Below are positions 1 through 64,000 of a stretch of DNA of 64,000 nucleotides, piece after piece. How positions within the stretch are numbered: position 1 is the first letter of the stretch; each line of letters opens with the position of its first letter. The translations under genes were made by a program, and so were the position numbers. Origin of the DNA: an uncultured delta proteobacterium (GTDB lineage Bacteria > Desulfobacterota > Binatia > UBA9968). A model generated the notes under the pieces. The model made no database searches. It saw only the letters and a program-made list of their open reading frames with translations, and was not told the origin of the DNA. The stretch is from positions 64,001 through 128,000 of the forward strand of contig CAVSHR010000009.1 in NCBI GenBank assembly GCA_963727625.1, in the 5' to 3' direction.

Positions 1-1
1 C

Positions 2-1996
2 AACCGCAAAGAAAACCGCGAGCTGGTGGAATTGCCTTCTAAGCACGTCGACACCGGCATGGGCTTGGAGCGCATCACCGCCGTCTTGCAAAAAGTCTTA
101 TCGAACTACGATATCGATTACCTGCGCGAGCTCACCGCGAGCACCGAAAGACTCACCGGCAAAAAGTATGGCGCCAATTCGGCGGAGGATATTTCTTTTC
201 GCGTGATCGACGATCACGCCCGGGCGGTGAGTTTCTTGATCGCCGACGGTGTCATGCCAAGCAACGAAGGGCGCGGCTATGTCTTGCGCCGGCTCTTGCG
301 CCGCGCCGCGCGCCATGGACGGTTAATCGGTTTGCAACAGCCGTTCCTGCATGAAGTCGCCAAGACCGTGGCGGCGGTGATGGGCGACGCCTATCCGGAG
401 CTACGCAAGGAAGAACAGCGGGTTCGCGACGTGATTCGCATCGAAGAGGAACGTTTTGGCGAAACCCTGGAAAAGGGACTAACGCTGCTCGAAGAGGCCA
501 CCGCAAAACTTCGGGCGGAGAAAAAAAATATACTTCCCGGCGAAGTTGCCTTCCGTCTTTATGACACATTCGGCTTTCCACTCGATCTGACCGAAGACAT
601 CCTGCGCGGCGAATCCATAGGCGTCGACCAGGCGGGCTTCGAGAAACTGATGGAAGAGCAGCGGACACGAGGTCGTGACGCGCGCGACACTAGCAGTATG
701 GAATCGAAGATTCAGCTCGATCGCCAGGTGTGTTTCATCGGCTATAATCACCTCGACGGTGAGTCGTCAGTTCTTGCGATATACGGCAATGGCAACGGTA
801 AACACGAAGCCGTCGAAGGCGATGAAATCGATTTGCTCACCGCCGAAACTCCTTTTTATGGTGAGTCCGGCGGCCAAGTCGGCGACCGCGGCACGATCAT
901 CACGTCCCGCGGCGACGTCATCGAAGTCATCGACACACAACATCCGACGCCGCAACTCACCGCCCATCGCGCCAGAGTCAAAAAAGGCCGGGTTCAGATC
1001 GGCGACAATGTTCGCCTAATCGTCGACCCTAAGCACCGGCAAAGAACCAAGCTCAACCACTCGGCTACGCACATTTTGCACGCGGTCCTGCGCCGGGAAT
1101 TGGGACAGCAGGTGCGCCAGGCGGGCTCCCTGGTAACTCCCGAGCGGTTGCGCTTCGACTTTAGCCATACCGGCGCGATCGCCGACGAAAAGCTTGCGTC
1201 GATCGAAGTCGAAGTCAATCAGCATATTCGCGAGGATGCGGGTGTTTCCATTGAGGAGTTGAGCTACGACGAGGCGATTCACCGCGGCGCCCTCGCTTTC
1301 TTCGGCGACAAATACGGAGATCGCGTGCGCGTCGTTAAGATCGGCAATTTTTCCACCGAGCTATGCGGCGGAACCCATGTGCAGGCTTCCGGCGAAATCG
1401 GGTTATTCAAGCTCCATTCCGAGGGCGGCGTTGCCGCGGGCGTGCGTCGCGTCGAAGCTTTTACCGGTGAAGGCGCCCTGGATCTAATTCACAATTACGA
1501 ACAACGGCTCAAGGAAATCGGCAACCTGGTGCGCGGCAGCGCCGCTGACGCCGTGGATAAAGTCAAGAAACTGCTCGAGCGTCAAAAAGAGCTCGAGAAG
1601 GAAATCGACAAATTGCGCGGTCAGCTTGAGAAAGACCGGATTCCCGAACTGCTCGCCAGGCAGCGTTCCGTCGACGGCGCCAACGTTTTGGTCAGCCGGG
1701 TCGACGGCGTCGACGGCAAGCAACTGCGCGACCTCGCGGATCAGCTCAAGGAAAAACTCGGCGCGGCCGTCATCGTCCTGCTCAGCGCGGGGGAAGCCAA
1801 CGTCAATCTAGTCGCCTCGGTCAGCAATGAACTCACCAAGCGCTATCACGCAGGCAACATAATCAAAGAGCTCGCCGGGATAGTTGGCGGTGGGGGCGGC
1901 GGGCGACCCGACTTCGCCCAGGCAGGCGGCAGTGACCCAGCCAAGATCGATGCGGCGCTCCAGCGCGCCGAAGAAATGTTTCGCCAGGCCAAATGA
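2..1996 (+). CDS. alaS: Alanine--tRNA ligase, 5'-truncated by the window edge
   Basis: DTGMGLERI, GRGYVLRRLLRRA, HSATHILH, ELCGGTH and C-terminal GGGGGRPDFAQAGG motifs; frame is open from position 2. Confidence 0.98.
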   Translation, partial: NRKENRELVELPSKHVDTGMGLERITAVLQKVLSNYDIDYLRELTASTERLTGKKYGANSAEDISFRVIDDHARAVSFLIADGVMPSNEGRGYVLRRLLRRAARHGRLIGLQQPFLHEVAKTVAAVMGDAYPELRKEEQRVRDVIRIEEERFGETLEKGLTLLEEATAKLRAEKKNILPGEVAFRLYDTFGFPLDLTEDILRGESIGVDQAGFEKLMEEQRTRGRDARDTSSMESKIQLDRQVCFIGYNHLDGESSVLAIYGNGNGKHEAVEGDEIDLLTAETPFYGESGGQVGDRGTIITSRGDVIEVIDTQHPTPQLTAHRARVKKGRVQIGDNVRLIVDPKHRQRTKLNHSATHILHAVLRRELGQQVRQAGSLVTPERLRFDFSHTGAIADEKLASIEVEVNQHIREDAGVSIEELSYDEAIHRGALAFFGDKYGDRVRVVKIGNFSTELCGGTHVQASGEIGLFKLHSEGGVAAGVRRVEAFTGEGALDLIHNYEQRLKEIGNLVRGSAADAVDKVKKLLERQKELEKEIDKLRGQLEKDRIPELLARQRSVDGANVLVSRVDGVDGKQLRDLADQLKEKLGAAVIVLLSAGEANVNLVASVSNELTKRYHAGNIIKELAGIVGGGGGGRPDFAQAGGSDPAKIDAALQRAEEMFRQAK

Positions 1997-2095
1997 ACTC
2001 GGAACCTCGCGCTAATCTTGTCAATTGCCACGGTTTCTCTGCACGAGAGACTCAACGTGGATAGGCTCGGCAGTTTCTAGGAACACTGAGTAAGC

Positions 2096-2527
2096 GTGTT
2101 AACGATCCGCGCCAAGAAAATCATCGAAAAGACCTCCGGGTTCTGCGATATCATTGACATAACGCCCAAGGTTCGCGCGCATATCGAGAAACGAAGAAAA
2201 TTCGCAGCGGATTGGTCATGCTCTTCGTTTCCGGTTCCACTGCGGCGCTCACGACCATTGAATACGAGCCGGGGCTGATCCAGGATTTAAAGGAGTTCGT
2301 CGAGCAGCAAATTCCGTCCAACCGTCGCTATCATCACGACGACCGCTGGGGCGACGATAACGGTTTCTCTCACCTGCGCGCCTCGCTTTTCGGTCCGTCG
2401 ATAACCATTCCGATCGAGAACGGTCGTCGCAAGCTTAGGCACCTGGCAACAAGTGATCCTGCTCGATTTTGACAATCGCCCGCGCACGCGGGAAATCATC
2501 GTCCAGCTTATAGGAGAAAGCGAGTGA
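2096..2527 (+). pseudogene. yjbQ: YjbQ/UPF0047 family protein split by two frameshifts (~2190, ~2434)
   Basis: Three frames join to give DIIDIT...GSTAALTTIEYEPGL...NGFSHLRASLFGPS...LGTWQQVILLDFDNRPRTREIIVQ; TGA at 2525-2527 overlaps the phoH GTG; may be an assembly artefact. Confidence 0.85.
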
Positions 2528-3549
2528 AAGACGAAAAGAAGCAAAGCGCCGGTGTCGTCACCCAGGTGGGCGTCAACTTTCTCGAATTCAATGATCCGCG
2601 GCTGTTTCGCGATCTGTTGGGGCAGCATGATCAGCATATAAAAATCATCCAACAAACCTTGCAGGTGAAGATTCGCGTGCGCGGCTCGGGAATAGAGATC
2701 GAAGGCGATCCGCTGCAAGTGGAGCTCGCCAGCCAAATTCTGCGCCAACTCTACGGCCTGTTGGAGAAGGGTTATCCGGTTTACGCCAGCGACGTTGACT
2801 ACGCGATTCGCATTTTGAGCGCCGACTCGCGCGCTCGCTTGCAGGAAATCTTTCTCGATACGATTTATATTTCGGCGCACAAGCGCACGATCACGCCGAA
2901 AAGCATCGCGCAGAAAGCCTACATCGACGCGATCCGCCGCTACGACATCGTGTTCGGCATCGGTCCCGCCGGCACCGGCAAAACCTATCTCGCCATGGCG
3001 ATGGCGGTCGCTGAGCTGATGAAGAATAATTACGTGCGTATCATTCTGACTCGGCCGGCAGTTGAAGCGGGTGAGAAACTGGGTTTCTTGCCCGGCGATT
3101 TGGCTGAGAAGGTCAATCCTTACTTACGCCCGCTTTACGATGCATTGCACGATATGGTCGACTTTGACCGCGCCCGCAAGCTGGTCGAACGGGGCACCAT
3201 CGAGGTAGCGCCGTTGGCGTTTATGCGCGGCAGGACTTTGAACGACTCTTTCGTGATTCTCGACGAGGCGCAGAACACCACGCCTGAACAGATGAAGATG
3301 TTTCTGACCCGGCTCGGTTACGGTTCGAAAGCGGTGATCACCGGCGACGCCACACAGATCGATTTGCCGGCCGGCAAGCTTTCCGGATTGAAAGAGGCGT
3401 CGCGCATTCTCAAAGGCGTGCAGGGCATCCGCTTCATTCCGTTCACCGAAAAAGACGTCGCGCGCCACCACCTGGTGCAGGAGATCATCACCGCGTACGA
3501 ACGGGACGAGAATCAGTCGAGCGTGCGGGATTTCCCGGAAAAAATCTGA
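2524..3549 (+). CDS. phoH: PhoH-family ATPase
   Basis: GPAGTGKTYLA, RPAVEAGEKLGFLPGD, FMRGRTL, DEAQN motifs. Confidence 0.95.
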   Translation: MKDEKKQSAGVVTQVGVNFLEFNDPRLFRDLLGQHDQHIKIIQQTLQVKIRVRGSGIEIEGDPLQVELASQILRQLYGLLEKGYPVYASDVDYAIRILSADSRARLQEIFLDTIYISAHKRTITPKSIAQKAYIDAIRRYDIVFGIGPAGTGKTYLAMAMAVAELMKNNYVRIILTRPAVEAGEKLGFLPGDLAEKVNPYLRPLYDALHDMVDFDRARKLVERGTIEVAPLAFMRGRTLNDSFVILDEAQNTTPEQMKMFLTRLGYGSKAVITGDATQIDLPAGKLSGLKEASRILKGVQGIRFIPFTEKDVARHHLVQEIITAYERDENQSSVRDFPEKI

Positions 3550-3591
3550 ATCGGAACTTTCAACCCCGCCGGCTGGAGCGGTCGCCGCGGT

Positions 3592-4728
3592 TTATTGAAC
3601 CGCCTCCAGCGTCACCTTAGTCTGCACGGTTCGGCCGTCGCGCAACATGGAAATAGTCACCGCGTCGCCGACTTTGTATTTTTCCAAAAGTAAATATAGA
3701 TCGTTCGGCGATTCAACTTTTTTACCGTCGATGGCGATGATGATATCGCCCAGACGCAAGCGTCCATCGGAATCGCGTCGAGTCGGCCGAATTCCCGTCC
3801 GTGCCGCCGCGCTGCCCCTTACGACATCGACCACCAACACGCCGGTCACGCCGAGTCTCTGGGCTATCTGTTCGTCGGCGATTTGAATGCCCATTCCCGG
3901 CCGTGTGATTTTGCCGCTGCGAATTAGCTCCGGCACGATGCGATTAACGGTGTCCACCGGTATCGCAAAGCCGATACCCGCCGAGGCGCCGGATGGGCTG
4001 TAGATTGCCGTATTGACACCGATCAATCGACCAGCGCTGTCCAGCAGCGGACCGCCGGAGTTTCCCGGGTTGATCGCCGCGTCGGACTGAATCACGCCTT
4101 GAATTGGCCGGCGCGTGACCGATTCAATCTCGCGGTTGAGCGCGCTGATCACCCCGGTTGTCAGAGTTTGATCCAGGCCGAAGGGATTGCCGATGGCGAA
4201 AACACTCTGTCCCACCTGCAAATTTTTCGACGTGCCGATGGGTATCGGATGCAGCCGGTTGGCCGGCGCGTCAATGCGCAGCACGGCGAGATCTTTGTCC
4301 GGCGCCGCGCCGACCACGCGCGCTTTCCAGTTGGATTGGTCGGCCAAGGTGACCTGTGCGGCGTCGGCATTTTGGATCACATGAAAATTGGTAATGACAT
4401 TGCCGCGGGTATCCCACACAAATCCGGAGCCGGTACCCTGGGGAATTTGATAGAGGTTTAGGGTGAAGAGATCACGTTCTACGCCGATCGCCGTGATGTT
4501 CACCACCGCAGGAGAGGCTTGCCGAAACAAAGCGATGGTGGATCTTTCGTCCGATAGAAGCTCCCCCCTAGGCATCACGGCCCGAGGCGCCGCGCGAGGA
4601 TCGTTAAGAGCCGCACCACCAACCCAGGAATCACGAATCAACAGGAAACTGATTACGGCAAGAGCAACGACTGCACAGATGTGAGTCCAAACTGAGCGCC
4701 GCCCCGCCGCTGGGTCCGTTGTCGACAT
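3592..4728 (-). CDS. HtrA/DegP-like serine protease with one PDZ domain
   Basis: N-terminal TM, GSGF, TNFHV, DAAINPGNSGGPL, C-terminal PDZ; ATG at 4728 chosen. Confidence 0.93.
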   Translation of the reverse strand: MSTTDPAAGRRSVWTHICAVVALAVISFLLIRDSWVGGAALNDPRAAPRAVMPRGELLSDERSTIALFRQASPAVVNITAIGVERDLFTLNLYQIPQGTGSGFVWDTRGNVITNFHVIQNADAAQVTLADQSNWKARVVGAAPDKDLAVLRIDAPANRLHPIPIGTSKNLQVGQSVFAIGNPFGLDQTLTTGVISALNREIESVTRRPIQGVIQSDAAINPGNSGGPLLDSAGRLIGVNTAIYSPSGASAGIGFAIPVDTVNRIVPELIRSGKITRPGMGIQIADEQIAQRLGVTGVLVVDVVRGSAAARTGIRPTRRDSDGRLRLGDIIIAIDGKKVESPNDLYLLLEKYKVGDAVTISMLRDGRTVQTKVTLEAVQ

Positions 4729-5415
4729 GAATATTATCCTCTGCCGTGCAGCCAACACGCAAAATTTGAAAACAATTTAAACGCATCCGTTGGGCGCCTG
4801 TTTGTTCATAACACAATTCGGAGCCCAAATTCCAAAGCCGTTCTTAGCCGCACCCAACTAACATTGCACGTTCGTGCGCGTCCAACACCCAGAACTAACA
4901 TTCGAGAGATCGGAAACAATCCAAACTTCCGAGTGCCCGAACACGGGAAAGTAAAACCACGACGCCCGGAGTAGCAGCGAAAAAAATAATTGAAAATTGC
5001 GGGGTACGCTTCTTAAAGGCGTTAGCAGGGCATCGCACCTGGGAGACTGTACGGCGCGGGCAAGCGCGGCGATAGCTGTGAACACCACGCTCGCGTTTTA
5101 AACAACTTGAATTCTCTTTCTCTGATATCACCCTCGCTCAGTTTTGGGTCGCGCTATCGTTAAAACGCCACTATCGTAGCCGGCAGTTAGCCGATCACGA
5201 TCAATCTCGAATGGCGACGTTATCGCCTAGCGATAGCGGCATCGTACGACTCGTATTTCGCGTAGCCTCGGCAGCGGCGGGCGACGCGTCATCAACCTTT
5301 TGGCGCGGTTGCTCCATCGACCCTTTGCAAGTGTCGTTGGAAGCAAATCCGCCATGTTGTTTCGCCTCCCTTAATTTCGATTTCTTCACGGAAAGCCAGA
5401 CAAAGAATGAGTTTC

Positions 5416-5817
5416 TCAAACTACGTGAATATCGATTTTTCTCGGTTTGGCTTCTTCGGCCTTGGGTAAATTTAAGGTGAGCACGCCGTTTTTGAGCTCC
5501 GCCGATATTTTTGCTTGATCGACTCTTTCGCTCAGTTCGAACTGCCGAAAAAAATTAACCAGATCATATTCCCGGTAGACCAGTTCCCCGGTCGCGGAAT
5601 GCGTCCCTTTGCCTCGAATCGTCAACAAATTGTTTTCGACGCGCACATCCAGGCCGTCTTTGGCGACTCCGGGTAAATCCGCCTTTACCACAAGACCTTC
5701 GGGAGTTTCGTAGATATCGACCGGCGGCGTCACAGCCCGTTCTTGGCTGCGGGTCACCTCCCGGCCGGCAGGTTCTTTCTCTTGCGGATATTCCGGCACG
5801 GTTTTTTCTGCCATCAT
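5416..5817 (-). CDS. Hsp20/alpha-crystallin small heat shock protein
   Basis: PPVDIYET, DLPGV, FFRQFEL, NGVLTLNLPK. Confidence 0.95.
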   Translation of the reverse strand: MMAEKTVPEYPQEKEPAGREVTRSQERAVTPPVDIYETPEGLVVKADLPGVAKDGLDVRVENNLLTIRGKGTHSATGELVYREYDLVNFFRQFELSERVDQAKISAELKNGVLTLNLPKAEEAKPRKIDIHVV

Positions 5818-5840
5818 GGTTCTCTCCTTCGCGGGGCTGG

Positions 5841-6299
5841 TTACGCTACTTTGACGGTAACTTGACGCGGCTTGGCTTTTTCCGCCTTTGGTAAGGTAAT
5901 CCTCAATAGTCCATTTTTATATTCGGCTTGAATCCGCTCATCATTGACTTCGACCGGTAGCTCGAAAGTTCGCACGAACTTGCCGCTCGAACGCTCGCTT
6001 CTGTGAAAGGCTTCCGGTTTCACGTCGGCCGAAATACGACTTTTCTCTCCCGATAAAGTGAGTCGGCTTTGCATTACCGTAACGTTAAACGATTGCGGAT
6101 CCACACCGGGAGTGAGCGCTTCGACGTACAAATTGTCTTTGTCCTCGAGCAAATTCACCAATGGATAACGTCGCGGCCCGCGGCCTGGTAAGAAGGCAAC
6201 TCGGTGCGAAGGCCCCTCCGCCAAAGTAAATTCGTCAAAGGCTTTATCGATGTCGCGCCGTAATTGGTCCATGTCTGCAAACGCGTTCCATTGTGCCAT
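5841..6299 (-). CDS. Hsp20/alpha-crystallin small heat shock protein
   Basis: YPLVNL, PGVD, ERSSGKFVRTFELP, NGLLRITLPK; GGAGG RBS. Confidence 0.95.
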   Translation of the reverse strand: MAQWNAFADMDQLRRDIDKAFDEFTLAEGPSHRVAFLPGRGPRRYPLVNLLEDKDNLYVEALTPGVDPQSFNVTVMQSRLTLSGEKSRISADVKPEAFHRSERSSGKFVRTFELPVEVNDERIQAEYKNGLLRITLPKAEKAKPRQVTVKVA

Positions 6300-6343
6300 G
6301 ATAATCTACCTCCGAGTGTTTTAGGACGCCGTCTCTTCTTGCG

Positions 6344-6372
6344 AAGTTAGTCACGCTTCAGCGCTTGTCAAG
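6344..6372 (-). promoter_or_regulatory. Candidate heat-shock promoter of the Hsp20 pair
   Basis: Minus strand CTTGACA-N16-TAACTT. Confidence 0.55.
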
Positions 6373-6592
6373 GGTGAGCGCAACACGCCGCCCGCCGCGC
6401 GAATGGGCCGTTTGCCTCATTTACTCGACGACAAAAGCAATTTTCTGACAGGGGAAATTGTCGAGAGAGCACGGGACGTCAAATTCGGTGCTTTCCAACA
6501 TTGGGGGCAAGCACAAATCGCTAGAAAAGTTTTCCGCTAGTGAAATTACAATGGATCAAATGGTCTCTTCAATTTGCCGCCAACCGTTTGCA

Positions 6593-6880
6593 TTAAAAGC
6601 GTCGCCCGAGCCGGCGCAAGAAGACGACCTGTTCCCGCCGCAGGTTGATCAACTGGTCGCGCATATGCAGGGCGACCTCGACCCCCGCCAGATTGACGCC
6701 TAATTCATTGACGAGAACCTGCGCCACGCGAATCCGATCGACTTGCTCGACTGGATAGAGTTTCAAGCGGCGGCGCTTGATCGATTGAATCACATGCTCA
6801 CGCTCGAGGTAGCGGACGAATTCCTCACTCACATCACAGACCTCGATCACCTCGGTCATGCGAAAATATTTTTTCACCAT
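6593..6880 (-). CDS. MerR-type HTH protein, HspR/CbpM-like
   Basis: Directly downstream of dnaJ; LGVNLAGVEVAL motif. Confidence 0.8.
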   Translation of the reverse strand: MVKKYFRMTEVIEVCDVSEEFVRYLEREHVIQSIKRRRLKLYPVEQVDRIRVAQVLVNELGVNLAGVEVALHMRDQLINLRREQVVFLRRLGRRF

Positions 6881-6894
6881 CGTTTAGTCTCGTT

Positions 6895-8025
6895 TCACAA
6901 GGCTATGTCCTTGCGAATATCCTCACCGTAAGCTTGCTCGACTCGCTCGAGATTTTCGTCTGGAATCGCGCCCTTGGGAACACGCACCATCAGACGCAAA
7001 TAAAGATCTCCCGCGGGGCTACGGCCCCGCCCCTGCACGCCCTTCCCTTTAACCCGGAGCGATTGGCCGCTCTGCGCACCCGCTGGAATTTTTACTTGGA
7101 CGGCACCTATCGGCGTCGGTACCCTGATCGATGCCCCACGCACAGCCTCGCCGACGGTAATCGGCAATTCCATGGTAAGATCGTTTTTAGTGCGGCTGAA
7201 TAACGCATGAGACCGCACCCGAGGCATCAAGTAAAGATCACCAGGCAGACCGCCGCGAACGCCGCTGGCGCCTTTACCTGGAACCCGAATTCGTTTGCCC
7301 GTCTCCGCACCGGGAGGAATATTGACTCGGACGTTTTCCGTACGCACGACGCGTCCAGCGCCACGGCAATTTGCGCATGGGCTACCGGCTAGTTTACCGC
7401 TGCCGTGACACCTCGGGCAGGTCTGGCGTAAGCTAACGGATCCCTGGCGGATTTCTTTCCAGCCCGTACCGAGGCATTCGCCGCATTGTTTTGATCCGGC
7501 CTCCGCTTTCGATCCAGTGCCGCCGCAGAGATCACATGGGACCGGCCGCTGGATCTGTAAATTTGTCTGAAAACCGCGAACGGCGTTGAGAAAATCAATT
7601 TCGATTGCCGTCTCAATATCCTCGCCGCGCCGAACCGATTCTTCCGCAAACGGCCCGCTGCCGCCGAACAAATCTTCGAATCCGCCAAAACCAAAAAAGT
7701 CGTCGGGGCGTCCTTGCGCGAATCTGGAACCGCCGCCGGTTTGCGCCGATTGCTCTTGCCATCTTTGATAGGCCCTGGCCTTTTCCGGATCAAATCCCGG
7801 ACTCAGCCCTTCTTCGCCGAATTCGTCGAAGCGCTTGCGTTTCTCCGCGTCGCCCAAAACTTCGTAGGCTGACGAGATTTCTTTGAATTTCTCTTCGGCG
7901 CTCCGATCGCCGGGATTGATATCGGGATGATAGCGGCGCGCGAGTTTTCGGTAGGCGTCGCGAATTTCGTCCGCGCTGGCCGATCTCTCGACGCCGAGAA
8001 TTTTGTAGTAATCCTTGCGTTCCAT
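6895..8025 (-). CDS. dnaJ: DnaJ chaperone (J domain, four CxxCxGxG repeats, C-terminal domain)
   Basis: DYYKILG, HPD, CDLCGGTG/CGECLGTG/CPRCHGSG/CANCRGAG. Confidence 0.93.
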   Translation of the reverse strand: MERKDYYKILGVERSASADEIRDAYRKLARRYHPDINPGDRSAEEKFKEISSAYEVLGDAEKRKRFDEFGEEGLSPGFDPEKARAYQRWQEQSAQTGGGSRFAQGRPDDFFGFGGFEDLFGGSGPFAEESVRRGEDIETAIEIDFLNAVRGFQTNLQIQRPVPCDLCGGTGSKAEAGSKQCGECLGTGWKEIRQGSVSLRQTCPRCHGSGKLAGSPCANCRGAGRVVRTENVRVNIPPGAETGKRIRVPGKGASGVRGGLPGDLYLMPRVRSHALFSRTKNDLTMELPITVGEAVRGASIRVPTPIGAVQVKIPAGAQSGQSLRVKGKGVQGRGRSPAGDLYLRLMVRVPKGAIPDENLERVEQAYGEDIRKDIAL

Positions 8026-8159
8026 TACGCCTCATCGCGCGAATAAAAACGGGACATTCACGCTTTCTTGCTTTGCGCCTCGCTAGAGTTCTGCGGCACC
8101 GGCGAAGAGCATACAGTTCCCTAAACCCCTGCCGGATACAAATTTACTTAATATATTTC

Positions 8160-8231
8160 AATTTGGGTTTGTTGACCCCTCTTGTCAAGCTGCTGCGCTG
8201 GCTTGACAGGCGATAGAACCGTACTTAACTT
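8160..8231. promoter_or_regulatory. Back-to-back divergent promoters for dnaJ and hsp20
   Basis: Minus strand CTTGACA-N17-CAAATT (8189-8160); plus strand CTTGACA-N17-TAACTT (8202-8231). Confidence 0.55.
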
Positions 8232-8269
8232 TTCTCTAGTCAGTCAAATTCCTGAAAGGAGGAACATTT

Positions 8270-8716
8270 ATGGATTTAGTAAGATGGGAACCGTTTGAGG
8301 GTTTGAATCGAATTCCGTCGCGCATCAACGATTTATTCGACGATACCTTCGGCCGGTCGCGGACTCTGCCAAATTCTGCCAATGGGGTGTGGTTTCCTCC
8401 TGTAGACATACTGGAGAGCAAAGATTCCTACCTCATTCGCGCGGAGCTTCCGGGAATGAAAAAGGAAAACTTTAACCTGGAAGTCAAAGACGGCACGCTG
8501 ACCCTCAGCGGTGAAAGAAAGTCCGAAGAAGCAGCCAATGGCGTCGAGTATCATCGGGTGGAGCGAGTTACCGGAAAGTTTGTCCGGTCGTTCTATCTAC
8601 CGCAGACGGTAAAAAGCGACGACATCAAGGCGACCTATCGTGACGGTATTCTCGCGGTTCACGTGCCTAAGGCCGAGGAGGCTAAACCGAAGCAGATCGC
8701 GATCAACGTTCATTAA
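8270..8716 (+). CDS. Hsp20/alpha-crystallin small heat shock protein
   Basis: WFPPVDI, ELPGM, ERVTGKFVRSFYLP, DGILAVHVPK; AGGAGG RBS. Confidence 0.96.
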   Translation: MDLVRWEPFEGLNRIPSRINDLFDDTFGRSRTLPNSANGVWFPPVDILESKDSYLIRAELPGMKKENFNLEVKDGTLTLSGERKSEEAANGVEYHRVERVTGKFVRSFYLPQTVKSDDIKATYRDGILAVHVPKAEEAKPKQIAINVH

Positions 8717-8740
8717 TACCTTGGGGAATCGTGGGTAAGA

Positions 8741-8782
8741 ACTGACAAGGGAAAGCCTTCAAGCTTCCTCTTGTCGGTTTTA
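8741..8782 (+). terminator. Probable intrinsic terminator after hsp20
   Basis: Imperfect stem GACAAGGG...CTCTTGTC followed by GGTTTT. Confidence 0.5.
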
Positions 8783-8965
8783 TGCTAGCGTTATTATTGC
8801 GCGCGCCGGCGCGCAGATTAGGTGATGCCCCCCGGTCAGCTCGTTGTCTCTCCTTATCACCGATCGAAAACGCGCGTCGCTACTATTTCAATGGGCGAAG
8901 ACGACATTGACGTCAGCTCTGAATTGGCGGCCTGCTCTCTCCATCAGTAGACTTTCACCCGGCCA

Positions 8966-8998
8966 TAAAAAAGGCGCCTGATTGCTCAGGCGCCTTTT
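8966..8998 (-). terminator. Rho-independent terminator of groESL
   Basis: AAAAGGCGCCTGA-TTGC-TCAGGCGCCTTTT perfect hairpin with a T-run on the minus strand. Confidence 0.85.
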
Positions 8999-9023
8999 GG
9001 GTTAGCGGTCTTTGCAGGACGAT

Positions 9024-10661
<1,638 letters not shown>

Positions 10662-10952
10662 TTATTCGACAACGCCGAGGATGTCATCCTCGCGCATGAT
10701 CAGATGCTCCACACCATCCAGTTTGATCTCCGTGCCGGAATATTTGCCAAAAAGTATCTTATCGCCGCTCTTCACACCGAGAGGAATGAGTTTGCCATCT
10801 TCATATTTGCCCGGACCGACCGCGATAACTTTGCCCTCTTGCGGCTTCTCTTTCGCCGTATCCGGGATAATGATACCTCCCTTGGTTTTTTCCTCTTCCT
10901 CGATTCGCTTCACGATCACCCTATCATGTAGGGGACGAATTTTTGTCGCCAT
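10662..10952 (-). CDS. groES: Co-chaperonin GroES
   Basis: [21 protein letters not shown]; ATG at 10952 after AGGAGG. Confidence 0.98.
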
Positions 10953-11012
10953 AAAACCCCTCCTGAAATAAAACGTAGATTTAGATTCCTGCAAAACAGG
11001 TTAGATGCGGCA

Positions 11013-11041
11013 AATTTAATCTTGCATCTGAAATCGTCAAG
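11013..11041 (-). promoter_or_regulatory. Candidate groESL promoter
   Basis: Minus strand CTTGACG-N16-TAAATT. Confidence 0.55.
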
Positions 11042-11079
11042 GGGGGAATAGCAAAAATCTGAACTTTTTTTTGAGCAGC

Positions 11080-11457
11080 AGCTCTGAATTAGGGTCGGCA
11101 TGGAGCAGCGCGAGGGTTGGTATGAAGACTACATGTCTCGGACCCGCTATTTCGTTTAACATCGGCCCCCAAGAAGGCATAAAATTCGATTTTTCCACCG
11201 TGCCGCCACCCTTAGAAATGATGTCCAGGAGGAACTGATCGGAATGCTTATTCATGATCGCCCCATTGCTGTGGTCGGTCGGCGCGACCGGCAGCGAAGC
11301 AGCCGCCTGCCGTCGCCGTTGCCTCGCTCCCCTTGGCAGGTCAAAAGTGGGTCGCATAGAGCAATCTTCCCTACGCCTGATTTTGTCCCCAGCTGACTGA
11401 GCCAGTAGCGATGACTGCCAATATCCAAAGCCCCGGCGTAAAAGGAGCTCATTTCAT
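11080..11457 (-). pseudogene. Degenerate class I cytochrome c gene
   Basis: Frameshifted pieces TCQGERGNGDG / AAASLPVAPTDHSNGAIMNKHSDQFLLDIISKGG...MPSWG resemble monoheme cytochrome c with a decayed CxxCH. Confidence 0.65.
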
Positions 11458-11618
11458 CGCAGGGTTGTCGCCTGCCGTATCGCTATCTTCGCTATTGGCT
11501 ATCAGTCATTTAGCAAAACTGACAGAGCCGTCAAACACCAAATTTAGCAGTCTAGGCATTCTCCCCAAAGGGTGATAAGCAACACGAGCGATATTCATCG
11601 CAATTGAGGGGGCCGACC

Positions 11619-12239
11619 ATGATCAAGATCTGGGGCAGAACGGATTCGTCCAACGTGCAGAAAGTATTGTGGTGCTGCGGCGAGCTTCGCATTGAGTTCG
11701 AAAGACTGGATTGGGGCGGGAAGTTCGGTGGGAACAAGGACCGGGATTATCTAGCCATGAACCCGAACGGCCTGGTGCCGACGCTTAGGGACGGCGACTT
11801 TGTCCTTTGGGAGTCGAACAGCATCTTGCGCTATCTCAACGCCAAATACGGCGCTGGCAAGCTGCTTCCCTCGACCCCCGAGGGAATGGCCAACGCCAAC
11901 CGCTGGATGGACTGGCAACTTTCTATTTTTAATGGCGTCATCGTGCCGCTATTCTGGAACTTGATTCGGACTCCCGAGGACAAGCGTGACCCCAAAGCCG
12001 TACGAGGCTCCCTAGAGAAAACGGTCAAGGCCTGGCAGACGGTCGAGGACCAACTGGGAAAACACCGCTATCTCGGCGGTGAAGAATTTTCCCTGGGTGA
12101 TATCCCGCTCGGCGTCTGGGCCTATCGTTGGTTTAACTTGCCGATCGAGCGACCCGACTTTCCGAAAATCAACGACTGGTACGAGCGCCTCAAACAGCGC
12201 AAGCCCTACCAGACGCATGTCATGATCCCGTTGTCTTAA
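11619..12239 (+). CDS. Glutathione S-transferase family protein (GstB-like)
   Basis: IWGRTDSSNVQKVLW, NPNGLVPTL, WESNSILRYL. Confidence 0.92.
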   Translation: MIKIWGRTDSSNVQKVLWCCGELRIEFERLDWGGKFGGNKDRDYLAMNPNGLVPTLRDGDFVLWESNSILRYLNAKYGAGKLLPSTPEGMANANRWMDWQLSIFNGVIVPLFWNLIRTPEDKRDPKAVRGSLEKTVKAWQTVEDQLGKHRYLGGEEFSLGDIPLGVWAYRWFNLPIERPDFPKINDWYERLKQRKPYQTHVMIPLS

Positions 12240-12460
12240 GTTTCTAGTTTATCGGGCCGAAAATCTCTGCTGTCATGGCGACGGCTTGCGACTCGTAAGC
12301 TTGCTGGAGATTTGTTGAAACCATTGGGACGGCGTCGATGCCAGAGGGCGCATCCTTGGCAAAATAGCAGCCCCGCGCAGGTTGTTGGAGCAGTCGGCTA
12401 CACCACGCCGGGAGGTCAATGAGCTAAACGAAGTACACGGGTCATCTGTCCCGTAGCGCC

Positions 12461-13876
12461 TCAATCTGACAGAGGCAGCGTAATTTCAATTTTGGTGCCG
12501 TGGCCGGAACTGTTAGTGAGCACGATTTTGCCGCCGTTTCTTTCCAGGAATTTTTTCGCCAGCGGCAGGCCGATACCGGTTCCATGTGGTTTGGTGGTAA
12601 AAAAAGGATCGAAGACGCGCTCGCGGTTTTCCAAGGGAATCCCCTCGCCGTCGTCCTCGATTGTTACCTGTACCGCATTGCCGTCACTGTTGTGGGTGAC
12701 CGATCTCGTGCGGATCGTTACCATGCCGCCCTTCGGAGCGGCTTCCAGCGCATTGGTAATCAGCACCATCAAGGCTTGCTCCAAATGATTCATATCGGAT
12801 GTGACGCTAGGCAGGTCCGGATCGAGGACCAGGTTTGATTGCACGCCGGCGTCGCGAAAGCGTGAGCCCATCGTGTCGACCACGTCGCGCACCAGCGCAT
12901 TGACTTCCAGCGCGACAGGGTGCGGCTCGAGAGGCTTGGCGAAATTCAAAAGACCTTGCATCCGTTTTTGCACCCGGTCGACCTGGCGCAAGATGTTCTG
13001 TAAATTATTCCGCGTTTTAGGATTCGTCTCCGCCCCGTCGCCGGAGTCGGATTCGAGCAGTGCGACCTGGGCCGCGGCCCGAATCGACGATAGCGGATTA
13101 CCGATGCCATGAGCCACCGCGCCAGCCATTTCGCCCACCGCCGCCATACGTTGGGAGGCAATCAGCTCGGTTTGCATCTTAAGCAGTTTCATTTGCTGCT
13201 CATCTATCTGGCGTGCGGCTTGGCGCATGATCGCAAACAAGGAAAAATAGACCAGCAAGCCGCCGCCGAGAGCGCCTAAAAGTACAACGATTCTCGCTTC
13301 GCGAATTTGCTTGAAAATCGCATCTGGGCGACGGTAGGTTTCGAACACGCCCAGCAGTTCTCGTTGGTTTTCCGCATAAATCGGCACATAAACTTGGACT
13401 GCTGTCAACGAAGCCCTCCCCCCCTTGGGATTCTCGCGCTCGCCCATGGAACCCAAATCTGAGAGCACCATGCCGTGCAGCGCTTTCTGAAGCTTGGGAT
13501 TATCGGTAAAAGACTTGCCGACCAGCCGTTTATCATCCGACCAGACAACGACTCCCTTCGGATTGTAAACCTTGAAGCCGACGATCTCCGGCGCCAAGCG
13601 CATGTAATCAAGCAGGGTGACAAACTTATGCCCTACCGACTTGCGGTCCCGGGCTTTAAAATCATAATCTTCGAGAAACTTTCGTACGTCGGCGCGAACC
13701 ATCTGCGCCGTGGTTTTCCACTCCTGTTCGAGGATCTGACCGATCAGATAGTGTGAAACGACAAGCCATAAGACCGCGCTCATCAGTCCAATGCAAAGAA
13801 AACTATAGACGGCAAACCGGGTGGTGAGGCTGGCGCTGGCGAATAGCGATCTGAGCGAAGCGTTAGCGGGCTTCAT
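12461..13876 (-). CDS. Membrane-bound sensor histidine kinase with no adjacent response regulator
   Basis: Two TM segments, H-box AHGIGNPL, N box, FFTTK, GTGIGL; ATG at 13876 more plausible than the longer ORF. Confidence 0.9.
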   Translation of the reverse strand: MKPANASLRSLFASASLTTRFAVYSFLCIGLMSAVLWLVVSHYLIGQILEQEWKTTAQMVRADVRKFLEDYDFKARDRKSVGHKFVTLLDYMRLAPEIVGFKVYNPKGVVVWSDDKRLVGKSFTDNPKLQKALHGMVLSDLGSMGERENPKGGRASLTAVQVYVPIYAENQRELLGVFETYRRPDAIFKQIREARIVVLLGALGGGLLVYFSLFAIMRQAARQIDEQQMKLLKMQTELIASQRMAAVGEMAGAVAHGIGNPLSSIRAAAQVALLESDSGDGAETNPKTRNNLQNILRQVDRVQKRMQGLLNFAKPLEPHPVALEVNALVRDVVDTMGSRFRDAGVQSNLVLDPDLPSVTSDMNHLEQALMVLITNALEAAPKGGMVTIRTRSVTHNSDGNAVQVTIEDDGEGIPLENRERVFDPFFTTKPHGTGIGLPLAKKFLERNGGKIVLTNSSGHGTKIEITLPLSD

Positions 13877-14140
13877 GGACCTGTTCAAACACCCCTTACA
13901 CCGGCACGCTAACACCGGCCGGCGCCACCGGTCAATCGGCGGACACCAGGGGGATGAACCGCCCTTTTTAATGACGAGTGGACGCACTAGCCCGGACTCG
14001 CCCCGGGAGGATCGACATGCTCGCAAAAGGCTCACGATCTGAAAAAATAATTCGAAAGGACTTGTGTGGCGGTGAGCTGCGCGGTGTCGACACCCCGCGG
14101 TCGCACAGCTCAAGCTTTTATCAGTTGGCGACCTTTCAGG

Positions 14141-15166
14141 TCAGCGCAACTTTCCGCCCTCGGCCAAGCGCATCACTGCGTCGATAACTTGGCCGACATC
14201 CGGAATCATCGCATCGACGAGCGGCGGGCTATGGGGCGGCGGAATCGGTTGGGCCGCCACGCGCACTACGGGGCCTTTTAGATCAGAGAATAAATTCTCT
14301 TGGATCAGCGCGGCAAGCTCCGCGGAGAGGCCGCCGATCATCGGTCCTTCATCCAATACGATCGCGCGTTTGGTTTTTGCCACGGAGGTGAGAATCGTTT
14401 CATTGTCCAATGGCGCAAGCGAACGAAGATCGACGATTTCGATGTCGATGCCTTTGGCTTTGAGCTGTTCCGCGGCAGCGTCAGCTTTCAAGACCATACC
14501 GCCACAGGTAACGATGGTTAGGTCTTGGCCGGCGCGCCGCACCGCGGCTTTGCCGATCGGCACGGTGTGATCTCCCTCCGGCACCGGGCCGCGGATGCCA
14601 TAAAGATGATGGCTCTCGAAGCAGAGCACCGGATTGGGGTCGCGGATCGCGGAAAGCAATAACCCCTTGGCGTCCGCCGGCGTGGTCGGCATGATGATTT
14701 TCAGACCAGGAAAATGAATGAAGGCGCCGTGATTGCAACTCGAATGGCTCGGTCCGCCGCCCGGGCGCGTGGCGAACTTGGTGCGCACCACCATTGGCAC
14801 ATTAACCCGCCCGCCGGTCATATAATGATAGCGCGCCGCATGTGACGCTAGCTGATCCATGGCGAGCGGCAGCAAATCGGCGAACTGAATTTCTACCACC
14901 GGGCGCATGCCATTGATCGCCGCGCCCACCGCGAGACCGACCAGCGCCGCTTCGGAAATCGGCGTGTCCAAGACCCGGCGCTCGCCGAATTCCTGCATCA
15001 GACCGCGCGTGACGCCGTAAGCGCCGCCGAACAGAGCGACGTCTTCACCCATGACGAAAACCCGTTCGTCGCGGCCCATCTCATAACGCAGGGCCTCGCG
15101 CAGGGCTTCCTGGACGCGCATCTCTTTAACCGGCACTTGTGTTCCCGTGGTCATCGGTTTAGCCAT
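14141..15166 (-). CDS. TPP-dependent (pyruvate/acetoin-type) dehydrogenase E1 beta subunit
   Basis: GEDV, DTPISE, GMRPVVEIQF, EIVDLRSLAPLD. Confidence 0.93.
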   Translation of the reverse strand: MAKPMTTGTQVPVKEMRVQEALREALRYEMGRDERVFVMGEDVALFGGAYGVTRGLMQEFGERRVLDTPISEAALVGLAVGAAINGMRPVVEIQFADLLPLAMDQLASHAARYHYMTGGRVNVPMVVRTKFATRPGGGPSHSSCNHGAFIHFPGLKIIMPTTPADAKGLLLSAIRDPNPVLCFESHHLYGIRGPVPEGDHTVPIGKAAVRRAGQDLTIVTCGGMVLKADAAAEQLKAKGIDIEIVDLRSLAPLDNETILTSVAKTKRAIVLDEGPMIGGLSAELAALIQENLFSDLKGPVVRVAAQPIPPPHSPPLVDAMIPDVGQVIDAVMRLAEGGKLR

Positions 15167-16139
15167 GAGCCGCCTCCGTCGCCGCGTAAATGCTGCTTAG
15201 ATCGACTTCTTTTTGGGGCAGCGGCGCCGCTTCCGCGCGCTTGGCCACTTCGTTAAGCTCCGCGTAAACCGCAGCAGAACTTGTTGCAAATTCCTGCTCG
15301 GTTAAATTTCCTTCTTGAATTAGTTTTTCCTTGAGGCGCTTGATCGGGCACTTTAGTTTCCACGCCTCGATCTCTTCTTTGCTGCGATAGCCCGTGCCTG
15401 GGTCGCCCCCGAAGTGGCCGTCCCAGCGATAGGTGATGCATTCGAGAAACGTCGCGCCGCCGCCGCTGCGCGCTTTGGCCGCCGCCGCTTGCGTGGCTAA
15501 ATAAACGGCTTCGACATCGTTGCCGTCGATCGTTTTGCCTTCGAATCCGTAAGCCGCCGCGCGCTCCGACAAATGCTTGATCGCTACGCTTTTTTCCAAG
15601 CTCACGGTCATCGCATATTGATTGTTCTCGCAAACGTAGATCACCGGCAGCTTCCACACTCCGGCGAGATTCATCGCTTCATGAACCACGCCCTGGTTGG
15701 CCGCGCCGTCGCCGAAAAAGCTCGCGACCACCTCAGCGGAACCGCGCACCTTCGCCGCCAGCGCCGCGCCGGTGGCGGTGGGAACAGTTCCCCCGACGGT
15801 GCCGGTATTGCCGATAAAGCCAAAGCCCATGTCGCCCATATGCATTTTGCCGCCACGGCCTTTTGAATAACCATCCCCGCGTCCCATGCACTCGCAGAGC
15901 AAAGTGTAAAGATCCGCGCCTTTGGCGATGAGATGGCCGGTGCCGCGATGATAGCTCGCGATCAGATCAGAATGCTGCAAAGCCGAACAGACGCCCGCGG
16001 CAATCGCCTCCTGGCCCCGGTAGGAATGGGTGCTGCCAAACATCGCTTTACGCTGGTAGAGCTCTTCCAGCTTCTCTTCGAATGCCCGCACCAGAATCAT
16101 TTGCCGCAGCATTTGCTTTCGTTTAGCCACCTCAAGCAT
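15159..16139 (-). CDS. TPP-dependent dehydrogenase E1 alpha subunit
   Basis: GQEA, YHRGTGH, GDGAANQG...ENN TPP-binding motif, TYRWDGH. Confidence 0.93.
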   Translation of the reverse strand: MLEVAKRKQMLRQMILVRAFEEKLEELYQRKAMFGSTHSYRGQEAIAAGVCSALQHSDLIASYHRGTGHLIAKGADLYTLLCECMGRGDGYSKGRGGKMHMGDMGFGFIGNTGTVGGTVPTATGAALAAKVRGSAEVVASFFGDGAANQGVVHEAMNLAGVWKLPVIYVCENNQYAMTVSLEKSVAIKHLSERAAAYGFEGKTIDGNDVEAVYLATQAAAAKARSGGGATFLECITYRWDGHFGGDPGTGYRSKEEIEAWKLKCPIKRLKEKLIQEGNLTEQEFATSSAAVYAELNEVAKRAEAAPLPQKEVDLSSIYAATEAAHG

Positions 16140-16477
16140 GCAAGGCTCCTTTCATGGCTCGAAATGAAATGTCTCCGAGGCCGTAGTCTCGTTACTTGTT
16201 AGTTGGACGAACCGGACTTGTCAAGGCAAGGAAGTTTCAGATCGGGTAGGCTCGAATCGCGTATCGCTGTGGAAGAAAGAGAGCGGAAAAGGACGGAAAA
16301 GTTATTGGTTTAACAGGCTGTCACCGCATGCCGTGGGCGCGGGTCAACCTTGACAATCGGCGAAAACAACCAAAGGGCACGGACCGAACGGGGCTGCCTT
16401 CCACCGATGGGGTGCGCCAAGCTTAGGGCGCAATCAAAGGACCGGCGGGGTCACCCGTCGCCGAGCCAATAGCCGCG

Positions 16478-17968
16478 CTATTTTATGAAAAAGCTCAGAG
16501 ACTGGTGGGTATATCGAACCAACGGAGCAAAGTAGATACCGAACAAGACCGTCAGTGCGGTAAGCGGCAATAGAAGTGTAAAGTTGAAATCTGTGGCTTT
16601 GACCGCGATGGCTTTGTCTTCGGGATTCGGCGTGTCAAGGAACATCGTTTTGACGATGTTTGCATAGTAATAAAGTGACACTACGCTATTAAGAGCCGCC
16701 ACGACGGCCAGCGCCGCAAAGGCGCCGCCTTGCTTGATCACCGCGGAGAAGAGAAAAAACTTGCCGATAAAGCCGGCAAAGGGCGGCAAGCCGGTGAGCG
16801 AAAAAAGAAACACCGCCAGGCAAACCGCCGGTACGATCGCACCGCGCCATGCGAGGCCGCGATAGGTTTCGATGTCTTCATTCCCCGCCACGTTTGCGAT
16901 CATGCCGATGACCAAAAAGGCGCCAAAATTCATAATCAGATACACCACCAAGTAAAAGAGAATCGCGGACAGGCCGTCATTGTTCAAAACCGCCAAACCC
17001 ATAAGCATATAACCGGCGTGGGCGATACCTGAATAGGCCAGCATGCGCTTGAGATTTCTCTGATTGAGCGCGCAGAGGTTGCCGACGGTCATGGTCATCA
17101 TGCTGACAAACAGCAACACATGAGGCCACTCGACGCCCGAGATAGAGGTCCAGTCGCCGTCCGGCACCATGCGCGAGACGCCGGGGAAAAAAAACCGAAT
17201 CATGATCGCGATGCCTGCCGCGTTGGACGCAACCGAGAGAAACGCCGTGAATGGCGTGGGCGCACCCTGATAGACATCGGGCGACCACATGTGGAAAGGC
17301 ACAAAGACAATCTTGTAACCGAAGCCGGCCATGATGAAAACAAATGCCATGAACAGCGCGCCTTTGTTGATCGCGCCTTGCGACAACGCGGCTTGAATTG
17401 CCGAATATTCGAGACTGCCGGTCATGCCGAAAATCCAGCTCATGCCGTAAATCATCGTCCCGGAAGCCACCCCGCCATAGATCAAATATTTTAAAGCCGC
17501 TTCGCTGGAACGGCGATTGTGCGGCAAAAAGCCGGTTAATACATAGGATGTCAAGCTGACCAGCTCGAGCGACAGATAGGCCATCAGCAGATTGCTCGCC
17601 GAGGCCATGAAATAAATGCCGAGAGTGCAGGTGAGCAAGAGCGTGTAATATTCACCCTCGTGCACCTGTTTGATCTCCTTGCTGCCGAGGGACATCAAAA
17701 CGCAAAGAATCGCCGCTACCACCGCGATGACTTTAAAAAAGAGACTGAAGTTGTCGAGGATCATCATCCGGTGGAACAACCATCCGGGCGGCGCGCTGTA
17801 AAGATCAAAAGTCGCGATCAGCGACACGACGCTGCCGGCCAACGCGATCAGGGCGAGGCTGCGCTTGGCGCTGACCACGAGATCGAGAGCGATCAGGAGC
17901 AAAATCGTTCCCGAAAGAATGAGCTCCGGATAAAAAAAGCTAAGACTCGCGACGTTCTTTAGATCCAT
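16478..17968 (-). CDS. nuoN: NADH-quinone oxidoreductase subunit N
   Basis: EAALKY, PFHMWSPDVYQGAPTP, KRMLAYSGIAHAGY. Confidence 0.96.
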   Translation of the reverse strand: MDLKNVASLSFFYPELILSGTILLLIALDLVVSAKRSLALIALAGSVVSLIATFDLYSAPPGWLFHRMMILDNFSLFFKVIAVVAAILCVLMSLGSKEIKQVHEGEYYTLLLTCTLGIYFMASASNLLMAYLSLELVSLTSYVLTGFLPHNRRSSEAALKYLIYGGVASGTMIYGMSWIFGMTGSLEYSAIQAALSQGAINKGALFMAFVFIMAGFGYKIVFVPFHMWSPDVYQGAPTPFTAFLSVASNAAGIAIMIRFFFPGVSRMVPDGDWTSISGVEWPHVLLFVSMMTMTVGNLCALNQRNLKRMLAYSGIAHAGYMLMGLAVLNNDGLSAILFYLVVYLIMNFGAFLVIGMIANVAGNEDIETYRGLAWRGAIVPAVCLAVFLFSLTGLPPFAGFIGKFFLFSAVIKQGGAFAALAVVAALNSVVSLYYYANIVKTMFLDTPNPEDKAIAVKATDFNFTLLLPLTALTVLFGIYFAPLVRYTHQSLSFFIK

Positions 17969-17978
17969 AGCCGAATTT

Positions 17979-19490
17979 TTAAAGATGCGGAATGATGATT
18001 TGATTGAGATGATCCAAAGAAGATCGCAACAAATCCAAGACCACGTTGGGATAAATACCGACGATAATTACGATGGCGCCCAACGGTACCAGGGTAAACA
18101 TTTCGCGGCCGTTGATCTCCGGCATTTTCAAATATTTTTCATTGGGCGGGCCGAGAAAAACCCGCTGGAACGTCCAGAGCAGATAGCCGGCGGTCAGGAT
18201 CACGCCGCTGGCGCCGCAAATCGTCAGCACCGGATATCTCTGCCAGCTGCCGAGCAGCACCAACACTTCAGAAATAAAGCCGGATAGACCGGGAAGTCCC
18301 ATGGACGCAAAAAACGCCAGCGCGGTAACCCCGGTGTAGACCGGCATGACCGCGGCCATGCCGCCGAAGCCCTCGATCTCACGATGATGCGCGCGATCAT
18401 AGATCACGCCGACCAGAAGAAAAAGCATGCCGGTAATGGTGCCGTGATTGAACATCTGCAGCACTGCGCCGTTGATACCCTGCGTCGTGAAGCTCGCCAT
18501 ACCGAGCATGACGTAACCCATGTGGCTCACGCTCGAGTAGGCGACCAGTTTTTTGAGATCCGTTTGTGCCATGGCGCAGAACGCACCGTAAATGATATTC
18601 CAGGCACCGAGCGCGCCCAAAAAGACGAACGCCAAATCCGCCGTAGCGCTCGGAAGCATTGGAAAGTTGGTGCGCAGGATACCGTAGGTGCCCATCTTCA
18701 AGAGCACGCCGGCGAGGATAACAGAAATTGCCGTCGGCGCCTCGACGTGAGCATCGGGCAGCCAGGTGTGAAACGGGAACGCCGGGATTTTTATGGCGAA
18801 GCCGATAAACAACGCCATCCAAATGACGTGTTGGAAGCCCCAACCCAATTGATGAAACGGCCAGATCGGCAGCACCGACGTGCCGAATTTATTGCCCTGC
18901 GCCATTAGTATCCGCATGTCGAAAGTGTGCGGGTCGCTTGCGAAATAGAGCGCCAGGATGGCCAGGAGCATGAGAATACTGCCGAATAAGGTATAAAGAA
19001 AAAATTTGATCGCCGCGTATTCGCGCCGCGGCCCGCCCCAGATACCGATGAGAAAATACATCGGCAACAGCATGACTTCCCAAAAAATGTAGAACAAAAA
19101 GAAATCGAGAGCGCAGAAAACACCCATCATGCCGGCATCGAGCATGAGGAATAGCGCAAAATAACCTTTGACCGCCTTGTCGATACCAAAAGAAGCAAAG
19201 ATACAGATAAAACACAACAAGGCGGTCAGCAGCACCATGGAAATGCTCAGGCCGTCAATACCCATGGTGTAGCTGATGTTGTAAGCGGGGATCCAGTGAT
19301 AGTCCTCGACAAATTGGAAACCGGGCGTGCTACGATCGAAATGATTGAACAACCAAACCGCCATCAACAGCGGCGGCACGGTCGCGGCCGCGGACACCCA
19401 ACGAATCAGCTTGGCGTTGTTCGGCAACACAAGCACGATCGCCGCCCCGGCGAGGGGAATAAAAGTCATGTAAGTCAGCACGTTTTCCAT
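17979..19490 (-). CDS. nuoM: NADH-quinone oxidoreductase subunit M
   Basis: FWEVML, HTWLPDAHVEAPT, LLKMGTYG. Confidence 0.96.
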   Translation of the reverse strand: MENVLTYMTFIPLAGAAIVLVLPNNAKLIRWVSAAATVPPLLMAVWLFNHFDRSTPGFQFVEDYHWIPAYNISYTMGIDGLSISMVLLTALLCFICIFASFGIDKAVKGYFALFLMLDAGMMGVFCALDFFLFYIFWEVMLLPMYFLIGIWGGPRREYAAIKFFLYTLFGSILMLLAILALYFASDPHTFDMRILMAQGNKFGTSVLPIWPFHQLGWGFQHVIWMALFIGFAIKIPAFPFHTWLPDAHVEAPTAISVILAGVLLKMGTYGILRTNFPMLPSATADLAFVFLGALGAWNIIYGAFCAMAQTDLKKLVAYSSVSHMGYVMLGMASFTTQGINGAVLQMFNHGTITGMLFLLVGVIYDRAHHREIEGFGGMAAVMPVYTGVTALAFFASMGLPGLSGFISEVLVLLGSWQRYPVLTICGASGVILTAGYLLWTFQRVFLGPPNEKYLKMPEINGREMFTLVPLGAIVIIVGIYPNVVLDLLRSSLDHLNQIIIPHL

Positions 19491-19511
19491 CTTCTGGATA
19501 CTCCCTAGAAC

Positions 19512-21548
19512 TCAGCTCCAGTACCGGATCTTGACGATGATGGCGAGCGCCATGGCAATCAAAATGCCGTAGAGATAACTGTTGATGTTGCCGGTCTGCA
19601 CGCGGCGGAACTTATTGCCGATCCAAAAAATAATGTTGGCGACCGCGTTGACGATGCCGTCGATGATGTAGGCATCGAAAAGCCCGTTCAGCCAGGAAAC
19701 AAAACGCGTGACTGTCGCCGCGCCGTTGACGATGCCGTCGACGACATACTTGTCGAACGCCGATAATAGATTCGCGAGCACTAAAGAGCCGTTGACAAAA
19801 ATAAATTGGTAAATTTCATCGAAATACCATTTGCGGTCGAACAGGCGATAAAATACACCGCCTGCCAGGCCTGAGAAGGTCTCCGGCGACAGCGCTTCGC
19901 GACGGTAAACGAGGTACGCGACGAACGCGCCCAACACCGCCACCGACACGGAAACCGCCATCAGGCTCCACTCCAGGGCGAGGGAGCCGTGCTCTTCGGC
20001 ATGAGCGTGGATCACCGGTTCGAGCCAGTGAGCGAATTGACTGCCGCCCAACACTCCGGGCAATCCGATAAAGCCGGCAAACAGGGCGCCGATCGCCAAG
20101 ACCACCAAGGGCATGGTCATGACCGAGGGTGATTCATGCAAATGTTCTTGGGTATGATGATCCGCCCGGCATTTTCCGTAGAAAGTCATGAACAGCTGGC
20201 GGAACATGTAAAAGGCGGTTATACCGGCGCCGCAGACCGCGAAGAACCAAACACTCCAATGATGATTCGAAGCGGCGAGCCAAAGGATTTCATCCTTGGA
20301 AAAGAAGCCCGCGAAGGGCGGAAAGCCGGAGATGGCCAGCACGGAGATGAAGAACGTGGCGAAAGTGATCGGCATCCACTGCTTGAGGCCGCCCATTTTG
20401 CGCATGTCCTGCTCGTGGTGCATGGCATGGATGACGCTGCCGGCCCCGAGGAACAGGCAGGCCTTGAAGAACGCGTGGGTCATCAGGTGGAACACCGCCG
20501 CGGCGTAGCCACCGACGCCGACGCCGATAAACATGTAACCGAGCTGGCTGACGGTGGAATAGGCCAAGACTTTTTTAATGTCGTACTGCGTCAGCGCGAT
20601 GCTGGCGGCGACTAGCGCGGTTGCGACGCCGATGACGGCGATCACGTTGAGCGTAGCCGGCGCCATCGAAAAGAAAACGTTCATGCGCGCGGTCATGTAG
20701 ACGCCGGCCGTCACCATGGTGGCGGCGTGGATGAGCGCGCTCACCGGTGTCGGTCCGGCCATCGCGTCGGGCAGCCAGACGAACAGTGGAATCTGCGCCG
20801 ATTTGCCGGTCGCCCCGACGAAGAGAAGCAAGGTGGCCAAGGTCACCACCGGCACGCCCCAAAGCGACATATCTTTAATCGACGGCGCCCATTGCACCAT
20901 TTCGCGAAAAGTAAGACTGCCATGCCCCTGCGCGTCGAGCGACCAGAATAGCAGAAACATGCCCAGGACAAAGCCGAAGTCACCTACCCGGTTGACGATA
21001 AAGGCCTTGTTGCCGGCGCGGGCGTTGGCGTGATCCTGATACCAAAAACCGATCAAGGCATAGGAACATAACCCCACGCCCTCCCAGCCGACAAACAAAA
21101 GCAACAGACTGTCGCCCAGCACCAGCGTGAGCATGGCGGCAGTGAATAAGTTGAGATAGGCGAAAAAGCGCCAGAAGGCCTTGTCGTCGTGCATGTAGCC
21201 AATAGAATAAATATGAATCAGCCCGCCGATGCCGGTAACGATCAGAATCATCACGGTCGAGAGCGGATCGATCATGAACGCCATGTCGACCTTGAGCGAG
21301 CCGAGATCGACCCAACGATATATATTGTCGATCAGAAACCGCTTTTCCGGCTCCAGAGCTTTGAGCGTGAAGAAGGCATTCAGGGACAAAAGGAAGGCGA
21401 CGACGACCGGCGCGCAGGCGATCAGTGAGATCGCTCCTTTACCCAGGCTCTTCTGAATCTTGGCGCCCAATAAGCCGTTGATGATCGCGCCGAGCAGCGG
21501 CAAGAAAACGACCCAGCGAATAAAATCGGTTTGAATTGGATGGTCCAT
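19512..21548 (-). CDS. nuoL: NADH-quinone oxidoreductase subunit L
   Basis: GWEGVGLCSY, GKSAQIPL, WLPDAMAGPTPVSALIHAATMV, HAFFKA. Confidence 0.97.
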   Translation of the reverse strand: MDHPIQTDFIRWVVFLPLLGAIINGLLGAKIQKSLGKGAISLIACAPVVVAFLLSLNAFFTLKALEPEKRFLIDNIYRWVDLGSLKVDMAFMIDPLSTVMILIVTGIGGLIHIYSIGYMHDDKAFWRFFAYLNLFTAAMLTLVLGDSLLLLFVGWEGVGLCSYALIGFWYQDHANARAGNKAFIVNRVGDFGFVLGMFLLFWSLDAQGHGSLTFREMVQWAPSIKDMSLWGVPVVTLATLLLFVGATGKSAQIPLFVWLPDAMAGPTPVSALIHAATMVTAGVYMTARMNVFFSMAPATLNVIAVIGVATALVAASIALTQYDIKKVLAYSTVSQLGYMFIGVGVGGYAAAVFHLMTHAFFKACLFLGAGSVIHAMHHEQDMRKMGGLKQWMPITFATFFISVLAISGFPPFAGFFSKDEILWLAASNHHWSVWFFAVCGAGITAFYMFRQLFMTFYGKCRADHHTQEHLHESPSVMTMPLVVLAIGALFAGFIGLPGVLGGSQFAHWLEPVIHAHAEEHGSLALEWSLMAVSVSVAVLGAFVAYLVYRREALSPETFSGLAGGVFYRLFDRKWYFDEIYQFIFVNGSLVLANLLSAFDKYVVDGIVNGAATVTRFVSWLNGLFDAYIIDGIVNAVANIIFWIGNKFRRVQTGNINSYLYGILIAMALAIIVKIRYWS

Positions 21549-21596
21549 CTAATCCTTGAACCCTTGAACTTTCGAATCCTCGAACCGTTTAACGAA

Positions 21597-21908
21597 TCAT
21601 TCTTTCAGAGTCTCAGCCGCTTCGACATCGATGGTATGGAAAAGCTGGAAGATCGCCAACACGATCGCCAGGCCCACCGCGGCTTCAGCGGCGGCCAACA
21701 TGATCACGAAGATGGCATAGATCTGGCCATCCGAGTTACCGCTGCCAAAATGGGAAAACGCAACGTAGTTGATATTGGCGCTGTTGAGAATCAGTTCGAC
21801 GCCCATCAGCACGCTGATGGCGTTGCGCCGGGTCAGTACGGTAAAAAGTCCGAAGGCGAAAAGAATCGCGCCGATGACTAGGTAAGAGGAGAGATCGTTC
21901 GGTGACAT
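21597..21908 (-). CDS. nuoK: NADH-quinone oxidoreductase subunit K
   Basis: MGVELILN, AAAEAAVGLAI. Confidence 0.96.
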   Translation of the reverse strand: MSPNDLSSYLVIGAILFAFGLFTVLTRRNAISVLMGVELILNSANINYVAFSHFGSGNSDGQIYAIFVIMLAAAEAAVGLAIVLAIFQLFHTIDVEAAETLKE

Positions 21909-21910
21909 GG

Positions 21911-22411
21911 CTACTCTTTGATCTCCTTGCGCGACAGCACTACGGCGCCGATCATAGCCGCGAGCAAGACCAAAGAGGCGAGTTCGAACGGGAGCAAGTA
22001 GCTGGACAAGAACAGATCGCCGATTTTCGCCGCGGTCGCCGCGTAAATGACTTTCGGCGTTTTCACCCAGGGAGTTTCTTTCACGGTTTGGATCAATAGG
22101 TAAAGAAAAACACCGACGATGATCAGCGCCGGAATCCGCCCCGCCGCCCGGTTGGTAATCTCGACGTCGGTGATACGATGAGTCAACATGACCGCGAAAA
22201 GAATCAAGACCAGGATGCCGCCGACGTAAATCAGCACCTGCACGGCGGCGACAAAATCGGCGCCGAGAAATACGTAGAGGCCGGCCACGCCCATGAAGGT
22301 GCCGAGCAGGGAGAACGCGGAGTAAATGATATTCCGTGAAAATGCCACCATCCCGGCGGAAACCACCGTAATGAGAGCGATTAGATAAAAAACCGCCGTC
22401 GCGACGTTCAT
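21911..22411 (-). CDS. nuoJ: NADH-quinone oxidoreductase subunit J
   Basis: QVLIYVGGILVLILF, LPFELAS. Confidence 0.96.
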   Translation of the reverse strand: MNVATAVFYLIALITVVSAGMVAFSRNIIYSAFSLLGTFMGVAGLYVFLGADFVAAVQVLIYVGGILVLILFAVMLTHRITDVEITNRAAGRIPALIIVGVFLYLLIQTVKETPWVKTPKVIYAATAAKIGDLFLSSYLLPFELASLVLLAAMIGAVVLSRKEIKE

Positions 22412-22531
22412 AATAAACTGTCAGGATCGCAGAAAGTTGAAGATGTCTTGGGTCAATTACCGGAAGTTGCGATTTGGATCAAGGGGCCCGATCCATGATT
22501 TCCCCCGCCGCCCCGCTTCCAATGCTCATCC

Positions 22532-23086
22532 CTACTCTGCTGCGCTTCCCCCTCCATCTGGCGTAGCGAACTCATCGAGATATTTTTGTCCGATTTCGAC
22601 TTTCGTCACCAACTTCGGTTCGGTTTCGCCGCCCTTCTTTGGCTTGTAGAGATTCGCCGGCTGCGGCGCAAAATGGCGCACCAAACCCGCCGGGTTATAA
22701 CTCGCGCCTTCGAATTCCTGCGAATGGCGGATAGCGCCGGTCGGACAAGCTTCAGAACAGAGCCCGCAATACATGCACTTGCAGACATCGATATCGAAGT
22801 GGCTGAATTTGCGCACCTTGGTTTCCTTGTCCATCTCGATGCCGATCGTAATGCACGTGATCGGACAGTCTCTTTCGCAGGCCAGACAACCCGTGCAGAT
22901 ATCGAGATCGACTTCGAGGATACCGCGATAACGGAGCGGCAGGGTTTCCTGAATCGGCACCGGAATCTTGTCCGGGTATTGAATCGTCATCGGCCGGCGC
23001 ACCAGATGAGACAGGGTGATCGACATCCCCTCGAACGTCGAGCTGATCGCCTGCCAGATATCTTTTCCGTAGCTTAGGGCATTCAT
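22532..23086 (-). CDS. nuoI: NADH-quinone oxidoreductase subunit I
   Basis: Two 4Fe-4S motifs, CTGCLACERDCP and CMYCGLCSEACP. Confidence 0.95.
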   Translation of the reverse strand: MNALSYGKDIWQAISSTFEGMSITLSHLVRRPMTIQYPDKIPVPIQETLPLRYRGILEVDLDICTGCLACERDCPITCITIGIEMDKETKVRKFSHFDIDVCKCMYCGLCSEACPTGAIRHSQEFEGASYNPAGLVRHFAPQPANLYKPKKGGETEPKLVTKVEIGQKYLDEFATPDGGGSAAE

Positions 23087-23099
23087 AGAACCTCAGCCG

Positions 23100-24296
23100 C
23101 TAAATTTGCGGTTTAAAATAAAGCTCCGGCTTCGCGTTGCGAATCTGAAAGACCACCCGCATGAAGAAGATAATCGCAACGGCGACCGCGAAGCCCAAAG
23201 TCGCCGCGCTGATGATCCGATGCAGATCGCTGGGTACGAACATAAACCCGATGGTGCCGAGCAGACAGACAAACGACAGCGGCACCATATACTTCCAACA
23301 AAGCGCCATCAACTGATCGACGCGCACGCGCGGCAGAGTCGCGCGCACCCACATAGCGACGAACACCCATAAATAAGCTTTCAAGAAAAACGTCACGAAT
23401 TGGGCTATGCCCAAGAGCACCGGGCTGTTCTCGAAGATCGGCAGCGGCGGCACTTGCCAACCGCCCAAAAACAACGTGGTGGCCACCGCGCCAATGACAT
23501 AAAGGTTGCCCCACTCGGCGAAGAAGAAAAATAGAAAACGCATGCCGCTGTATTCGGTCACGTAGCCGGCGACGAGCTCGGACTCGGCTTCCGGGATATC
23601 GAACGGCGTGCGGTTGCCTTCGGCGAGCGCCGCCGTGAAGTAGAGGAAAAACGCCGCAAAGGTAAATGGATTGTTGAACAGGAACCAGTCCCAGGGCCCC
23701 CAGCCTTGGGCCTGGATGATTCCCTGCATGCTCATCGTGCCGGCAAGAAATACGATGGTGAGAATCGACAAACCCGCCGGAATTTCATAGCTGACAATTT
23801 GCGCCGCAGAGCGCATGCCGCCGAGCAGCGACCACTTGTTGTTCGATGACCAGCCGGCCATGAGAATGCCGACCACCACCAGCGAAGTGACCGCGAGGAT
23901 ATAGAGGATCCCGATGTTGAGATCGGCGACGATCAGGCTGCCGCCGAAGGGAATGACCACGAAAGTGCAGAGAAACCCCATGAACACGACGTACGGCGCC
24001 AGCGCGAAAAGCTTGGCGTCCGCTGCCGCGGGAATCAAATCTTCCTTGAGCAAATTTTTGATTCCGTCGGCGAGCCATTGGAGAATTCCCTGGGGCCCGA
24101 CCCGGTTTGGGCCGACCCGCGATTGCATGCGCGCCCACACTCGCCGCTCTAGCCAACTGGTAACCCCGGCGAGCGGCGCGACAAACGCGGAAAGCACGAC
24201 GAGCGCCACCAGTACCATCGCGATCGCGTAGACGACTTCTATCGGCATCCCGGCAAAGGCGCCGTCTTTGATCATCCGGTCAAGATAAGCTTGCAT
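23100..24296 (-). CDS. nuoH: NADH-quinone oxidoreductase subunit H
   Basis: RVGPNRVGP, AQIVSYE, NRTPFDIPEAESELVAG. Confidence 0.97.
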   Translation of the reverse strand: MQAYLDRMIKDGAFAGMPIEVVYAIAMVLVALVVLSAFVAPLAGVTSWLERRVWARMQSRVGPNRVGPQGILQWLADGIKNLLKEDLIPAAADAKLFALAPYVVFMGFLCTFVVIPFGGSLIVADLNIGILYILAVTSLVVVGILMAGWSSNNKWSLLGGMRSAAQIVSYEIPAGLSILTIVFLAGTMSMQGIIQAQGWGPWDWFLFNNPFTFAAFFLYFTAALAEGNRTPFDIPEAESELVAGYVTEYSGMRFLFFFFAEWGNLYVIGAVATTLFLGGWQVPPLPIFENSPVLLGIAQFVTFFLKAYLWVFVAMWVRATLPRVRVDQLMALCWKYMVPLSFVCLLGTIGFMFVPSDLHRIISAATLGFAVAVAIIFFMRVVFQIRNAKPELYFKPQI

Positions 24297-24315
24297 GATC
24301 GATATGAATCCCGTT

Positions 24316-25455
24316 CTAGCGGTCGATCTCCGGCGCGTCGACGTCCAGGCTGCCGATCAAGGCGATCAGGTCGGCGAGCATGATCCCCTTGCTGATTTTG
24401 TCGATGATGCTCATCGCGGTGTAGGAACCGGTGCGGATGCGGACGCGATAGGGATACTCGCTGCCGTCGCTGACCACGTAAAACCCCATGTCGCCGCGCG
24501 GCGCTTCGACGCGGGCATAGCACTCCCCCGCCGGGGGACGAAATTTTTTCGGCACCTTGGCGATCGCCGGTCCCTTCGGCATCGTCTTGAGACACTGACG
24601 CAAAATCTTAACGCTTTCCTGCATCTCGCGAATGCGCACCCAGTAACGATCGAAGCTGTCGCCCAATATGCCCAACTGAGCGTTGCCGATGGGCACTTCG
24701 AAATCCAATTCGGGATAGATCGAATAGGGAATATCGCGCCGGATGTCCCACTTGACTCCGGAGCCGCGCAGGTTCGGTCCGACCAGGTTATAGGAAAAAG
24801 CGTCTTCTTTGCTGACCACCGCCACACCGGCCAGCCGCTCGATAAAAATCTTGTTGCCCGAGAGCAAGCGGTTAAATTCGCCAACGATCGGTTCGAAGTG
24901 ATCGAGGAATTGACCGATTCGAGCGCAGGTTTCCGGGAAAATATCGTAGCCGACACCGCCGATGCGAATGTAATTATAGGTGAGCCGCGCGCCACAGATT
25001 TCCTCCATCAGATTGTTGATGGTTTCCCGTTCTCTCAGCGCGTGGACGAACGGCGTCATGGCGCCGATATCCTGGCCGAAGGTGCCGACCGAAATCAGAT
25101 GGCTGGCAATCCGGTTGAGCTCGCAGGCGATCACGCGGCAAAACTCGCCGCGCCGGGTCACTTCGGTTCCAGCGAGCTTCTCGGCCGCCATGCAGAAGGC
25201 CTGATTGGCAAACATTGCGGCCAAATAATCGGCCCGGTCGGTGTAAGGCACATAGCCATGATAGGTGACCTTCTCGCCGATTTTTTCGATCGAACGATGC
25301 AGGTAACCGACGTCGGGGATCGCCTCGCTGATGACTTCGCCGTCGGTTTTCACCACGAAGCGCAACACGCCATGGGTGCTGGGGTGCTGCGGACCGACGC
25401 TGATGGTCATGTCCTCGGTATAAAAACCGGTCTCTGCTTGAGCCGTTTCGTTCAT
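24316..25455 (-). CDS. nuoD: NADH-quinone oxidoreductase subunit D
   Basis: [21 protein letters not shown]; ends EIDR; no NiFe-hydrogenase CxxC motifs. Confidence 0.96.
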
Positions 25456-25462
25456 TGCTTTC

Positions 25463-25969
25463 CTATCGCAATAGCTTCTCGACCAATGGCGCCCGTTGCG
25501 TGCTGATGCCGTCGTATTCTTCCTGCTCGACGTAGTCCTTGCGCAGCGGGTGGCCGGTCCAGTCTTCCGGCAGCATGATCCGGCGCAAGTCGCTGTGCCC
25601 CTCGAAGATCACGCCGAAAAGATCGTAAACCTCGCGCTCGAACCAATTCGCCACCTTCCAAACCGCCTCGACGGTGGAGATTTTCGGGTTGTCACGCGGC
25701 AGATCGACCTTGAGCACGATCTGATGATTCAGCGAGTAAGAAAACAGGTGGTAAACGACTTGTATCTTTTCTTCCTTGGGCCAATCGAGAGCGGTTAAAT
25801 CGGATAGAACTTCGAATTTGAGCCCGGCGCCGTCGCGCAGAAAGCGGCAGACTTCGACGATCGAATCGCACTCGGCCGTCAAGTAGGGGTCCAAGACGTC
25901 GCCCTTAAAATCCCTCACCTTGCCGGGAAACTGTTTTTCTAAGCCCGCGTATATCTCTTTTGCGTCCAT
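25463..25969 (-). CDS. nuoC: NADH-quinone oxidoreductase subunit C
   Basis: [19 protein letters not shown]. Confidence 0.96.
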
Positions 25970-25975
25970 TGTGAT

Positions 25976-26488
25976 TTACGCTTCGGGCCGCTCTTGCGCC
26001 GGTCGCGACGGCTTAACCAGCCAGCGTTCGCGCATCATCTTATCTTGAATCCGTAGCAGTCCTTCGGTGAGCGCCTCTGGACGGGGCGGACAGCCGGGCA
26101 CGTAAACGTCCACTGGAATGATCTTATCGACACCCTTGCAAACCGAGTAGGCAAGCTGAAAAAGCCCGCCGCAATTCGAGCAGCTGCCCATGGAAATCAC
26201 GTACTTCGGATCCGGCATCTGATCGTAAAGCAGCTTGGTTCGCTTGGCCATCTTGTAAGTCAACGTACCCGCGACGATCATCAGATCCGACTGCCTTGGC
26301 GTCGCCCGCGGCACCGCGCCGAAGCGATCAAGATCCGCCCGCGGCCCACCGGTTTGCATCAGCTCGATGGCGCAACAGGCCAGACCGAAGAGCATGTACC
26401 ATTGCGAGGAGGCGCGCCCCCAATTGAGCAAGTCGTCAACTTTCGTCGTGAAAACCGTTTCCGGCAGAGAATTGATTAAAGGTTTCAT
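25976..26488 (-). CDS. nuoB: NADH-quinone oxidoreductase subunit B
   Basis: [22 protein letters not shown]; ATG at 26488 after AGGAG. Confidence 0.97.
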
Positions 26489-26507
26489 GCCAGGGCTCCT
26501 AACGGCA

Positions 26508-26894
26508 TCAGGCCTTGATTTTCTTGACCCACTCCAAATCTCCTTTGACCCAGGCGTAAACCAGGCCAAGAAAGAGAACGCCGACAAAAAGCAATATTTC
26601 GATCAGCGCGAAAACGCCTACGCCGCCCTCGACCCAGCGGCGAAACACGGAAGCCACGGGAAAAATGAAGGCAATTTCAACTTCGAAGATGATAAAGATC
26701 AGCGCGACGATGTAAAAGCGGATGTTGAAATTCACCCACGCGCTGCCCATCGCCGGCTCGCCGCACTCGTAGGTCGAGAGCTTTCGCGCTTGCGGGTTGG
26801 ACGGACGCAGCAGCTTGCCAATCAATAGATTGACCCCGACAAAGCCCAGGCCCAATGCCGTGAACACCAAGACATTCGCAAAATCAAATAACAT
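26508..26894 (-). CDS. nuoA: NADH-quinone oxidoreductase subunit A
   Basis: YECGE, FIIFEVE, KGDLEW. Confidence 0.96.
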
Positions 26895-27135
26895 CGTAAG
26901 TTTCCGAAATTGCTCTAGAAGAGAGGCTATAATTGGTATTAATCACAAAAGCTCTGGAGAATCAACCAGCTCTCTGCGCCGCTTTCCGCCTAACTTTGTT
27001 TGCGGTAGCGAATTTTTTTGACTACATTTAGCGCCGGTCGACGGGTTGCCTTTCCAAGATCTGCAAATTCATTCCAAGCAGCCGTCTACACAGCGGAATC
27101 GGAGATTTAAGCGGGTGAAATTGGGACTAAAATTC

Positions 27136-27336
27136 GGCGCCGCGTTGAGCGTCCTGCAAAAAATCCTGCGCGCCGAAGATCGCTTACTCGAAGACGGTTA
27201 CAAAGAATACTGCGGCGCGATTTCCAGTCCGCCCTATCCAGGGTTGAAAGGTCTCGGAGCCGTGCGCGCCGGCCTGGTGGATTCGACACCGCGGCTCAGG
27301 AACGCAGACTTGAGAAAATATGTTGACGATAGATTT
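27136..27336 (+). pseudogene. C-terminal remnant of an NMT1/SsuA-like ABC substrate-binding protein
   Basis: LEDGYKEY...PPYPGLKGL...PRLRNADLRKYVDDRF resembles the C-terminus of this family; no N-terminal part is present. Confidence 0.45.
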
Positions 27337-27417
27337 AAGCCAGGTAGCCGCGGTTTTCTAGTTCAAGATCTGACCTTGAACTTTGAACGTTAAACTTGTG
27401 AACCGGCCGGAGGCCCC

Positions 27418-28629
27418 ATGAGAATCGAAACCGAACGAAAAATACGCCGCTGGCGCGAGCAGCGCTGGATCTTGGATCAAGTCATTCAAACCCGGGGCAT
27501 CGACTGGGACCAGGGTCGCACCGGAAAGATCCTTCGCAACTGCGGCCCGGCCGTCCAGGCCGACCTGCAGGAAGTCTGCCGGCGCATTCAAAAATTCGTC
27601 GACATCCCGCGCGAGTTCAGCCGCGCCGCGGCGCGCCGTGAAGAACAGGGGCGCCAGGCCGAGGCCGCCGGCCATCTGCCCGAAGCGCGCGACCACTACT
27701 ACATCGCCGCCTGTTTTTACACCAACGCCATGTGGGCGATCTATGAAGACGGCAACCCAGAGCGGATTCACTGGCAGGAAAGAAAGCACGCCTGTTACGA
27801 TAAATTTATCGCCTTCGCGGCCCGGCCCATCGAGCGCGTCGAGCTGCCCTATGAGGGGAAAAAGATACAGGCGATTTTGCATCTGCCGCCGAATCGAAAG
27901 CCGGATGAGAAAGTCCCCTGCATCATGTACATCCCGGGCATGGACGGGGTGAAAGAAGACAACCCGGCGACCGGCGATCCGTTTCTCGAGCGCGGCTTCG
28001 CGGTGCTCGCTATCGACGGCCCCGGCCAAGGCGAGACCCGCGAAGGCGGGATTTGCTGCACGGCGTCCAACTATGCCGACGCCGGCAAGCTCGCCTGCGA
28101 TTATTTGGTCAAACGGCCGGAGATCGACGCGCAGAGACTCGGAATTATGGGTTCGAGCATGGGCTCCTACTGGGCGCCGCGCGTGGTCGCCGAAGAGAAA
28201 CGCTTCAAAGCCTGTGCCGTCAGCGGCGTCTGCATGGAACCGGGCCAGTTCGCGATTTTCAACATGTCGTCGCCGACTTTTAAATTAAATTATATGTACA
28301 TGTCGGGCTACGACGACGAGGCCGCCTTCGACGAGTTTACGACGACGCTGAGTCTCGAAGGCGTCACTGCCAAGATCAACTGTCCTTATATGGTTGCCGC
28401 CGGCGAAGACGACGAGCATTGCGATATGAAATTCGTTTACCGGTTGATGGGCGAGATCCCCGCGCCCAAGCTGCTCTACGTTTTCGAAGGCGAGCGTCAC
28501 TCGATTCGCAATCCGCGCTCACGTCCGCTGGTGGTCAACTGGCTCATCGACACCCTGCTCGGCAAGCCGTTCAAGTCGGAAATCGTCCGAGTCGAGACCA
28601 GCGGCAAGGAAGTGCACCGGGATTGGTAA
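27418..28629 (+). CDS. Alpha/beta hydrolase (FrsA / 2,6-dihydroxypseudooxynicotine hydrolase-like)
   Basis: PGMDGVKE, IDGPGQGE, GSSMG nucleophile elbow, GEDD, C-terminal His. Confidence 0.85.
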   Translation: MRIETERKIRRWREQRWILDQVIQTRGIDWDQGRTGKILRNCGPAVQADLQEVCRRIQKFVDIPREFSRAAARREEQGRQAEAAGHLPEARDHYYIAACFYTNAMWAIYEDGNPERIHWQERKHACYDKFIAFAARPIERVELPYEGKKIQAILHLPPNRKPDEKVPCIMYIPGMDGVKEDNPATGDPFLERGFAVLAIDGPGQGETREGGICCTASNYADAGKLACDYLVKRPEIDAQRLGIMGSSMGSYWAPRVVAEEKRFKACAVSGVCMEPGQFAIFNMSSPTFKLNYMYMSGYDDEAAFDEFTTTLSLEGVTAKINCPYMVAAGEDDEHCDMKFVYRLMGEIPAPKLLYVFEGERHSIRNPRSRPLVVNWLIDTLLGKPFKSEIVRVETSGKEVHRDW

Positions 28630-28633
28630 ATGC

Positions 28634-28714
28634 CGTGCTCGTGGGCGTGAAACGTGATCGTGACAGAACGAACACGGGACACGGGCACGCACGCGATTCA
28701 CGACCACGAGCACG
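28634..28714. repeat. Intergenic inverted repeat built from CACG/CGTG short units
   Basis: CGTGCTCGTGG (28634-44) and CCACGAGCACG (28704-14) are perfect complements enclosing further CGTG/CACG units. Confidence 0.75.
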
Positions 28715-28732
28715 ATGAGATAGGTGGCAGGG

Positions 28733-29896
28733 ATGGGGATAGCATATGGTGATCTGATCGGCGGAGTGAGCGGCGACATGTTCGTCGCTGCCTTGCTCGA
28801 TCTCGGCCTATCGCTAAATAAAGTCCGGTCCGAACTAAAAAAGATCCCGACTCTCAAATTCGAAATCAAGACGGTTAAAAAGCACGTTCACTTGATACGT
28901 GCTACACAGCTCAAAGTCATTTGCGCAAAAGACGAGGCGCCGCGATCGTGGAAACAAATCCGCGACCTGATCGAGCGGAGCAAACTCGACGCCGAGGTTA
29001 AAACAACCGGGATCGCGGTTTTTTCTCGGCTGGCACAAGCCGAAGCGAAGATCCACGGCGTCGCGGTCGATCGCGTCCACTTTCACGAAGTCGGCGCCAC
29101 CGACTCCATCGTCGACATCATTGCCGCCGCCATCGGCATTCAAACCCTCGGCATCGACTCGTTTCACTTCTCGCCAATTCCTCTGGGCCGAGGCGTCGCC
29201 CGTTCGCTGCACGGCCCGCTTCCCGTGCCCGGCCCCGCGACTCTCGAGCTCCTCAAAGGGCTGCCGGTCTTCGGCGTCGATGTGGGAAGCGAAACGGTCA
29301 CGCCCACCGGCGCGGCGATTCTGCGCACCCTGGGGCAGGGATTTGGCGGCCAACCGGCCATGAAAATCGCCAAGATCGGCTACGGCGCGGGACAGAAGGA
29401 ATTCGCCGATCGTCCCAATCTTTTTCGCGTTGTCCTCGGCGAGCCGGATTTATCCTGTCAAACCGAAGAAATGCTGGTCATCGAAACCAACATCGACGAC
29501 ATGAACCCGCAGTTCTACGATTATGTCATGGCTCGTTTGTTCGCGGCCGGCGCGCGCGATGTTTTTTTGACGCCGATCCAGATGAAAAAGAACCGCCCCG
29601 CGACCCTGCTCAGCGTGATCGCCGACCCACCGGATCGTGACAAGCTCGCAAAGATTATTTTCGAGGAAACTTCGACCCTCGGCCTTCGCTCCTACCCGGT
29701 GCGCCGCCTGGTGCTCAAGCGCCGCTCAAAAAAATTAAAAACCCGCTTCGGCGAAGTCGCGATCAAAATCGTCGAACAGCCCGACGGGAGCAAGAAAGCT
29801 TCAGTGGAGTACGATGATCTAAAGCGCATCGCCGCCGCCAACAAATTGCCGATCAAACTCGTCCGTCAAGAAATCCTGCGCCTGGTTGGGGAATAG
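28733..29896 (+). CDS. larC: Nickel pincer cofactor biosynthesis protein LarC
   Basis: GVSGDM, HFHEVGATDSIVDI, PVPGPAT, TPTGAA, ETNIDD, MKKNRP. Confidence 0.95.
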   Translation: MGIAYGDLIGGVSGDMFVAALLDLGLSLNKVRSELKKIPTLKFEIKTVKKHVHLIRATQLKVICAKDEAPRSWKQIRDLIERSKLDAEVKTTGIAVFSRLAQAEAKIHGVAVDRVHFHEVGATDSIVDIIAAAIGIQTLGIDSFHFSPIPLGRGVARSLHGPLPVPGPATLELLKGLPVFGVDVGSETVTPTGAAILRTLGQGFGGQPAMKIAKIGYGAGQKEFADRPNLFRVVLGEPDLSCQTEEMLVIETNIDDMNPQFYDYVMARLFAAGARDVFLTPIQMKKNRPATLLSVIADPPDRDKLAKIIFEETSTLGLRSYPVRRLVLKRRSKKLKTRFGEVAIKIVEQPDGSKKASVEYDDLKRIAAANKLPIKLVRQEILRLVGE

Positions 29897-29917
29897 CCTG
29901 CCGCAGAAAACCCAGAG

Positions 29918-31180
29918 ATGTCCGACAACCTGTCCGGCAACGACGACAGATTGGTTCCGTTTCGCCCCTGGGCGTCGCTGCGCCATCGCGATTACAGCTT
30001 CCTGTTTTTGTTTTCGCTTTTCGCCACCACCGCCCAGCAGATGCGCGTGACGCAAAATTTCTATCAGGTTTACGAGATCTCGGGGTCGGCTTTTCAACTC
30101 GGTCTCACCGGCCTGGCGCAGGGGATTCCGATCTTTGCGCTCGGTCTGTTCGGCGGCACGCTGGCCGATTTCCTTGACCGCAAGAAACTGCTCTTGATCA
30201 CGACCTTCGGAAATCTCCTCGTCGCCGTCGCCCTGGGAGTGTTGACGCTGACCGGCCTCATCGAAGTGTGGCACATCCTGGTCGGCACCGCGGTCACCTC
30301 CGGGCTCAACATCGTCCTCAACCCGACGCGCATGGCACTGATTTCTCGTCTCGTGCCGCGCTCTCATTTGACCAATGCCGTGTCGCTAAACTCGAGTGTT
30401 TCCCAAGGCTCGCACTTCATCGGCCCGATGCTCGGCGGCTTGAGCCTAGCCTGGATGACCACGGGAAACGCTTACCTGTTCAACGCTTTGTTTTACCTGC
30501 CGGCGGCCATCGCCGTGGTCCTGTTGAAAGTTCCGGCGATCGACCAGAGCGAGCGGGAAACATTTTCGCCCGGCAGCATTTTGGGCGGTCTGCGCTTTTT
30601 ATTCTCCGAGCCGATCATTCTCGCCCTGGTTCTGCTCGACTTCACCATTGTCGGAGTCGGCTACTACCGGCCGCTGTTGCCGATCTTCGCCAAGGATATT
30701 CTTTTCGTCGGTCCCGCCGGTTTCGGCGCGCTTTCCTCGGCACCCGCAGTGGGCGGCATCCTCGGCACCGTCACGATTCTGTTTTTCGGCGACGTCAAGC
30801 GCAAAGGGCTGCTCGCCCTCTGGGCGTTTCTGAGTTATGCGATTGCTCTGGGTTTCTTTGCGGTTTCGGCGAGCTTCGCGCTGTCGCTGCTGCTGCTCGG
30901 CGCCATGGGCCTGGCCAATTCGCTGCAAGCGGTCATGCGCCAGACGACTTTTCACCTGCTAACTCCCGATCACCTGCGCGGCCGTGCCTTTTCAGTTTTC
31001 AATATGTTTTCCCAGGGCGCCAACTCCGTCGGCGCCACCGAAGTCGGCTTTGTGGCCGTGCTCCTCGGCGCGCCGGGCTCGCTGCTCTTCGGCTGCGCCG
31101 TCGGCGGACTATTGACTGTGGGCTGTTGGATTATGATGCCGGGGTTAAGAAGTTTCGGCGCCGAAATGCGCCAACGCTGA
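29918..31180 (+). CDS. MFS transporter (EntS/DHA3-like)
   Basis: About 12 hydrophobic segments, GTLADFLDRKK motif A, PDHLRGR. Confidence 0.9.
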   Translation: MSDNLSGNDDRLVPFRPWASLRHRDYSFLFLFSLFATTAQQMRVTQNFYQVYEISGSAFQLGLTGLAQGIPIFALGLFGGTLADFLDRKKLLLITTFGNLLVAVALGVLTLTGLIEVWHILVGTAVTSGLNIVLNPTRMALISRLVPRSHLTNAVSLNSSVSQGSHFIGPMLGGLSLAWMTTGNAYLFNALFYLPAAIAVVLLKVPAIDQSERETFSPGSILGGLRFLFSEPIILALVLLDFTIVGVGYYRPLLPIFAKDILFVGPAGFGALSSAPAVGGILGTVTILFFGDVKRKGLLALWAFLSYAIALGFFAVSASFALSLLLLGAMGLANSLQAVMRQTTFHLLTPDHLRGRAFSVFNMFSQGANSVGATEVGFVAVLLGAPGSLLFGCAVGGLLTVGCWIMMPGLRSFGAEMRQR

Positions 31181-31239
31181 GGAAACGATCTAAACGCTTT
31201 TTATCTTTATCCTTTATCCTTCCGCCCTTATCCTTCTGG

Positions 31240-32259
31240 CTATTTCAGATATCCCCGCTCGCGATAAAACTTTCTCGCGCCGGGATGAAGCGGCACGTCA
31301 TAGGGCGCCTCTTCACCGTTGGCACAGAGGTCAGCGATGCGCAGCGGTCGAAAATTGTCCGTCGGGATCGTTTTTCGCCGCGCTTCGAGCGCTTCGCAGA
31401 GGGCGTAGGCCACGTCGTTCGGCATGTCGGCGCGCACCGCCATCGGCCAGCCGCTGAAATCGATGGTCGGCACGTCCGCCACCAAACCCTTAAACTGAGA
31501 CTTGGGAACAAAGCCCGGCCGGTAGCCCATCGCTTTGAGGCGTCTGAGCAGCGCTCCATCGATGGGCAGATAGCGAAAGCCATGTTCGAGTGCCGACTGA
31601 CCCCAGCTCTTGATGCCCTCGTCGAACACCGCGTTGATCGCGCCGCTTTCGATGCCGGCGCGCCGGTCGGGGTGGCTCGGCCGCGACACCGCTTGAATCT
31701 TGCCGCCCCACTTGCGCAGATCGTCAATGCTAAACCCGGCGGCCTTGAGCGCCGCGTGCACCATGAAGGTCACCGGACTCTCGATCATATCGCGCTTGCC
31801 CACCGGCCCGGTGGAAAGGCGCAGCGGAAAACGATTTTCTTTGATTTGCGCGAGCGAAGTGATGCCGGTGGACTCGTGCACCGCAAAGCCCATCACGTCC
31901 CAGGAGGGAAACGTGCCGATGACGCGCAATGGAATGCGCCCTTTGAGCGGCCCGGTGCCCCGGTAGGCAAGCGTCACTGACGCCGAAGGATTGATCCACG
32001 CCACCGACGCTTTGCCCTCGGCCAAAAGCTTGAGCTCGCGAAAACTGTCGGCCGCAAAGGCGAGCGAAATACAATCTCCCTGCTTACCTCTGGGCGACAA
32101 AGATAGCTTCAAGTAATAACCGAGACGTGAATCGGTCTGCAACACGCCCTCGGCGGCCCGCCGCGTCCGGTGGGACAACGAAGTGTCATACAGGCCGGAA
32201 GCCAACTCCAAAAAACCCTTTACCCGTTGAATGGCCGAATTGTAGCGTCGTTTGGTCAC
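31240..32259 (-). CDS. TAXI-family solute receptor-like protein
   Basis: C-terminal VRADMPNDVAY...VPLHPGARKFYRERG; GTG at 32259 after AAGGAG; no obvious signal peptide. Confidence 0.8.
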   Translation of the reverse strand: MTKRRYNSAIQRVKGFLELASGLYDTSLSHRTRRAAEGVLQTDSRLGYYLKLSLSPRGKQGDCISLAFAADSFRELKLLAEGKASVAWINPSASVTLAYRGTGPLKGRIPLRVIGTFPSWDVMGFAVHESTGITSLAQIKENRFPLRLSTGPVGKRDMIESPVTFMVHAALKAAGFSIDDLRKWGGKIQAVSRPSHPDRRAGIESGAINAVFDEGIKSWGQSALEHGFRYLPIDGALLRRLKAMGYRPGFVPKSQFKGLVADVPTIDFSGWPMAVRADMPNDVAYALCEALEARRKTIPTDNFRPLRIADLCANGEEAPYDVPLHPGARKFYRERGYLK

Positions 32260-32552
32260 AGCAGGGCTCCTTGCGATAAATTGCTTGTTGAAAAAGTGGT
32301 TGCAGCGATGCGTTTTTAATTTACCTATGTGATTGGAAGCCGATTTGTCAACGAGCAACCGGCGCCTTGTCGTCTTTACGCGGGCTAAAGCTCGAAACAA
32401 GAAACTAAAAATGGCAGGACGAGAAACTTTTTCGGCGAGAATGTTAATTTGGCAATCGGTATTGAAGCGCGGCGACGACCCCGAACCAATAGCGAATTTT
32501 CATAGGCGCTCTCGTTCCCTCTCAGTTGATTTCGGTCAATAGCCGGCGCGTT

Positions 32553-33272
32553 TCACCGGTTCGGCAATACCGATTCGAGTAAACGCAAGTCGATTTCCCT
32601 CTCGATCAAATCCACCGGGTCGTATTTTTCGCCCGCTGGCGTTTCAACGAACGGCAGTTCCCCCAGGCAAGGCACTCCGGTCAATCCGAACAAAACCTCG
32701 CGATTGGTCGCCGCAGCGAGCGAGGTTTCGCCGGCGAGATGATTGAGCACAAAGCCGAGCACGCTCAAGGCCTTGCAGCTCGCGTGCTCCAAGGTCAGCA
32801 AGAGATGGTTGATAACGCCGAGCCGATTGGCTGCGACGACCAGCGCCGGCAGTTTCAAGACCCGGGCAAAATCGGCGTAGGTGTAGCTCGGCAGGAGCGG
32901 CACCATCAGGCCACCGGCGCCTTCGACCAGCGTGATGTCATTCCGCGCGCGGATATCATCATAAACCATGCGCAAATGATCGACATCAATTCTCACCCCC
33001 GCTCTTTCGGCGGCGATGCTCGGCGCCAGCGGTGCCGGTAGGCGGTAAGGGCAGATCGTTTCGATGGGATCGGCTGAGCCCGAAGCGTCTTTGAGAGCCA
33101 TCGCGTCTTGCGGAATTAAATTACCGTCGATTTCTCGACAACCGGTCTCCGCCGGTTTCATGACGCCGACGCGATAGCCGCAGGCGCGCAAATAGGCCGC
33201 CAGCGCCGCCGCGACAAAAGTCTTGCCCACGCCGGTGTCCGTGCCGGTGATGAAGATTCCCTTGCCCATCAA
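32553..33272 (-). CDS. bioD: Dethiobiotin synthase
   Basis: TGTDTGVGKT, KPAETG, VEGAGG, LGVINH. Confidence 0.96.
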   Translation of the reverse strand: MMGKGIFITGTDTGVGKTFVAAALAAYLRACGYRVGVMKPAETGCREIDGNLIPQDAMALKDASGSADPIETICPYRLPAPLAPSIAAERAGVRIDVDHLRMVYDDIRARNDITLVEGAGGLMVPLLPSYTYADFARVLKLPALVVAANRLGVINHLLLTLEHASCKALSVLGFVLNHLAGETSLAAATNREVLFGLTGVPCLGELPFVETPAGEKYDPVDLIEREIDLRLLESVLPNR

Positions 33273-34627
33273 CTTTCCGTCACGGCGAGGATGGAGTCGT
33301 AGACGACGCCGAGCAGCGCCGTCAGTTCGTCGTCGGTAATCGACAGCGGCGGCATCAAGATGATGATATCGCCAAGCGGCCGCACCATGACGCTGCGTTT
33401 GCGCGCTTCAAGAATGACTTTGTGGCCGACGCGCCGCTCCGGCGCGTAACTCCGGCGCGCAACTTTGTCTTCGACCAGCTCGATGCCGACCATATAGCCC
33501 CACTGGCGCGCGTCGCTCACCTGCGGCAGGGCGAGAAAATCGTTGTGCAGCCGGCTCTGTAATAAAGCGATGCGCGGCTGCATCTTTCCCAGCACGTCGT
33601 CGCGCTCGAACAGTTCCAGGTTGGCGATCGCGGCGGCGCAGCCGAGCGGATTGCCCGTGTAGGTATGGCCGTGGAAAAAGGTTTTGAATTCCTTGTACTC
33701 GCCCAGGAAGGCGGTAAAGATCTCTTCCGTGGTCAGGGTCGCGGCCAGCGGCAAATAACCGCCGGTGATCCCCTTCGCCAGGCAGAGAATATCCGGCGAC
33801 ACGCCGGCATGCTCGCAGGCAAACATCTTACCGGTGCGGCCAAAGCCGGTGGCGACTTCATCGAGGATAAATAGAATGCCGTGGCGCCGGCAAACCTCGC
33901 TCAACGCCTGCACATAGCCGACCGGCTGGGACCACATGCCGGCTGCGCCTTGCATCAGCGGCTCCATCACCAGCGCCGCCAGCGTGTGCCGGTTTTCCGC
34001 AAGCTTTTCCTCTGCCTCTTTGATCGCCTCGGCGAGGGCGTCCTCATCGCTCTTTCCCTGGTAATAACGGAAAACATGCGGCGGCGTCAGGCGCAGCACC
34101 GGGAACAACAGGCTTTTGTAAAAGCGATGAAAGGTTTCCGAATAACCCATGCTCATCGAGCCCACCGTGTCGCCGTGGTAGGACTCCGCCAAGGAGGCGA
34201 TCTGCGTGCGCTTGGCTTCGCCTTTGAGCTGCCAGTACTGCACCGCCATCTTCATGGCGATCTCGACGGCGGTGGCGCCGCTATCGGAGTAAAATACCCG
34301 CTTCAGTCCTTGGGGAGCGATCTCGATCAGTTTTTCCGCGAGCTGGATGCCAGGCACATGGCTGAGTCCGAGGAAAGTCGAATGGGCGATGCGTTCGAGC
34401 TGGGCGCGGACGGCGTCATCGATCTCCTGCTTGCAATGGCCATGGACATTGCACCAGAGCGAGGAAACTCCGTCCAAGTACTTTCGTCCCTGCACATCGA
34501 TCAAAAAATGGCCGTCGCCGCGGCTGATGATGCACGGCTCCTCGTCCATCCACTCCTGCATCTGGGTGAACGGGTGCCAGAGAAAACTATGGTCGAGCTG
34601 TTTTAACTTTTCGTGAAAGGTCGTCAT
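33269..34627 (-). CDS. bioA: DAPA aminotransferase
   Basis: WHPFTQM, SSLWCNVHGH, YHGDT, DEVATGFGRTG, LAKGITGGYLP. Confidence 0.97.
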   Translation of the reverse strand: MTTFHEKLKQLDHSFLWHPFTQMQEWMDEEPCIISRGDGHFLIDVQGRKYLDGVSSLWCNVHGHCKQEIDDAVRAQLERIAHSTFLGLSHVPGIQLAEKLIEIAPQGLKRVFYSDSGATAVEIAMKMAVQYWQLKGEAKRTQIASLAESYHGDTVGSMSMGYSETFHRFYKSLLFPVLRLTPPHVFRYYQGKSDEDALAEAIKEAEEKLAENRHTLAALVMEPLMQGAAGMWSQPVGYVQALSEVCRRHGILFILDEVATGFGRTGKMFACEHAGVSPDILCLAKGITGGYLPLAATLTTEEIFTAFLGEYKEFKTFFHGHTYTGNPLGCAAAIANLELFERDDVLGKMQPRIALLQSRLHNDFLALPQVSDARQWGYMVGIELVEDKVARRSYAPERRVGHKVILEARKRSVMVRPLGDIIILMPPLSITDDELTALLGVVYDSILAVTES

Positions 34628-35787
34628 GCCGTCTCTCTTATTTCCTTGAACGCATCGAGTGCTTTTTCAATCTGCTCCGGGGTATGCGTCGCCATCAGCG
34701 TAATGCGCAAACGCGACGTGCCGAGCGGCACCGTCGGCGGACGAATACCCTGGGCGAAGATGCCCTTTTGCAAAAGCAGTTCGGAGAATCGCATGGTTTT
34801 CTCGGCGTCGCCGATGATCAGCGGCACGATCGGACTGTCGCCCGCGGCGAGCGAAAAACCCAAACTTCGCAACCCCTCTTTGAGCCTGCGACAGTTGCTG
34901 AATAATTGTTCCCGCCGCTCGGGCTCGCGCCGCACCAAGTCGATCGCCGCCAGCGCCATCGCCATCACCGCCGGCGGCAGCGCGGTTGTATAGATAAAAC
35001 TGCGGCAGCGATTAATCAAAAGCTCGCGCAACGCCCGGCTGCCGGCCACGTAGGCGCCGAAGCCGCCAAGCGCCTTGCCCAGAGTGCCCATCTGGACCAG
35101 CACGCGCTCGCCCAATCCCAACTGCGCCACGACTCCGGCGCCATTGGCGGCGAAAATACCCGTTGCGTGGGCTCCATCGACCATCACCATCGCGCCGTAA
35201 TTCTCGGACAACTCGACGATTTCTTTTAGCGGCGCCTGATCGCCGTCCATGCTGAAGATCGACTCGGTAACGATCAATTTCCGCCGTGCATGCGCCGCTT
35301 GCTCGAGTCCGGCTTCGAGCTTATCGAGGTCGCAATGATCATAAACCAGCGTCTTGGCTCGCGCCAGGCGACAGCCGTCGATGATGCTCGCGTGATTGAA
35401 CGCGTCGCTAAAGATTACGTCACCTTCGCCGGTGAGTGTCGAGAGAATACCGATGTTGGCCTGAAAGCCGGAGTTGAACACCAGCGCCGCTTCGGTGCCT
35501 TTGAATGCCGCCAGGCGATTCTCCAGTTGCTCGTGCAGGGTCATGTTGCCGGAGATCAACCGCGACGCGCCCGAGCCGCAGCCGTAGCGGTCGATGGCTT
35601 CCTTGGCGGCCGCGGCCAAGGCGGGATGATTGGCGATGCCGAGATAATTGTTCGAGGAAAAATTGATCACCTCGCGCCCGTCGAGCCAAAGCGTCGGCCC
35701 TTGAGCGTTTTCCACCCGGCGCAAACGGCGATACAGACCGGCAGCTTTGATCTGCTCCAACTCACTCTCGAACCAACCTGGCGACAT
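34624..35787 (-). CDS. bioF: 8-amino-7-oxononanoate synthase
   Basis: SSNNYLG, NHASIIDG, FSMDGD, GTLGKALG, IRPPTVP. Confidence 0.96.
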   Translation of the reverse strand: MSPGWFESELEQIKAAGLYRRLRRVENAQGPTLWLDGREVINFSSNNYLGIANHPALAAAAKEAIDRYGCGSGASRLISGNMTLHEQLENRLAAFKGTEAALVFNSGFQANIGILSTLTGEGDVIFSDAFNHASIIDGCRLARAKTLVYDHCDLDKLEAGLEQAAHARRKLIVTESIFSMDGDQAPLKEIVELSENYGAMVMVDGAHATGIFAANGAGVVAQLGLGERVLVQMGTLGKALGGFGAYVAGSRALRELLINRCRSFIYTTALPPAVMAMALAAIDLVRREPERREQLFSNCRRLKEGLRSLGFSLAAGDSPIVPLIIGDAEKTMRFSELLLQKGIFAQGIRPPTVPLGTSRLRITLMATHTPEQIEKALDAFKEIRETA

Positions 35788-35876
35788 CGCTCAAGGATTA
35801 TTGCATCAACGGTTCAATTATCAACCGGGGCGGAACCGCTACAGCGGCGCACCGTTTCCTGTTATAAGAAACAAAC

Positions 35877-37247
35877 ATGGCCAAGGCTAAAACCATCTTT
35901 GCTTGCCAGTCTTGCGGCTTTCAATCGCCCAAGTGGCTCGGCAAATGCCCCGACTGTAATCAATGGAACACCTTCGCCGAGGAACGATTGGAAAGAGCCG
36001 CGACGCCGCGCGGCGAATTGAGCTTGGGCACCAAGGAGGATCCGGCGCCGATCCACGCGATCGACATGGCCGAAGAAGGGCGCGTGCTCTCGGGCATCGG
36101 CGAGTTCGATCGCGTGCTCGGTGGCGGCCTGGTGCCCGGCTCGGTGATCCTGATCGGCGGCGATCCCGGCATCGGCAAGTCGACGTTGCTGCTCCAAGCC
36201 TTCGCCGCCGTCAGTCAACAGGGGCTGACCTGCCTCTATGTCTCCGGCGAAGAATCGCCGCGTCAAATCAAAATGCGCGCGGAACGGCTCGGCATCGACG
36301 CGCCCAATCTCCTGGTGCTGAGCGAAACTTCGCTGGAAAGAATTCTCGACCACCTCAAGAAGATCAAACCCGGCCTGCTGGTCATCGACTCGGTGCAAAC
36401 GATTTTTTCCACGGCGATCCCTTCGGCGCCCGGCAGCATTGCCCAGGTCAGAGAAGCCTCCGGCTCGATCATCGTGCTGGCAAAAAAAACCGGGCTCACG
36501 ACCTTTTTGATCGGCCACGTCACTAAAGACGGCGCCATCGCCGGGCCGCGCCTGCTCGAGCACATGGTCGACACGGTGCTCTATTTCGAAGGCGACCGCG
36601 GCCACAGCTTTCGGATTCTCCGCGCGGTTAAAAACCGCTTCGGCTCGACCAACGAGATCGGTGTGTTCGAAATGAAGGAAGCGGGACTCAAAGAAGTCAG
36701 CAACCCGTCGGAAATTTTTCTGATGGAGCGGCCCCTGGCGGTGCCCGGTTCGGCGGTGGTCTGCAGCATGGAAGGGACCCGGCCGATTTTGGTCGAGTTG
36801 CAAGCCCTGGTCAGCCGTTCTTTTTTAGCCGTGCCGCGGCGCACGACCATCGGCGTCGATCACAACCGCGTCGCCTTGCTCGTTGCCGTTTTAGAGAAGA
36901 AGATGGGCGCCAAGCTCTTCGATCAGGATATTTTCGTCAACGTCGCCGGCGGCGTCCACGTCGACGAGCCGGCGGTCGACCTCGGCATCGTCACAGCGAT
37001 CGCGTCGAGCAGCCGGGAAAACGTGCTCGACGCCAAGACAGTCTTTTTCGGCGAAGTCGGCCTCGCCGGCGAAATTCGCGGCATATCCCAGGCCGAGGCG
37101 CGCGTCAAAGAAGCCGGTAAACTCGGCTTCGAACGCTGCATCTTGCCGTCGAGCAACATTCCGCAATTGAAGCATGTCAAGCATCCCAGCCTCGCCGGCG
37201 TCAGCTCGCTCAGCGAATGCTGGAAGCTGCTGTTCAAAAAGGACTGA
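35877..37247 (+). CDS. radA: DNA repair protein RadA/Sms
   Basis: C4 zinc finger, GDPGIGKST, KNRFG motif. Confidence 0.98.
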   Translation: MAKAKTIFACQSCGFQSPKWLGKCPDCNQWNTFAEERLERAATPRGELSLGTKEDPAPIHAIDMAEEGRVLSGIGEFDRVLGGGLVPGSVILIGGDPGIGKSTLLLQAFAAVSQQGLTCLYVSGEESPRQIKMRAERLGIDAPNLLVLSETSLERILDHLKKIKPGLLVIDSVQTIFSTAIPSAPGSIAQVREASGSIIVLAKKTGLTTFLIGHVTKDGAIAGPRLLEHMVDTVLYFEGDRGHSFRILRAVKNRFGSTNEIGVFEMKEAGLKEVSNPSEIFLMERPLAVPGSAVVCSMEGTRPILVELQALVSRSFLAVPRRTTIGVDHNRVALLVAVLEKKMGAKLFDQDIFVNVAGGVHVDEPAVDLGIVTAIASSSRENVLDAKTVFFGEVGLAGEIRGISQAEARVKEAGKLGFERCILPSSNIPQLKHVKHPSLAGVSSLSECWKLLFKKD

Positions 37248-37328
37248 GTTGCTCAGGACTGAGGGCTGAGTTTGGCAAAAGCTGCTCAAACCTCGGTTGT
37301 CAGCACGTAGTCCTCGTTACTCAGTCCT
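37240..37328. repeat. Inverted repeat built from GGACTGA/GGGCTGA heptamer units
   Basis: AGGACTGAGT (37240-49) and ACTCAGTCCT (37319-28) are perfect complements. Confidence 0.7.
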
Positions 37329-37384
37329 GACCGACCTTGCTCTTGAAACCTGCGCCGTGGTTGGTTATCAATTAAAACTCTCGT

Positions 37385-37470
37385 GCCGGAGTGGTGGAAT
37401 GGCAGACGCGCCGGACTCAAAATCCGGTAGGGGAAACCCTGTGCGGGTTCAAGTCCCGCCTCCGGCACCA
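37385..37470 (+). tRNA. tRNA-Leu(CAA)
   Basis: GCCGGAG/CTCCGGC acceptor stem, CCGGA-CTCAAAA-TCCGG anticodon arm, long variable arm, GGTTCAAGTCC, encoded CCA. Confidence 0.97.
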
Positions 37471-37734
37471 CTTCCCTCTGATCTTACCCGACCTTTCTTT
37501 TTTGATAGGTGTTCGCTGAGTCAGCCGGCGGCGTGCCGTTCGACCATGAGACAATTGATGCACCCTTTACCTGAAGTGGAGGCGTCTCCGAGTACAAGAA
37601 AGGAACGTAATCCCTCGAATGCTCACGCTCAGCCCACCACGCACCAAGCGAATCCAGCCCTCGCGACGAATTGACAATGACCAAGATAATGCACAACTCA
37701 GGCCTGACCCCTCTGCGACACACTAAAGCAGGAG

Positions 37735-37946
37735 TGCTACGGTGAACCCCGCGTTTGATCTGTTGTTCGGTGAGCATAGCAAACCAACGCTCGACCAGAT
37801 TGAGCCAGGAGCCGCTAGTGGGAGTGAAGTGCAGATGAAAACGCGGACGCTTGGCCAGCCAGCGGTGAATCAGCGCCATTTTGTGAGTTCCATAGTTGTC
37901 GAGAATCAGATGGACTTCAAGATGAGTAGGGACCTGAGTATCAATG
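37735..37946 (-). pseudogene. IS630-family transposase C-terminal fragment
   Basis: VHLILDNYGTHK...RFHLHFTPTSGSWLNLVERWF. Confidence 0.88.
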
Positions 37947-38082
37947 GCTAGGGTTTATTGTTTCCAAAATGTTTCCACCCTAACTGAACTAAACCATAGG
38001 GACGGCCTTCCCCCCTGCTCATTTGCCCTGTTTTTGTTGCTTTTTTTCTGGTTGAGCTGAGTCCGGAAGTCGGCTAGTGTTT

Positions 38083-38127
38083 TTCGTAATCAGTAGGTCG
38101 CCGGTTCGACTCCGGCGGGTGGCTCCA
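38083..38127 (+). repeat. 3' half of tRNA-Thr(CGT), an att-type fragment rather than a full tRNA
   Basis: TTCGTAATCAG-TAGGTC-GCCGG-TTCGACT-CCGGC-GGGTGGC-T-CCA; no matching 5' half upstream. Confidence 0.8.
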
Positions 38128-38380
38128 GTCTTTTCCACTTTCAATTTCGACGGTTAGCACGTTCACTAAAATCCGATCAGAAGGCTCCAGCGGGTCATTG
38201 TAACGGTTTTGTAACGCTGGTGCCTGCTCGGGAGGCGAAAATCGACACCTGCTGGGTCAAAAGGCACATCGGTCATTGATAATTGGATTTAACGGTTGTA
38301 ATTCCCCTGACCGTGCGTGTATAAAATTGACCGCGCCAAGGCTCGACGAAGGTTACAAAAGGGTCGTGTTTAAATTTTCG

Positions 38381-38647
38381 ATGCCGCTATTCATTATTGA
38401 GATTTGGAGCGGATTTAGGCCGTTTCTTATTAAGATCACCATTGATTTTCTCGTAACTGCGAGTTTTTGGATAGGGCTATACCTTTTTAAAATCATGGCA
38501 CATAATATGCCTATACCTGAGCTGGCTGGAAAATTAGTCGTTTACATTCATGCGACGGGAACTGTAGCTGCTGTAGCAATCTTTATGTGGTATTCGATAA
38601 CAGATATAATAGAAATCAAAACAACCAAAATATTATGCCTCGCTTAG
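38381..38647 (+). CDS. Small hypothetical two-TM protein
   Basis: AT-rich ORF with two hydrophobic segments; stop overlaps the next ORF. Confidence 0.55.
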   Translation: MPLFIIEIWSGFRPFLIKITIDFLVTASFWIGLYLFKIMAHNMPIPELAGKLVVYIHATGTVAAVAIFMWYSITDIIEIKTTKILCLA

Positions 38648-39270
38648 TAAGTTTTACAAAATTTTCAAGAGAATTGTCGAACAGTGTGGCACTGAAAGCT
38701 GGCTTGACTGGCTTTACAATTATCTCTGTGTGCGTTCCAGCGGCAATTTTACTGACCTTCGGTTTTCAGGAGCGTTACGTACTAACTGGAGTTTTAGCGG
38801 CAATTATCCCTTCTCAATATCTAGCGTTCTGTTTTTTAGAGAGTCTTGGCTACTCCACAACACACACTGTTAAGAAGGTCGAAATTCCTGCACCTCTACA
38901 TGAGAGTCCATTATTGCATGCCAATTGGAAACCCTTAACCGGTCAACTGAATAATTGGACATTCGATTTAGTTATTCAGGTTCAGTTGAGGCAACTAAAG
39001 CAGAAGGAAACCGACCAACTGAGAGAAATATTGATGCAAAAGTGGAAAAAGGACGTGCTTAACCTGACTCCGATATTGCAGAAGCCGTTGTTGGAAATTG
39101 TAGACGATTTCACGAGACCTGAAGAGAAATCAATCCAAACCGTAGAATTTAATGACGTCACTAAAATGTCTGCCGGACTGTCTGTAAGTGAGCTCAACCC
39201 ATTTACATCGTTGGATCCAGTAATTCGACTTCAACGAGCACCGTTTGAGCCGGACAATTCGTTTTCGTAA
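38635..39270 (+). CDS. Hypothetical protein with two N-terminal TMs and a soluble C-terminal domain
   Basis: 211-aa open frame in AT-rich DNA. Confidence 0.65.
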   Translation: MPRLVSFTKFSRELSNSVALKAGLTGFTIISVCVPAAILLTFGFQERYVLTGVLAAIIPSQYLAFCFLESLGYSTTHTVKKVEIPAPLHESPLLHANWKPLTGQLNNWTFDLVIQVQLRQLKQKETDQLREILMQKWKKDVLNLTPILQKPLLEIVDDFTRPEEKSIQTVEFNDVTKMSAGLSVSELNPFTSLDPVIRLQRAPFEPDNSFS

Positions 39271-39316
39271 TTTTTTCCGAATTAGAAAAACGGAGCTTAA
39301 CAGGTAGGCTAAACCG

Positions 39317-40018
39317 ATGGTCAATTTCGGAAAAAATACTTATCAGTACGAAATCGTTTACAAATTCGATTGTCTATCGATAGAATTCGTAAACGAACTT
39401 GCAAGGCATTTTGTTGGACCAAAAAAACGCTTCTCGATGATCTCAAAAGATGCGGGCAACAATCATACGATAATGTCTACAGGAGCCGGAACGGAAGTAT
39501 CTCCCTTGTTTCAACTCAGAATAGGGGCAGATAGACTAATTTTTTGGGGCGGCTGGTTTGTTTCGCTTGATCAATGGCATCAACACGTCAACCAATTTCT
39601 TCCGGAAATATCGCAGTTTGTTCGGAACATTCCAGTTGAATTTATAGGAAACTTGACCAGCCAATGTAATTTCGCAGTACCTTCGTCGCGACTTAGACGT
39701 GCGACAACCGTTCCTGAATTGGAGCCGGTTGTCAATTTCTACCAAAAGTTTGTTCCAAAAGAACTTCTAAAGCGGGGTAATTTAGTTATGGCTTTTGCCG
39801 ATGAGCAAGGTCGAGAAGTCTTGAGTTGGGGGGTTGGAGGCGGGGTGCCAGTTGCAGGCCATGAAAACATTGGGTTTACTTTCCGATGGAACACCTTTGA
39901 AGACCAATTAGATCTGAAGAGTGCTTTATTGTCGCATTTTTCGAGGTATGAACGGTTTCTGGAAGATTTCCAAAGAGGTTTTTTATCCCTGATTGTTGAC
40001 GAACATGTTCATAATTAA
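39317..40018 (+). CDS. Hypothetical protein, possibly TIGR04255-like
   Basis: 233-aa ORF; FQLRIGADRLIF...W...F...I pattern recalls TIGR04255 proteins (by eye only). Confidence 0.65.
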   Translation: MVNFGKNTYQYEIVYKFDCLSIEFVNELARHFVGPKKRFSMISKDAGNNHTIMSTGAGTEVSPLFQLRIGADRLIFWGGWFVSLDQWHQHVNQFLPEISQFVRNIPVEFIGNLTSQCNFAVPSSRLRRATTVPELEPVVNFYQKFVPKELLKRGNLVMAFADEQGREVLSWGVGGGVPVAGHENIGFTFRWNTFEDQLDLKSALLSHFSRYERFLEDFQRGFLSLIVDEHVHN

Positions 40019-40097
40019 TCTCATACACCCACCGTTGAAACCGTTTTTGATTTAAACTGAAGGCCTTTTCTTAACAGCACTAGGCAACAAACCCTCC

Positions 40098-40232
40098 TCA
40101 CCGCCCCATCGGTATCACCTTAGCCTTCTGTGTCTCGAGATACAGTTGCATTTTCTCACTGGCAGCCTTCAGATCGTCTTCACTGACAATGTGATACCGA
40201 TCAAAGACCGACCTTGTCCGATGCCCACTGAG
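40098..40232 (-). pseudogene. Tyrosine integrase C-terminal remnant
   Basis: LSGHRTRSVFDRYHIVSEDDL carries the box II His and catalytic Tyr; truncated at the RAYT element boundary. Confidence 0.8.
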
Positions 40233-40941
40233 AGAGCAGAAAAGGAGAGCAGAAAAGGGGATAAGTCCAATTTTCTCTACCGCTCCTTGCGAGGTCGGCC
40301 CCGCAAGCGCAATGTGGACTTCAATCCTAAACGTTCCGCGATCCATGGTTGCCAACGTTCGTTCCCGAACGGACGACCTCTCTGAGCCGATAACCTGAGC
40401 GTTTCCAATTCTTGATCTTCGGCTGTCTCGTTTACCAAAGTGAGCCAGTCGGCGGGTCTGGGAATCGGCCATTCGGATAACACCAGTCCGGTTGTCTCCG
40501 CAGTTTTAGTAGCCCGCAAACCGAGACTCGACCATCGCCAATCTTCTGCTCGGTCTACTAATTTGGCTCTCAGTGGATTTTGCTCCACGTATCGGCAGAC
40601 CGAAAGAAAATGGTTGTCGTCCTGGACTGGGAAACTCTTATAGGTGCCTTGATAAAGGTGCCCGTTGCCGACACTATGCCGGTTTAAGTGCCAGCGTCGC
40701 ACATGGGTTGTGGTTAGCCGTTGGACAAACCTTCCTAATTCTCCATCTCGCATCGGCCACAGAACCAAGTGCCAGTGATTCGGCATAATGCAATAGGCCA
40801 AAATTCTAACCGATGTTGTTCTTGCTGTCTCAACGAGAATCCGCTCAAAAGCGTTGTAGTCCTGATTCTTTTCAAAGATCTGTGATCGTGCGTTGCCTCG
40901 ATTGAGTACGTGGAAGATGACATCGCCCGGGGCAACCCTAG

Positions 40942-42426
40942 CAGCCCGTGGTAGAAGTCCGATTTTTACAAAACGCATGGGATCGCGGCGAAGCGGTGAC
41001 TTGGGAGCGCAAATAGTCTCAGGTCGAGTCCTCGGCGCCGATGAGCGGTTAGTTGGTCGCGCAGTAGCACCCACAGAGTAAAACAGATAGCCAGTACGGC
41101 GGCAAAACGGCCCTGTAGACCGCGTGGCGTTCCAATTCCCGTCAACGTGCGCATCCACAGGCCCAGATTGCAGGCCGCTACGTGCACGAGTAGCCGTTTG
41201 AGAATATTGCCGTGCCCGCGCAGATGAGTCCGGCGCATGCCGCCGGTCTCGTAGAGATGCGCATTGGGTCGCTCTAACAACTCACCTCGTTGCCGCATCA
41301 ATAGCTGCCCACGCTCGCCTCGAATGCGCCGCCGATTGGCATACACCGCGTCACGCTCAGCCTGCTGACCCTTCCAGTGCTGCCGGCCGCGATCCGGTTC
41401 ACTGATGTAGGTGCGCAGTCCTAGGTTCTGCATATCGAGCACGGTTTGCTTACTGTGATAGCCCTTGTCGGTGACCACTTCCTTGCCTATCTTCACCTTG
41501 TCGTCGATGATCGCAGCCACCGCTTCTAATTGCTCGATTGCCTCAGGCAGCGTCGTCTGGATCGTGGTGGTGTCGCCTTGATCGGCTTCCTGCAGCGTGA
41601 CCGCCACGATGGCACCGGTCTCCAGGTCCACGGCATGCTCGGCTTTGTGCGCTAAATGGGTCCGTCCGTCCTTCATCTTGGCGATCCGTGCGTCGGGGTC
41701 ATGCGGATGTTCCCAGTCCTGGTTAGATCCTTTCTTCTTACGTTTGCGATCCAACTTCGCCAGATCGGCTCGCGTTGGGGTCTCAATGCCGGATTCTTCA
41801 GCCAGCTTGGTCAAAAACTCGTTATAGCTCTCCCCGGTGTCGCGGCGCACGATGCTGCGCAAGGCCGCGTTCGCTTCGAGCGTGGTAGCATCGATCGCCA
41901 GCGTTTTCCCTTTGATGAGTCCGGCGATGCCCAGACACTGAAGTACCCATGTGAACACCGTCCGATGGGTTTCCAAATCGATCAATCGCCGAGTCCGCGA
42001 TATCGTCGAATGATCCGGTGCACACTCGGTCAGCCCCAGCTCAAGGAACGATCGCACTCCCGAGGAGTCCGCCGCGCGCCACGCCATGGCGCGTTCAGAG
42101 TCCAGGCATTCGAAGTAGCCAAGTAATAGAAAACGGAAATATCGTCCAGGCGCCAGACTGGGCCGCCCCATCTTCTCGGCATAGAACGCCCGGCACTGCG
42201 CTTCGACAAACTCGTCGAACCCATGCTTGGCCAATAACCCGTTGAGCTTCTCGTAGAACGGGTGGCTCACAGACTTCGGCAGCTCGCTCACTCCCACCCA
42301 CATCGCTCTCTGCTCTTCGTGTTTTCGTTGTCCCATCGCCATGCAAAAAATTCTACACGATCTATCGTTCCTGTCGACTACTCTCCATCACTCTCCCACT
42401 TCATTCTCGACTTTCACCACGGGCTG
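40942..42426 (-). mobile_element. Complete IS (IS5/IS1182-type, 1485 bp) with CTAG target duplication
   Basis: IRs CAGCCCGTGGTAGAAGTC and CAGCCCGTGGTGAAAGTC (16/18); CTAG at 40938-41 and 42427-30. Confidence 0.92.
40966..42342 (-). CDS. DDE transposase with DUF772-type N-terminus
   Basis: GRPSLAP...SER...PDHSTISR, IDATTLEANA, DPDA, TDKGY. Confidence 0.92.
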   Translation of the reverse strand: MAMGQRKHEEQRAMWVGVSELPKSVSHPFYEKLNGLLAKHGFDEFVEAQCRAFYAEKMGRPSLAPGRYFRFLLLGYFECLDSERAMAWRAADSSGVRSFLELGLTECAPDHSTISRTRRLIDLETHRTVFTWVLQCLGIAGLIKGKTLAIDATTLEANAALRSIVRRDTGESYNEFLTKLAEESGIETPTRADLAKLDRKRKKKGSNQDWEHPHDPDARIAKMKDGRTHLAHKAEHAVDLETGAIVAVTLQEADQGDTTTIQTTLPEAIEQLEAVAAIIDDKVKIGKEVVTDKGYHSKQTVLDMQNLGLRTYISEPDRGRQHWKGQQAERDAVYANRRRIRGERGQLLMRQRGELLERPNAHLYETGGMRRTHLRGHGNILKRLLVHVAACNLGLWMRTLTGIGTPRGLQGRFAAVLAICFTLWVLLRDQLTAHRRRGLDLRLFALPSHRFAAIPCVL

Positions 42427-42618
42427 CTAGCGGTACGAGGCATGCGCCTAGACTAGTCCATGCAGTTACAAAATTGCAATTATTGGACTTATCCCCTTTT
42501 CTCTCCCCGAACTAGATTCACACCGAGCCGCCAGCGTATCGGAAAGGGTGCGCAACTCTCGGCAGAGACTAATGTCGAAACTCTTTTGCGGGAATGTGAG
42601 GAAAGTCCATTAACACCC

Positions 42619-45600
42619 CTAGATTTCTGGATCTCTGGAAACAAACCGACCGTATCTGAGCGCTAAGGTCGGGAGCACCAACAGATTCAGAGCCGTCGAA
42701 GTCACCAATCCGCCAAGAATCACTATCGCCATCGGGCCTTCGATCTCACGGCCAGGGGCGCCGCTGCCGATAGCCAACGGAAGCAAACCCAGGCCGGTAA
42801 CAAGCGCGGTCATGAGAATCGGGGCGAGCCGTTCAGAGGCACCGCGTATGGCTGCATCTATTCCCCAAAGCATTTCCTCGGAGGTGATCAAATGTTCATA
42901 GTGGGAGAGTAGCATGATGGAATTGCGCAGGGTGATACCGAACAGAGTGACGAAGCCGACCATTGATCCGAGCGAGAGTATTCCACCGGAGGCAAATACG
43001 GCCAGCACGCCGCCCAGCAGGGCAAAAGGCAAGTTGATGAGGACCAGGAAGAGATTACGTATATTGCCCACGACAATCGACAACAGCAAAACAATCCCAA
43101 GTCCCGCCAGCAGCGAGTGAACCAACAAATCTCGTCTGGATTGCGCTTGAGCTTCACTTGTACCGGTGAAATCAAGATAAACACCGGGAGGCAAAGAGAC
43201 GGCGGAAAGGATCTGCCGTTTTGCCTGAGCGACAAAGGAACTCACGCTGCGGCCCGCCACATTGCAAGTCACGGTTTGTACTCTTCTGGCCCCCTCGTGT
43301 AGAAGCGCATACCGGCCTGACATTTCATACACGTCGGCCAGCTGTTGCAGGCGCACGTATGTTCCATCGGGGTTGCGAAGCGGCAAAGCCGCCACATCAG
43401 CTATGCTTTTGCGCATCTGTGGATCAAGGATCACCGTTACGTCGGAAACTCGATTCCCTTCGTAGGTTTGACCTACCACATCTCCCTCATAGGCCGCGCG
43501 CACCACTTCGAGGGCATCAACCGGGTCAATACCCCAGCGAGCCAGATCCGCCTTGCGAAGCCGAATTACGAGTTGTGGCGCTCCAGGCGGAGATTGGATC
43601 TGGATGTCGGCGGCCCCTGGTATTTGAGCCAGTAACTTCGCAACGGTCTGAGCCGTGTTGTCTAAAATATCGAGATCATCGCCGAAGATATTAATGACGA
43701 CCGCAGACGTATAACCGGAGAGCGTTTCCTCAACCCGCTCGGTCAAGAAGGTGTTTACGGCAAAGGCCACGCCGACGAACCGCATGAGTATTTTACGGAT
43801 CTCCGACTGCGCCAGCTCGGACTCCCTTTCTCCTCTTAGCGGTTTGAGATCAACCTCAAACTCGCTGTCCTGAGTCCCCAGGATGTCATCGCCTTTTTCC
43901 GCCCTCCCCACGCGCTGGGCAACGGAGCGAACGTAAGGGAGTTTGAGCATTTCACTCGTGAGACGCCGTCCAAGCCGCAGCGATTCCTCCAGCGAGGTGC
44001 CGGGAGCCGCCGACATATGAATAACGAAGTGCCCTTCGTTGAGCTCCGGCAAGAATTCCCCACCGAAGAAGGGAAGCGTTGCCAGTCCTAGGACCGTCAA
44101 AAGCGCTATAATGCCTATTACAAATCGCGACCGACGTTCTATCCGAAGAAGCAGAGCGGAATAGCGCGCTTTCAGCCACCGGACAAGCGGAGGCGCGTCT
44201 TCTTGCATGTTTCGACGACCTAGGACAACAAAGCACAGGGCAGGGGTGACGGTGAGAGCGACGAGCAGAGATGCCAAAATGGCAAAAATGTAGGCAAGGC
44301 CCAATGGGGCAAACAGCCGGCCGGCGAGACCCGACAGGGTTAGGATCGGGATGAAAACCAACACCACCGCAAACGTGGCGTAGACTACTGCGCTGCGCAC
44401 CTCGACCGAAGCGTCAAGAACCACGCGAAAAACCGGTCGCGGAGTCTCCATCTGACGATTCTCACGTAGACGCCTCAGAATATTTTCTACGTCGATGACC
44501 GCATCATCGACCACTTCGCCAATTGCGATGGCCAGCCCGCCGAGAGTCATCGTGTTGAGACTGACACCTAACTGTTGCAGGATCTCTACCGAAGCGAGCA
44601 ATGACAAGGGAATGGCCGTGCAAGAGATGGCCGCCGTGCGGAAGTTGAACAAAAACAGAAACAGGACAATCACGACCAGCAGAGCTCCGATAAGCAAGGA
44701 CGACCGTATATTACTGATGGCAGTGTCGATAAAATTAGCGGGCCGGAACAGGCCCGGATATAACGCAACGTCCTGAGCGATCAGCCCGGCGCGAAGTTCC
44801 TCTAGAGCTTGTTCAACGCGCTCCGATACTTGAAGAGTGTTTGAACCGTACTGCGCTGAAATCATCAGAATGACGCCGGGGCGACCCATAATGGCGGCGG
44901 CGCCGATCGGCGGCGCCGGAGCTTCGACGACCCGGGCGACATCACCCAATGTGATAGCAGCACCGTCGTGATACCCGAGAACCGTGCTTGCGAGCTGATT
45001 TGAGGTGAGCGATTGTCCTTCGCTCCGCAGGACGATGCGCTGGTTCTCGGTATCGATGACGCCTGCCCCCCGAATCCCGGTGGCCTTGCGCGCCGCGCGT
45101 AAGACATCCTCGATCGCGAGGTTGTACTGAATCAGCCGATCCGGTTGCATTTGGATCTGTAGCTGTTTCACGTCGCTGCCGAATACGGCCACTTTAGCGA
45201 CCCCCGGAACGGCTAGAAGGCGCTGCTTCACCGTCCAGTCGGCGAGGCTCCTGAGCTCCATAAGCGAACGTGTTTCGGAGGTCAGGCCTACCGCCAAGAC
45301 CACGCTAGTGGACGACGTTAAGGGCGTCATGACCGGCGCGTCTATCCCTCCCGGTAATTGCCCCGAAACAGAAGCCAAGCGCTCTGCCACCATCTGGCGG
45401 TCAAGATAAATGTCGCTATTCGGACGAAAGGTGACCGTTACGACAGACAGCCCCTGAATCGAGCCGGATCGTAGCGATTCGACCCCCACCACGCCATTGA
45501 CGGCGTTTTCGATCGGTCGAGTAATCAGCACCTCGACCTGCTCGGGTGACAGACCCGGAGCCTCGGTTTGAATCACCGCCTGAGGCGGAGCAAACTCGGG

Positions 45601-45717
45601 GAAGACATCGTAGGTAGCCCGCGAAAGTGTATATAGACCATAGCCCAACCATGCGCATGCCAAGGCCATAACGACACCACGGAAGCGAAGCGAGAAGCGC
45701 ACGATTGCGGCGAGCAC
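42619..45717 (-). CDS. RND efflux permease, CusA/CzcA (heavy-metal) family
   Basis: DVFPEF, GEVVDDAVIDVEN, ERLAPILMT; 1032 aa. Confidence 0.93.
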   Translation of the reverse strand: MLAAIVRFSLRFRGVVMALACAWLGYGLYTLSRATYDVFPEFAPPQAVIQTEAPGLSPEQVEVLITRPIENAVNGVVGVESLRSGSIQGLSVVTVTFRPNSDIYLDRQMVAERLASVSGQLPGGIDAPVMTPLTSSTSVVLAVGLTSETRSLMELRSLADWTVKQRLLAVPGVAKVAVFGSDVKQLQIQMQPDRLIQYNLAIEDVLRAARKATGIRGAGVIDTENQRIVLRSEGQSLTSNQLASTVLGYHDGAAITLGDVARVVEAPAPPIGAAAIMGRPGVILMISAQYGSNTLQVSERVEQALEELRAGLIAQDVALYPGLFRPANFIDTAISNIRSSLLIGALLVVIVLFLFLFNFRTAAISCTAIPLSLLASVEILQQLGVSLNTMTLGGLAIAIGEVVDDAVIDVENILRRLRENRQMETPRPVFRVVLDASVEVRSAVVYATFAVVLVFIPILTLSGLAGRLFAPLGLAYIFAILASLLVALTVTPALCFVVLGRRNMQEDAPPLVRWLKARYSALLLRIERRSRFVIGIIALLTVLGLATLPFFGGEFLPELNEGHFVIHMSAAPGTSLEESLRLGRRLTSEMLKLPYVRSVAQRVGRAEKGDDILGTQDSEFEVDLKPLRGERESELAQSEIRKILMRFVGVAFAVNTFLTERVEETLSGYTSAVVINIFGDDLDILDNTAQTVAKLLAQIPGAADIQIQSPPGAPQLVIRLRKADLARWGIDPVDALEVVRAAYEGDVVGQTYEGNRVSDVTVILDPQMRKSIADVAALPLRNPDGTYVRLQQLADVYEMSGRYALLHEGARRVQTVTCNVAGRSVSSFVAQAKRQILSAVSLPPGVYLDFTGTSEAQAQSRRDLLVHSLLAGLGIVLLLSIVVGNIRNLFLVLINLPFALLGGVLAVFASGGILSLGSMVGFVTLFGITLRNSIMLLSHYEHLITSEEMLWGIDAAIRGASERLAPILMTALVTGLGLLPLAIGSGAPGREIEGPMAIVILGGLVTSTALNLLVLPTLALRYGRFVSRDPEI

Positions 45718-45732
45718 AGCGATTCTTTCCTC

Positions 45733-46779
45733 TCACTCGCCGACATGAATCTGCGATCGCAGTTCTTCCGAGAGAAGTAACTGCGCGCCGGTAGTCACGA
45801 TTTGATCATTAGGGGAGAGATCCGGTTTAACAACCCACCCCTGTTTAACCACAGCCTCGGTTGAAATCTCGCGCCGAACGAATCGGTCGGAGTCTTTCTT
45901 CACATAAACCCACCTCTTTCCCTGCCACCGGACAACGGCTGCGCGAGGCACGATGATGCCGGTCGTCGTCGAGCCGCTCGGCAAATAAGCAAGCACGTTC
46001 ATTCCGGGAAAAAGGCCTGTTGCCCGAGCTGGGGCAATATAGAAAAGGCTCATTCCTTGAATGCGTGGGTCCGTGCTCGGTGCGGGTGAGACTAAGCTAG
46101 CCGATGTAAGGTTTCCCTCTGGGCTCTGGACCCGCACGTTCCGCGGCGTGGAAGAGAGGGCTGAGCCCGGCGGAAGCGTAATCCGCAGTAAGACATCTTG
46201 TCTTTGCATCAAACGTTCAAATTCCTTGGAGTCGTTCAAAAGCCACTGTGCTAGGACGCTGCCCCATCGTTGTCGCACAGTGCTCTCTACGGCATTAAGG
46301 GCAATATCTGCAGCACGCGCGCTTGCGTCATCCGACCGCCAAGCGGCTTCCGCGGACTGGAAAACCTTGACGGAAATATTCCGGTTTTCCTGCAGGGCTT
46401 TTACGCGTTCATATTCTTTGCGCGAAGCCTCAAGCCTTGCTCGTGCCTTTTCCACCTCCGCATGGGCCGCGGCAACGCTGTTGCGAAGATCAACGAGGGG
46501 CTGAAGCTCTATGACCGTTCCGTAGCCTCTGAGCTCTTCCTGATAAGAGACGGCTTTGACTGGAGCGACCTCGATTCCACTCATTTTCTGGGTGGCTCGA
46601 TCTACATTGATGATGCTTTCACCCTTTTCTGTAGATACTCGCGGCGGCGCCTTGACGGGGCGCTCCCGCTCCCGTTCCATAGCCGCCTCTTTACGACTTT
46701 CGACAAAAGCCCAGATCAGAAGCGATCCAATGCCGAGAACAACGATGATCGCCAAAATTATTTTTAGCCTAGGCCTCAT
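45733..46779 (-). CDS. RND periplasmic adaptor (membrane fusion protein)
   Basis: N-terminal TM, coiled coil, VPRAAVV, VTTGAQLLLSEE. Confidence 0.88.
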   Translation of the reverse strand: MRPRLKIILAIIVVLGIGSLLIWAFVESRKEAAMERERERPVKAPPRVSTEKGESIINVDRATQKMSGIEVAPVKAVSYQEELRGYGTVIELQPLVDLRNSVAAAHAEVEKARARLEASRKEYERVKALQENRNISVKVFQSAEAAWRSDDASARAADIALNAVESTVRQRWGSVLAQWLLNDSKEFERLMQRQDVLLRITLPPGSALSSTPRNVRVQSPEGNLTSASLVSPAPSTDPRIQGMSLFYIAPARATGLFPGMNVLAYLPSGSTTTGIIVPRAAVVRWQGKRWVYVKKDSDRFVRREISTEAVVKQGWVVKPDLSPNDQIVTTGAQLLLSEELRSQIHVGE

Positions 46780-48200
46780 TGGTCTTTCCCCTCGCTCGGT
46801 CGAGGATCTTTCTCAATGATATTTGTGACCGCTTGCGTCGGGTTGAGCGGTTGATGCACCGCATCCTCAAGCGAGCCGATGGTCCGCTGAACTATGGTGA
46901 GGGTGTTGAAGCGGGAAAGTTCGGCGGCGGCGACCTCCAGATCAGCGCTGCGCAGGACCAGCCGATCCACTTGCCCGACGTCGAACTGCGCCTGTACGGA
47001 GTGCTGCTGATTTTTACGGGCGTCCACGAGTCGATCGGCCGTTTCCAGAGCTTGCCGTGCCGCGCGGTATCCGGCCAAAGCCCGGTCGATCGCGCCCATC
47101 ACTTGAGCTTGCAAGGCGATAAAGCGGGCTGCTGCTTCGTGGCGGCGCGCTTCCGCCTCCGCAATGGGTCCTTGATTTTGATTGAAGACCGGCAGCGTCA
47201 ACGATACGCCCAGTGACCATTTATTGTCACCTTGATCCCACGAATAACCCGGACCGAGATGAATGTCGGGATATTGTCTGGCTGTCTCCAGCTGTAAAGC
47301 CGATTGCCTGGCAGCGTAATCCGAAAGTGCGCTCAAAATATCAGGTCGGTTAAGTAACGCTCGACGTTGTACTCTTTCGGAAGGAAGGTCCACCGATGTC
47401 CGAGCAAAAAAGCCAAAAGAGAGATCGATTCCGTCAAGCGCGGCCACTGATAATCCGAGTGCATCGGCGAGCCGTACCCGCGCCTCGGCGCTTTGTTTTT
47501 GCGCATCGCGCAGAGAAAGCTGAGTGCGAGCAAGAGCGATACGCTCCTGGGTAAGATCAGGCTGGGATGCTTCGCCAAGCTCAAGCCGCTGTTCGAGAAG
47601 TTTAACAACCTCCTGTTGAACCGTTTCCTGTTTCAATAAAAAGGTTTCAGTCTGACGCGACGCGTAAAGCTCGACTAGGCGCGCTCGCAAACGGCTTCGC
47701 ACTTGCCACGCCACAGTGGAGATATTTAGACGGGCCGCTTCGAAAAGGTGCTTCGCTTGATCGATGCGATATCCTCGCTTACCAGCGGTTTCTATCGGGA
47801 TGTCGAGGGTCGGGGTCACGATCCAAGGCGAAATCCCACCTGTGGCGCTAAAGTTGTATTCGGGGAGGAAGCTAACATTCGGATTGGGATGTTCACCAGC
47901 GGTGATCACGATGGCCTCGGCAATGCCCCACTTGGCACGCACAACGTCCAGGTCCGGATGGTAATAAAATGCCGCGAGCCTGAGCATCTGAAAATCCCAG
48001 ATCTTAGGCGGCCAAGACGCTAATTCATGGCCAAGGTTGGTCCTGAGAAATTCTTTTAAACCCGCGGTATCGAGCGTGCGGGCTTTAAACTCTGCGGCTG
48101 TCTGAGTCGGAGCAAGTGGCCTCGGCCGGAATGTCGCACACCCGTCAAGGAGGGCGGCGATGGTTATAAACGCCAGAGTGCGACTAATCCGCTTCTCCAT
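46776..48200 (-). CDS. TolC-family outer membrane lipoprotein
   Basis: Lipobox LDGC, HPDL/RPDI repeats, first gene of the RND operon. Confidence 0.9.
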   Translation of the reverse strand: MEKRISRTLAFITIAALLDGCATFRPRPLAPTQTAAEFKARTLDTAGLKEFLRTNLGHELASWPPKIWDFQMLRLAAFYYHPDLDVVRAKWGIAEAIVITAGEHPNPNVSFLPEYNFSATGGISPWIVTPTLDIPIETAGKRGYRIDQAKHLFEAARLNISTVAWQVRSRLRARLVELYASRQTETFLLKQETVQQEVVKLLEQRLELGEASQPDLTQERIALARTQLSLRDAQKQSAEARVRLADALGLSVAALDGIDLSFGFFARTSVDLPSERVQRRALLNRPDILSALSDYAARQSALQLETARQYPDIHLGPGYSWDQGDNKWSLGVSLTLPVFNQNQGPIAEAEARRHEAAARFIALQAQVMGAIDRALAGYRAARQALETADRLVDARKNQQHSVQAQFDVGQVDRLVLRSADLEVAAAELSRFNTLTIVQRTIGSLEDAVHQPLNPTQAVTNIIEKDPRPSEGKDQ

Positions 48201-48498
48201 GAATATAAAACCTCCTCCAATATCCCCAACACTGAGCTAGGGACTCAGCTGTGCATTGCCACTGGTTGAGGGTCTCGCTGTGCATTAGAATTCCTTCGGG
48301 TTTTTAAACAAACTGATTGCTGTCCAAGCGAATTTTGGTGAGCAATAAGAATAGCCAAGGCTGAAAAATAGTCTAATCCCTGGAAACATCAATTCAATCG
48401 CAATATTAACGACTCATCTCGCCATTGCATCGCTTCGGCCCAGACATTTGCCGGAACGTCCCGTTAGGCGATAGTTTTTACTTTTCTGAGTACGTGCC

Positions 48499-48530
48499 TT
48501 GACTCTGTACCTAGGTACGGAGTGTACATT
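48499..48530 (+). promoter_or_regulatory. MerR-type promoter/operator
   Basis: TTGACT-N20-TACATT with the near-perfect dyad ACTCTGTACCT|AGGTACGGAGT (48502-23) in the long spacer, like the GTAC-N4-GTAC mer operator. Confidence 0.88.
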
Positions 48531-48550
48531 ACCTTTTAGAGGGCAATGAA

Positions 48551-49027
48551 ATGCATGGCTTGACCATAGGGCAGCTCGCCAAAGAGAGCAACGTGCACGT
48601 TGAAACGATCCGTTATTACGAGCGCCGAGGATTAATTTCCAAGCCGCCGCGATCGGTCTCAAATTACAGGATGTATTCCTCCGAGAATCTACGCCGCTTA
48701 AAATTTATCAAGCATGCACAGGGACTCGGCTTCTCCCTAAAAGAAATTAAGGAGATTCTGTCTTTGCGTGCAATCCCGCGCGCTAGGTGTGCCGATGTTC
48801 AAAAATACACGACTCGCAAAATCGAAGAACTTCAAGAGAGAATTCATTCGCTAACACGCATGCGCAGAAGCCTAGAAAAGCTCCTGCGTGAGTGCTCCGG
48901 AGACCTGCCGGCGACAGAGTGTCCGATACTTGAGTCGATGGAATCTGAAAACCGAAAAAACCGATCAATTAAATTCAAACGAAAAGGAGCGGTTTATGAG
49001 CAAAAAAAGGGAAATCGAAATTTATAG
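48551..49027 (+). CDS. merR: MerR-family metal-responsive regulator with three conserved Cys
   Basis: VETIRYYERRGL HTH; RCADV, ECSG, ECPIL; the C-terminal extension may reflect an indel in the A-run near 48955. Confidence 0.88.
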   Translation: MHGLTIGQLAKESNVHVETIRYYERRGLISKPPRSVSNYRMYSSENLRRLKFIKHAQGLGFSLKEIKEILSLRAIPRARCADVQKYTTRKIEELQERIHSLTRMRRSLEKLLRECSGDLPATECPILESMESENRKNRSIKFKRKGAVYEQKKGNRNL

Positions 49028-49265
49028 TGCGGGCTGCCCGGCATGTGAGGACGCGATCAAACTGGTAAACGGCATCGCCTGTGACTCTTGCGAGGTCACG
49101 GTACTCGATATGCAGGATCGGGCGGTAGCCCAGAGAGCGAAGACTCTTGGGATCCAAAGCATACCGGCAGTCGTGATCGATGGAAAGCTCGCCGCCTGCT
49201 GCAAAGGACGCGGTATCAGTGAATCCGCGCTGCGCAGCGAGGGGATCGGTCAACCGTTGCCTTAG
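48996..49265 (+). CDS. Small thioredoxin/glutaredoxin-like protein (CPAC plus CC)
   Basis: AAGGAG RBS; EIYSAGCPAC, IPAVVIDGKLAACC. Confidence 0.85.
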   Translation: MSKKREIEIYSAGCPACEDAIKLVNGIACDSCEVTVLDMQDRAVAQRAKTLGIQSIPAVVIDGKLAACCKGRGISESALRSEGIGQPLP

Positions 49266-49278
49266 CATCTAGAAATTT

Positions 49279-49623
49279 ATGCAATTTGAAACCGTTAAGG
49301 CCGGTGTTATAGGCATGTCGGCCGCCATCGTGGCGTCTCTTTGTTGTCTATTGCCTTTGATTGTTGTGCTCCTGGGTTTTGGAAGCGGCGCTTTCATGAT
49401 GGTGACCATGCAATACCGCGCGTTATTCCTGCCCATGGGCGTGCTCGGCGTGTCGTTGGGTTATTATTTGTATTTTCAGAAAAGACGCCGATGTGCCAGC
49501 GCCGGCTGCACCTTCGTGGGCGGGACATTCAATTTGGTTCTTCTTTCCTTGGCCACAGTCATGGTCGCGCTGGCGCTTGGATTAGATTTTTTTCGCAATT
49601 ATCGTCTGAGATGTTGCAGATGA
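49279..49623 (+). CDS. merT: MerT-like membrane metal transporter
   Basis: ASLCCLLP in TM1, three TMs, CASAGC in the cytoplasmic loop; 3' end possibly shifted at a T7 run. Confidence 0.78.
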   Translation: MQFETVKAGVIGMSAAIVASLCCLLPLIVVLLGFGSGAFMMVTMQYRALFLPMGVLGVSLGYYLYFQKRRRCASAGCTFVGGTFNLVLLSLATVMVALALGLDFFRNYRLRCCR

Positions 49624-49648
49624 TCATGTAGGCCGGGAGGTCCTCGTT

Positions 49649-49972
49649 ATGAAAGAAAAGCGTATCCTGATCCGTCTTTTTCTTGTTCTTCTCCCTCTTT
49701 GTTGGCTAACCGTCTTTTCGCTGTACACTGAGCCGCTGCATGGGGCTGAACTTAATCAAGTCAACCTACAAATCGAAGGAATGACCTGAGGGGCATGTCC
49801 CGTCACCGTGCGGGCAGCCCTGGAAGGGCTAAAGGGAGTGAAAAAGGCACAAGTGAGTTTCGCCGAAAAAACCGCCACTGTTACCTATGATCCTCAGGCG
49901 ATTGATATCCCGGCAATGGTTCAGGCCGTGAAGAGGGCCGGATTTTTCGCGCGCACGAGCGCGACGAAATGA
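49649..49972 (+). CDS. merP: MerP/HMA-domain exported metal-binding protein with in-frame TGA (candidate selenocysteine, GMT-U-GACP), 107 aa
   Basis: GGGAGG RBS, signal-peptide-like N-terminus, QVNLQIEGMT*GACPVTVRAALEGLKGVKKAQVSFAEKTATVTYDP...VKRAGF; TGA at 49787-89 is codon 47; hairpins follow. Confidence 0.85.
49790..49830 (+). promoter_or_regulatory. Candidate bacterial SECIS element
   Basis: Two alternative folds right after the TGA: GGGC..CCCG/CGGG..GCCC (49791-820) and AGCCCT-GGA-AGGGCT (49816-30). Confidence 0.55.
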
Positions 49973-50002
49973 CTCCTGAAAACGGATCCAGAGGAGGGAT
50001 AT

Positions 50003-50338
50003 ATGAATGACGATCACGGGTCCCGGCAAGGGAACAAGTGTTTTAAGACAGGCGTGTTCGGGACAATTATCGCAGCCATTTGTTGCGCCACCCCTGTCCT
50101 GGCGGTTGCGTTGGCTTCTATAGGCTTGGCGGTCATAGTGCCGAAACTTGATTACGTTCTCCTTCCTGCGCTGCTGATTTTCCTGCTTCTGGCTCTTTAC
50201 GGATTGCGAAAGGGAAGACATGACGGAGACCACCCGAAATGGAGATTGAATCCCCGAACTGTTGTTCAACAGCCGGTCCCGAAACGGTCGAGGACCATTG
50301 CCCGCGTTGTGCCGGCAAAGGAAAGACCGTTTCGCTGA
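50003..50338 (+). CDS. merF: MerF-like mercury transporter
   Basis: GTIIAAICCATPVL...LDYVLLPAL; the true stop may be near 50223 if there is an indel. Confidence 0.82.
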   Translation: MNDDHGSRQGNKCFKTGVFGTIIAAICCATPVLAVALASIGLAVIVPKLDYVLLPALLIFLLLALYGLRKGRHDGDHPKWRLNPRTVVQQPVPKRSRTIARVVPAKERPFR

Positions 50339-50703
50339 TAACTGTTGGGTCAATGGCGAAAACTTCGGTAGAGGCCTGCAAACTCGCCCGGTCATCATAC
50401 CAGCTCTGCCACAATCCCGATTGCTCGGTCGTGTATTTTGCCCCTGGAATTACAATACAAAAAACAGAGCTTCGGGTTCCCGTCAACTTCAAGGAAAAAA
50501 ACTACGACGGCCCTGTCTGTTATTGTTTCAATCACACCGTGGCGAGCATCAGAGCGGAAATTCAATCCACCGGTCGTTCCACAGTCCAAACGGCGATCAC
50601 CAAGGAAATACAAGCGGGGCGTTGCGCCTGCGAGGTCAAGAACCCGGCTGGCTCATGTTGCTTGGGGGATATCACACGGGCTGTGCGAGCTGTGGTTGTT
50701 TAG
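50239..50703 (+). CDS. Cys-rich CopZ-N-terminal-like (Zn/2Fe-2S) metallochaperone
   Basis: CPRC, CHNPDCSVVYF, CYCF, CACEVKNPAGSCCLG. Confidence 0.82.
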   Translation: MEIESPNCCSTAGPETVEDHCPRCAGKGKTVSLITVGSMAKTSVEACKLARSSYQLCHNPDCSVVYFAPGITIQKTELRVPVNFKEKNYDGPVCYCFNHTVASIRAEIQSTGRSTVQTAITKEIQAGRCACEVKNPAGSCCLGDITRAVRAVVV

Positions 50704-50862
50704 TATGCGGAGACTCGTCTGGGGTACGCGTTGAACGACGGTGATAGTCGTCTTCAACCTGTTGATAGGTTAGAAACAATGCTATCCGATTGGAGTGTTT
50801 GACTCTCACATTTTCACAATTAAGAAAAAATTATCCAAGAATTCTAAATATTTAGTATTACG

Positions 50863-50926
50863 CGCGCCGGACTCAAAATCCGGTAGGGGAAATCCTGTGC
50901 GGGTTCAAGTCCCGCCTCCGGCACCA
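50863..50926 (+). repeat. attR-like 64-bp duplication of the tRNA-Leu 3' part
   Basis: 63/64 identical to 37407-37470 (AACCCT vs AATCCT). Confidence 0.95.
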
Positions 50927-51024
50927 ATCTTCGCTCTATCCGCTGCAAATCCGCCCGTCCACCCGGGACCTATTCAAAAAGTGCCGTTCGCTGCTATATT
51001 GAGATCCAATCCAGGAGGACGACG

Positions 51025-52146
51025 ATGGCAAAAAACGGTTTTAAGATCCTCGATAGCGATATGCACATCATGGAACCGCCGGATCTCTGGGAGCGCTACA
51101 TCGATCGGAAATTCAAAGCGCGCGCGCCGCGCGGGGTGACCAGCAGTAACGTGCGCGACCTCCGCATGGTCTATCCGGACGGCCGGGATTGGGCGCGCAC
51201 CACGACCCGGAAAAATGATTCGGCGCGCGGCCACAACTTCGAACGCAACCAGAGCGTTTATCGCGCCGACGCCGAGCGCGGCTGGACGCCGCAAATTCAG
51301 CTGGAAGCTATGGACATCGAGGGCATCGATGTCGCCGTGCTCTATCCGACGCGCGGCCTGCGCGCGCTCGTCGTCGAGGACATGGATGCGGAGTTCGCCG
51401 CCGCACTGGCGCGAGCTTACAACGATTGGCTCCATGATTTTTGCAAATTGGCGCCCAATCGTCTGATCGGCTCCGGGATGATTTCGCCTTACGACATGAA
51501 TGATGCAATCTCGGAAGCGCGCCGTTGTGCCGAGCAACTCGGTTTTCGCGCGGTATTTCTTCGCGCCAATCCCTTGGTTAACCATCAGTGGCATGACGAC
51601 TACTACACGCCGCTGTGGAACGCTTTGGAGGGGTTAAATCTCGCCCTGGGATTTCACGAATCCACCGGCACCGGCAAGCGGCAGATCGGCGAGCGGCTGG
51701 AACCGAATCTGATGCTGCGCCGAGTCTATGCGCAACCGATGGAGCAAATGTTGGCGCTCGGCAGTTTTTGCGCCGGCGGCGTGCTGGCGCGTCACCCGCG
51801 GCTGCGGGTAGCTTTCTTGGAAGCCAACTGCAGCTGGCTACCGTGGTTGCTATGGCGCTTGGATGAGGGCTGGGAACGCGAAGGGGATGTTTGGGCCCCT
51901 GACTTAAAAGCAGCGCCGAGCGAATATTTTAAACGGCAGTGCGTGGTGTCCGTGGAGCCGGACGAGACCACGGTCAAACAAGCGATCGATTATCTTGGCG
52001 GCAGAGGCATTGTGTTTTCCACCGACTATCCGCATGGCGATTCGAAATATCCGGAAGCGGTGAATCATTTTTTGAAACTGCCGATCACCGAGTCTGACAA
52101 ACGGAAGATCCTCTGGGACAATTGCGCGGCCTATTACGCAATGTAA
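51025..52146 (+). CDS. Amidohydrolase_2 family protein
   Basis: DSDMHIMEP, GIDVAVLYPT, FHE, FSTDYPHGD. Confidence 0.92.
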   Translation: MAKNGFKILDSDMHIMEPPDLWERYIDRKFKARAPRGVTSSNVRDLRMVYPDGRDWARTTTRKNDSARGHNFERNQSVYRADAERGWTPQIQLEAMDIEGIDVAVLYPTRGLRALVVEDMDAEFAAALARAYNDWLHDFCKLAPNRLIGSGMISPYDMNDAISEARRCAEQLGFRAVFLRANPLVNHQWHDDYYTPLWNALEGLNLALGFHESTGTGKRQIGERLEPNLMLRRVYAQPMEQMLALGSFCAGGVLARHPRLRVAFLEANCSWLPWLLWRLDEGWEREGDVWAPDLKAAPSEYFKRQCVVSVEPDETTVKQAIDYLGGRGIVFSTDYPHGDSKYPEAVNHFLKLPITESDKRKILWDNCAAYYAM

Positions 52147-52166
52147 ACCGCGCCGACTGTTGGAAA

Positions 52167-52204
52167 TCGCGGAGCCGCTCCGATTTTCCGGAGTGGCTCC
52201 GCGA
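52167..52204. terminator. Hairpin between convergent genes
   Basis: TCGCGGAGCCGCTCCG-ATTTTC-CGGAGTGGCTCCGCGA. Confidence 0.7.
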
Positions 52205-52209
52205 CGAAT

Positions 52210-52320
52210 TTATCGGCGGTAGTAGCTGTCGGAATAATTATGCCGGCGATGACCCCAGTGACAGCCCGCCACCGTGATCAGCCCGAAAGTTAACAGGGCA
52301 AATAGAGCCATGGTTTTCAT
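52210..52320 (-). CDS. 36-aa lipoprotein-like small protein, absent from the ORF track
   Basis: AAAGGAG RBS; MKTMALFALLTFGLITVAG-CHWGHRRHNYSDSYYRR with lipobox VAGC. Confidence 0.7.
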   Translation of the reverse strand: MKTMALFALLTFGLITVAGCHWGHRRHNYSDSYYRR

Positions 52321-52403
52321 ATTCTCTCCTTTCTCCGCGGTCCGGTTCGCCTAGACTTCACCGAAGCATTTCGTCCACGAATCTTGTTTCCTGCCTCTGT
52401 CTT

Positions 52404-52433
52404 TTTAGACGAACGCGGCAAGCGTTTGTGACA
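52404..52433 (-). promoter_or_regulatory. Candidate ECF promoter of the small lipoprotein
   Basis: TGTCAC-N16-CGTCTAAA. Confidence 0.6.
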
Positions 52434-52740
52434 ATCACAAATCAGATGATTAACGGAAACCCTGGAGAGATAAACGCCATGAATCAATTTGTTGCCGATA
52501 AAATAGCCGGGTGTTGACCCGGCGCTTTTGGAAATGGGTAAGAGGGTTCGAAAACCAAGACAAGAACTGCGACGGGAATTTTACCGGCGAGTCACAAAGC
52601 CGCATCGAGCCCGGCGACAATGCAAAACGCACCGCCGGCCGCAGAGTGAGTCGAACTGCCGCAAGACCATGAATCAGCGGCGCCACCGCAGCAACCAAGA
52701 ATCACGATTCCCTATGGGTCTGTACGGTGAGGTGAAAGGC

Positions 52741-53031
52741 TCAATCTCGATCGCGGTCACGGTTGCGGTCGCGGTCGCGCCGCTCATCGTCGAAACGCTG
52801 TTTGAGTCGATCGCGTCGATCCTTCGGAAGATTCTGCCAACGATGCCACTCTTCGCGCAGGTGTTGTTTATCTTTGGGCGGAAGATCTTGCCAGCGTTGG
52901 TAGTTCCGCAAAATTCTGTCTTTTTCGCGCGGCGACAGATTGCGCCAATTGTCGCTTGCCGTCCACGCATTGTTGACGGCTAGGAGCAAAAACGATCCGA
53001 GAACTAAAATTGAAACAATTCGCTTTTTCAT
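52741..53031 (-). CDS. DUF3106-like secreted protein
   Basis: Signal peptide; WRNLSP/WQDLPP/WQNLPK repeats; RD-rich tail. Confidence 0.78.
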   Translation of the reverse strand: MKKRIVSILVLGSFLLLAVNNAWTASDNWRNLSPREKDRILRNYQRWQDLPPKDKQHLREEWHRWQNLPKDRRDRLKQRFDDERRDRDRNRDRDRD

Positions 53032-53060
53032 CGCGTGATCTACTCGCTGTTTACATCCAG

Positions 53061-53621
53061 CTAGGCTACGCCATTTCCCAATCCAGCTCGGCTGGAGTCG
53101 CTGATCGGCGCGTCTGTAGTCTGGTCGTCTTGAGCCTCCAGTTTGCTCAGTGACTCGAGGATGTCCATGGACTCGAAAAATTCCAACTGGCTTCTATCGG
53201 TTATAATCTCCTGGGGAATTTGTTCCTGTCGCGGTTCAACAAACAGCTTGAGGTTTCCTTTGCCAAATACCAGGCCGATAACCAGTACCGCTACCGCAAC
53301 CGTGCCGAAGGCCGGCACCAGCCAAGTCCGCATCGGCGGAAACAGAGATTGCCACCAGGACTTTTGCTCGTCCTGCTCGGCCAGTTTAGACAGCGTTTCG
53401 CGGTAGTAATTATCCCAGAAAGTTTGCGGCATCTCCTCGGCGCGGGTTATCTGCGGCAGCAAACCGCGCAGATCGTCAAGAAAACGCCGGCAGGAATGGC
53501 AACCGGAAAGATGCTTTTCCACGTGGCGCCGCTCGTCCTCGCTGTTCTCGCCGTAGTAGTGGAGAACTAGATCCTCTTCGTATTGCTTGCAGGCGCTTTC
53601 CAGCGGCTCGATGGTATTCAT
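53061..53621 (-). CDS. Zinc-finger (HxxxCxxC) membrane anti-sigma factor
   Basis: HLSGCHSC and a single TM, downstream of the ECF sigma. Confidence 0.88.
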   Translation of the reverse strand: MNTIEPLESACKQYEEDLVLHYYGENSEDERRHVEKHLSGCHSCRRFLDDLRGLLPQITRAEEMPQTFWDNYYRETLSKLAEQDEQKSWWQSLFPPMRTWLVPAFGTVAVAVLVIGLVFGKGNLKLFVEPRQEQIPQEIITDRSQLEFFESMDILESLSKLEAQDDQTTDAPISDSSRAGLGNGVA

Positions 53622-53632
53622 ATACTTTCTCC

Positions 53633-54208
53633 CTAAACGAACTCGACGAGACTTTGACGCAAGGCGGCGACCGCGCGATGGAGATATACGCGCACCGTAC
53701 CCTCCGTCGTTTTCATCACCTTGGCGACGTCCGCGATCGATAAACCTTGATGGTTTCTTAACAAAAAAGCCGTGCGTTGTTTCTTCGGCATATCTTCCAA
53801 GGTTTTGTCCACTCTTCTTTTGGTCTCACCGGCGATCGCATGTTGATCCGGCGCGAAGGTTGAGTCGGCGAACTGGCTTTGCTCCCCTGAGTCTTCGGTC
53901 ATTTTCTCAAGTGACTCCCAAACCACGCGGCGACGGCGACGGGCATAGTCTAAACAAATATTGACTACGATCCGGTAAAACCAAGTATAAAAGCTCGACC
54001 TCCCGTCAAACTGTTTAATATTCGCGAAGGCGCGCAGAAATGCATCCTGTGACAGATCCTTGGCCATCTCGGTATCGCGCGTGAAACCGAAGGCGATATG
54101 AAACGCCTTTTCCATATAGCGGCGCACGAGGATTTCGAAACACTCGCGCTTGCCTTGTTGAGACAAAGCGACCAGCTCTTCGTCGCGCAATTCTTGATGG
54201 TCGACCAT
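53633..54208 (-). CDS. ECF sigma factor
   Basis: DLSQDAFLRAF, FYTWFYRIVVNICLD, region 4 GTVRVYLHRA. Confidence 0.95.
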   Translation of the reverse strand: MVDHQELRDEELVALSQQGKRECFEILVRRYMEKAFHIAFGFTRDTEMAKDLSQDAFLRAFANIKQFDGRSSFYTWFYRIVVNICLDYARRRRRVVWESLEKMTEDSGEQSQFADSTFAPDQHAIAGETKRRVDKTLEDMPKKQRTAFLLRNHQGLSIADVAKVMKTTEGTVRVYLHRAVAALRQSLVEFV

Positions 54209-54246
54209 ATCTAACTCGCCGTGGGATCGATCACGCCTTACGAACC

Positions 54247-54277
54247 TTTAGACGCCAAATGACGGCAAAGGTTAACA
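54247..54277 (-). promoter_or_regulatory. Candidate autoregulatory ECF promoter
   Basis: GTTAAC-N16-CGTCTAAA. Confidence 0.62.
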
Positions 54278-54385
54278 GTCTGGTGAAATTTCGCCGGAGA
54301 AAGCTAAGGTGTCAAAAATAGAAAGGAATACTGCAAGAAGCAGTATCCCCGGCCGACCAGGGAACGAGGGCCAGGAATGACGGCG

Positions 54386-54823
54386 TTACTGGCCGGTCGA
54401 CAGGGCGATGACGTCTTCGATAATGTCGAGAATCCGGTTGGTGCGCCGGTCGAGCAGAATTACGTCCCGTTCCACGATTACCCGCTCCCAATAGTCAGGT
54501 AGCCGCGGCAACCGCCGGCTCAAGTCGCCTGGTAGAGGTTCGAGCCGTTTCTGTAGGCCAGGCGGCAACTGACCATTTTTTTCCAGATGTTTTTGCAGCC
54601 CCGGCGGAAGATTACCGCCGCGCTTGGCCAACCCCGGGGGCAGCCCCTTCGATTTACCTTTCTTCTTTTTTTCGGGACGATAGTATTCCTTAATAATGCG
54701 CCGCTCGTCATCGAGAAAATGCGCCGGCCTATCACGATCCCGTGCCTGTACCGGCCCGCGTTCCAACAGGGTCGCAGCGCTGGCAAGCGAAAATAGGATG
54801 AAGGCTCGTCTCTGCTTAATCAC
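54386..54823 (-). CDS. Exported LPPGL-repeat protein (RcnB-like)
   Basis: RRAFI twin-arginine-like leader; LPPGLAKR/LPPGLQK three times. Confidence 0.7.
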   Translation of the reverse strand: MIKQRRAFILFSLASAATLLERGPVQARDRDRPAHFLDDERRIIKEYYRPEKKKKGKSKGLPPGLAKRGGNLPPGLQKHLEKNGQLPPGLQKRLEPLPGDLSRRLPRLPDYWERVIVERDVILLDRRTNRILDIIEDVIALSTGQ

Positions 54824-54862
54824 GCGAATTCGCCTCCCGTAGGTAAATATATGCTAGTCTAA

Positions 54863-55792
54863 CTATTTGTTGTGGCCTTTTCCATTTGCCACACCGTTAC
54901 CGTTGCCACCACCAGCCGAGACGATGCCGCCGTTCGCGCCGGCAGCGTTGCCGGAACCGGTGAAAATGCTGCTCCGATTGAGGCCGTAGGCGTTGCCATT
55001 ACCTTTGCCGGCGGCCGAGACAATTCCCGCGCCCGAGCCCTTGCCGCTGGAAATACCGTTTGAAGCGCCGCCGTTCGCCTTGCCGCTCGCCGAAACAATA
55101 CCGCGGTTGGACGAACCATTGGCCTTTCCGCTTGCAGTCTTCACACCGCTGCTTTTTGAAGCGGCGGCAGTCGTACTGGCCAAACTCCGATTAGCGCTCT
55201 TCATACTGGACATCACCGGCCCCAGCTTGAAGCCAAGTTTCTGCGCGATCTGCCCCCACCCCATCTTTTGACTGCGCATGGTGAGAATGCCCTGCAGATT
55301 GGATGTCGTCGTCGTAGCCGTGACACCGCTACCGGTCGTCTGGGTGATCGTGCCGCCGGTTAGCGCCGCCTGCAACTGTTCCGGAGTCGGCTGGGTAATA
55401 GGAGGATCTAAGCTAGCGAGCTGCTGTTTGGCCAGCGCAAGCGAGATGTAGACATTGCCGAATCCAATGGGTCCCGTCGGCGGGGCAATCACGGTCGTAG
55501 TTATCGTAGTTACCGGCAACCCACCCGGGATCGGACTTGGCGTTGTGGTCGTCGAAGTTAAATTAATCGGCGTGCCGTTACGCAGTCCGGTTACTACGGC
55601 ATTTGCATCGGAGCCGAGAAACGAATTGAAATCGCTACTAATCTTGTTGGTCACGTTAGTCTGACCCGGGCTCGAGGTTACATTATTCATCGTCGTGACC
55701 TGGTTGTTTAACTCCCCGGCCGTTTGGGCAAATGCCAAACCGGGCGCGCCGGCGACTAGTCCAAAAGTCAAAGCGATCGCAGAAATCTTCAT
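54863..55792 (-). CDS. Secreted Thr/Gly/Ser-rich hypothetical protein
   Basis: Signal peptide (AFA), MGWGQIAQKLG motif, repeated ASGKANG/GIVSA units. Confidence 0.8.
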   Translation of the reverse strand: MKISAIALTFGLVAGAPGLAFAQTAGELNNQVTTMNNVTSSPGQTNVTNKISSDFNSFLGSDANAVVTGLRNGTPINLTSTTTTPSPIPGGLPVTTITTTVIAPPTGPIGFGNVYISLALAKQQLASLDPPITQPTPEQLQAALTGGTITQTTGSGVTATTTTSNLQGILTMRSQKMGWGQIAQKLGFKLGPVMSSMKSANRSLASTTAAASKSSGVKTASGKANGSSNRGIVSASGKANGGASNGISSGKGSGAGIVSAAGKGNGNAYGLNRSSIFTGSGNAAGANGGIVSAGGGNGNGVANGKGHNK

Positions 55793-55812
55793 AAACTTTC
55801 CTCCAAAGGTGC

Positions 55813-56241
55813 TCAGCCCACACCCAAAGCTCGTTCCGTTTGAATGATAATTTCAGTGGCCGTGGCCCGGTCTTTAAAAAACAATCCTTGCTTCGCCACC
55901 GTGCGGATCCGGGTTGTCCGAGGACTGATCCTTTCCAATTCGATCTCGATCTCACGATCCAAGGTCACAGCCTTGATCGCTTTCCCCTGTTCGATCTTTG
56001 AAGTCGCTTCGATCTTGATGCCCATGCGATCCAGAGCCGTTCGGGTTGCGGTTTCCACCTGCGGCAACGGGGCTGTGAAGGTGCGATACGCTATGCCATC
56101 CAACGTGTATGCCACCGAGGTGCCGGTCGTGACCCCCGCACCCACGCCGAACAGCGTCAAACCGACGCCCGCGCAACTTTGCAAGAGGAGAAGTGAAGTG
56201 AGAAAAACGACCCCACGGAATCGATGGTTTAGGTTAGTCAT
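55813..56241 (-). CDS. DUF3568-like lipoprotein
   Basis: Lipobox LQSC, Gly-rich segment, C-terminal DRATATEII. Confidence 0.72.
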   Translation of the reverse strand: MTNLNHRFRGVVFLTSLLLLQSCAGVGLTLFGVGAGVTTGTSVAYTLDGIAYRTFTAPLPQVETATRTALDRMGIKIEATSKIEQGKAIKAVTLDREIEIELERISPRTTRIRTVAKQGLFFKDRATATEIIIQTERALGVG

Positions 56242-56417
56242 GGGACTAACCCTAGGCAATTAACGAGCCAACTCCTGCGAGATGGCTAATAACGGAAAGT
56301 TTGGAAGGATTTTGTCCTCGGGAGCGGTTTCTTGGGCGCTACCACAGCCAAAAATGTCAATCGATAGGTAATTTTTCCCTGGCTCGGGCCCGGGGCGTGA
56401 TCGCGGTTGGCAGCGGG

Positions 56418-57071
56418 CTAATGAGTGGTGATGCCGGTAATCTTGATGCTGCCGTGTTTGGACTTGTACTTGCGGTTGAGGGAAATGATGACGCCGGTAA
56501 GTCCTTCGATGACATAGGCGTTGCTGGCAGGCCCAGCGTCATAAGCCGTGGCGCCGATGCGCTGAATAATCTCCATCACTTTCTGCTTGGCTTCGGCGTT
56601 ATCGCCGCAAACCAGCACGTCGCCGAGCGGCGCATCGACGTCGCCCAAATCAACGGCAGAGATATTATGCAGCGCGCCGATCACCGGAGCTTCGTCGCCG
56701 ATGATCTGCTGCGCCTCCTGTAGTGCGGAGCCCGCCGCCGGCACGAACGGCTTTACTTTATTGAGCGGCACCACCGTGTTGATGACGATTTTACCCGCCA
56801 GTTGGCCTTTGAGATCGGTTACCATTGGCGCGTGACCTTCGTACGGCACTGCGATTACCACGAAATCGGCGTCCTTGACCGCCTCTCGATTGGTCCTGCC
56901 GATCATTTCGCCGAAGCGCAGTTTGGGCTGCAAGGTTGCGACGGCGTTCTTGGCCTTCTCCGCGTCACGTGAGCCGATGATAATTTTTACTCCAGGGGCG
57001 CTGAGCCTGAGCGCCAAGGCGCTGCCTAAATTGCCCGTGCCGCCGACGATCGCTACACTGAAATTTTCCAT
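56418..57071 (-). CDS. npdG: NADPH-dependent F420 reductase
   Basis: GGTGNLG, IGSR, VPYEGH, DVLVCGD; located in the cof operon. Confidence 0.9.
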   Translation of the reverse strand: MENFSVAIVGGTGNLGSALALRLSAPGVKIIIGSRDAEKAKNAVATLQPKLRFGEMIGRTNREAVKDADFVVIAVPYEGHAPMVTDLKGQLAGKIVINTVVPLNKVKPFVPAAGSALQEAQQIIGDEAPVIGALHNISAVDLGDVDAPLGDVLVCGDNAEAKQKVMEIIQRIGATAYDAGPASNAYVIEGLTGVIISLNRKYKSKHGSIKITGITTH

Positions 57072-57087
57072 ATTTTTTTATCCGGTG

Positions 57088-57840
57088 CTAACGAAAAAGA
57101 TCCTCTGTCTCGGGACGCAGGAGCTCTTTCACCGAACCTTCCTCCTTTTTGTCAATTTCATAGCCGCGCACGACGACGACTGGAACACCGTCGCGTTTAC
57201 CCATGACCAATTCCGCCGCAGCGGCAATTTCATCGGCGATCGCCGCTACCGCAGCCTTGAGTCGATAGCCGTAACGGTCGTTCAATCCTCTTTCGTCTTT
57301 GATCGCACCCATACCGGCAATGCCGACGGCGACGTCCACCGTGCCAAGACGCCAAGTCCGGCCGAAGCTGTCGCTGATAATCACAGCGGGTGATTTACCA
57401 GTGCAATTGGCGATGGTATCGCGAATCGCGCGCGCCGAACCATCCGGGTCGATCGGCAGCAAAGCGACTCGGCGCAACCCAATGTTGGATTGATCCACGC
57501 CGGCATTGGCGCAGACAAATCCATGGTGCGTTTCGACGATCAGAGCCCGGCCGCCGGTGCGAATCACTCTACGGCTTTCGCCGAGGATGACCTCGACCAG
57601 TTCCGGCTCTTTATCCAACTGTTCGGCCAACTCACGCGCCCGCTCCGACGGCGTTACGTCATCGAGACAGACCATACGTCCTTCGCTTTTGGAAACAATT
57701 TTCTGGGCGACCACTAAAACATCATCGTCGGCCAGCGCAAGCTCCTGGCGCGCGCAGGCGTCGCAGATCAGCGCGCCGATGGAATCACCGGCGTTGATTT
57801 CACCGATGCCTTCCACGCCGATCAACTCAAGCCGCTTCAT
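57088..57840 (-). CDS. cofE: Coenzyme F420-0:L-glutamate ligase
   Basis: QKIVSKSEGR, CANAGVDQSN, SDSFGRTWR, ADEIAAAA. Confidence 0.95.
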   Translation of the reverse strand: MKRLELIGVEGIGEINAGDSIGALICDACARQELALADDDVLVVAQKIVSKSEGRMVCLDDVTPSERARELAEQLDKEPELVEVILGESRRVIRTGGRALIVETHHGFVCANAGVDQSNIGLRRVALLPIDPDGSARAIRDTIANCTGKSPAVIISDSFGRTWRLGTVDVAVGIAGMGAIKDERGLNDRYGYRLKAAVAAIADEIAAAAELVMGKRDGVPVVVVRGYEIDKKEEGSVKELLRPETEDLFR

Positions 57841-58526
57841 AGGCTCTCGGAGCGCCTATGGCCTCGCGCCACTTGTTCCGCCATCAACCGCCGCGCCACC
57901 CGCGTCGCTTCGCCATCGGCGAGATCATAGGTCAAAAACCGTTCGAGATCTTTCGGTTCGTCTATATCGAGCGCGATATGCTCGTTCTCGAAGCAACGGA
58001 CCGGCAATCCCTGGGCGCGCACCTGAGCCAGGTGAAAATTGAAACTGTCGTGGCCGAAGCGCAGCTCAATGATGTCCGGCGGCGCCAGCAGCAGCGCATT
58101 GGTACCCAAGCGGTCATGGGACGGCACGAGCATAGCAAAGGGCGCCGATGCATCATCGGGAACTTGCGCCATAACCACTTCCAGATCTGCGGCACGCACC
58201 AACGGCATGTCGCCGGGGATGATCATTACGCCCTCGCACCCCGCCCGCTTCAATTCCAAACGGGCGAAATCCACCGCGCCGGTCTCGCCGGTTTCCGCGC
58301 TCTCCCGAATCACTTCAGCGCCGGCGGTTAAAGCCATGCTGGCGACCTTGTCGTCGCCGGTCACAACGAAAGTTGCGGCGATGCCCCGCACCATCCTTGC
58401 CTGGGTCAAAACATCGTGGAACATCGCTTTAGCCAAAAGTTCGCGCGCGGCGCAGCTCAGGATCGGGCTCAAGCGCTGCTTCGCGTTGCGGAAGCCTTTA
58501 ACGGGAATCAATGCGACAACATTCAT
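57837..58526 (-). CDS. cofC: 2-phospho-L-lactate/PEP guanylyltransferase
   Basis: IPVKGFRNAKQRLS, PGDMP, GTNALL, DIDEPKDL. Confidence 0.93.
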   Translation of the reverse strand: MNVVALIPVKGFRNAKQRLSPILSCAARELLAKAMFHDVLTQARMVRGIAATFVVTGDDKVASMALTAGAEVIRESAETGETGAVDFARLELKRAGCEGVMIIPGDMPLVRAADLEVVMAQVPDDASAPFAMLVPSHDRLGTNALLLAPPDIIELRFGHDSFNFHLAQVRAQGLPVRCFENEHIALDIDEPKDLERFLTYDLADGEATRVARRLMAEQVARGHRRSESL

Positions 58527-58553
58527 GGGCAGTCCGAAAACAGATTCTCTAGA

Positions 58554-59480
58554 CTATTTTTCGCCTGCGGCCAAGACCTGCCGCGCCAAGCGCTGTTTGT
58601 CGACGCCGGTCGGCATGCGAATACCCGTGCAAACCGGGTTGATTTTCAGATCTCTGATCTGCGGCGCCGACTCGGCGTCTTCATCCGCGATCAGCAGCGT
58701 ATCGAGAAAATCGCCGTAACCTCGCGCCACGCCCAGCGCCGAAGCTTCGAAGCCGCACGCGATCATCAATTTGTGCGCCGGGCCGGAGATCGCCGCCGTC
58801 CCGATAATCGGGCTTACTCCGACCACTGGTACACTCGCTTCCTGCAACGCCGCCCGGATTCCCGGCACCGCGAGAATCGGGCCGATGCTGGTGATCGGAT
58901 TGCTCGGGCAAATGATAATTGCGTCGGCGCGCTGGATCGCCTCGAGGACGCCCGGGCCGGGCCGGCTTTGCTCAGCGCCGAGAAATCGAACCGCCTGCAC
59001 CTCCGGCGACCAGCGCTGTTTGACAAAGAACTCTTGAAAGGAAATTTCTCCTTGCGGCGTCTCGACGCTGGTTTCGACTCGCTCATCCGACATCGGCAAA
59101 ATTTGCGACCGGACGGCGAGTGCGCGGCGAATCTGTTCGCTGATTTCGGAAAGCTTTCGGCCTTCTTTCAACAAGCGGGTTCGAGTGATATGCGTCGCCA
59201 GATCTTTGTCACCGAGATTAAACCACGGATCGTCACCCAAGAGACGCAGTTGCTCCAACACCGCGAAGGTATCGCCCTTGATTCCCCATCCTTTTTCGGT
59301 ATCGCTCAGGCCGGCGAGTGTGTACGTAATCGTGTCGATGTCGGGTGAAATATGCAGGCCGTGAAAGACGCAATCGTCGCCGGTGTTGCAGACAATCATC
59401 AACTCCGACGGATCGACGACCGCGGCGAGCCCTTCGACCAGCTTGGCGCCGCCGGTGCCGCCGGTGAGCGCGACGATCAT
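58554..59480 (-). CDS. cofD: 2-phospho-L-lactate transferase
   Basis: GGTGGAKL, NTGDD, SPDIDT, WFNLGDKDLATH, PSNPITSIGPIL; TGATG overlap with cofG. Confidence 0.96.
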   Translation of the reverse strand: MIVALTGGTGGAKLVEGLAAVVDPSELMIVCNTGDDCVFHGLHISPDIDTITYTLAGLSDTEKGWGIKGDTFAVLEQLRLLGDDPWFNLGDKDLATHITRTRLLKEGRKLSEISEQIRRALAVRSQILPMSDERVETSVETPQGEISFQEFFVKQRWSPEVQAVRFLGAEQSRPGPGVLEAIQRADAIIICPSNPITSIGPILAVPGIRAALQEASVPVVGVSPIIGTAAISGPAHKLMIACGFEASALGVARGYGDFLDTLLIADEDAESAPQIRDLKINPVCTGIRMPTGVDKQRLARQVLAAGEK

Positions 59481-60742
59481 CAGCGCAACTCCGACGGCGA
59501 AGGAGTGATGGAGTGTTGGAGTCCTGGTAAATTCCGTAGCGGTCCGTTGTCCTTCACCAAGCCGTCTTCGCCGCAAAGGCGTTCGACGTATGCAATGAGC
59601 GGCCGGGGAAGATATTTGGCGCCTTGTTGAATGTATTCAGGATAGATCGGCAAGCGCGCTCTCAGCTCGAAACCGGCTTGCTTGCTTTTTTCTTGCAGCA
59701 ATTGCAGCGCTGGCCAGGGCGCCTCGGGATTGATAAAGTCCGGCGTCAGCGGCGACACACCGCCCCAGTCGTTGATCCCCGCTTCGAGATAAAGCTCGTA
59801 GCCGTCGGGCGTCAAATTGGGCGGTGCCTGGATATTCATCTCACCGCCGAAAATCAACCGCGCCAGCGCGATGGTCTTGCGCATATCGTCACGCGTCGCA
59901 TCGGGATGCTCGCGCATGGGAATCGTCGGCTTGGCGCGAAAGTTCTGCACGATCACTTCCTGAATGTGCCCGTAGCGCTCATGCAGCTCGCGAATGGCGA
60001 AGAGCGAGTCGATCCGCTCCTGCCAGTTCTCGCCGATGCCGATGAGGATCCCGGTGGTGAAAGGAATGCGCAGCTTGCCGGCTAGCTCCAAAGTGCGCAG
60101 GCGCGCCGCCGGTCTTTTATCTGGCGCGTTGTCGTGCGCGCCGCCGGGAAGCAGCAAGCGTTCGCTGACGCTTTCGAGCATCAACCCCATGCTCGGATTG
60201 ACTTCCTTGAGGCGTCGCAGATCCCCTTGGCCCATCACGCCGGGATTCGAGTGCGGCAACAGACCGGTTTCGTTTAAAACCGTGCGGCAAGCTTCGTAAA
60301 GGTAATCGAGCGTGCGCTGGTGGCCGTGCTCGGCCAGAAACTGTTTCATCTCCGGATAGATCGCTTCGGGTTTGTCGCCGAGACTGAACAACACTTCCGT
60401 GCAGCCGAGCAGCTTGCCCTGCCGCACGACTTCCAGCACTTCATCGAGCGTCATCGTCTTCGCATTCCGCTCGTCCGGTGCCTTGCGAAACGTGCAATAC
60501 CCGCAAAAATCCCGGCAAAGATTGGTGAGCGGGACGAAAACTTTCGGCGAAAACGTGACCACATGACCTTTGTGCCGATCGCGCACCTCAGCCGCCGAAG
60601 TTAAGAGAGCTCGCAGTTCATCGTCTTGTGCAGCGACCAGTCCGAGCGCTTCCGAGCGGCCGAGCCACTTGCCCCGCAGGTAATCAGTTAACACGTGCGA
60701 TGTCACATTTGGTTGAATATCGGATCGGCGCCCACGATTCAA
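59480..60742 (-). CDS. cofG: FO synthase subunit CofG (radical SAM)
   Basis: PLTNLCRDFCGYC, LPHSNPG, NDWGGVSP, NPEAPWP; start uncertain. Confidence 0.95.
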   Translation of the reverse strand: MNRGRRSDIQPNVTSHVLTDYLRGKWLGRSEALGLVAAQDDELRALLTSAAEVRDRHKGHVVTFSPKVFVPLTNLCRDFCGYCTFRKAPDERNAKTMTLDEVLEVVRQGKLLGCTEVLFSLGDKPEAIYPEMKQFLAEHGHQRTLDYLYEACRTVLNETGLLPHSNPGVMGQGDLRRLKEVNPSMGLMLESVSERLLLPGGAHDNAPDKRPAARLRTLELAGKLRIPFTTGILIGIGENWQERIDSLFAIRELHERYGHIQEVIVQNFRAKPTIPMREHPDATRDDMRKTIALARLIFGGEMNIQAPPNLTPDGYELYLEAGINDWGGVSPLTPDFINPEAPWPALQLLQEKSKQAGFELRARLPIYPEYIQQGAKYLPRPLIAYVERLCGEDGLVKDNGPLRNLPGLQHSITPSPSELR

Positions 60743-60862
60743 TTCGCCGCAGGACGCCGATGTCTTCCAATAAATATATTCCAGTTGCCCTACAGACTTT
60801 TGCTGTGGTAGGTCATTAACCGTAAGTTACAAGCGCGACGCAGAAAAAGCGGAGGAAACGCC

Positions 60863-62062
60863 ATGGATAGCTTCGATAACGTGCTGGTCGTCGACGCCGA
60901 CGGCCATGTCTATGAGGGCAACGTCGATCTCGCGAGCCGGATGCCGGAAAAGTGGCGCTCGCAGGCGCCGATTCGTTTAAAGGACAACGAAGGCAATTCG
61001 CGAATTTTACTTGAGGGCCGCCTGTGGTCGACGTCGCAGGGCCTTGGGCCGGGCGTCTCCGGACCGATGACCGACAAAGCGCGTGGTTTCCGCGAAGGGA
61101 TGGTTGATCCCCGTGCCAGGCTCAAAGACATGGACGAGGAAGGCATCGACGTCGCGATCCTTTTCGGCACGCAAATCGCGCTGACGGTCAACGGACTCAT
61201 GAACAAGGAACTCGCCGCCGTGCTCTGCCGCGCCTGCAATGAATGGCTTGTCGAATATTGCTCCGCCGACCCCAAGCGTCTGCTCGCCGTCGGTCTGATT
61301 CCCTGTCAGGACCCGTCGGCTGCGGTGAAAGAATTGGAGTATCTCAAGAAGGCCGGCGCCGTCACCGCCATGTTACCGACCAACGTCTACGGTTTGAACA
61401 ACATGGGCGACCGCATGTTCGACCCGATTTACGAATGCGCTCAGGCCATTGAAATGCCGCTCAGCGTCCATCCGCAGACCGGCCACGACGGCGTGCTCGG
61501 GGTCTCCGGTGTGATGGGCGCGGGCAGCGAGCGTATGCGCAAATACGCCTACGTGCACATGACCGCCTTCCCGTTCGAGCTTATGATCGCCATGATGCAC
61601 ATGATCGGCGAAGGCGTCTTCGATCGCTACCCCAAGCTGCGCGTCGGTTTCATGGAAGGCGGCGCGGGCTGGCTGCCTTTCTGGGCCGAGCGCTTCGACG
61701 AGCATATCGAAAAACTCGCGCCGCAAATGCCAGACTTGAAACGGCGGCCGAGCGCGATCATTCGCGGCGAGCAAGTCACGCTCACCTGCGAATCGGAAGA
61801 GACCGGCCTCGACCGCGTCTTTGCCGCCAACGGCGAGAACACGGTAATGTACGCTTCCGACTATTGCCACTGGGATTGCCATTTCCCCTATTCAGTCAAG
61901 GACGTGGTGGATGCCAAGGATCTGTCTTTTGCGCAGAAGGAAAAGTTGCTCAACAAGAACGCCAGCGAATTTTTCAAGCTCAAAAACCTGCCGCAGCCCA
62001 ATGCACTCAAAATCGCCCAGCGGAGCTGGAAAAACGGCCAGGCTAAAGCCGCCAACGCCTAG
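60863..62062 (+). CDS. Amidohydrolase_2 family protein
   Basis: DADGHVYE, GIDVAILF, VHP, ASDYCHWD. Confidence 0.92.
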   Translation: MDSFDNVLVVDADGHVYEGNVDLASRMPEKWRSQAPIRLKDNEGNSRILLEGRLWSTSQGLGPGVSGPMTDKARGFREGMVDPRARLKDMDEEGIDVAILFGTQIALTVNGLMNKELAAVLCRACNEWLVEYCSADPKRLLAVGLIPCQDPSAAVKELEYLKKAGAVTAMLPTNVYGLNNMGDRMFDPIYECAQAIEMPLSVHPQTGHDGVLGVSGVMGAGSERMRKYAYVHMTAFPFELMIAMMHMIGEGVFDRYPKLRVGFMEGGAGWLPFWAERFDEHIEKLAPQMPDLKRRPSAIIRGEQVTLTCESEETGLDRVFAANGENTVMYASDYCHWDCHFPYSVKDVVDAKDLSFAQKEKLLNKNASEFFKLKNLPQPNALKIAQRSWKNGQAKAANA

Positions 62063-62075
62063 CAGGAGTGACACA

Positions 62076-63026
62076 ATGAAACTTGCCAAAGCGCTGATAA
62101 TCTCATCGCTCGTCACCGTCGTTTTCTTTCCACGGTTCACCCGAGCGGCGGAGAGTCTACAAAAAATTCGCATCGGCTTTCCATCGCTGGCGTTTTCCTA
62201 CATGCCCTTTTACGTCGCTCGAGAAAAGGGCTTGTTGAAAAAACACGGATTGGAAGGCGAGTACATTCAGATGCGCACGCCGATCCAACCCCAGGCCGTG
62301 GTCAACGGCAACATCGACTTTTTCACTTCGGTATCCACAGGTCTATCAGCGGCGGTTTCCGGCCTGCCGCTCGTCATCGTGCTCAACTTCTGCGACGGCT
62401 CGCCGTGGGTACTGGTCACGAACAAAGAGATCAACAAACCGCAAGACCTGGTCGGCAAGACGGTCGCGGTCTCTGGCATCAGAACGTCACCCTATTATTT
62501 TCTGCAAGCGGCGCTAAAAAAGTGGGAAATCAGCGATAAGGACGTTGGAATCATTACCACCGGCGGCACCTCGGACAGTTTTCTCGCACTCACGACCAAC
62601 CGTGTCGTTGGCACGGTCTTGACGCCTCCTTTCGACGACAAGGCGGTTTCCTTAGGCTATAAGAAATTCATGTTCCTCGGCGACCTGGCCCCCATTCCCT
62701 ACGTCGGCTTGGTGGCCTCTCAAGCAAAAATGAAAACCAACCGGGACGTCGTGCAGCGCACGATTGCAGCGCTCTTCGACGCCGTCGCCTGGCTGCGCGC
62801 CAACCGAGCCGAAAGCGCCAAGATGATCGTCGAGAAATTCAAAGTTAGCCAGACCGAAGCGGATAACACCTACGCGACATTGATCAAGCTGCTCAACAAG
62901 GACGGCCGGCTCAACCCTAAAGTCGCGCGCGACTATATTGAGATGCTGCGCCGGGAGCGGCCGATCCCGGCCGGTTTCGATCCGCAGAAGCTGCTCGATT
63001 TCTCGCTATTGCCCGCCGGACGGTGA
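62076..63026 (+). CDS. ABC transporter substrate-binding protein, NMT1/SsuA-like
   Basis: Signal peptide, PFYVAREKG, DLVGKTVAVS; ATG at 62076 after AGGAG. Confidence 0.88.
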   Translation: MKLAKALIISSLVTVVFFPRFTRAAESLQKIRIGFPSLAFSYMPFYVAREKGLLKKHGLEGEYIQMRTPIQPQAVVNGNIDFFTSVSTGLSAAVSGLPLVIVLNFCDGSPWVLVTNKEINKPQDLVGKTVAVSGIRTSPYYFLQAALKKWEISDKDVGIITTGGTSDSFLALTTNRVVGTVLTPPFDDKAVSLGYKKFMFLGDLAPIPYVGLVASQAKMKTNRDVVQRTIAALFDAVAWLRANRAESAKMIVEKFKVSQTEADNTYATLIKLLNKDGRLNPKVARDYIEMLRRERPIPAGFDPQKLLDFSLLPAGR

Positions 63027-63043
63027 ACCGGTCATAATGAGTA

Positions 63044-63709
63044 ATGATTCGAGCTCCGGATAGCACGCGCTATTTAATCGCGACTACGGTTGCCGCAGTT
63101 CTGCTTTGCGGTTTGGCGGCGCGAGTCGATTCACAAACAAGTCGCAACATTAAAGTCCTCCTCGAAACTCGCCAGAGCGGCAAGAGCAGCCGCGAGGGGA
63201 TTCAAGGTTTGGGGAGCGTCATCATACGACGGGACACGGTTTATCCATCCGGCCGCGTTACCGGATCCGACCGCCAAACCACCGTCCGGCGCTCGAGCGG
63301 TATCTTTACCTTGGTCATGGACGGCGGCGAATCGATCCTAACTATCGGCACCCGCGTGCCACAGAGCGAAATCGCCTACTATTACAATTACGCTCTGAAC
63401 CTGGGCGTCATCGAACGGCGCATTGTCTTTACCGATGTCGGCACTTCGCTGCGCGTCAGCGCCGCGGCTTTGCCGGATGGGCAGATTCAATTGCGCCTGA
63501 CGCCCAGGATCAGCTATTTCTCGGTGGACCGCCCCGGCGCGATTGATTTCACCGAAGCGGCCACGGAATTAATTGTGCCCGACGGCCAGCCGGTATCGCT
63601 GGGCGGCTCGACCGCGAGCCTGCAAGAGATTACCCGGCAGATCCTCGGTTATCGCAGCCGCGCCAGCAACAGCGAAACAAACCTGGTGGTCAGCGCAACT
63701 GTTCAGTAA
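63044..63709 (+). CDS. Minimal secretin-domain protein
   Basis: Signal peptide; VMDGGESILTIGTRVP, DVGTSLRV, LRLTPRIS, TELIVPDGQPVSLGG match the secretin beta-domain pattern. Confidence 0.7.
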   Translation: MIRAPDSTRYLIATTVAAVLLCGLAARVDSQTSRNIKVLLETRQSGKSSREGIQGLGSVIIRRDTVYPSGRVTGSDRQTTVRRSSGIFTLVMDGGESILTIGTRVPQSEIAYYYNYALNLGVIERRIVFTDVGTSLRVSAAALPDGQIQLRLTPRISYFSVDRPGAIDFTEAATELIVPDGQPVSLGGSTASLQEITRQILGYRSRASNSETNLVVSATVQ

Positions 63710-63866
63710 TGATTTTGGGCGGTCTTGCCGCCGGCACCGTTCGCCGCGACCTGGATGAAAAGAACGGCACTTTTCCCCGCCCTGGTCCCGAGCCCGGCGA
63801 GTCTTGACAATCGCGGTGCACCTTGATGACCTACATTCGAATTGGACCAACTAGGAGGAGTGAGTT

Positions 63867-64000
63867 ATGGGTTTCAACGGACATACGATTATCGACGGCG
63901 ACGGCCATGTGATTGAGGACTGTCAAGCGATCATCAACTACATGCCCAAACCCTATCGCGACAAATACGACACCCATAGTTTCTTCAATCCATTTCCGCC
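63867..64000 (+). CDS. Amidohydrolase family protein, 3'-truncated by the window edge
   Basis: AGGAGG RBS; MGFNGHTIIDGDGHVIED. Confidence 0.8.
   Translation, partial: MGFNGHTIIDGDGHVIEDCQAIINYMPKPYRDKYDTHSFFNPFP

Follow-up and report, generated by a model that had tools for sequence, protein, structure and literature searches.

A mer-like operon without merA, carried on a genomic island, joins metal importers to a CopZ-N-terminal-like protein

What would a cell gain from a mer-type import operon that has no mercuric reductase, when importers without a reductase sensitise cells? The question is raised by positions 48499–50703 of the 64-kb stretch of DNA analysed here (the window), which a preliminary description had called a merA-less mer-like operon and in which every element it listed was found. 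Six genes on the forward strand, all with intact reading frames, form a single co-directional operon headed by a MerR-type promoter/operator, in the order MerR, a thioredoxin-fold protein of 89 aa, a MerT-like protein, a MerP-like protein with an in-frame TGA, MerF, and a 13-cysteine protein resembling the N-terminal part of CopZ. As small corrections to that description, there is an overlap of 32 nt between the MerR and thioredoxin-like genes and one of 100 nt between the MerF and CopZ-N-like genes. Each component belongs to a family that is already curated, and the design as a unit appears to be undescribed: a literature search returned no paper on operons of this kind, nor any that places the CopZ_Nterm_CC or thioredoxin-like families in mer contexts.

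The mer-type operator that had been claimed is present at 48499–48530, as an inverted repeat set between promoter elements. A −35 element (TTGACT, 48499–48504) and a −10-like element (TACATT, 48525–48530) are separated by a spacer of 20 nt, and a repeat finder placed a 22-bp palindrome at 48502–48523, with 11-nt arms complementary at 10 of 11 positions (91%); as in mer operons, the operator dyad thus lies between −35 and −10 elements 19–20 nt apart. A sigma-70 scan with 16–18-nt spacers found no promoter at 48499–48530, as expected, because a MerR-type promoter has an over-long spacer. Analogous promoters with a dyad in the spacer stand upstream of related thioredoxin/MerR and MerR/CopZ-N-like clusters, and a Stenotrophomonas pair of the latter kind, whose regulator is annotated as Hg(II)-responsive, has a very similar dyad with a GTAC core.

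The regulator itself (48551–49027, 158 aa) is a predicted MerR-family metal sensor that, as described, runs in the same direction as its operon and carries three cysteines, Cys80, Cys115 and Cys124, all conserved among aligned relatives. Its best NCBIfam match is MerR (TIGR02051; 142.2 bits, cut-off 150.85), with CueR (128.7 bits), ZntR (125) and CadR/PbrR (112) all behind, and its closest annotated relative, at 52.6% identity, is named merR and adjoins merA. CueR-type sensors of monovalent metals lack the first cysteine, the equivalent of Cys80, and the interval of nine between Cys115 and Cys124 is the same as in MerR.

Family models also recovered the two uptake-type transporters and the binding protein, at differing strengths. 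The MerT-like three-helix membrane protein (49279–49623) is recognisable, with a CC pair in helix 1, C-x4-C in a loop and a further CC at the C terminus, and falls below both relevant cut-offs (PF02411, 21.9 against 32.9 bits; NF010314, 35.6 against 150), with orthologues of 62–64% identity at the equivalent position in two related loci (L001 and L004); in a third, L002, the MerT-like protein is fused to a CusF (Cu/Ag) domain. The MerF-type two-helix importer (50003–50338) passes its cut-off (NF033565, 79.4 bits against 50; PF11431, 39.8 bits). It keeps the CC of helix 1 and lacks the C-terminal cysteine pair of canonical MerF.

The MerP-like gene (49649–49972) encodes a putative periplasmic HMA protein in which the first cysteine codon of the GMTCxxC motif is a TGA (49787–49789), so that the motif would read GMT-U-GAC. 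The HMA domain (E 3.8e-16) spans this TGA. The protein scores 71.2 bits against TIGR02052 (cut-off 92.55) and, with U read as C, 94 bits against NF041115, the UxxU metal-binding selenoprotein model (cut-off 95). A TGA occupies the first cysteine of the HMA motif in all four of the close-relative loci that have a MerP (the window, L001, L002 and L004), giving UxxC in the window and UxxU in L001; the protein downstream of it is conserved in orthologues, and more distant homologues have cysteine at this position. Reading the TGA as selenocysteine is supported by this pattern of conservation. A minimum-free-energy fold places a candidate SECIS hairpin directly after the UGA (49790–49821), and hairpins at the same place, differing in stem sequence, occur in L001, L002 and L004. 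Folded as a single sequence, the window's hairpin does not outperform shuffled versions (z = −0.7); when three orthologous regions were folded to a consensus, no compensatory pairs emerged, an Rfam scan of 48000–51200 returned no family match even at E ≤ 10, and neither selA, selB, selD nor tRNA-Sec was found within the 64-kb window. Both MerT and HMA-bearing proteins have published selenoprotein forms (10.1101/2022.07.06.499078; PMC9312934); a selenocysteine MerP here and a Cys-Sec MerT in a relative would be further cases of selenium replacing sulfur at a heavy-metal ligand.

The two remaining proteins are rich in cysteine. The thioredoxin-fold protein (48996–49265) bears the CPAC and vicinal CC motifs attributed to it, together with CDSC, and matches PF13192 above the cut-off (33.8 bits against 24.8). 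Its best solved relative is 2K8S (E 3e-6), a protein-atlas search returned generic thioredoxin-fold clusters only, and in a 24-sequence alignment from a family of 644 database relatives all six cysteines are invariant. Where its gene was sampled on plasmids, a MerR-family regulator adjoins it in six of seven loci. Seven pairs of CopZ-N-like and thioredoxin-like matches come from the same source on equal-sized contigs, which suggests that the same operon type recurs in metagenomes.

The last gene (50239–50703) encodes a predicted Zn/[2Fe-2S] protein of 154 aa whose likeness to the CopZ N-terminal domain, and whose count of 13 cysteines, held up: both NF047645 (CopZ_Nterm_CC; 117.8 bits, cut-off 100) and PF18423 (zf_CopZ; 60.9 bits, cut-off 28.4) are matched. 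A profile match to PDB 2HU9 (E 3.6e-15, residues 17–141) aligns cysteines of that structure with the CxxC, CxxxxC, CxC, C and CC positions. Ahead of this region lies an N-terminal CC (residues 8–9), whose second cysteine is kept by 90% or more of the 23 relatives in an alignment. In an AF2 model (mean pLDDT 63.5) the Fe-S half falls below 50 and residues 1–16 are disordered. A database search gave 245 relatives (the CopZN family), which annotation pipelines name copper chaperone.

Several features couple this protein to MerF. The two genes are adjacent in L003, L005 and a Stanieria plasmid as well as in the window, and in L003 they lie in a common frame across a C-TGA; among 110 candidates searched for longer or fused CopZ-N-like forms, a single protein (P0242) is a natural fusion of CopZN to a MerF-like helix pair. 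Judged from these arrangements, the CopZ-N-like Fe-S protein most likely docks on MerF. That a single frameshifted gene underlies MerF and CopZN in the window was also considered and set aside: homologues start at the same methionine and no slippery site is evident.

Is the missing reductase then simply out of view? The claim that no mercuric reductase or lyase precedes the end of the island extends to the whole 64-kb window: a Pfam scan covering 58 ORFs of 90 aa or more detected neither Pyr_redox nor merA nor merB, and tblastn with three MerA or MerA-like queries returned nothing at E ≤ 1e-10. The preliminary description had set down beforehand, as counting against its reading, that homologous operons normally include merA. 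The survey of neighbourhoods points the other way, and the merA-less design it was meant to look for recurs in related genome and plasmid loci. Only five of 28 related genome loci have a true MerA in the vicinity of the CopZ-N-like gene, directly downstream in L014, L017, L026 and L027 and, in the close relative L004, within a merA-arsR-merT-merP(Sec)-merF-copZN cluster; annotated merA occurs in none of 13 plasmid loci sampled. Because of these two counts, the absence of merA is, on the evidence of gene neighbourhoods, not a local truncation. Ten loci have MerT or MerF beside CopZN, and eight of them are without a MerA-like gene in the flanking DNA examined (10 kb on each side for L015, L020, L023 and L025). 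The order MerT-MerP-MerF-CopZN is found again in L001, L004 and L009 and, if a TGA within the MerT gene is read through, in L002 as well. Three plasmids carry MerR-CopZN two-gene units without any transporter or reductase.

MerA is nevertheless strongly associated with the CopZN family, and since L004 carries merA with the module, the module is best described as a set of mer accessories that is not proven to replace MerA. A different flavoenzyme, glutathione-reductase-like and without the MerA C-terminal cysteine pair, lies near CopZN in another five of the 28 loci, immediately downstream in L008, L011 and L018, and in L009 and L016 within 1.2–2.5 kb; these 450-aa proteins were considered as MerA and set aside, scoring 278–304 bits against a cut-off of 454 and having no such pair. 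Other neighbours include copper-type P-type ATPases near L001, L002 and L023 and, on Enterococcus and Bacillus plasmids, CadC/ArsR-regulated ATPases beside CopZN.

A 13.5-kb genomic island carries the operon as its last cargo. The left end of the island is a tRNA-Leu(CAA) gene, the integration site (37385–37470, forward strand; ARAGORN), and its right end, placed by the preliminary description at 50926, is a direct repeat (50863–50926) of the last 64 nt of the tRNA gene, identical to 37407–37470 at 63 of 64 positions. Within the island GC drops to 0.42–0.53. No integrase gene was found in it, including next to the tRNA; it holds IS630, IS1182/IS5 and IS200-like transposase genes or fragments and three ORFs without a family match. 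Divergent from the mer-like operon is a three-gene RND metal efflux operon (42619–48200, reverse strand) consisting of an outer-membrane factor, an adaptor and a CusA/CzcA-type pump; the pump scores 804 bits against PF00873 and 689.5 against TIGR00914 (CusA/CzcA; cut-off 701), and the OEP and RND_mfp families are also matched. More widely, the design occurs on islands and plasmids of Binatia-like MAGs, cyanobacteria, Burkholderia, Deinococcus and Stenotrophomonas.

The reading we prefer, while holding it at somewhat less than even confidence, is that the operon is a horizontally acquired module, intact and under MerR control, for the capture, import and hand-off of a divalent thiophilic metal, Hg(II) being the likeliest, and that it works with no reductase gene in the module. 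Metal bound by the three-cysteine regulator would remodel the long-spacer promoter at 48499–48530 and so switch on the regulator's own six-gene operon. Secreted MerP, with selenocysteine as the first metal ligand, would scavenge periplasmic metal, which the MerT-like protein and MerF would pass inwards along vicinal cysteine pairs. At the cytoplasmic face it would be taken over by the CopZ-N-like protein, in contact with MerF, through that protein's flexible CC tail at the N terminus; the six-cysteine thioredoxin-fold protein could be a second thiol acceptor, or could re-reduce the ligands. Dedicated thiolates would thereby hold the metal away from essential proteins, and the onward sink may be whatever the cell has, for example low-molecular-weight thiols or a MerA encoded at an unlinked site. 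Which metal is carried, in what direction and order it is passed on, and where it ends up are all matters that we infer, Hg(II) staying so because MerR, MerT and MerP match below their curated equivalog cut-offs. The route first put forward, sequestration or Fe-S/thiol-based reduction, is likewise conjectural; sequestration, an unlinked MerA and Fe-S-driven reduction are all candidates for the metal's final fate.

Since a true MerA is adjacent in five of 28 loci, L004 among them, the module may simply serve a MerA encoded elsewhere. Taken further, this becomes a possible, if on balance unlikely, account in which the operon is an accessory cassette or a remnant, the half of an ordinary mer system that provides transport and chaperoning, its MerA being elsewhere or having been lost as the island rearranged, with no non-canonical chemistry. 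The merA of the L004 cluster fits it, all the more as the window's MerR and thioredoxin genes occupy the place of merA and arsR there; so do the four loci with MerA directly downstream of CopZN and an island that has transposase genes and fragments and no integrase. The account sits poorly, however, with six intact frames, a TGA that is the conserved one and a right island end formed by a clean 64-nt att repeat, and also with the lack of a MerA-like gene in eight of ten transporter-bearing loci and of annotated merA in all 13 plasmid loci. The preliminary description had also allowed for a different soft metal, and we consider it unlikely, ranking it behind the cassette, that Cu(I)/Ag(I)/Au or Cd/Pb/Zn is handled and that the mer names record family resemblance only. 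Among relatives the suggestion finds some support, in the CusF-MerT fusion of L002, the copper-type P1B ATPases near three loci and the CadC/ArsR-regulated ATPases on Enterococcus and Bacillus plasmids; the solved relative of the last protein, 2HU9, is a copper chaperone domain, pipelines name its family accordingly, a CusA/CzcA-type pump is the divergent neighbour in the window, and MerR, MerT and MerP all score under equivalog cut-offs. In the window itself it is weakened because the regulator has three cysteines and best matches MerR: Cys80 is kept and the spacing of nine fits, and the closest annotated relative adjoins merA. MerF, moreover, is above its equivalog cut-off, and true MerA accompanies the family in five of 28 loci.

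It is quite improbable, to our minds, that Hg(II) is reduced here without MerA, the [2Fe-2S] centre of the CopZ-N-like protein reducing CC-bound Hg(II) in two one-electron steps, the thioredoxin-like protein resolving the thiol ligands and Hg(0) leaving. The homologous archaeal CopZ N-terminal domain reportedly carries Zn and [2Fe-2S] and reduces Cu(II). The MerR-CopZN two-gene units, free of transporter and reductase, would suit such chemistry, and the flavoenzyme near CopZN in five of 28 loci could supply reductant. MerA-independent Hg(II) reduction has been attributed to low-potential ferredoxins (PMC8261052). Yet no electron donor is evident in the operon, the Fe-S half of the CopZ-N-like model is of low confidence, and where true MerA occurs the CopZN family coexists with it and does not replace it. 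Just as much a long shot is the fullest form of the idea, a complete MerA-independent mercury detoxification pathway in which the selenocysteine MerP and two importers would feed a MerF-docked CopZ-N-like protein acting as a new type of mercuric reductase, with ferredoxin-like one-electron chemistry at its CC tail and the thioredoxin-fold protein recycling ligands.

Mercury-resistance surveys begin from MerA (PMC3466566, PMC8261052), and merA-less importer-plus-chaperone operons therefore go uncounted by such surveys. The capture-and-hand-off design is recurrent and mobile, and it joins two uncharacterised families, each with conserved vicinal cysteine pairs. Should it prove protective without MerA, it would represent a second natural strategy against mercury-type metals, would give functions to both the thioredoxin-fold and CopZN families, and would provide bioremediation with a naturally occurring import-and-hold cassette.

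Classical mer operons with MerF are of the merR-merT-merP-merF-merA-merD type. The window operon shares with them a three-cysteine MerR-type sensor, an operator dyad set within a promoter spacer of excess length, an HMA protein of the periplasm, and MerT/MerF-type importers with vicinal cysteine pairs. It differs in lacking merA, merB and merD, in having its regulator co-directional as the first gene, in a MerP that would use selenocysteine, in two extra cytoplasmic cysteine-rich proteins, and in MerR, MerT and MerP that fall under equivalog cut-offs. Compared with Archaeoglobus fulgidus CopZ (2HU9), the window domain is free-standing and lacks a fused HMA domain, adds the N-terminal CC tail and extra cysteine (CAC), and has its gene behind that of MerF in an operon under MerR control. 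The nearest NCBIfam models, NF047645 (CopZ_Nterm_CC), NF045877 (CopZ_Nterm_CU), NF041115 and NF045683 (MerT/CopZ fusion-like selenoprotein), are single-protein models in which we found no operon-level description. The pbr lead-resistance operon of Cupriavidus metallidurans similarly combines a MerR-family three-cysteine sensor with an uptake protein and a cysteine-rich cytoplasmic metal-binding protein, but its proteins come from other families and it adds its own efflux ATPase and phosphatase. The closest parallel in outline is artificial: strains engineered with MerT/MerP and a cytoplasmic metallothionein as an import-and-storage system accumulate Hg, according to a review (PMC6215804), and likewise pair mer import with a cytoplasmic cysteine-rich sink and not with reduction, whereas in the window the pairing is natural and the sink would be an Fe-S/Zn protein together with a thioredoxin-fold protein.

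Six co-directional genes fill positions 48551-50703 of the + strand, behind a MerR-type promoter in which a -35 element, TTGACT (48499-48504), stands 20 nt from TACATT (48525-48530, + strand). An inverted-repeat search places a 22-bp palindrome at 48502-48523, its 11-nt arms complementary at 10 of 11 positions; a standard scan for promoters with 16-18-nt spacers found none in this region. The first gene encodes a 158-residue MerR-family protein with Cys80, Cys115 and Cys124, whose top NCBIfam match is MerR (142.2 bits, slightly below the cut-off of 150.85), with CueR, ZntR and CadR/PbrR all scoring lower. Palindrome and cysteines bear out the mer-type operator and co-directional three-cysteine MerR of the preliminary description. 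There follow an 89-residue thioredoxin-like protein (Trx-like; 48996-49265), above the PF13192 cut-off and carrying CPAC, CDSC and CC motifs; a MerT-like membrane protein, recognizable while under both cut-offs, with CC pairs in helix 1 and at the C terminus and a C-x4-C loop; a MerP/HMA protein (Sec-MerP; 49649-49972) with a hydrophobic N-terminal leader, its frame reading through a TGA at 49787-49789 to give GMT-U-GAC (U, selenocysteine); MerF, which passes its equivalog cut-off (79.4 versus 50); and a CopZ-N-terminal-like protein (CopZN; 50239-50703) of 154 residues and 13 cysteines, which passes both PF18423 and NF047645, 'putative iron-sulfur cluster-binding metallochaperone' (117.8 versus 100). 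The 3' end of merF overlaps the CopZN gene by 100 nt in a different frame (50239-50338), as also happens in the related locus L001; in relatives L002, L003 and L005 MerF ends about 35 codons earlier. The window MerF has no C-terminal Cys pair.

The operon lies at the right end of an island bounded on the left by tRNA-Leu(CAA) (37385-37470) and on the right by a repeat of the last 64 nt of that gene (50863-50926, one mismatch), which begins 160 nt past the final operon gene. Between the repeats GC content drops to 0.42-0.53, whereas most 1-kb bins on either side lie at 0.55-0.62, and no integrase was found there. The island also holds a divergent three-gene RND efflux operon of CusA/CzcA type (42619-48200) and, in its left part (37471-42342), an IS630 transposase fragment, an IS200-like/REP-associated tyrosine transposase and an overlapping IS1182/IS5-like transposase; three low-GC ORFs at 38276-40018 have no Pfam or NCBIfam match. 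Between the two operons lies a second inverted repeat (48313-48349), whose 15-nt arms are 80% complementary and separated by 7 nt; it is a possible regulatory site of the efflux genes. Outside the island, positions 5416-10994, 16478-26894 and 56418-60742 are ordinary chromosomal context, with a heat-shock cluster (three HSP20 genes, DnaJ, a small MerR_2 regulator and GroES/GroEL), a nuo operon with an intact nuoD (24316-25455) and the F420 biosynthesis genes CofC, CofD and CofE-like. The absence of a mercuric reductase or lyase, described earlier as far as the island's end, extends to the whole 64 kb: neither merA nor merB turned up when 58 ORFs of 90 residues or more were scanned against Pfam, or when three MerA or MerA-like proteins served as tblastn queries.

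Such an absence might mean that the operon is truncated, homologous operons normally including merA, as the preliminary description had allowed. An alignment of 23 CopZN relatives led to 28 loci from species-representative genomes, and within the flanking DNA covered only five have a true MerA: those of L004, L017 and L026 pass TIGR02053, and those of L014 and L027, 74% and 67% identical to them, end in a Cys pair. L004, from a Binatia MAG whose CopZN is 61% identical, is arranged as merA-arsR-merT-merP(Sec)-merF-copZN. A 450-residue flavoprotein disulfide reductase lies near CopZN in another five loci (L008, L009, L011, L016 and L018), and at a distance of 3 kb L007 carries an unrelated FAD oxidoreductase. 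No MerA-like or flavoenzyme gene was found in the remaining 17 of 28, eight of which (L012, L015, L019, L020 and L022-L025) cover 10 kb on either side. Where a MerT or MerF gene stands beside CopZN (ten loci), MerA accompanies it once (L004), the glutathione-reductase-like enzyme once (L009) and neither in eight; of these eight, L001, L003 and L005 have little sequence on one side. The 450-residue enzyme, from Acidobacteriota and Myxococcota, adjoins CopZN or lies close to it and has a CALRGC active site; considered as a MerA, it falls short of the cut-off and has no Cys pair at its C terminus, and we therefore class it as glutathione-reductase-like, not MerA.

Complete plasmids tell the same story. 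Thirteen such loci, drawn from 7 of 34 CopZN matches and 7 of 29 Trx-like matches with one locus common to both, contain no annotated merA among the flanking genes examined; a Bacillus cereus plasmid has a dihydrolipoamide-dehydrogenase-like gene 31% identical to MerA. The order on the Stanieria PCC 7437 plasmid is Trx-MerR-MerF-CopZN-methyltransferase, two Deinococcus plasmids and one Stenotrophomonas plasmid carry bare MerR-CopZN pairs, and in two Burkholderia plasmids Trx-MerR-MerT-MerP precedes a small 'GDCCVxC (seleno)protein'. The Burkholderia unit comes directly after a sigma factor/NrsF/DUF2282/DUF692/DoxX cluster, which we take to resemble the gold-induced gig genes of Cupriavidus. 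Together, the genome and plasmid counts argue that the merA-less design is recurrent and not a product of truncation at the island edge, so that the expectation of a normally present merA fails.

The neighbourhoods of the Trx-like protein and CopZN had been singled out as the place to look for this merA-less order; true MerA is indeed near in only five of 28 genome loci, and none is annotated in the 13 plasmid loci. A tblastn search matched the Trx-like gene to none of the 28 genome loci anchored on CopZN. The Trx-like family is itself tight, with 644 relatives, the top 120 of them 63-100% identical and nearly all 86-90 residues long; all six cysteines are invariant across 24 aligned sequences, the best solved relative is 2K8S, and no specific curated model appeared among the NCBIfam matches. 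A MerR-family regulator lies beside the gene in six of seven plasmid loci sampled; ArsR is used instead in the close relatives L001, L002 and L004 and in L027. Because seven Trx-like/CopZN match pairs agree in source and contig size, the data suggest that the window-type operon recurs in metagenomes.

In a profile match to the Archaeoglobus fulgidus CopZ N-terminal domain (PDB 2HU9; E 3.6e-15 over residues 17-141), CopZN aligns at every CxxC, CxxxxC, CxC, single C and CC position of that chain. The archaeal domain reportedly carries Zn and a [2Fe-2S] cluster and can reduce Cu(II). An N-terminal CC is a family addition, its second Cys being kept by 90% or more of the 23 aligned relatives. In an AF2 model of moderate overall quality (mean pLDDT 63.5) the segment containing this CC scores below 50, and a sister NCBIfam model has Cys-Sec in its place. 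A natural 309-residue protein, P0242, fuses CopZN to a following MerF-like helix pair, with 52% identity over 31 residues to helix 1 of the window MerF. At L003:948-1634, MerF and CopZN share one frame split only by Cys-TGA, a possible fusion selenoprotein with Cys-Sec replacing the family CC; the domain order of P0242 is the reverse. As predicted proteins, these two arrangements link CopZN physically to MerF.

An HMA motif scan of the window and the 28 related loci found TGA at the first HMA Cys codon in the window, L001 (U-GA-U), L002 (U-SD-C) and L004 (U-GAC), that is, in every close-relative locus having a MerP gene, with conserved HMA sequence downstream each time; more distant homologues have Cys at this position. 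Each of the four sequences has a hairpin directly 3' of the UGA, with differing stems; statistics do not support it (z-score -0.7, compensatory changes at 0 of 19 predicted pairs), and it has no Rfam match. No Sec machinery was seen within the window. Selenoprotein MerT, HMA-bearing ATPases and a 'putative mercuric reductase' are tabulated in PMC9312934, and the same forms are mentioned in a preprint (10.1101/2022.07.06.499078). Given these lists and a score of 94 against a cut-off of 95 on the NCBIfam UxxU metal-binding selenoprotein model, we place Sec-MerP in, or very close to, a known kind of selenoprotein. In L002, a MerT-like gene (3154-3714) has Cys-TGA (Cys-Sec) in place of the helix-1 CC and encodes, at the C terminus, a CusF domain for copper/silver binding (PF11604, 68 bits).

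We consider Hg(II) moderately likely to be the metal handled. The regulator's top family match is MerR, the last two of its three cysteines are spaced by nine residues, and it keeps the first Cys, which monovalent-metal sensors are not known to have; its nearest annotated relative (52.6% identity, Candidatus Manganitrophus plasmid L041) is named merR and is divergent from merA-arsR. In Stenotrophomonas, the MerR-CopZN pair shows a closely similar GTAC-core dyad together with a regulator annotated as Hg(II)-responsive, MerF is above its cut-off, and MerA occurs near the CopZN family far more frequently than chance, which ties the family to mercury. Against Hg(II), MerR, MerT and MerP are all under their equivalog cut-offs, the L002 MerT-like protein combines a CusF domain with a Cys-Sec pair, L001, L002 and L023 have copper-type P1B ATPases nearby, and CadC/ArsR-regulated ATPases are also found with CopZN. 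On L041, a P-type ATPase that follows the MerR relative has no gene in the plasmid table and is probably a pseudogene, since its matches are split over two reading frames.

The most likely mechanism is a MerR-switched module that would capture the metal, import it and hand it off in the cytoplasm. The analysis shows the genes with their motifs, a design that recurs and the fusion, whereas the metal, the order of its transfer and the end point are inferred. Strains engineered to pair MerT/P with metallothionein show that Hg can build up in cells when import feeds a cytoplasmic sink (PMC6215804); MerA-independent, ferredoxin-linked Hg(II) reduction is discussed in PMC8261052, so that Fe-S reduction would be a possible, less likely reading. 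In the published literature we found neither a recurrent importer and Fe-S-chaperone operon lacking MerA, with or without the Trx-like gene, nor its link to MerF. All the operon proteins belong to families already curated, replacement of Cys by Sec at ligands for heavy metals is a known phenomenon, and so are co-directional mer operons led by ArsR or MerR (PMC3466566).

Follow-up and report, generated by a model that had tools for sequence, protein, structure and literature searches.

The window, by which we mean the whole 64,000-nt stretch of DNA that was analysed, carries an operon in the order merR-like, thioredoxin-like (CPAC), merT-like, HMA(U), merF and copZ-N, where U stands for the selenocysteine (Sec) proposed below. 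The genes are as follows:

48551-49027, plus strand: MerR-family regulator (TIGR02051 MerR 142.2 bits, cut-off 150.85; CueR 128.7 bits, also below its cut-off)
48996-49265, plus strand: small thioredoxin/glutaredoxin-like protein with CPAC (start uncertain, longest ORF from 48888)
49279-49623, plus strand: MerT-like membrane protein with a CC pair in its first hydrophobic segment (below the MerT model cut-offs)
49649-49972, plus strand: HMA/MerP-like protein gene with proposed Sec47 (UxxC), 107 codons in one frame
50003-50338, plus strand: MerF-type transporter (NF033565 79.4 bits, cut-off 50)
50239-50703, plus strand: CopZ N-terminal-type putative iron-sulfur cluster-binding metallochaperone (NF047645 117.8 bits, cut-off 100)

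The initial annotation had proposed at 49649-49972 a hidden open reading frame with a ribosome-binding site and a TGA at the first Cys of a MerP-type motif, standing in the merP position after merT. We re-read the frame, the GGGAGG and the coordinates, and all of them held; the preceding gene (49279-49623) is indeed MerT-like. The landmarks of the gene are the following:

49635-49640, plus strand: GGGAGG ribosome-binding site, 8 nt 5' of the ATG at 49649, read directly
49787-49789, plus strand: in-frame TGA, the proposed Sec codon at the first metal-ligand position (TGA in 13 of 13 TGA-bearing relatives read, TGC in 8 aligned Cys forms)
49796-49798, plus strand: TGT, second metal-ligand Cys (Cys50), replaced by TGA in UxxU relatives
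49970-49972, plus strand: terminal stop TGA, the end of the frame

With TGA read as U, the translation is 107 aa long and includes IEGMT-U-GAC-PVTVRAALEGLKGV, so the HMA loop reads GMT-U-GAC-P with the TGA at the first Cys. Besides 49787-49789, there is no stop or frameshift within the 107 codons. Translation table 11 instead yields two ORFs, one of 46 aa (49649-49789) and one of 54 aa (49808-49972), and for this reason a gene caller would miss the gene. A programmed HMA-MerF fusion was also considered and rejected, as the TGA at 49970-49972 lies in the merF frame in the window and in relative G041 and not in the seven other loci read.

The Pfam HMA profile (PF00403) matched residues 40-99 over profile positions 2-61 of 62 (E 3.8e-16, 59.6 bits; cut-off 24.8), and a single domain therefore spans the TGA. 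An AlphaFold2 model computed from a seven-row alignment had a mean pLDDT of 80.9, exceeding 90 over the domain. Its elements (strand 36-43, helix 50-59, strands 64-70 and 75-80, helix 87-96, and strand 100-103) form a beta-alpha-beta-beta-alpha-beta fold over residues 36-103, in which residue 47 lies in the loop preceding helix 1. The top Foldseek match in the PDB was oxidised MerP, 1osd_A (TMt 0.95, rmsd 0.6 Å, 34% identity), and the best 46 of the 66 PDB matches at E ≤ 0.001 were all HMA-type metal-binding proteins or domains. Furthermore, the N-terminus is basic and then hydrophobic, and the model places a helix at residues 5-22; residues 1-32 are accordingly predicted, from sequence and model, to be a signal peptide. 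The N-termini of relatives carry signal peptides, lipoboxes (LVGC, LSGC) or a twin-arginine-like motif (SRRLFL, of the form SRRxFL).

Relatives of the gene were sought in two ways. The protein query matched 9 of 61 relatives' genomes, several of them with an internal TGA. A search of 401 genomes of the class with NF041115 gave an HMA match at E ≤ 1e-10 in 95 genomes and 14 TGA-bearing rows in 14 genomes, the window gene itself and the unpublished G402 being among the 14. The 13 relatives compared here are 12 of the 13 other TGA-bearing rows (G402 was left out) plus G045 from the 61-genome search; the genome tallies include the unpublished G035, G362 and G402, and no sequence claim depends on these. 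The first ligand codon is TGA in each of the 13 TGA-bearing small HMA genes read from relatives. The motif is UxxC in G404, G171, G398 and G300, UxxU in G041, G045 and G036, and UxxxC in six genomes, while the second genes of G041 and G036 constitute a longer UPIU subfamily. The G404 motif, GMTUGACP, is identical to that of the window gene. Eight Cys forms line up at the TGA codon in the alignment, and invariant columns are found on both its sides. A codon shared by all TGA-bearing homologues compared, aligned Cys forms and conserved coding to either side support the Sec assignment of the initial annotation.

Among public MAG records, U forms were found under four differently labelled phyla, with UxxU forms labelled Rokuibacteriota, Deltaproteobacteria and Nitrospinota. 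Of the 80 public loci kept, 73 held CxxC forms only, and the six U loci among the 80, which were sought with the four closest sequences, give no frequency: one of the two search patterns had Cys at the Sec position, and the ALEGL pattern was the sole route to U forms. All U-form counts reported here come from biased searches. A tree of 13 U-form and 8 Cys-form HMA domains chosen by hand (21 in all), 12 of whose 18 inner branches are without support, yielded G404 with L082 and G041 with G045 as the only usable pairs and gave the window protein no supported placement. G404 (UxxC) and L082 (UxxU) are 82% identical and are sisters (support 93/87); as they differ at the second ligand, the clade switches between Cys and Sec at this position.

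Alternatively, this might be the remnant of a CxxC MerP-like gene in which the TGA arose by nonsense mutation or was introduced in assembly. The split of the frame under table 11 would fit such a pseudogene, as would the state of a second copy of the module at 54.8-57.3 kb of contig C12, which is clearly decayed, its MerT-like and HMA genes being frameshifted. Most congeners also lack a match: none to this protein was found in 28 of the 30 same-genus genomes, and the gene is therefore dispensable. Nevertheless, a TGA shared by 13 of 13 relatives within a protein conserved on both its sides, in a frame of 107 codons free of frameshifts and further stops, argues against decay. The frameshifted HMA copy itself (C12:56048-56263) has kept both GMT-U-GACP and the hairpin described below. 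Of the sequencing runs screened, four matched parts of the stretch, with word shares of 0.06-0.13; none is RNA, none contains most of the stretch, and portions left uncovered carry no meaning. A Logan contig from one run (X2, a soil metagenome; 169 nt, depth 2.85) covers 49734-49900 at approximately 97% identity with five differences, including 49815 C>A and 49843 A>G; neither the TGA (49787-49789) nor the hairpin stem shows a listed change. As a low-depth contig from another metagenome, and not source raw reads, it is weak evidence for the TGA that is independent of the assembly, and it lends weak support to the TGA on which the initial annotation had relied. The pseudogene reading is largely refuted by these observations, together with the hairpin and the host machinery considered next, and we regard it as very improbable.

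Two hairpins follow the TGA:

49816-49830, plus strand: candidate SECIS, AGCCCU-GGA-AGGGCU, in codons A-L-E-G-L; loop at 49822-49824, 32 nt after the TGA
49799-49814, plus strand: alternative hairpin CCCGU-CACCGU-GCGGG, whose register is not kept among relatives and which is absent in G045

The first has a 6-bp stem, a GGA loop and an energy of -7.8 kcal/mol, which was reached by 4.7% of 5000 random genome positions under the hairpin rule set out below. Taken singly it is only modestly unusual, a weak signal, and because of this the case for more than chance rests on relatives. The fold of the 81-nt segment 49780-49860 was no more stable than that of shuffles (z -0.29), and its minimum free energy structure pairs GGGGC with GCCCU; this global energy test was uninformative. 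A scan of the whole window at Rfam gathering scores returned tRNA only and no SECIS family, an outcome that we did not count as evidence on the SECIS.

Comparison among relatives was more telling. The core GCCCUGGARGGGC occurs at the matching place in all nine distinct a-type U forms (the window, the C12 copy, G404, G041, G045, G036, L081, L082 and L086) and in none of the 137 CxxC HMA motifs of the 80 public loci. Stem variation among the a-type U forms is confined to U-A to U-G and A-U to G-U changes, which keep the pairing. In the UPIU subfamily the hairpin is CACGCC-UGGAA-GGCGUG; it shares the loop and stands three codons (9 nt) later, at 31 nt from the second UGA. When the a-type and UPIU hairpins were aligned on the loop, three stem pairs were changed on both sides; 94.8% of cells in the 11 sequences pair, versus 26-61% with the partners slid, and the covariation score was reached by 0 of 500 shuffles. 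All compensatory changes come from one subfamily, and the covariation thus amounts to roughly one evolutionary event. The hairpin singled out by the initial annotation, with its G-starting loop 32 nt downstream, is this conserved one, and its restriction to U forms again speaks against a pseudogene.

We also asked how the hairpin compares with other Sec sites of the genome, using a rule of a stem of at least 5 bp, a 3-8 nt loop that has G among its first two positions, and a distance of 14-37 nt after the UGA. The rule derives in part from bSECISearch, whose own window is 16-37 nt downstream of the UGA. A passage of a 2026 paper likewise gives G at the first or second loop position for bacterial SECIS elements (PMC13582414). 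A rule-fitting hairpin was present at 12 of 16 other presumptive Sec sites of the genome, versus 29.5% of 5000 random positions, and the HMA hairpin (-7.8 kcal/mol, distance 32) falls inside the range of those sites, the selD loop lying at 33 nt. The hairpin at 49799-49814 was rejected as the SECIS and is retained as an alternative only, for its register varies, it is absent in G045, and its loop has no G in the first two positions. G045 lacks this upstream hairpin yet has two UGAs, which favours the conserved hairpin as the element serving both.

The host encodes the machinery that the initial annotation had named as a check. Genes for selA (607.5 bits), selB (397.5 bits) and selD (377 bits), all over curated cut-offs, adjoin at C5:715112-719466, and selD has an in-frame TGA of its own in the motif AAG-U-AAK. 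A tRNA-Sec(UCA) at C5:768830-768924 scored 76.7 bits on RF01852, over the cut-off, and has an 8-bp acceptor stem, a 5-bp T stem (8/5), a long extra arm and a G discriminator, the last being a mark of tRNA-Sec. With 15 of the 25 AhpC-TSA matches of the genome holding one in-frame TGA each, the organism appears from its sequence to be a heavy Sec user. Among the other genomes tested, selB was over its cut-off in 5 of 6 with U forms (the exception being G045, 81% complete) and in 1 of 4 with Cys forms. This complete machinery is a further point against a pseudogene.

UGA might instead be recoded to something other than Sec, either to Cys by a SelC*-type tRNA (tRNA-ReC) or to Trp or Gly by near-cognate read-through. 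A 2026 paper on UxxU hydrogenases states, in the passage concerned, that tRNA-ReC-like tRNAs are more frequent in genomes where UxxU motifs occur, and that UGA may then be read as Cys (PMC13582414). In this genome, however, ARAGORN found no second UCA tRNA, the sole one has the 8/5 shape and G discriminator of tRNA-Sec, there is a single ordinary tRNA-Cys(GCA) of 76 nt, and selA and selD adjoin selB. Such recoding is hence highly implausible here. Incorporation of selenium at residue 47 is, by comparison of codon, hairpin and machinery, very probable.

The surroundings of the operon bear on its origin and function. Upstream, on the other strand, are genes for an RND efflux pump, a membrane-fusion protein and an outer-membrane factor, followed by DDE and IS200-like transposases; the pump genes occupy 42619-48200 (minus strand), divergent from the mer-like operon. 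Two low-GC kilobases (0.42-0.44) lie within the region bounded by these elements:

37385-37470, plus strand: tRNA-Leu(CAA), left island border
50863-50926, plus strand: 64-nt direct repeat of the 3' part of tRNA-Leu, with 1 mismatch, right island border

The region bears the signature of a decayed integrative island of approximately 13.5 kb whose right end holds the operon, and the direct repeat and transposase genes agree with the mobile island proposed in the initial annotation. The gene neighbourhood recurs elsewhere: merT-like, HMA(U) and merF (joined by copZ-N in loci that extend far enough) are found in L080, L082, L083 and L054, merT-like, HMA(U) and copZ-N in L084, and HMA(U), merF and copZ-N in L072, while Cys-form loci show a recurring merR, trx, merT-like and HMA(C).

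The identity of the metal was approached through these neighbours. The regulator at 48551-49027 has three Cys, one in RARCADV and two as C-x8-C, which we take to be the pattern of Hg-MerR. No MerA was found over the TIGR02053 cut-off in the genome (98% complete), the best hit reaching 380.7 bits versus 454.45. A C-terminal CC pair is a hallmark of MerA; it is missing from all five top-scoring hits, as is an N-terminal HMA domain. With no MerA over the cut-off, classical Hg import and reduction cannot account for everything. The protein could be a genuine periplasmic HMA protein with Sec and yet have another partner or metal, as a CusF-like chaperone for the RND pump or in trafficking of Cu(I), Ag(I) or Cd(II), not Hg(II), with the module serving sequestration or uptake. 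The pump, membrane-fusion protein and outer-membrane factor directly upstream on the opposite strand would suit such a role, as would the lack of a MerA over its cut-off. The protein also missed the MerP equivalog (71.2 vs 92.55 bits) and scored 50-57 bits on CopZ models, and the CueR score of the regulator (128.7 bits) is close to that for MerR (142.2), both below cut-off. Against this, the neighbours conserved across phyla are MerT-like, MerF and CopZ-N and not the RND pump, MerP is the best structural match, and the regulator has the three-Cys pattern. On balance, a different partner or metal seems unlikely.

We consider it likely that 49649-49972 is a functional selenoprotein gene whose Sec-x-x-Cys HMA product may act in soft-metal binding and handover, and the initial reading as a Sec-containing MerP/HMA protein is thereby supported. 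UGA 49787-49789 would be decoded as Sec by the SelA, SelB, SelD and tRNA-Sec of the host, with SelB and Sec-tRNA binding the hairpin in the coding sequence, most likely 49816-49830, as the ribosome meets the UGA. The pre-protein with its signal peptide would be exported to the cell envelope, where the mature domain may hold a soft metal ion between the selenolate of Se-47 and the thiolate of S-50. With a MerR-type regulator that has three Cys, and with MerT-like and MerF proteins encoded nearby, Hg(II) would be the candidate to consider first. From there the metal might pass to the membrane proteins of the flanking genes, MerT-like and MerF, through their vicinal-Cys pairs, with the thioredoxin-like and CopZ-N-type proteins as possible cytoplasmic acceptors. 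Compared with a thiol, a selenol has a lower pKa, higher nucleophilicity and tighter Hg(II) binding, and a selenolate would favour metal capture and fast ligand exchange in an oxidising compartment. As to whether the protein is exported, which metal it binds and which way the metal travels, the balance tips only slightly towards this scheme.

More speculatively, one coding-region hairpin (GCCCUGGARGGGC, A-L-E-G-L) may serve either one UGA or two UGAs 9 nt apart, with the second ligand flipping between Sec and Cys among near-identical relatives, and with the UPIU hairpin displaced by exactly three codons, which leaves its spacing from the second UGA unchanged. The protein might then be the selenolate entry of a MerA-less, MerR-controlled import module (MerT-like, MerF and CopZ-N) carried by islands from one Sec-using bacterium to another in soil and sediment. 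This wider picture is tentative and, as a whole, somewhat doubtful. If true, it would describe a selenium-dependent route of soft-metal uptake or sequestration, not classical mercury detoxification.

Whatever the metal, the locus is a clean and well-supported selenoprotein case of a kind that ordinary gene callers split or drop, and annotation needs correction here and in at least 13 related genomes. The domain stands alone at 75 residues, occurs naturally as Sec-x-x-Cys, Sec-x-x-Sec and Cys-x-x-Cys, and would be handy for determining the effect of a selenolate on affinity and exchange rate with Hg(II) or Cu(I). The family also suits asking whether one bacterial SECIS serves two UGAs 9 nt apart. 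In addition, the absence of MerA raises the question of the fate of the metal imported by the conserved MerT-like/MerF/CopZ-N module.

The novelty that the initial annotation implied for a Sec-containing MerP/HMA protein was too high, as a curated family (NF041115) exists and Sec forms of MerP and MerT are already in reviews. Tables in reviews list the NF041115 family as UxxU with two Sec, a Sec-containing putative mercuric transport protein, and a UxxC cation ATPase. The main-text passages of the 2007 selenoproteome paper (PMC1976440) contain no description of an NF041115-type family. Members of the family are computational predictions, and the literature searched contained no experimental study of, or evidence of Se incorporation in, any of them. 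What is new here appears to be an unannotated one-Sec (UxxC) member of an already catalogued selenoprotein family.

That family, NF041115 ('UxxU_metal_bind', metal-binding (seleno)protein), was the best NCBIfam match, at 94.0 bits with U read as C (cut-off 95; E 4.6e-27; profile positions 1-71 of 74). Of seven a-type relatives scored on the same model, L086 passes (102.5 bits) and the other six reach 85.6-94.0 bits. The window gene shares with NF041115 the domain and the position of the first Sec, and UxxU relatives within it share the hairpin and the operon. It differs from the UxxU form in being UxxC (U-G-A-C), with TGT as the second codon and one Sec instead of two, and thus appears, judged by its sequence, to be a UxxC member of a mostly UxxU clade.

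The protein resembles MerP of Tn21/Tn501-type mer operons (1osd, 1afi) in its predicted signal peptide, single HMA domain and GMTxxxC loop, and in the place of its gene after a merT-like gene under a MerR-type regulator. Unlike MerP, it has the proposed Sec for the first Cys and stays below the TIGR02052 equivalog cut-off (71.2 vs 92.55 bits), and unlike the mer operons of MerP, this operon, as the genome, has no merA over the cut-off and adds merF, trx-like and copZ-N genes. Metagenomes have already yielded predicted Sec forms of proteins in mer-type metal trafficking: a table of the GOS selenoproteome (2008) lists 'Mercuric transport protein MerP' and 'putative mercuric transport protein' (MerT) as selenoproteins (PMC2398784), and a passage of a 2022 preprint mentions MerT-family selenoproteins (bioRxiv 10.1101/2022.07.06.499078). 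The likeness to these entries is one of table rows and passages, not of sequences; unlike the MerT selenoproteins, the MerT-like neighbour at 49279-49623 has no in-frame TGA. Finally, as in the UxxC N-terminal HMA domain of a cation-transporting P-type ATPase listed in review tables, and in NF045683, Sec would occupy the first ligand of an HMA loop. In contrast to the P-type ATPase and to the MerT/CopZ fusion-like selenoprotein of NF045683 (on which the window protein scored 54.7 bits; cut-off 375), the protein encoded here is a stand-alone domain, predicted to be exported, and not part of a large membrane protein.

Selenoproteins are abundant in the genome that holds the window (G000), judging from its sequence. 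A single in-frame TGA was found in 15 of the 25 matches to the AhpC-TSA family, and selD (contig C5, 718540-719466) is a selenocysteine (Sec) form as well. The hairpins that follow UGA in these genes have mostly AGGUU, AGUU, GUU, GUG or AGGAA as their loops, which mostly lie 16-25 nt downstream of UGA. Furthermore, the same genome carries a second mer-like module (C12:54800-57300; loci L041, L023 and L024), made up of merR-like, merT-like and HMA genes and two MerF-like stretches. Its HMA gene retains the motif GMT-U-GACP (U, in-frame TGA read as Sec) and the same hairpin as the window gene, and frameshifts occur in both the MerT-like gene and the HMA gene. This module is either a decayed paralogue or the product of a local assembly error.

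The operon in the window lies within a tRNA-Leu(CAA) island that is decayed and spans about 13.5 kb (37385-50926). The following features of the island were recorded:

37484-37879, minus strand: transposase fragment, presumably IS630-like (named from its motif)
38587-40018: two low-GC ORFs with no Pfam matches
40098-40472, minus strand: ORF whose end we take to resemble a tyrosine recombinase
50863-50926: 64-nt repeat of the 3' part of tRNA-Leu

The island also contains transposases of the DDE and IS200-like types and three genes for an RND efflux system, and no intact integrase was seen inside it. Within the operon, the merF ORF (ending at 50338) and the copZ-N-type gene (starting at 50239) share 100 nt. 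As the match to the MerF model is limited to residues 14-70 of merF, this gene may have another 3' end, or the copZ-N-type gene may begin elsewhere. The HMA gene and merF share one reading frame, in which the terminal TGA of the former is the only stop that separates the two (49970-50005); this was also true of the related genome G041 but not of seven other loci that were read through this TGA, and the shared frame is probably a coincidence. One 196-nt contig (depth 2.4) from soil sequencing run X1 joined position 49713 to 50271, skipping 557 nt in which the bulk of the HMA gene and merF is located; the contig either derives from a variant with this deletion or is chimeric.

Among homologues of the HMA protein, lipoboxes were found in G041 and G045, and a twin-arginine-like SRRLFL motif was found upstream of nt 1502 of L081, from a record titled Rokuibacteriota. 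The predicted envelope location seems to be kept while the export route varies. Second genes in G041 and G036 (L036 and L039) belong to a longer HMA subfamily of 166-169 aa, predicted to be exported, with the motif GMI-U-PI-U-A, an additional C-terminal domain and a SECIS-like hairpin displaced by three codons; this subfamily scored a mere 51 bits on NF041115, the NCBIfam 'metal-binding (seleno)protein' model. In a third Sec form of small HMA proteins (L073 and L075-L079, from G271, G070, G294, G304, G324 and G251), the ligands are separated by three residues (UxxxC), in the motifs GMH-U-PxS-C or GMT-U-PVN-C. Finally, the glutaredoxin-like gene 5' of the HMA(U) gene in G036 has an in-frame TGA of its own (L054, nt 495; YTQPG-U-SAC); its counterpart in the window reads CPAC.
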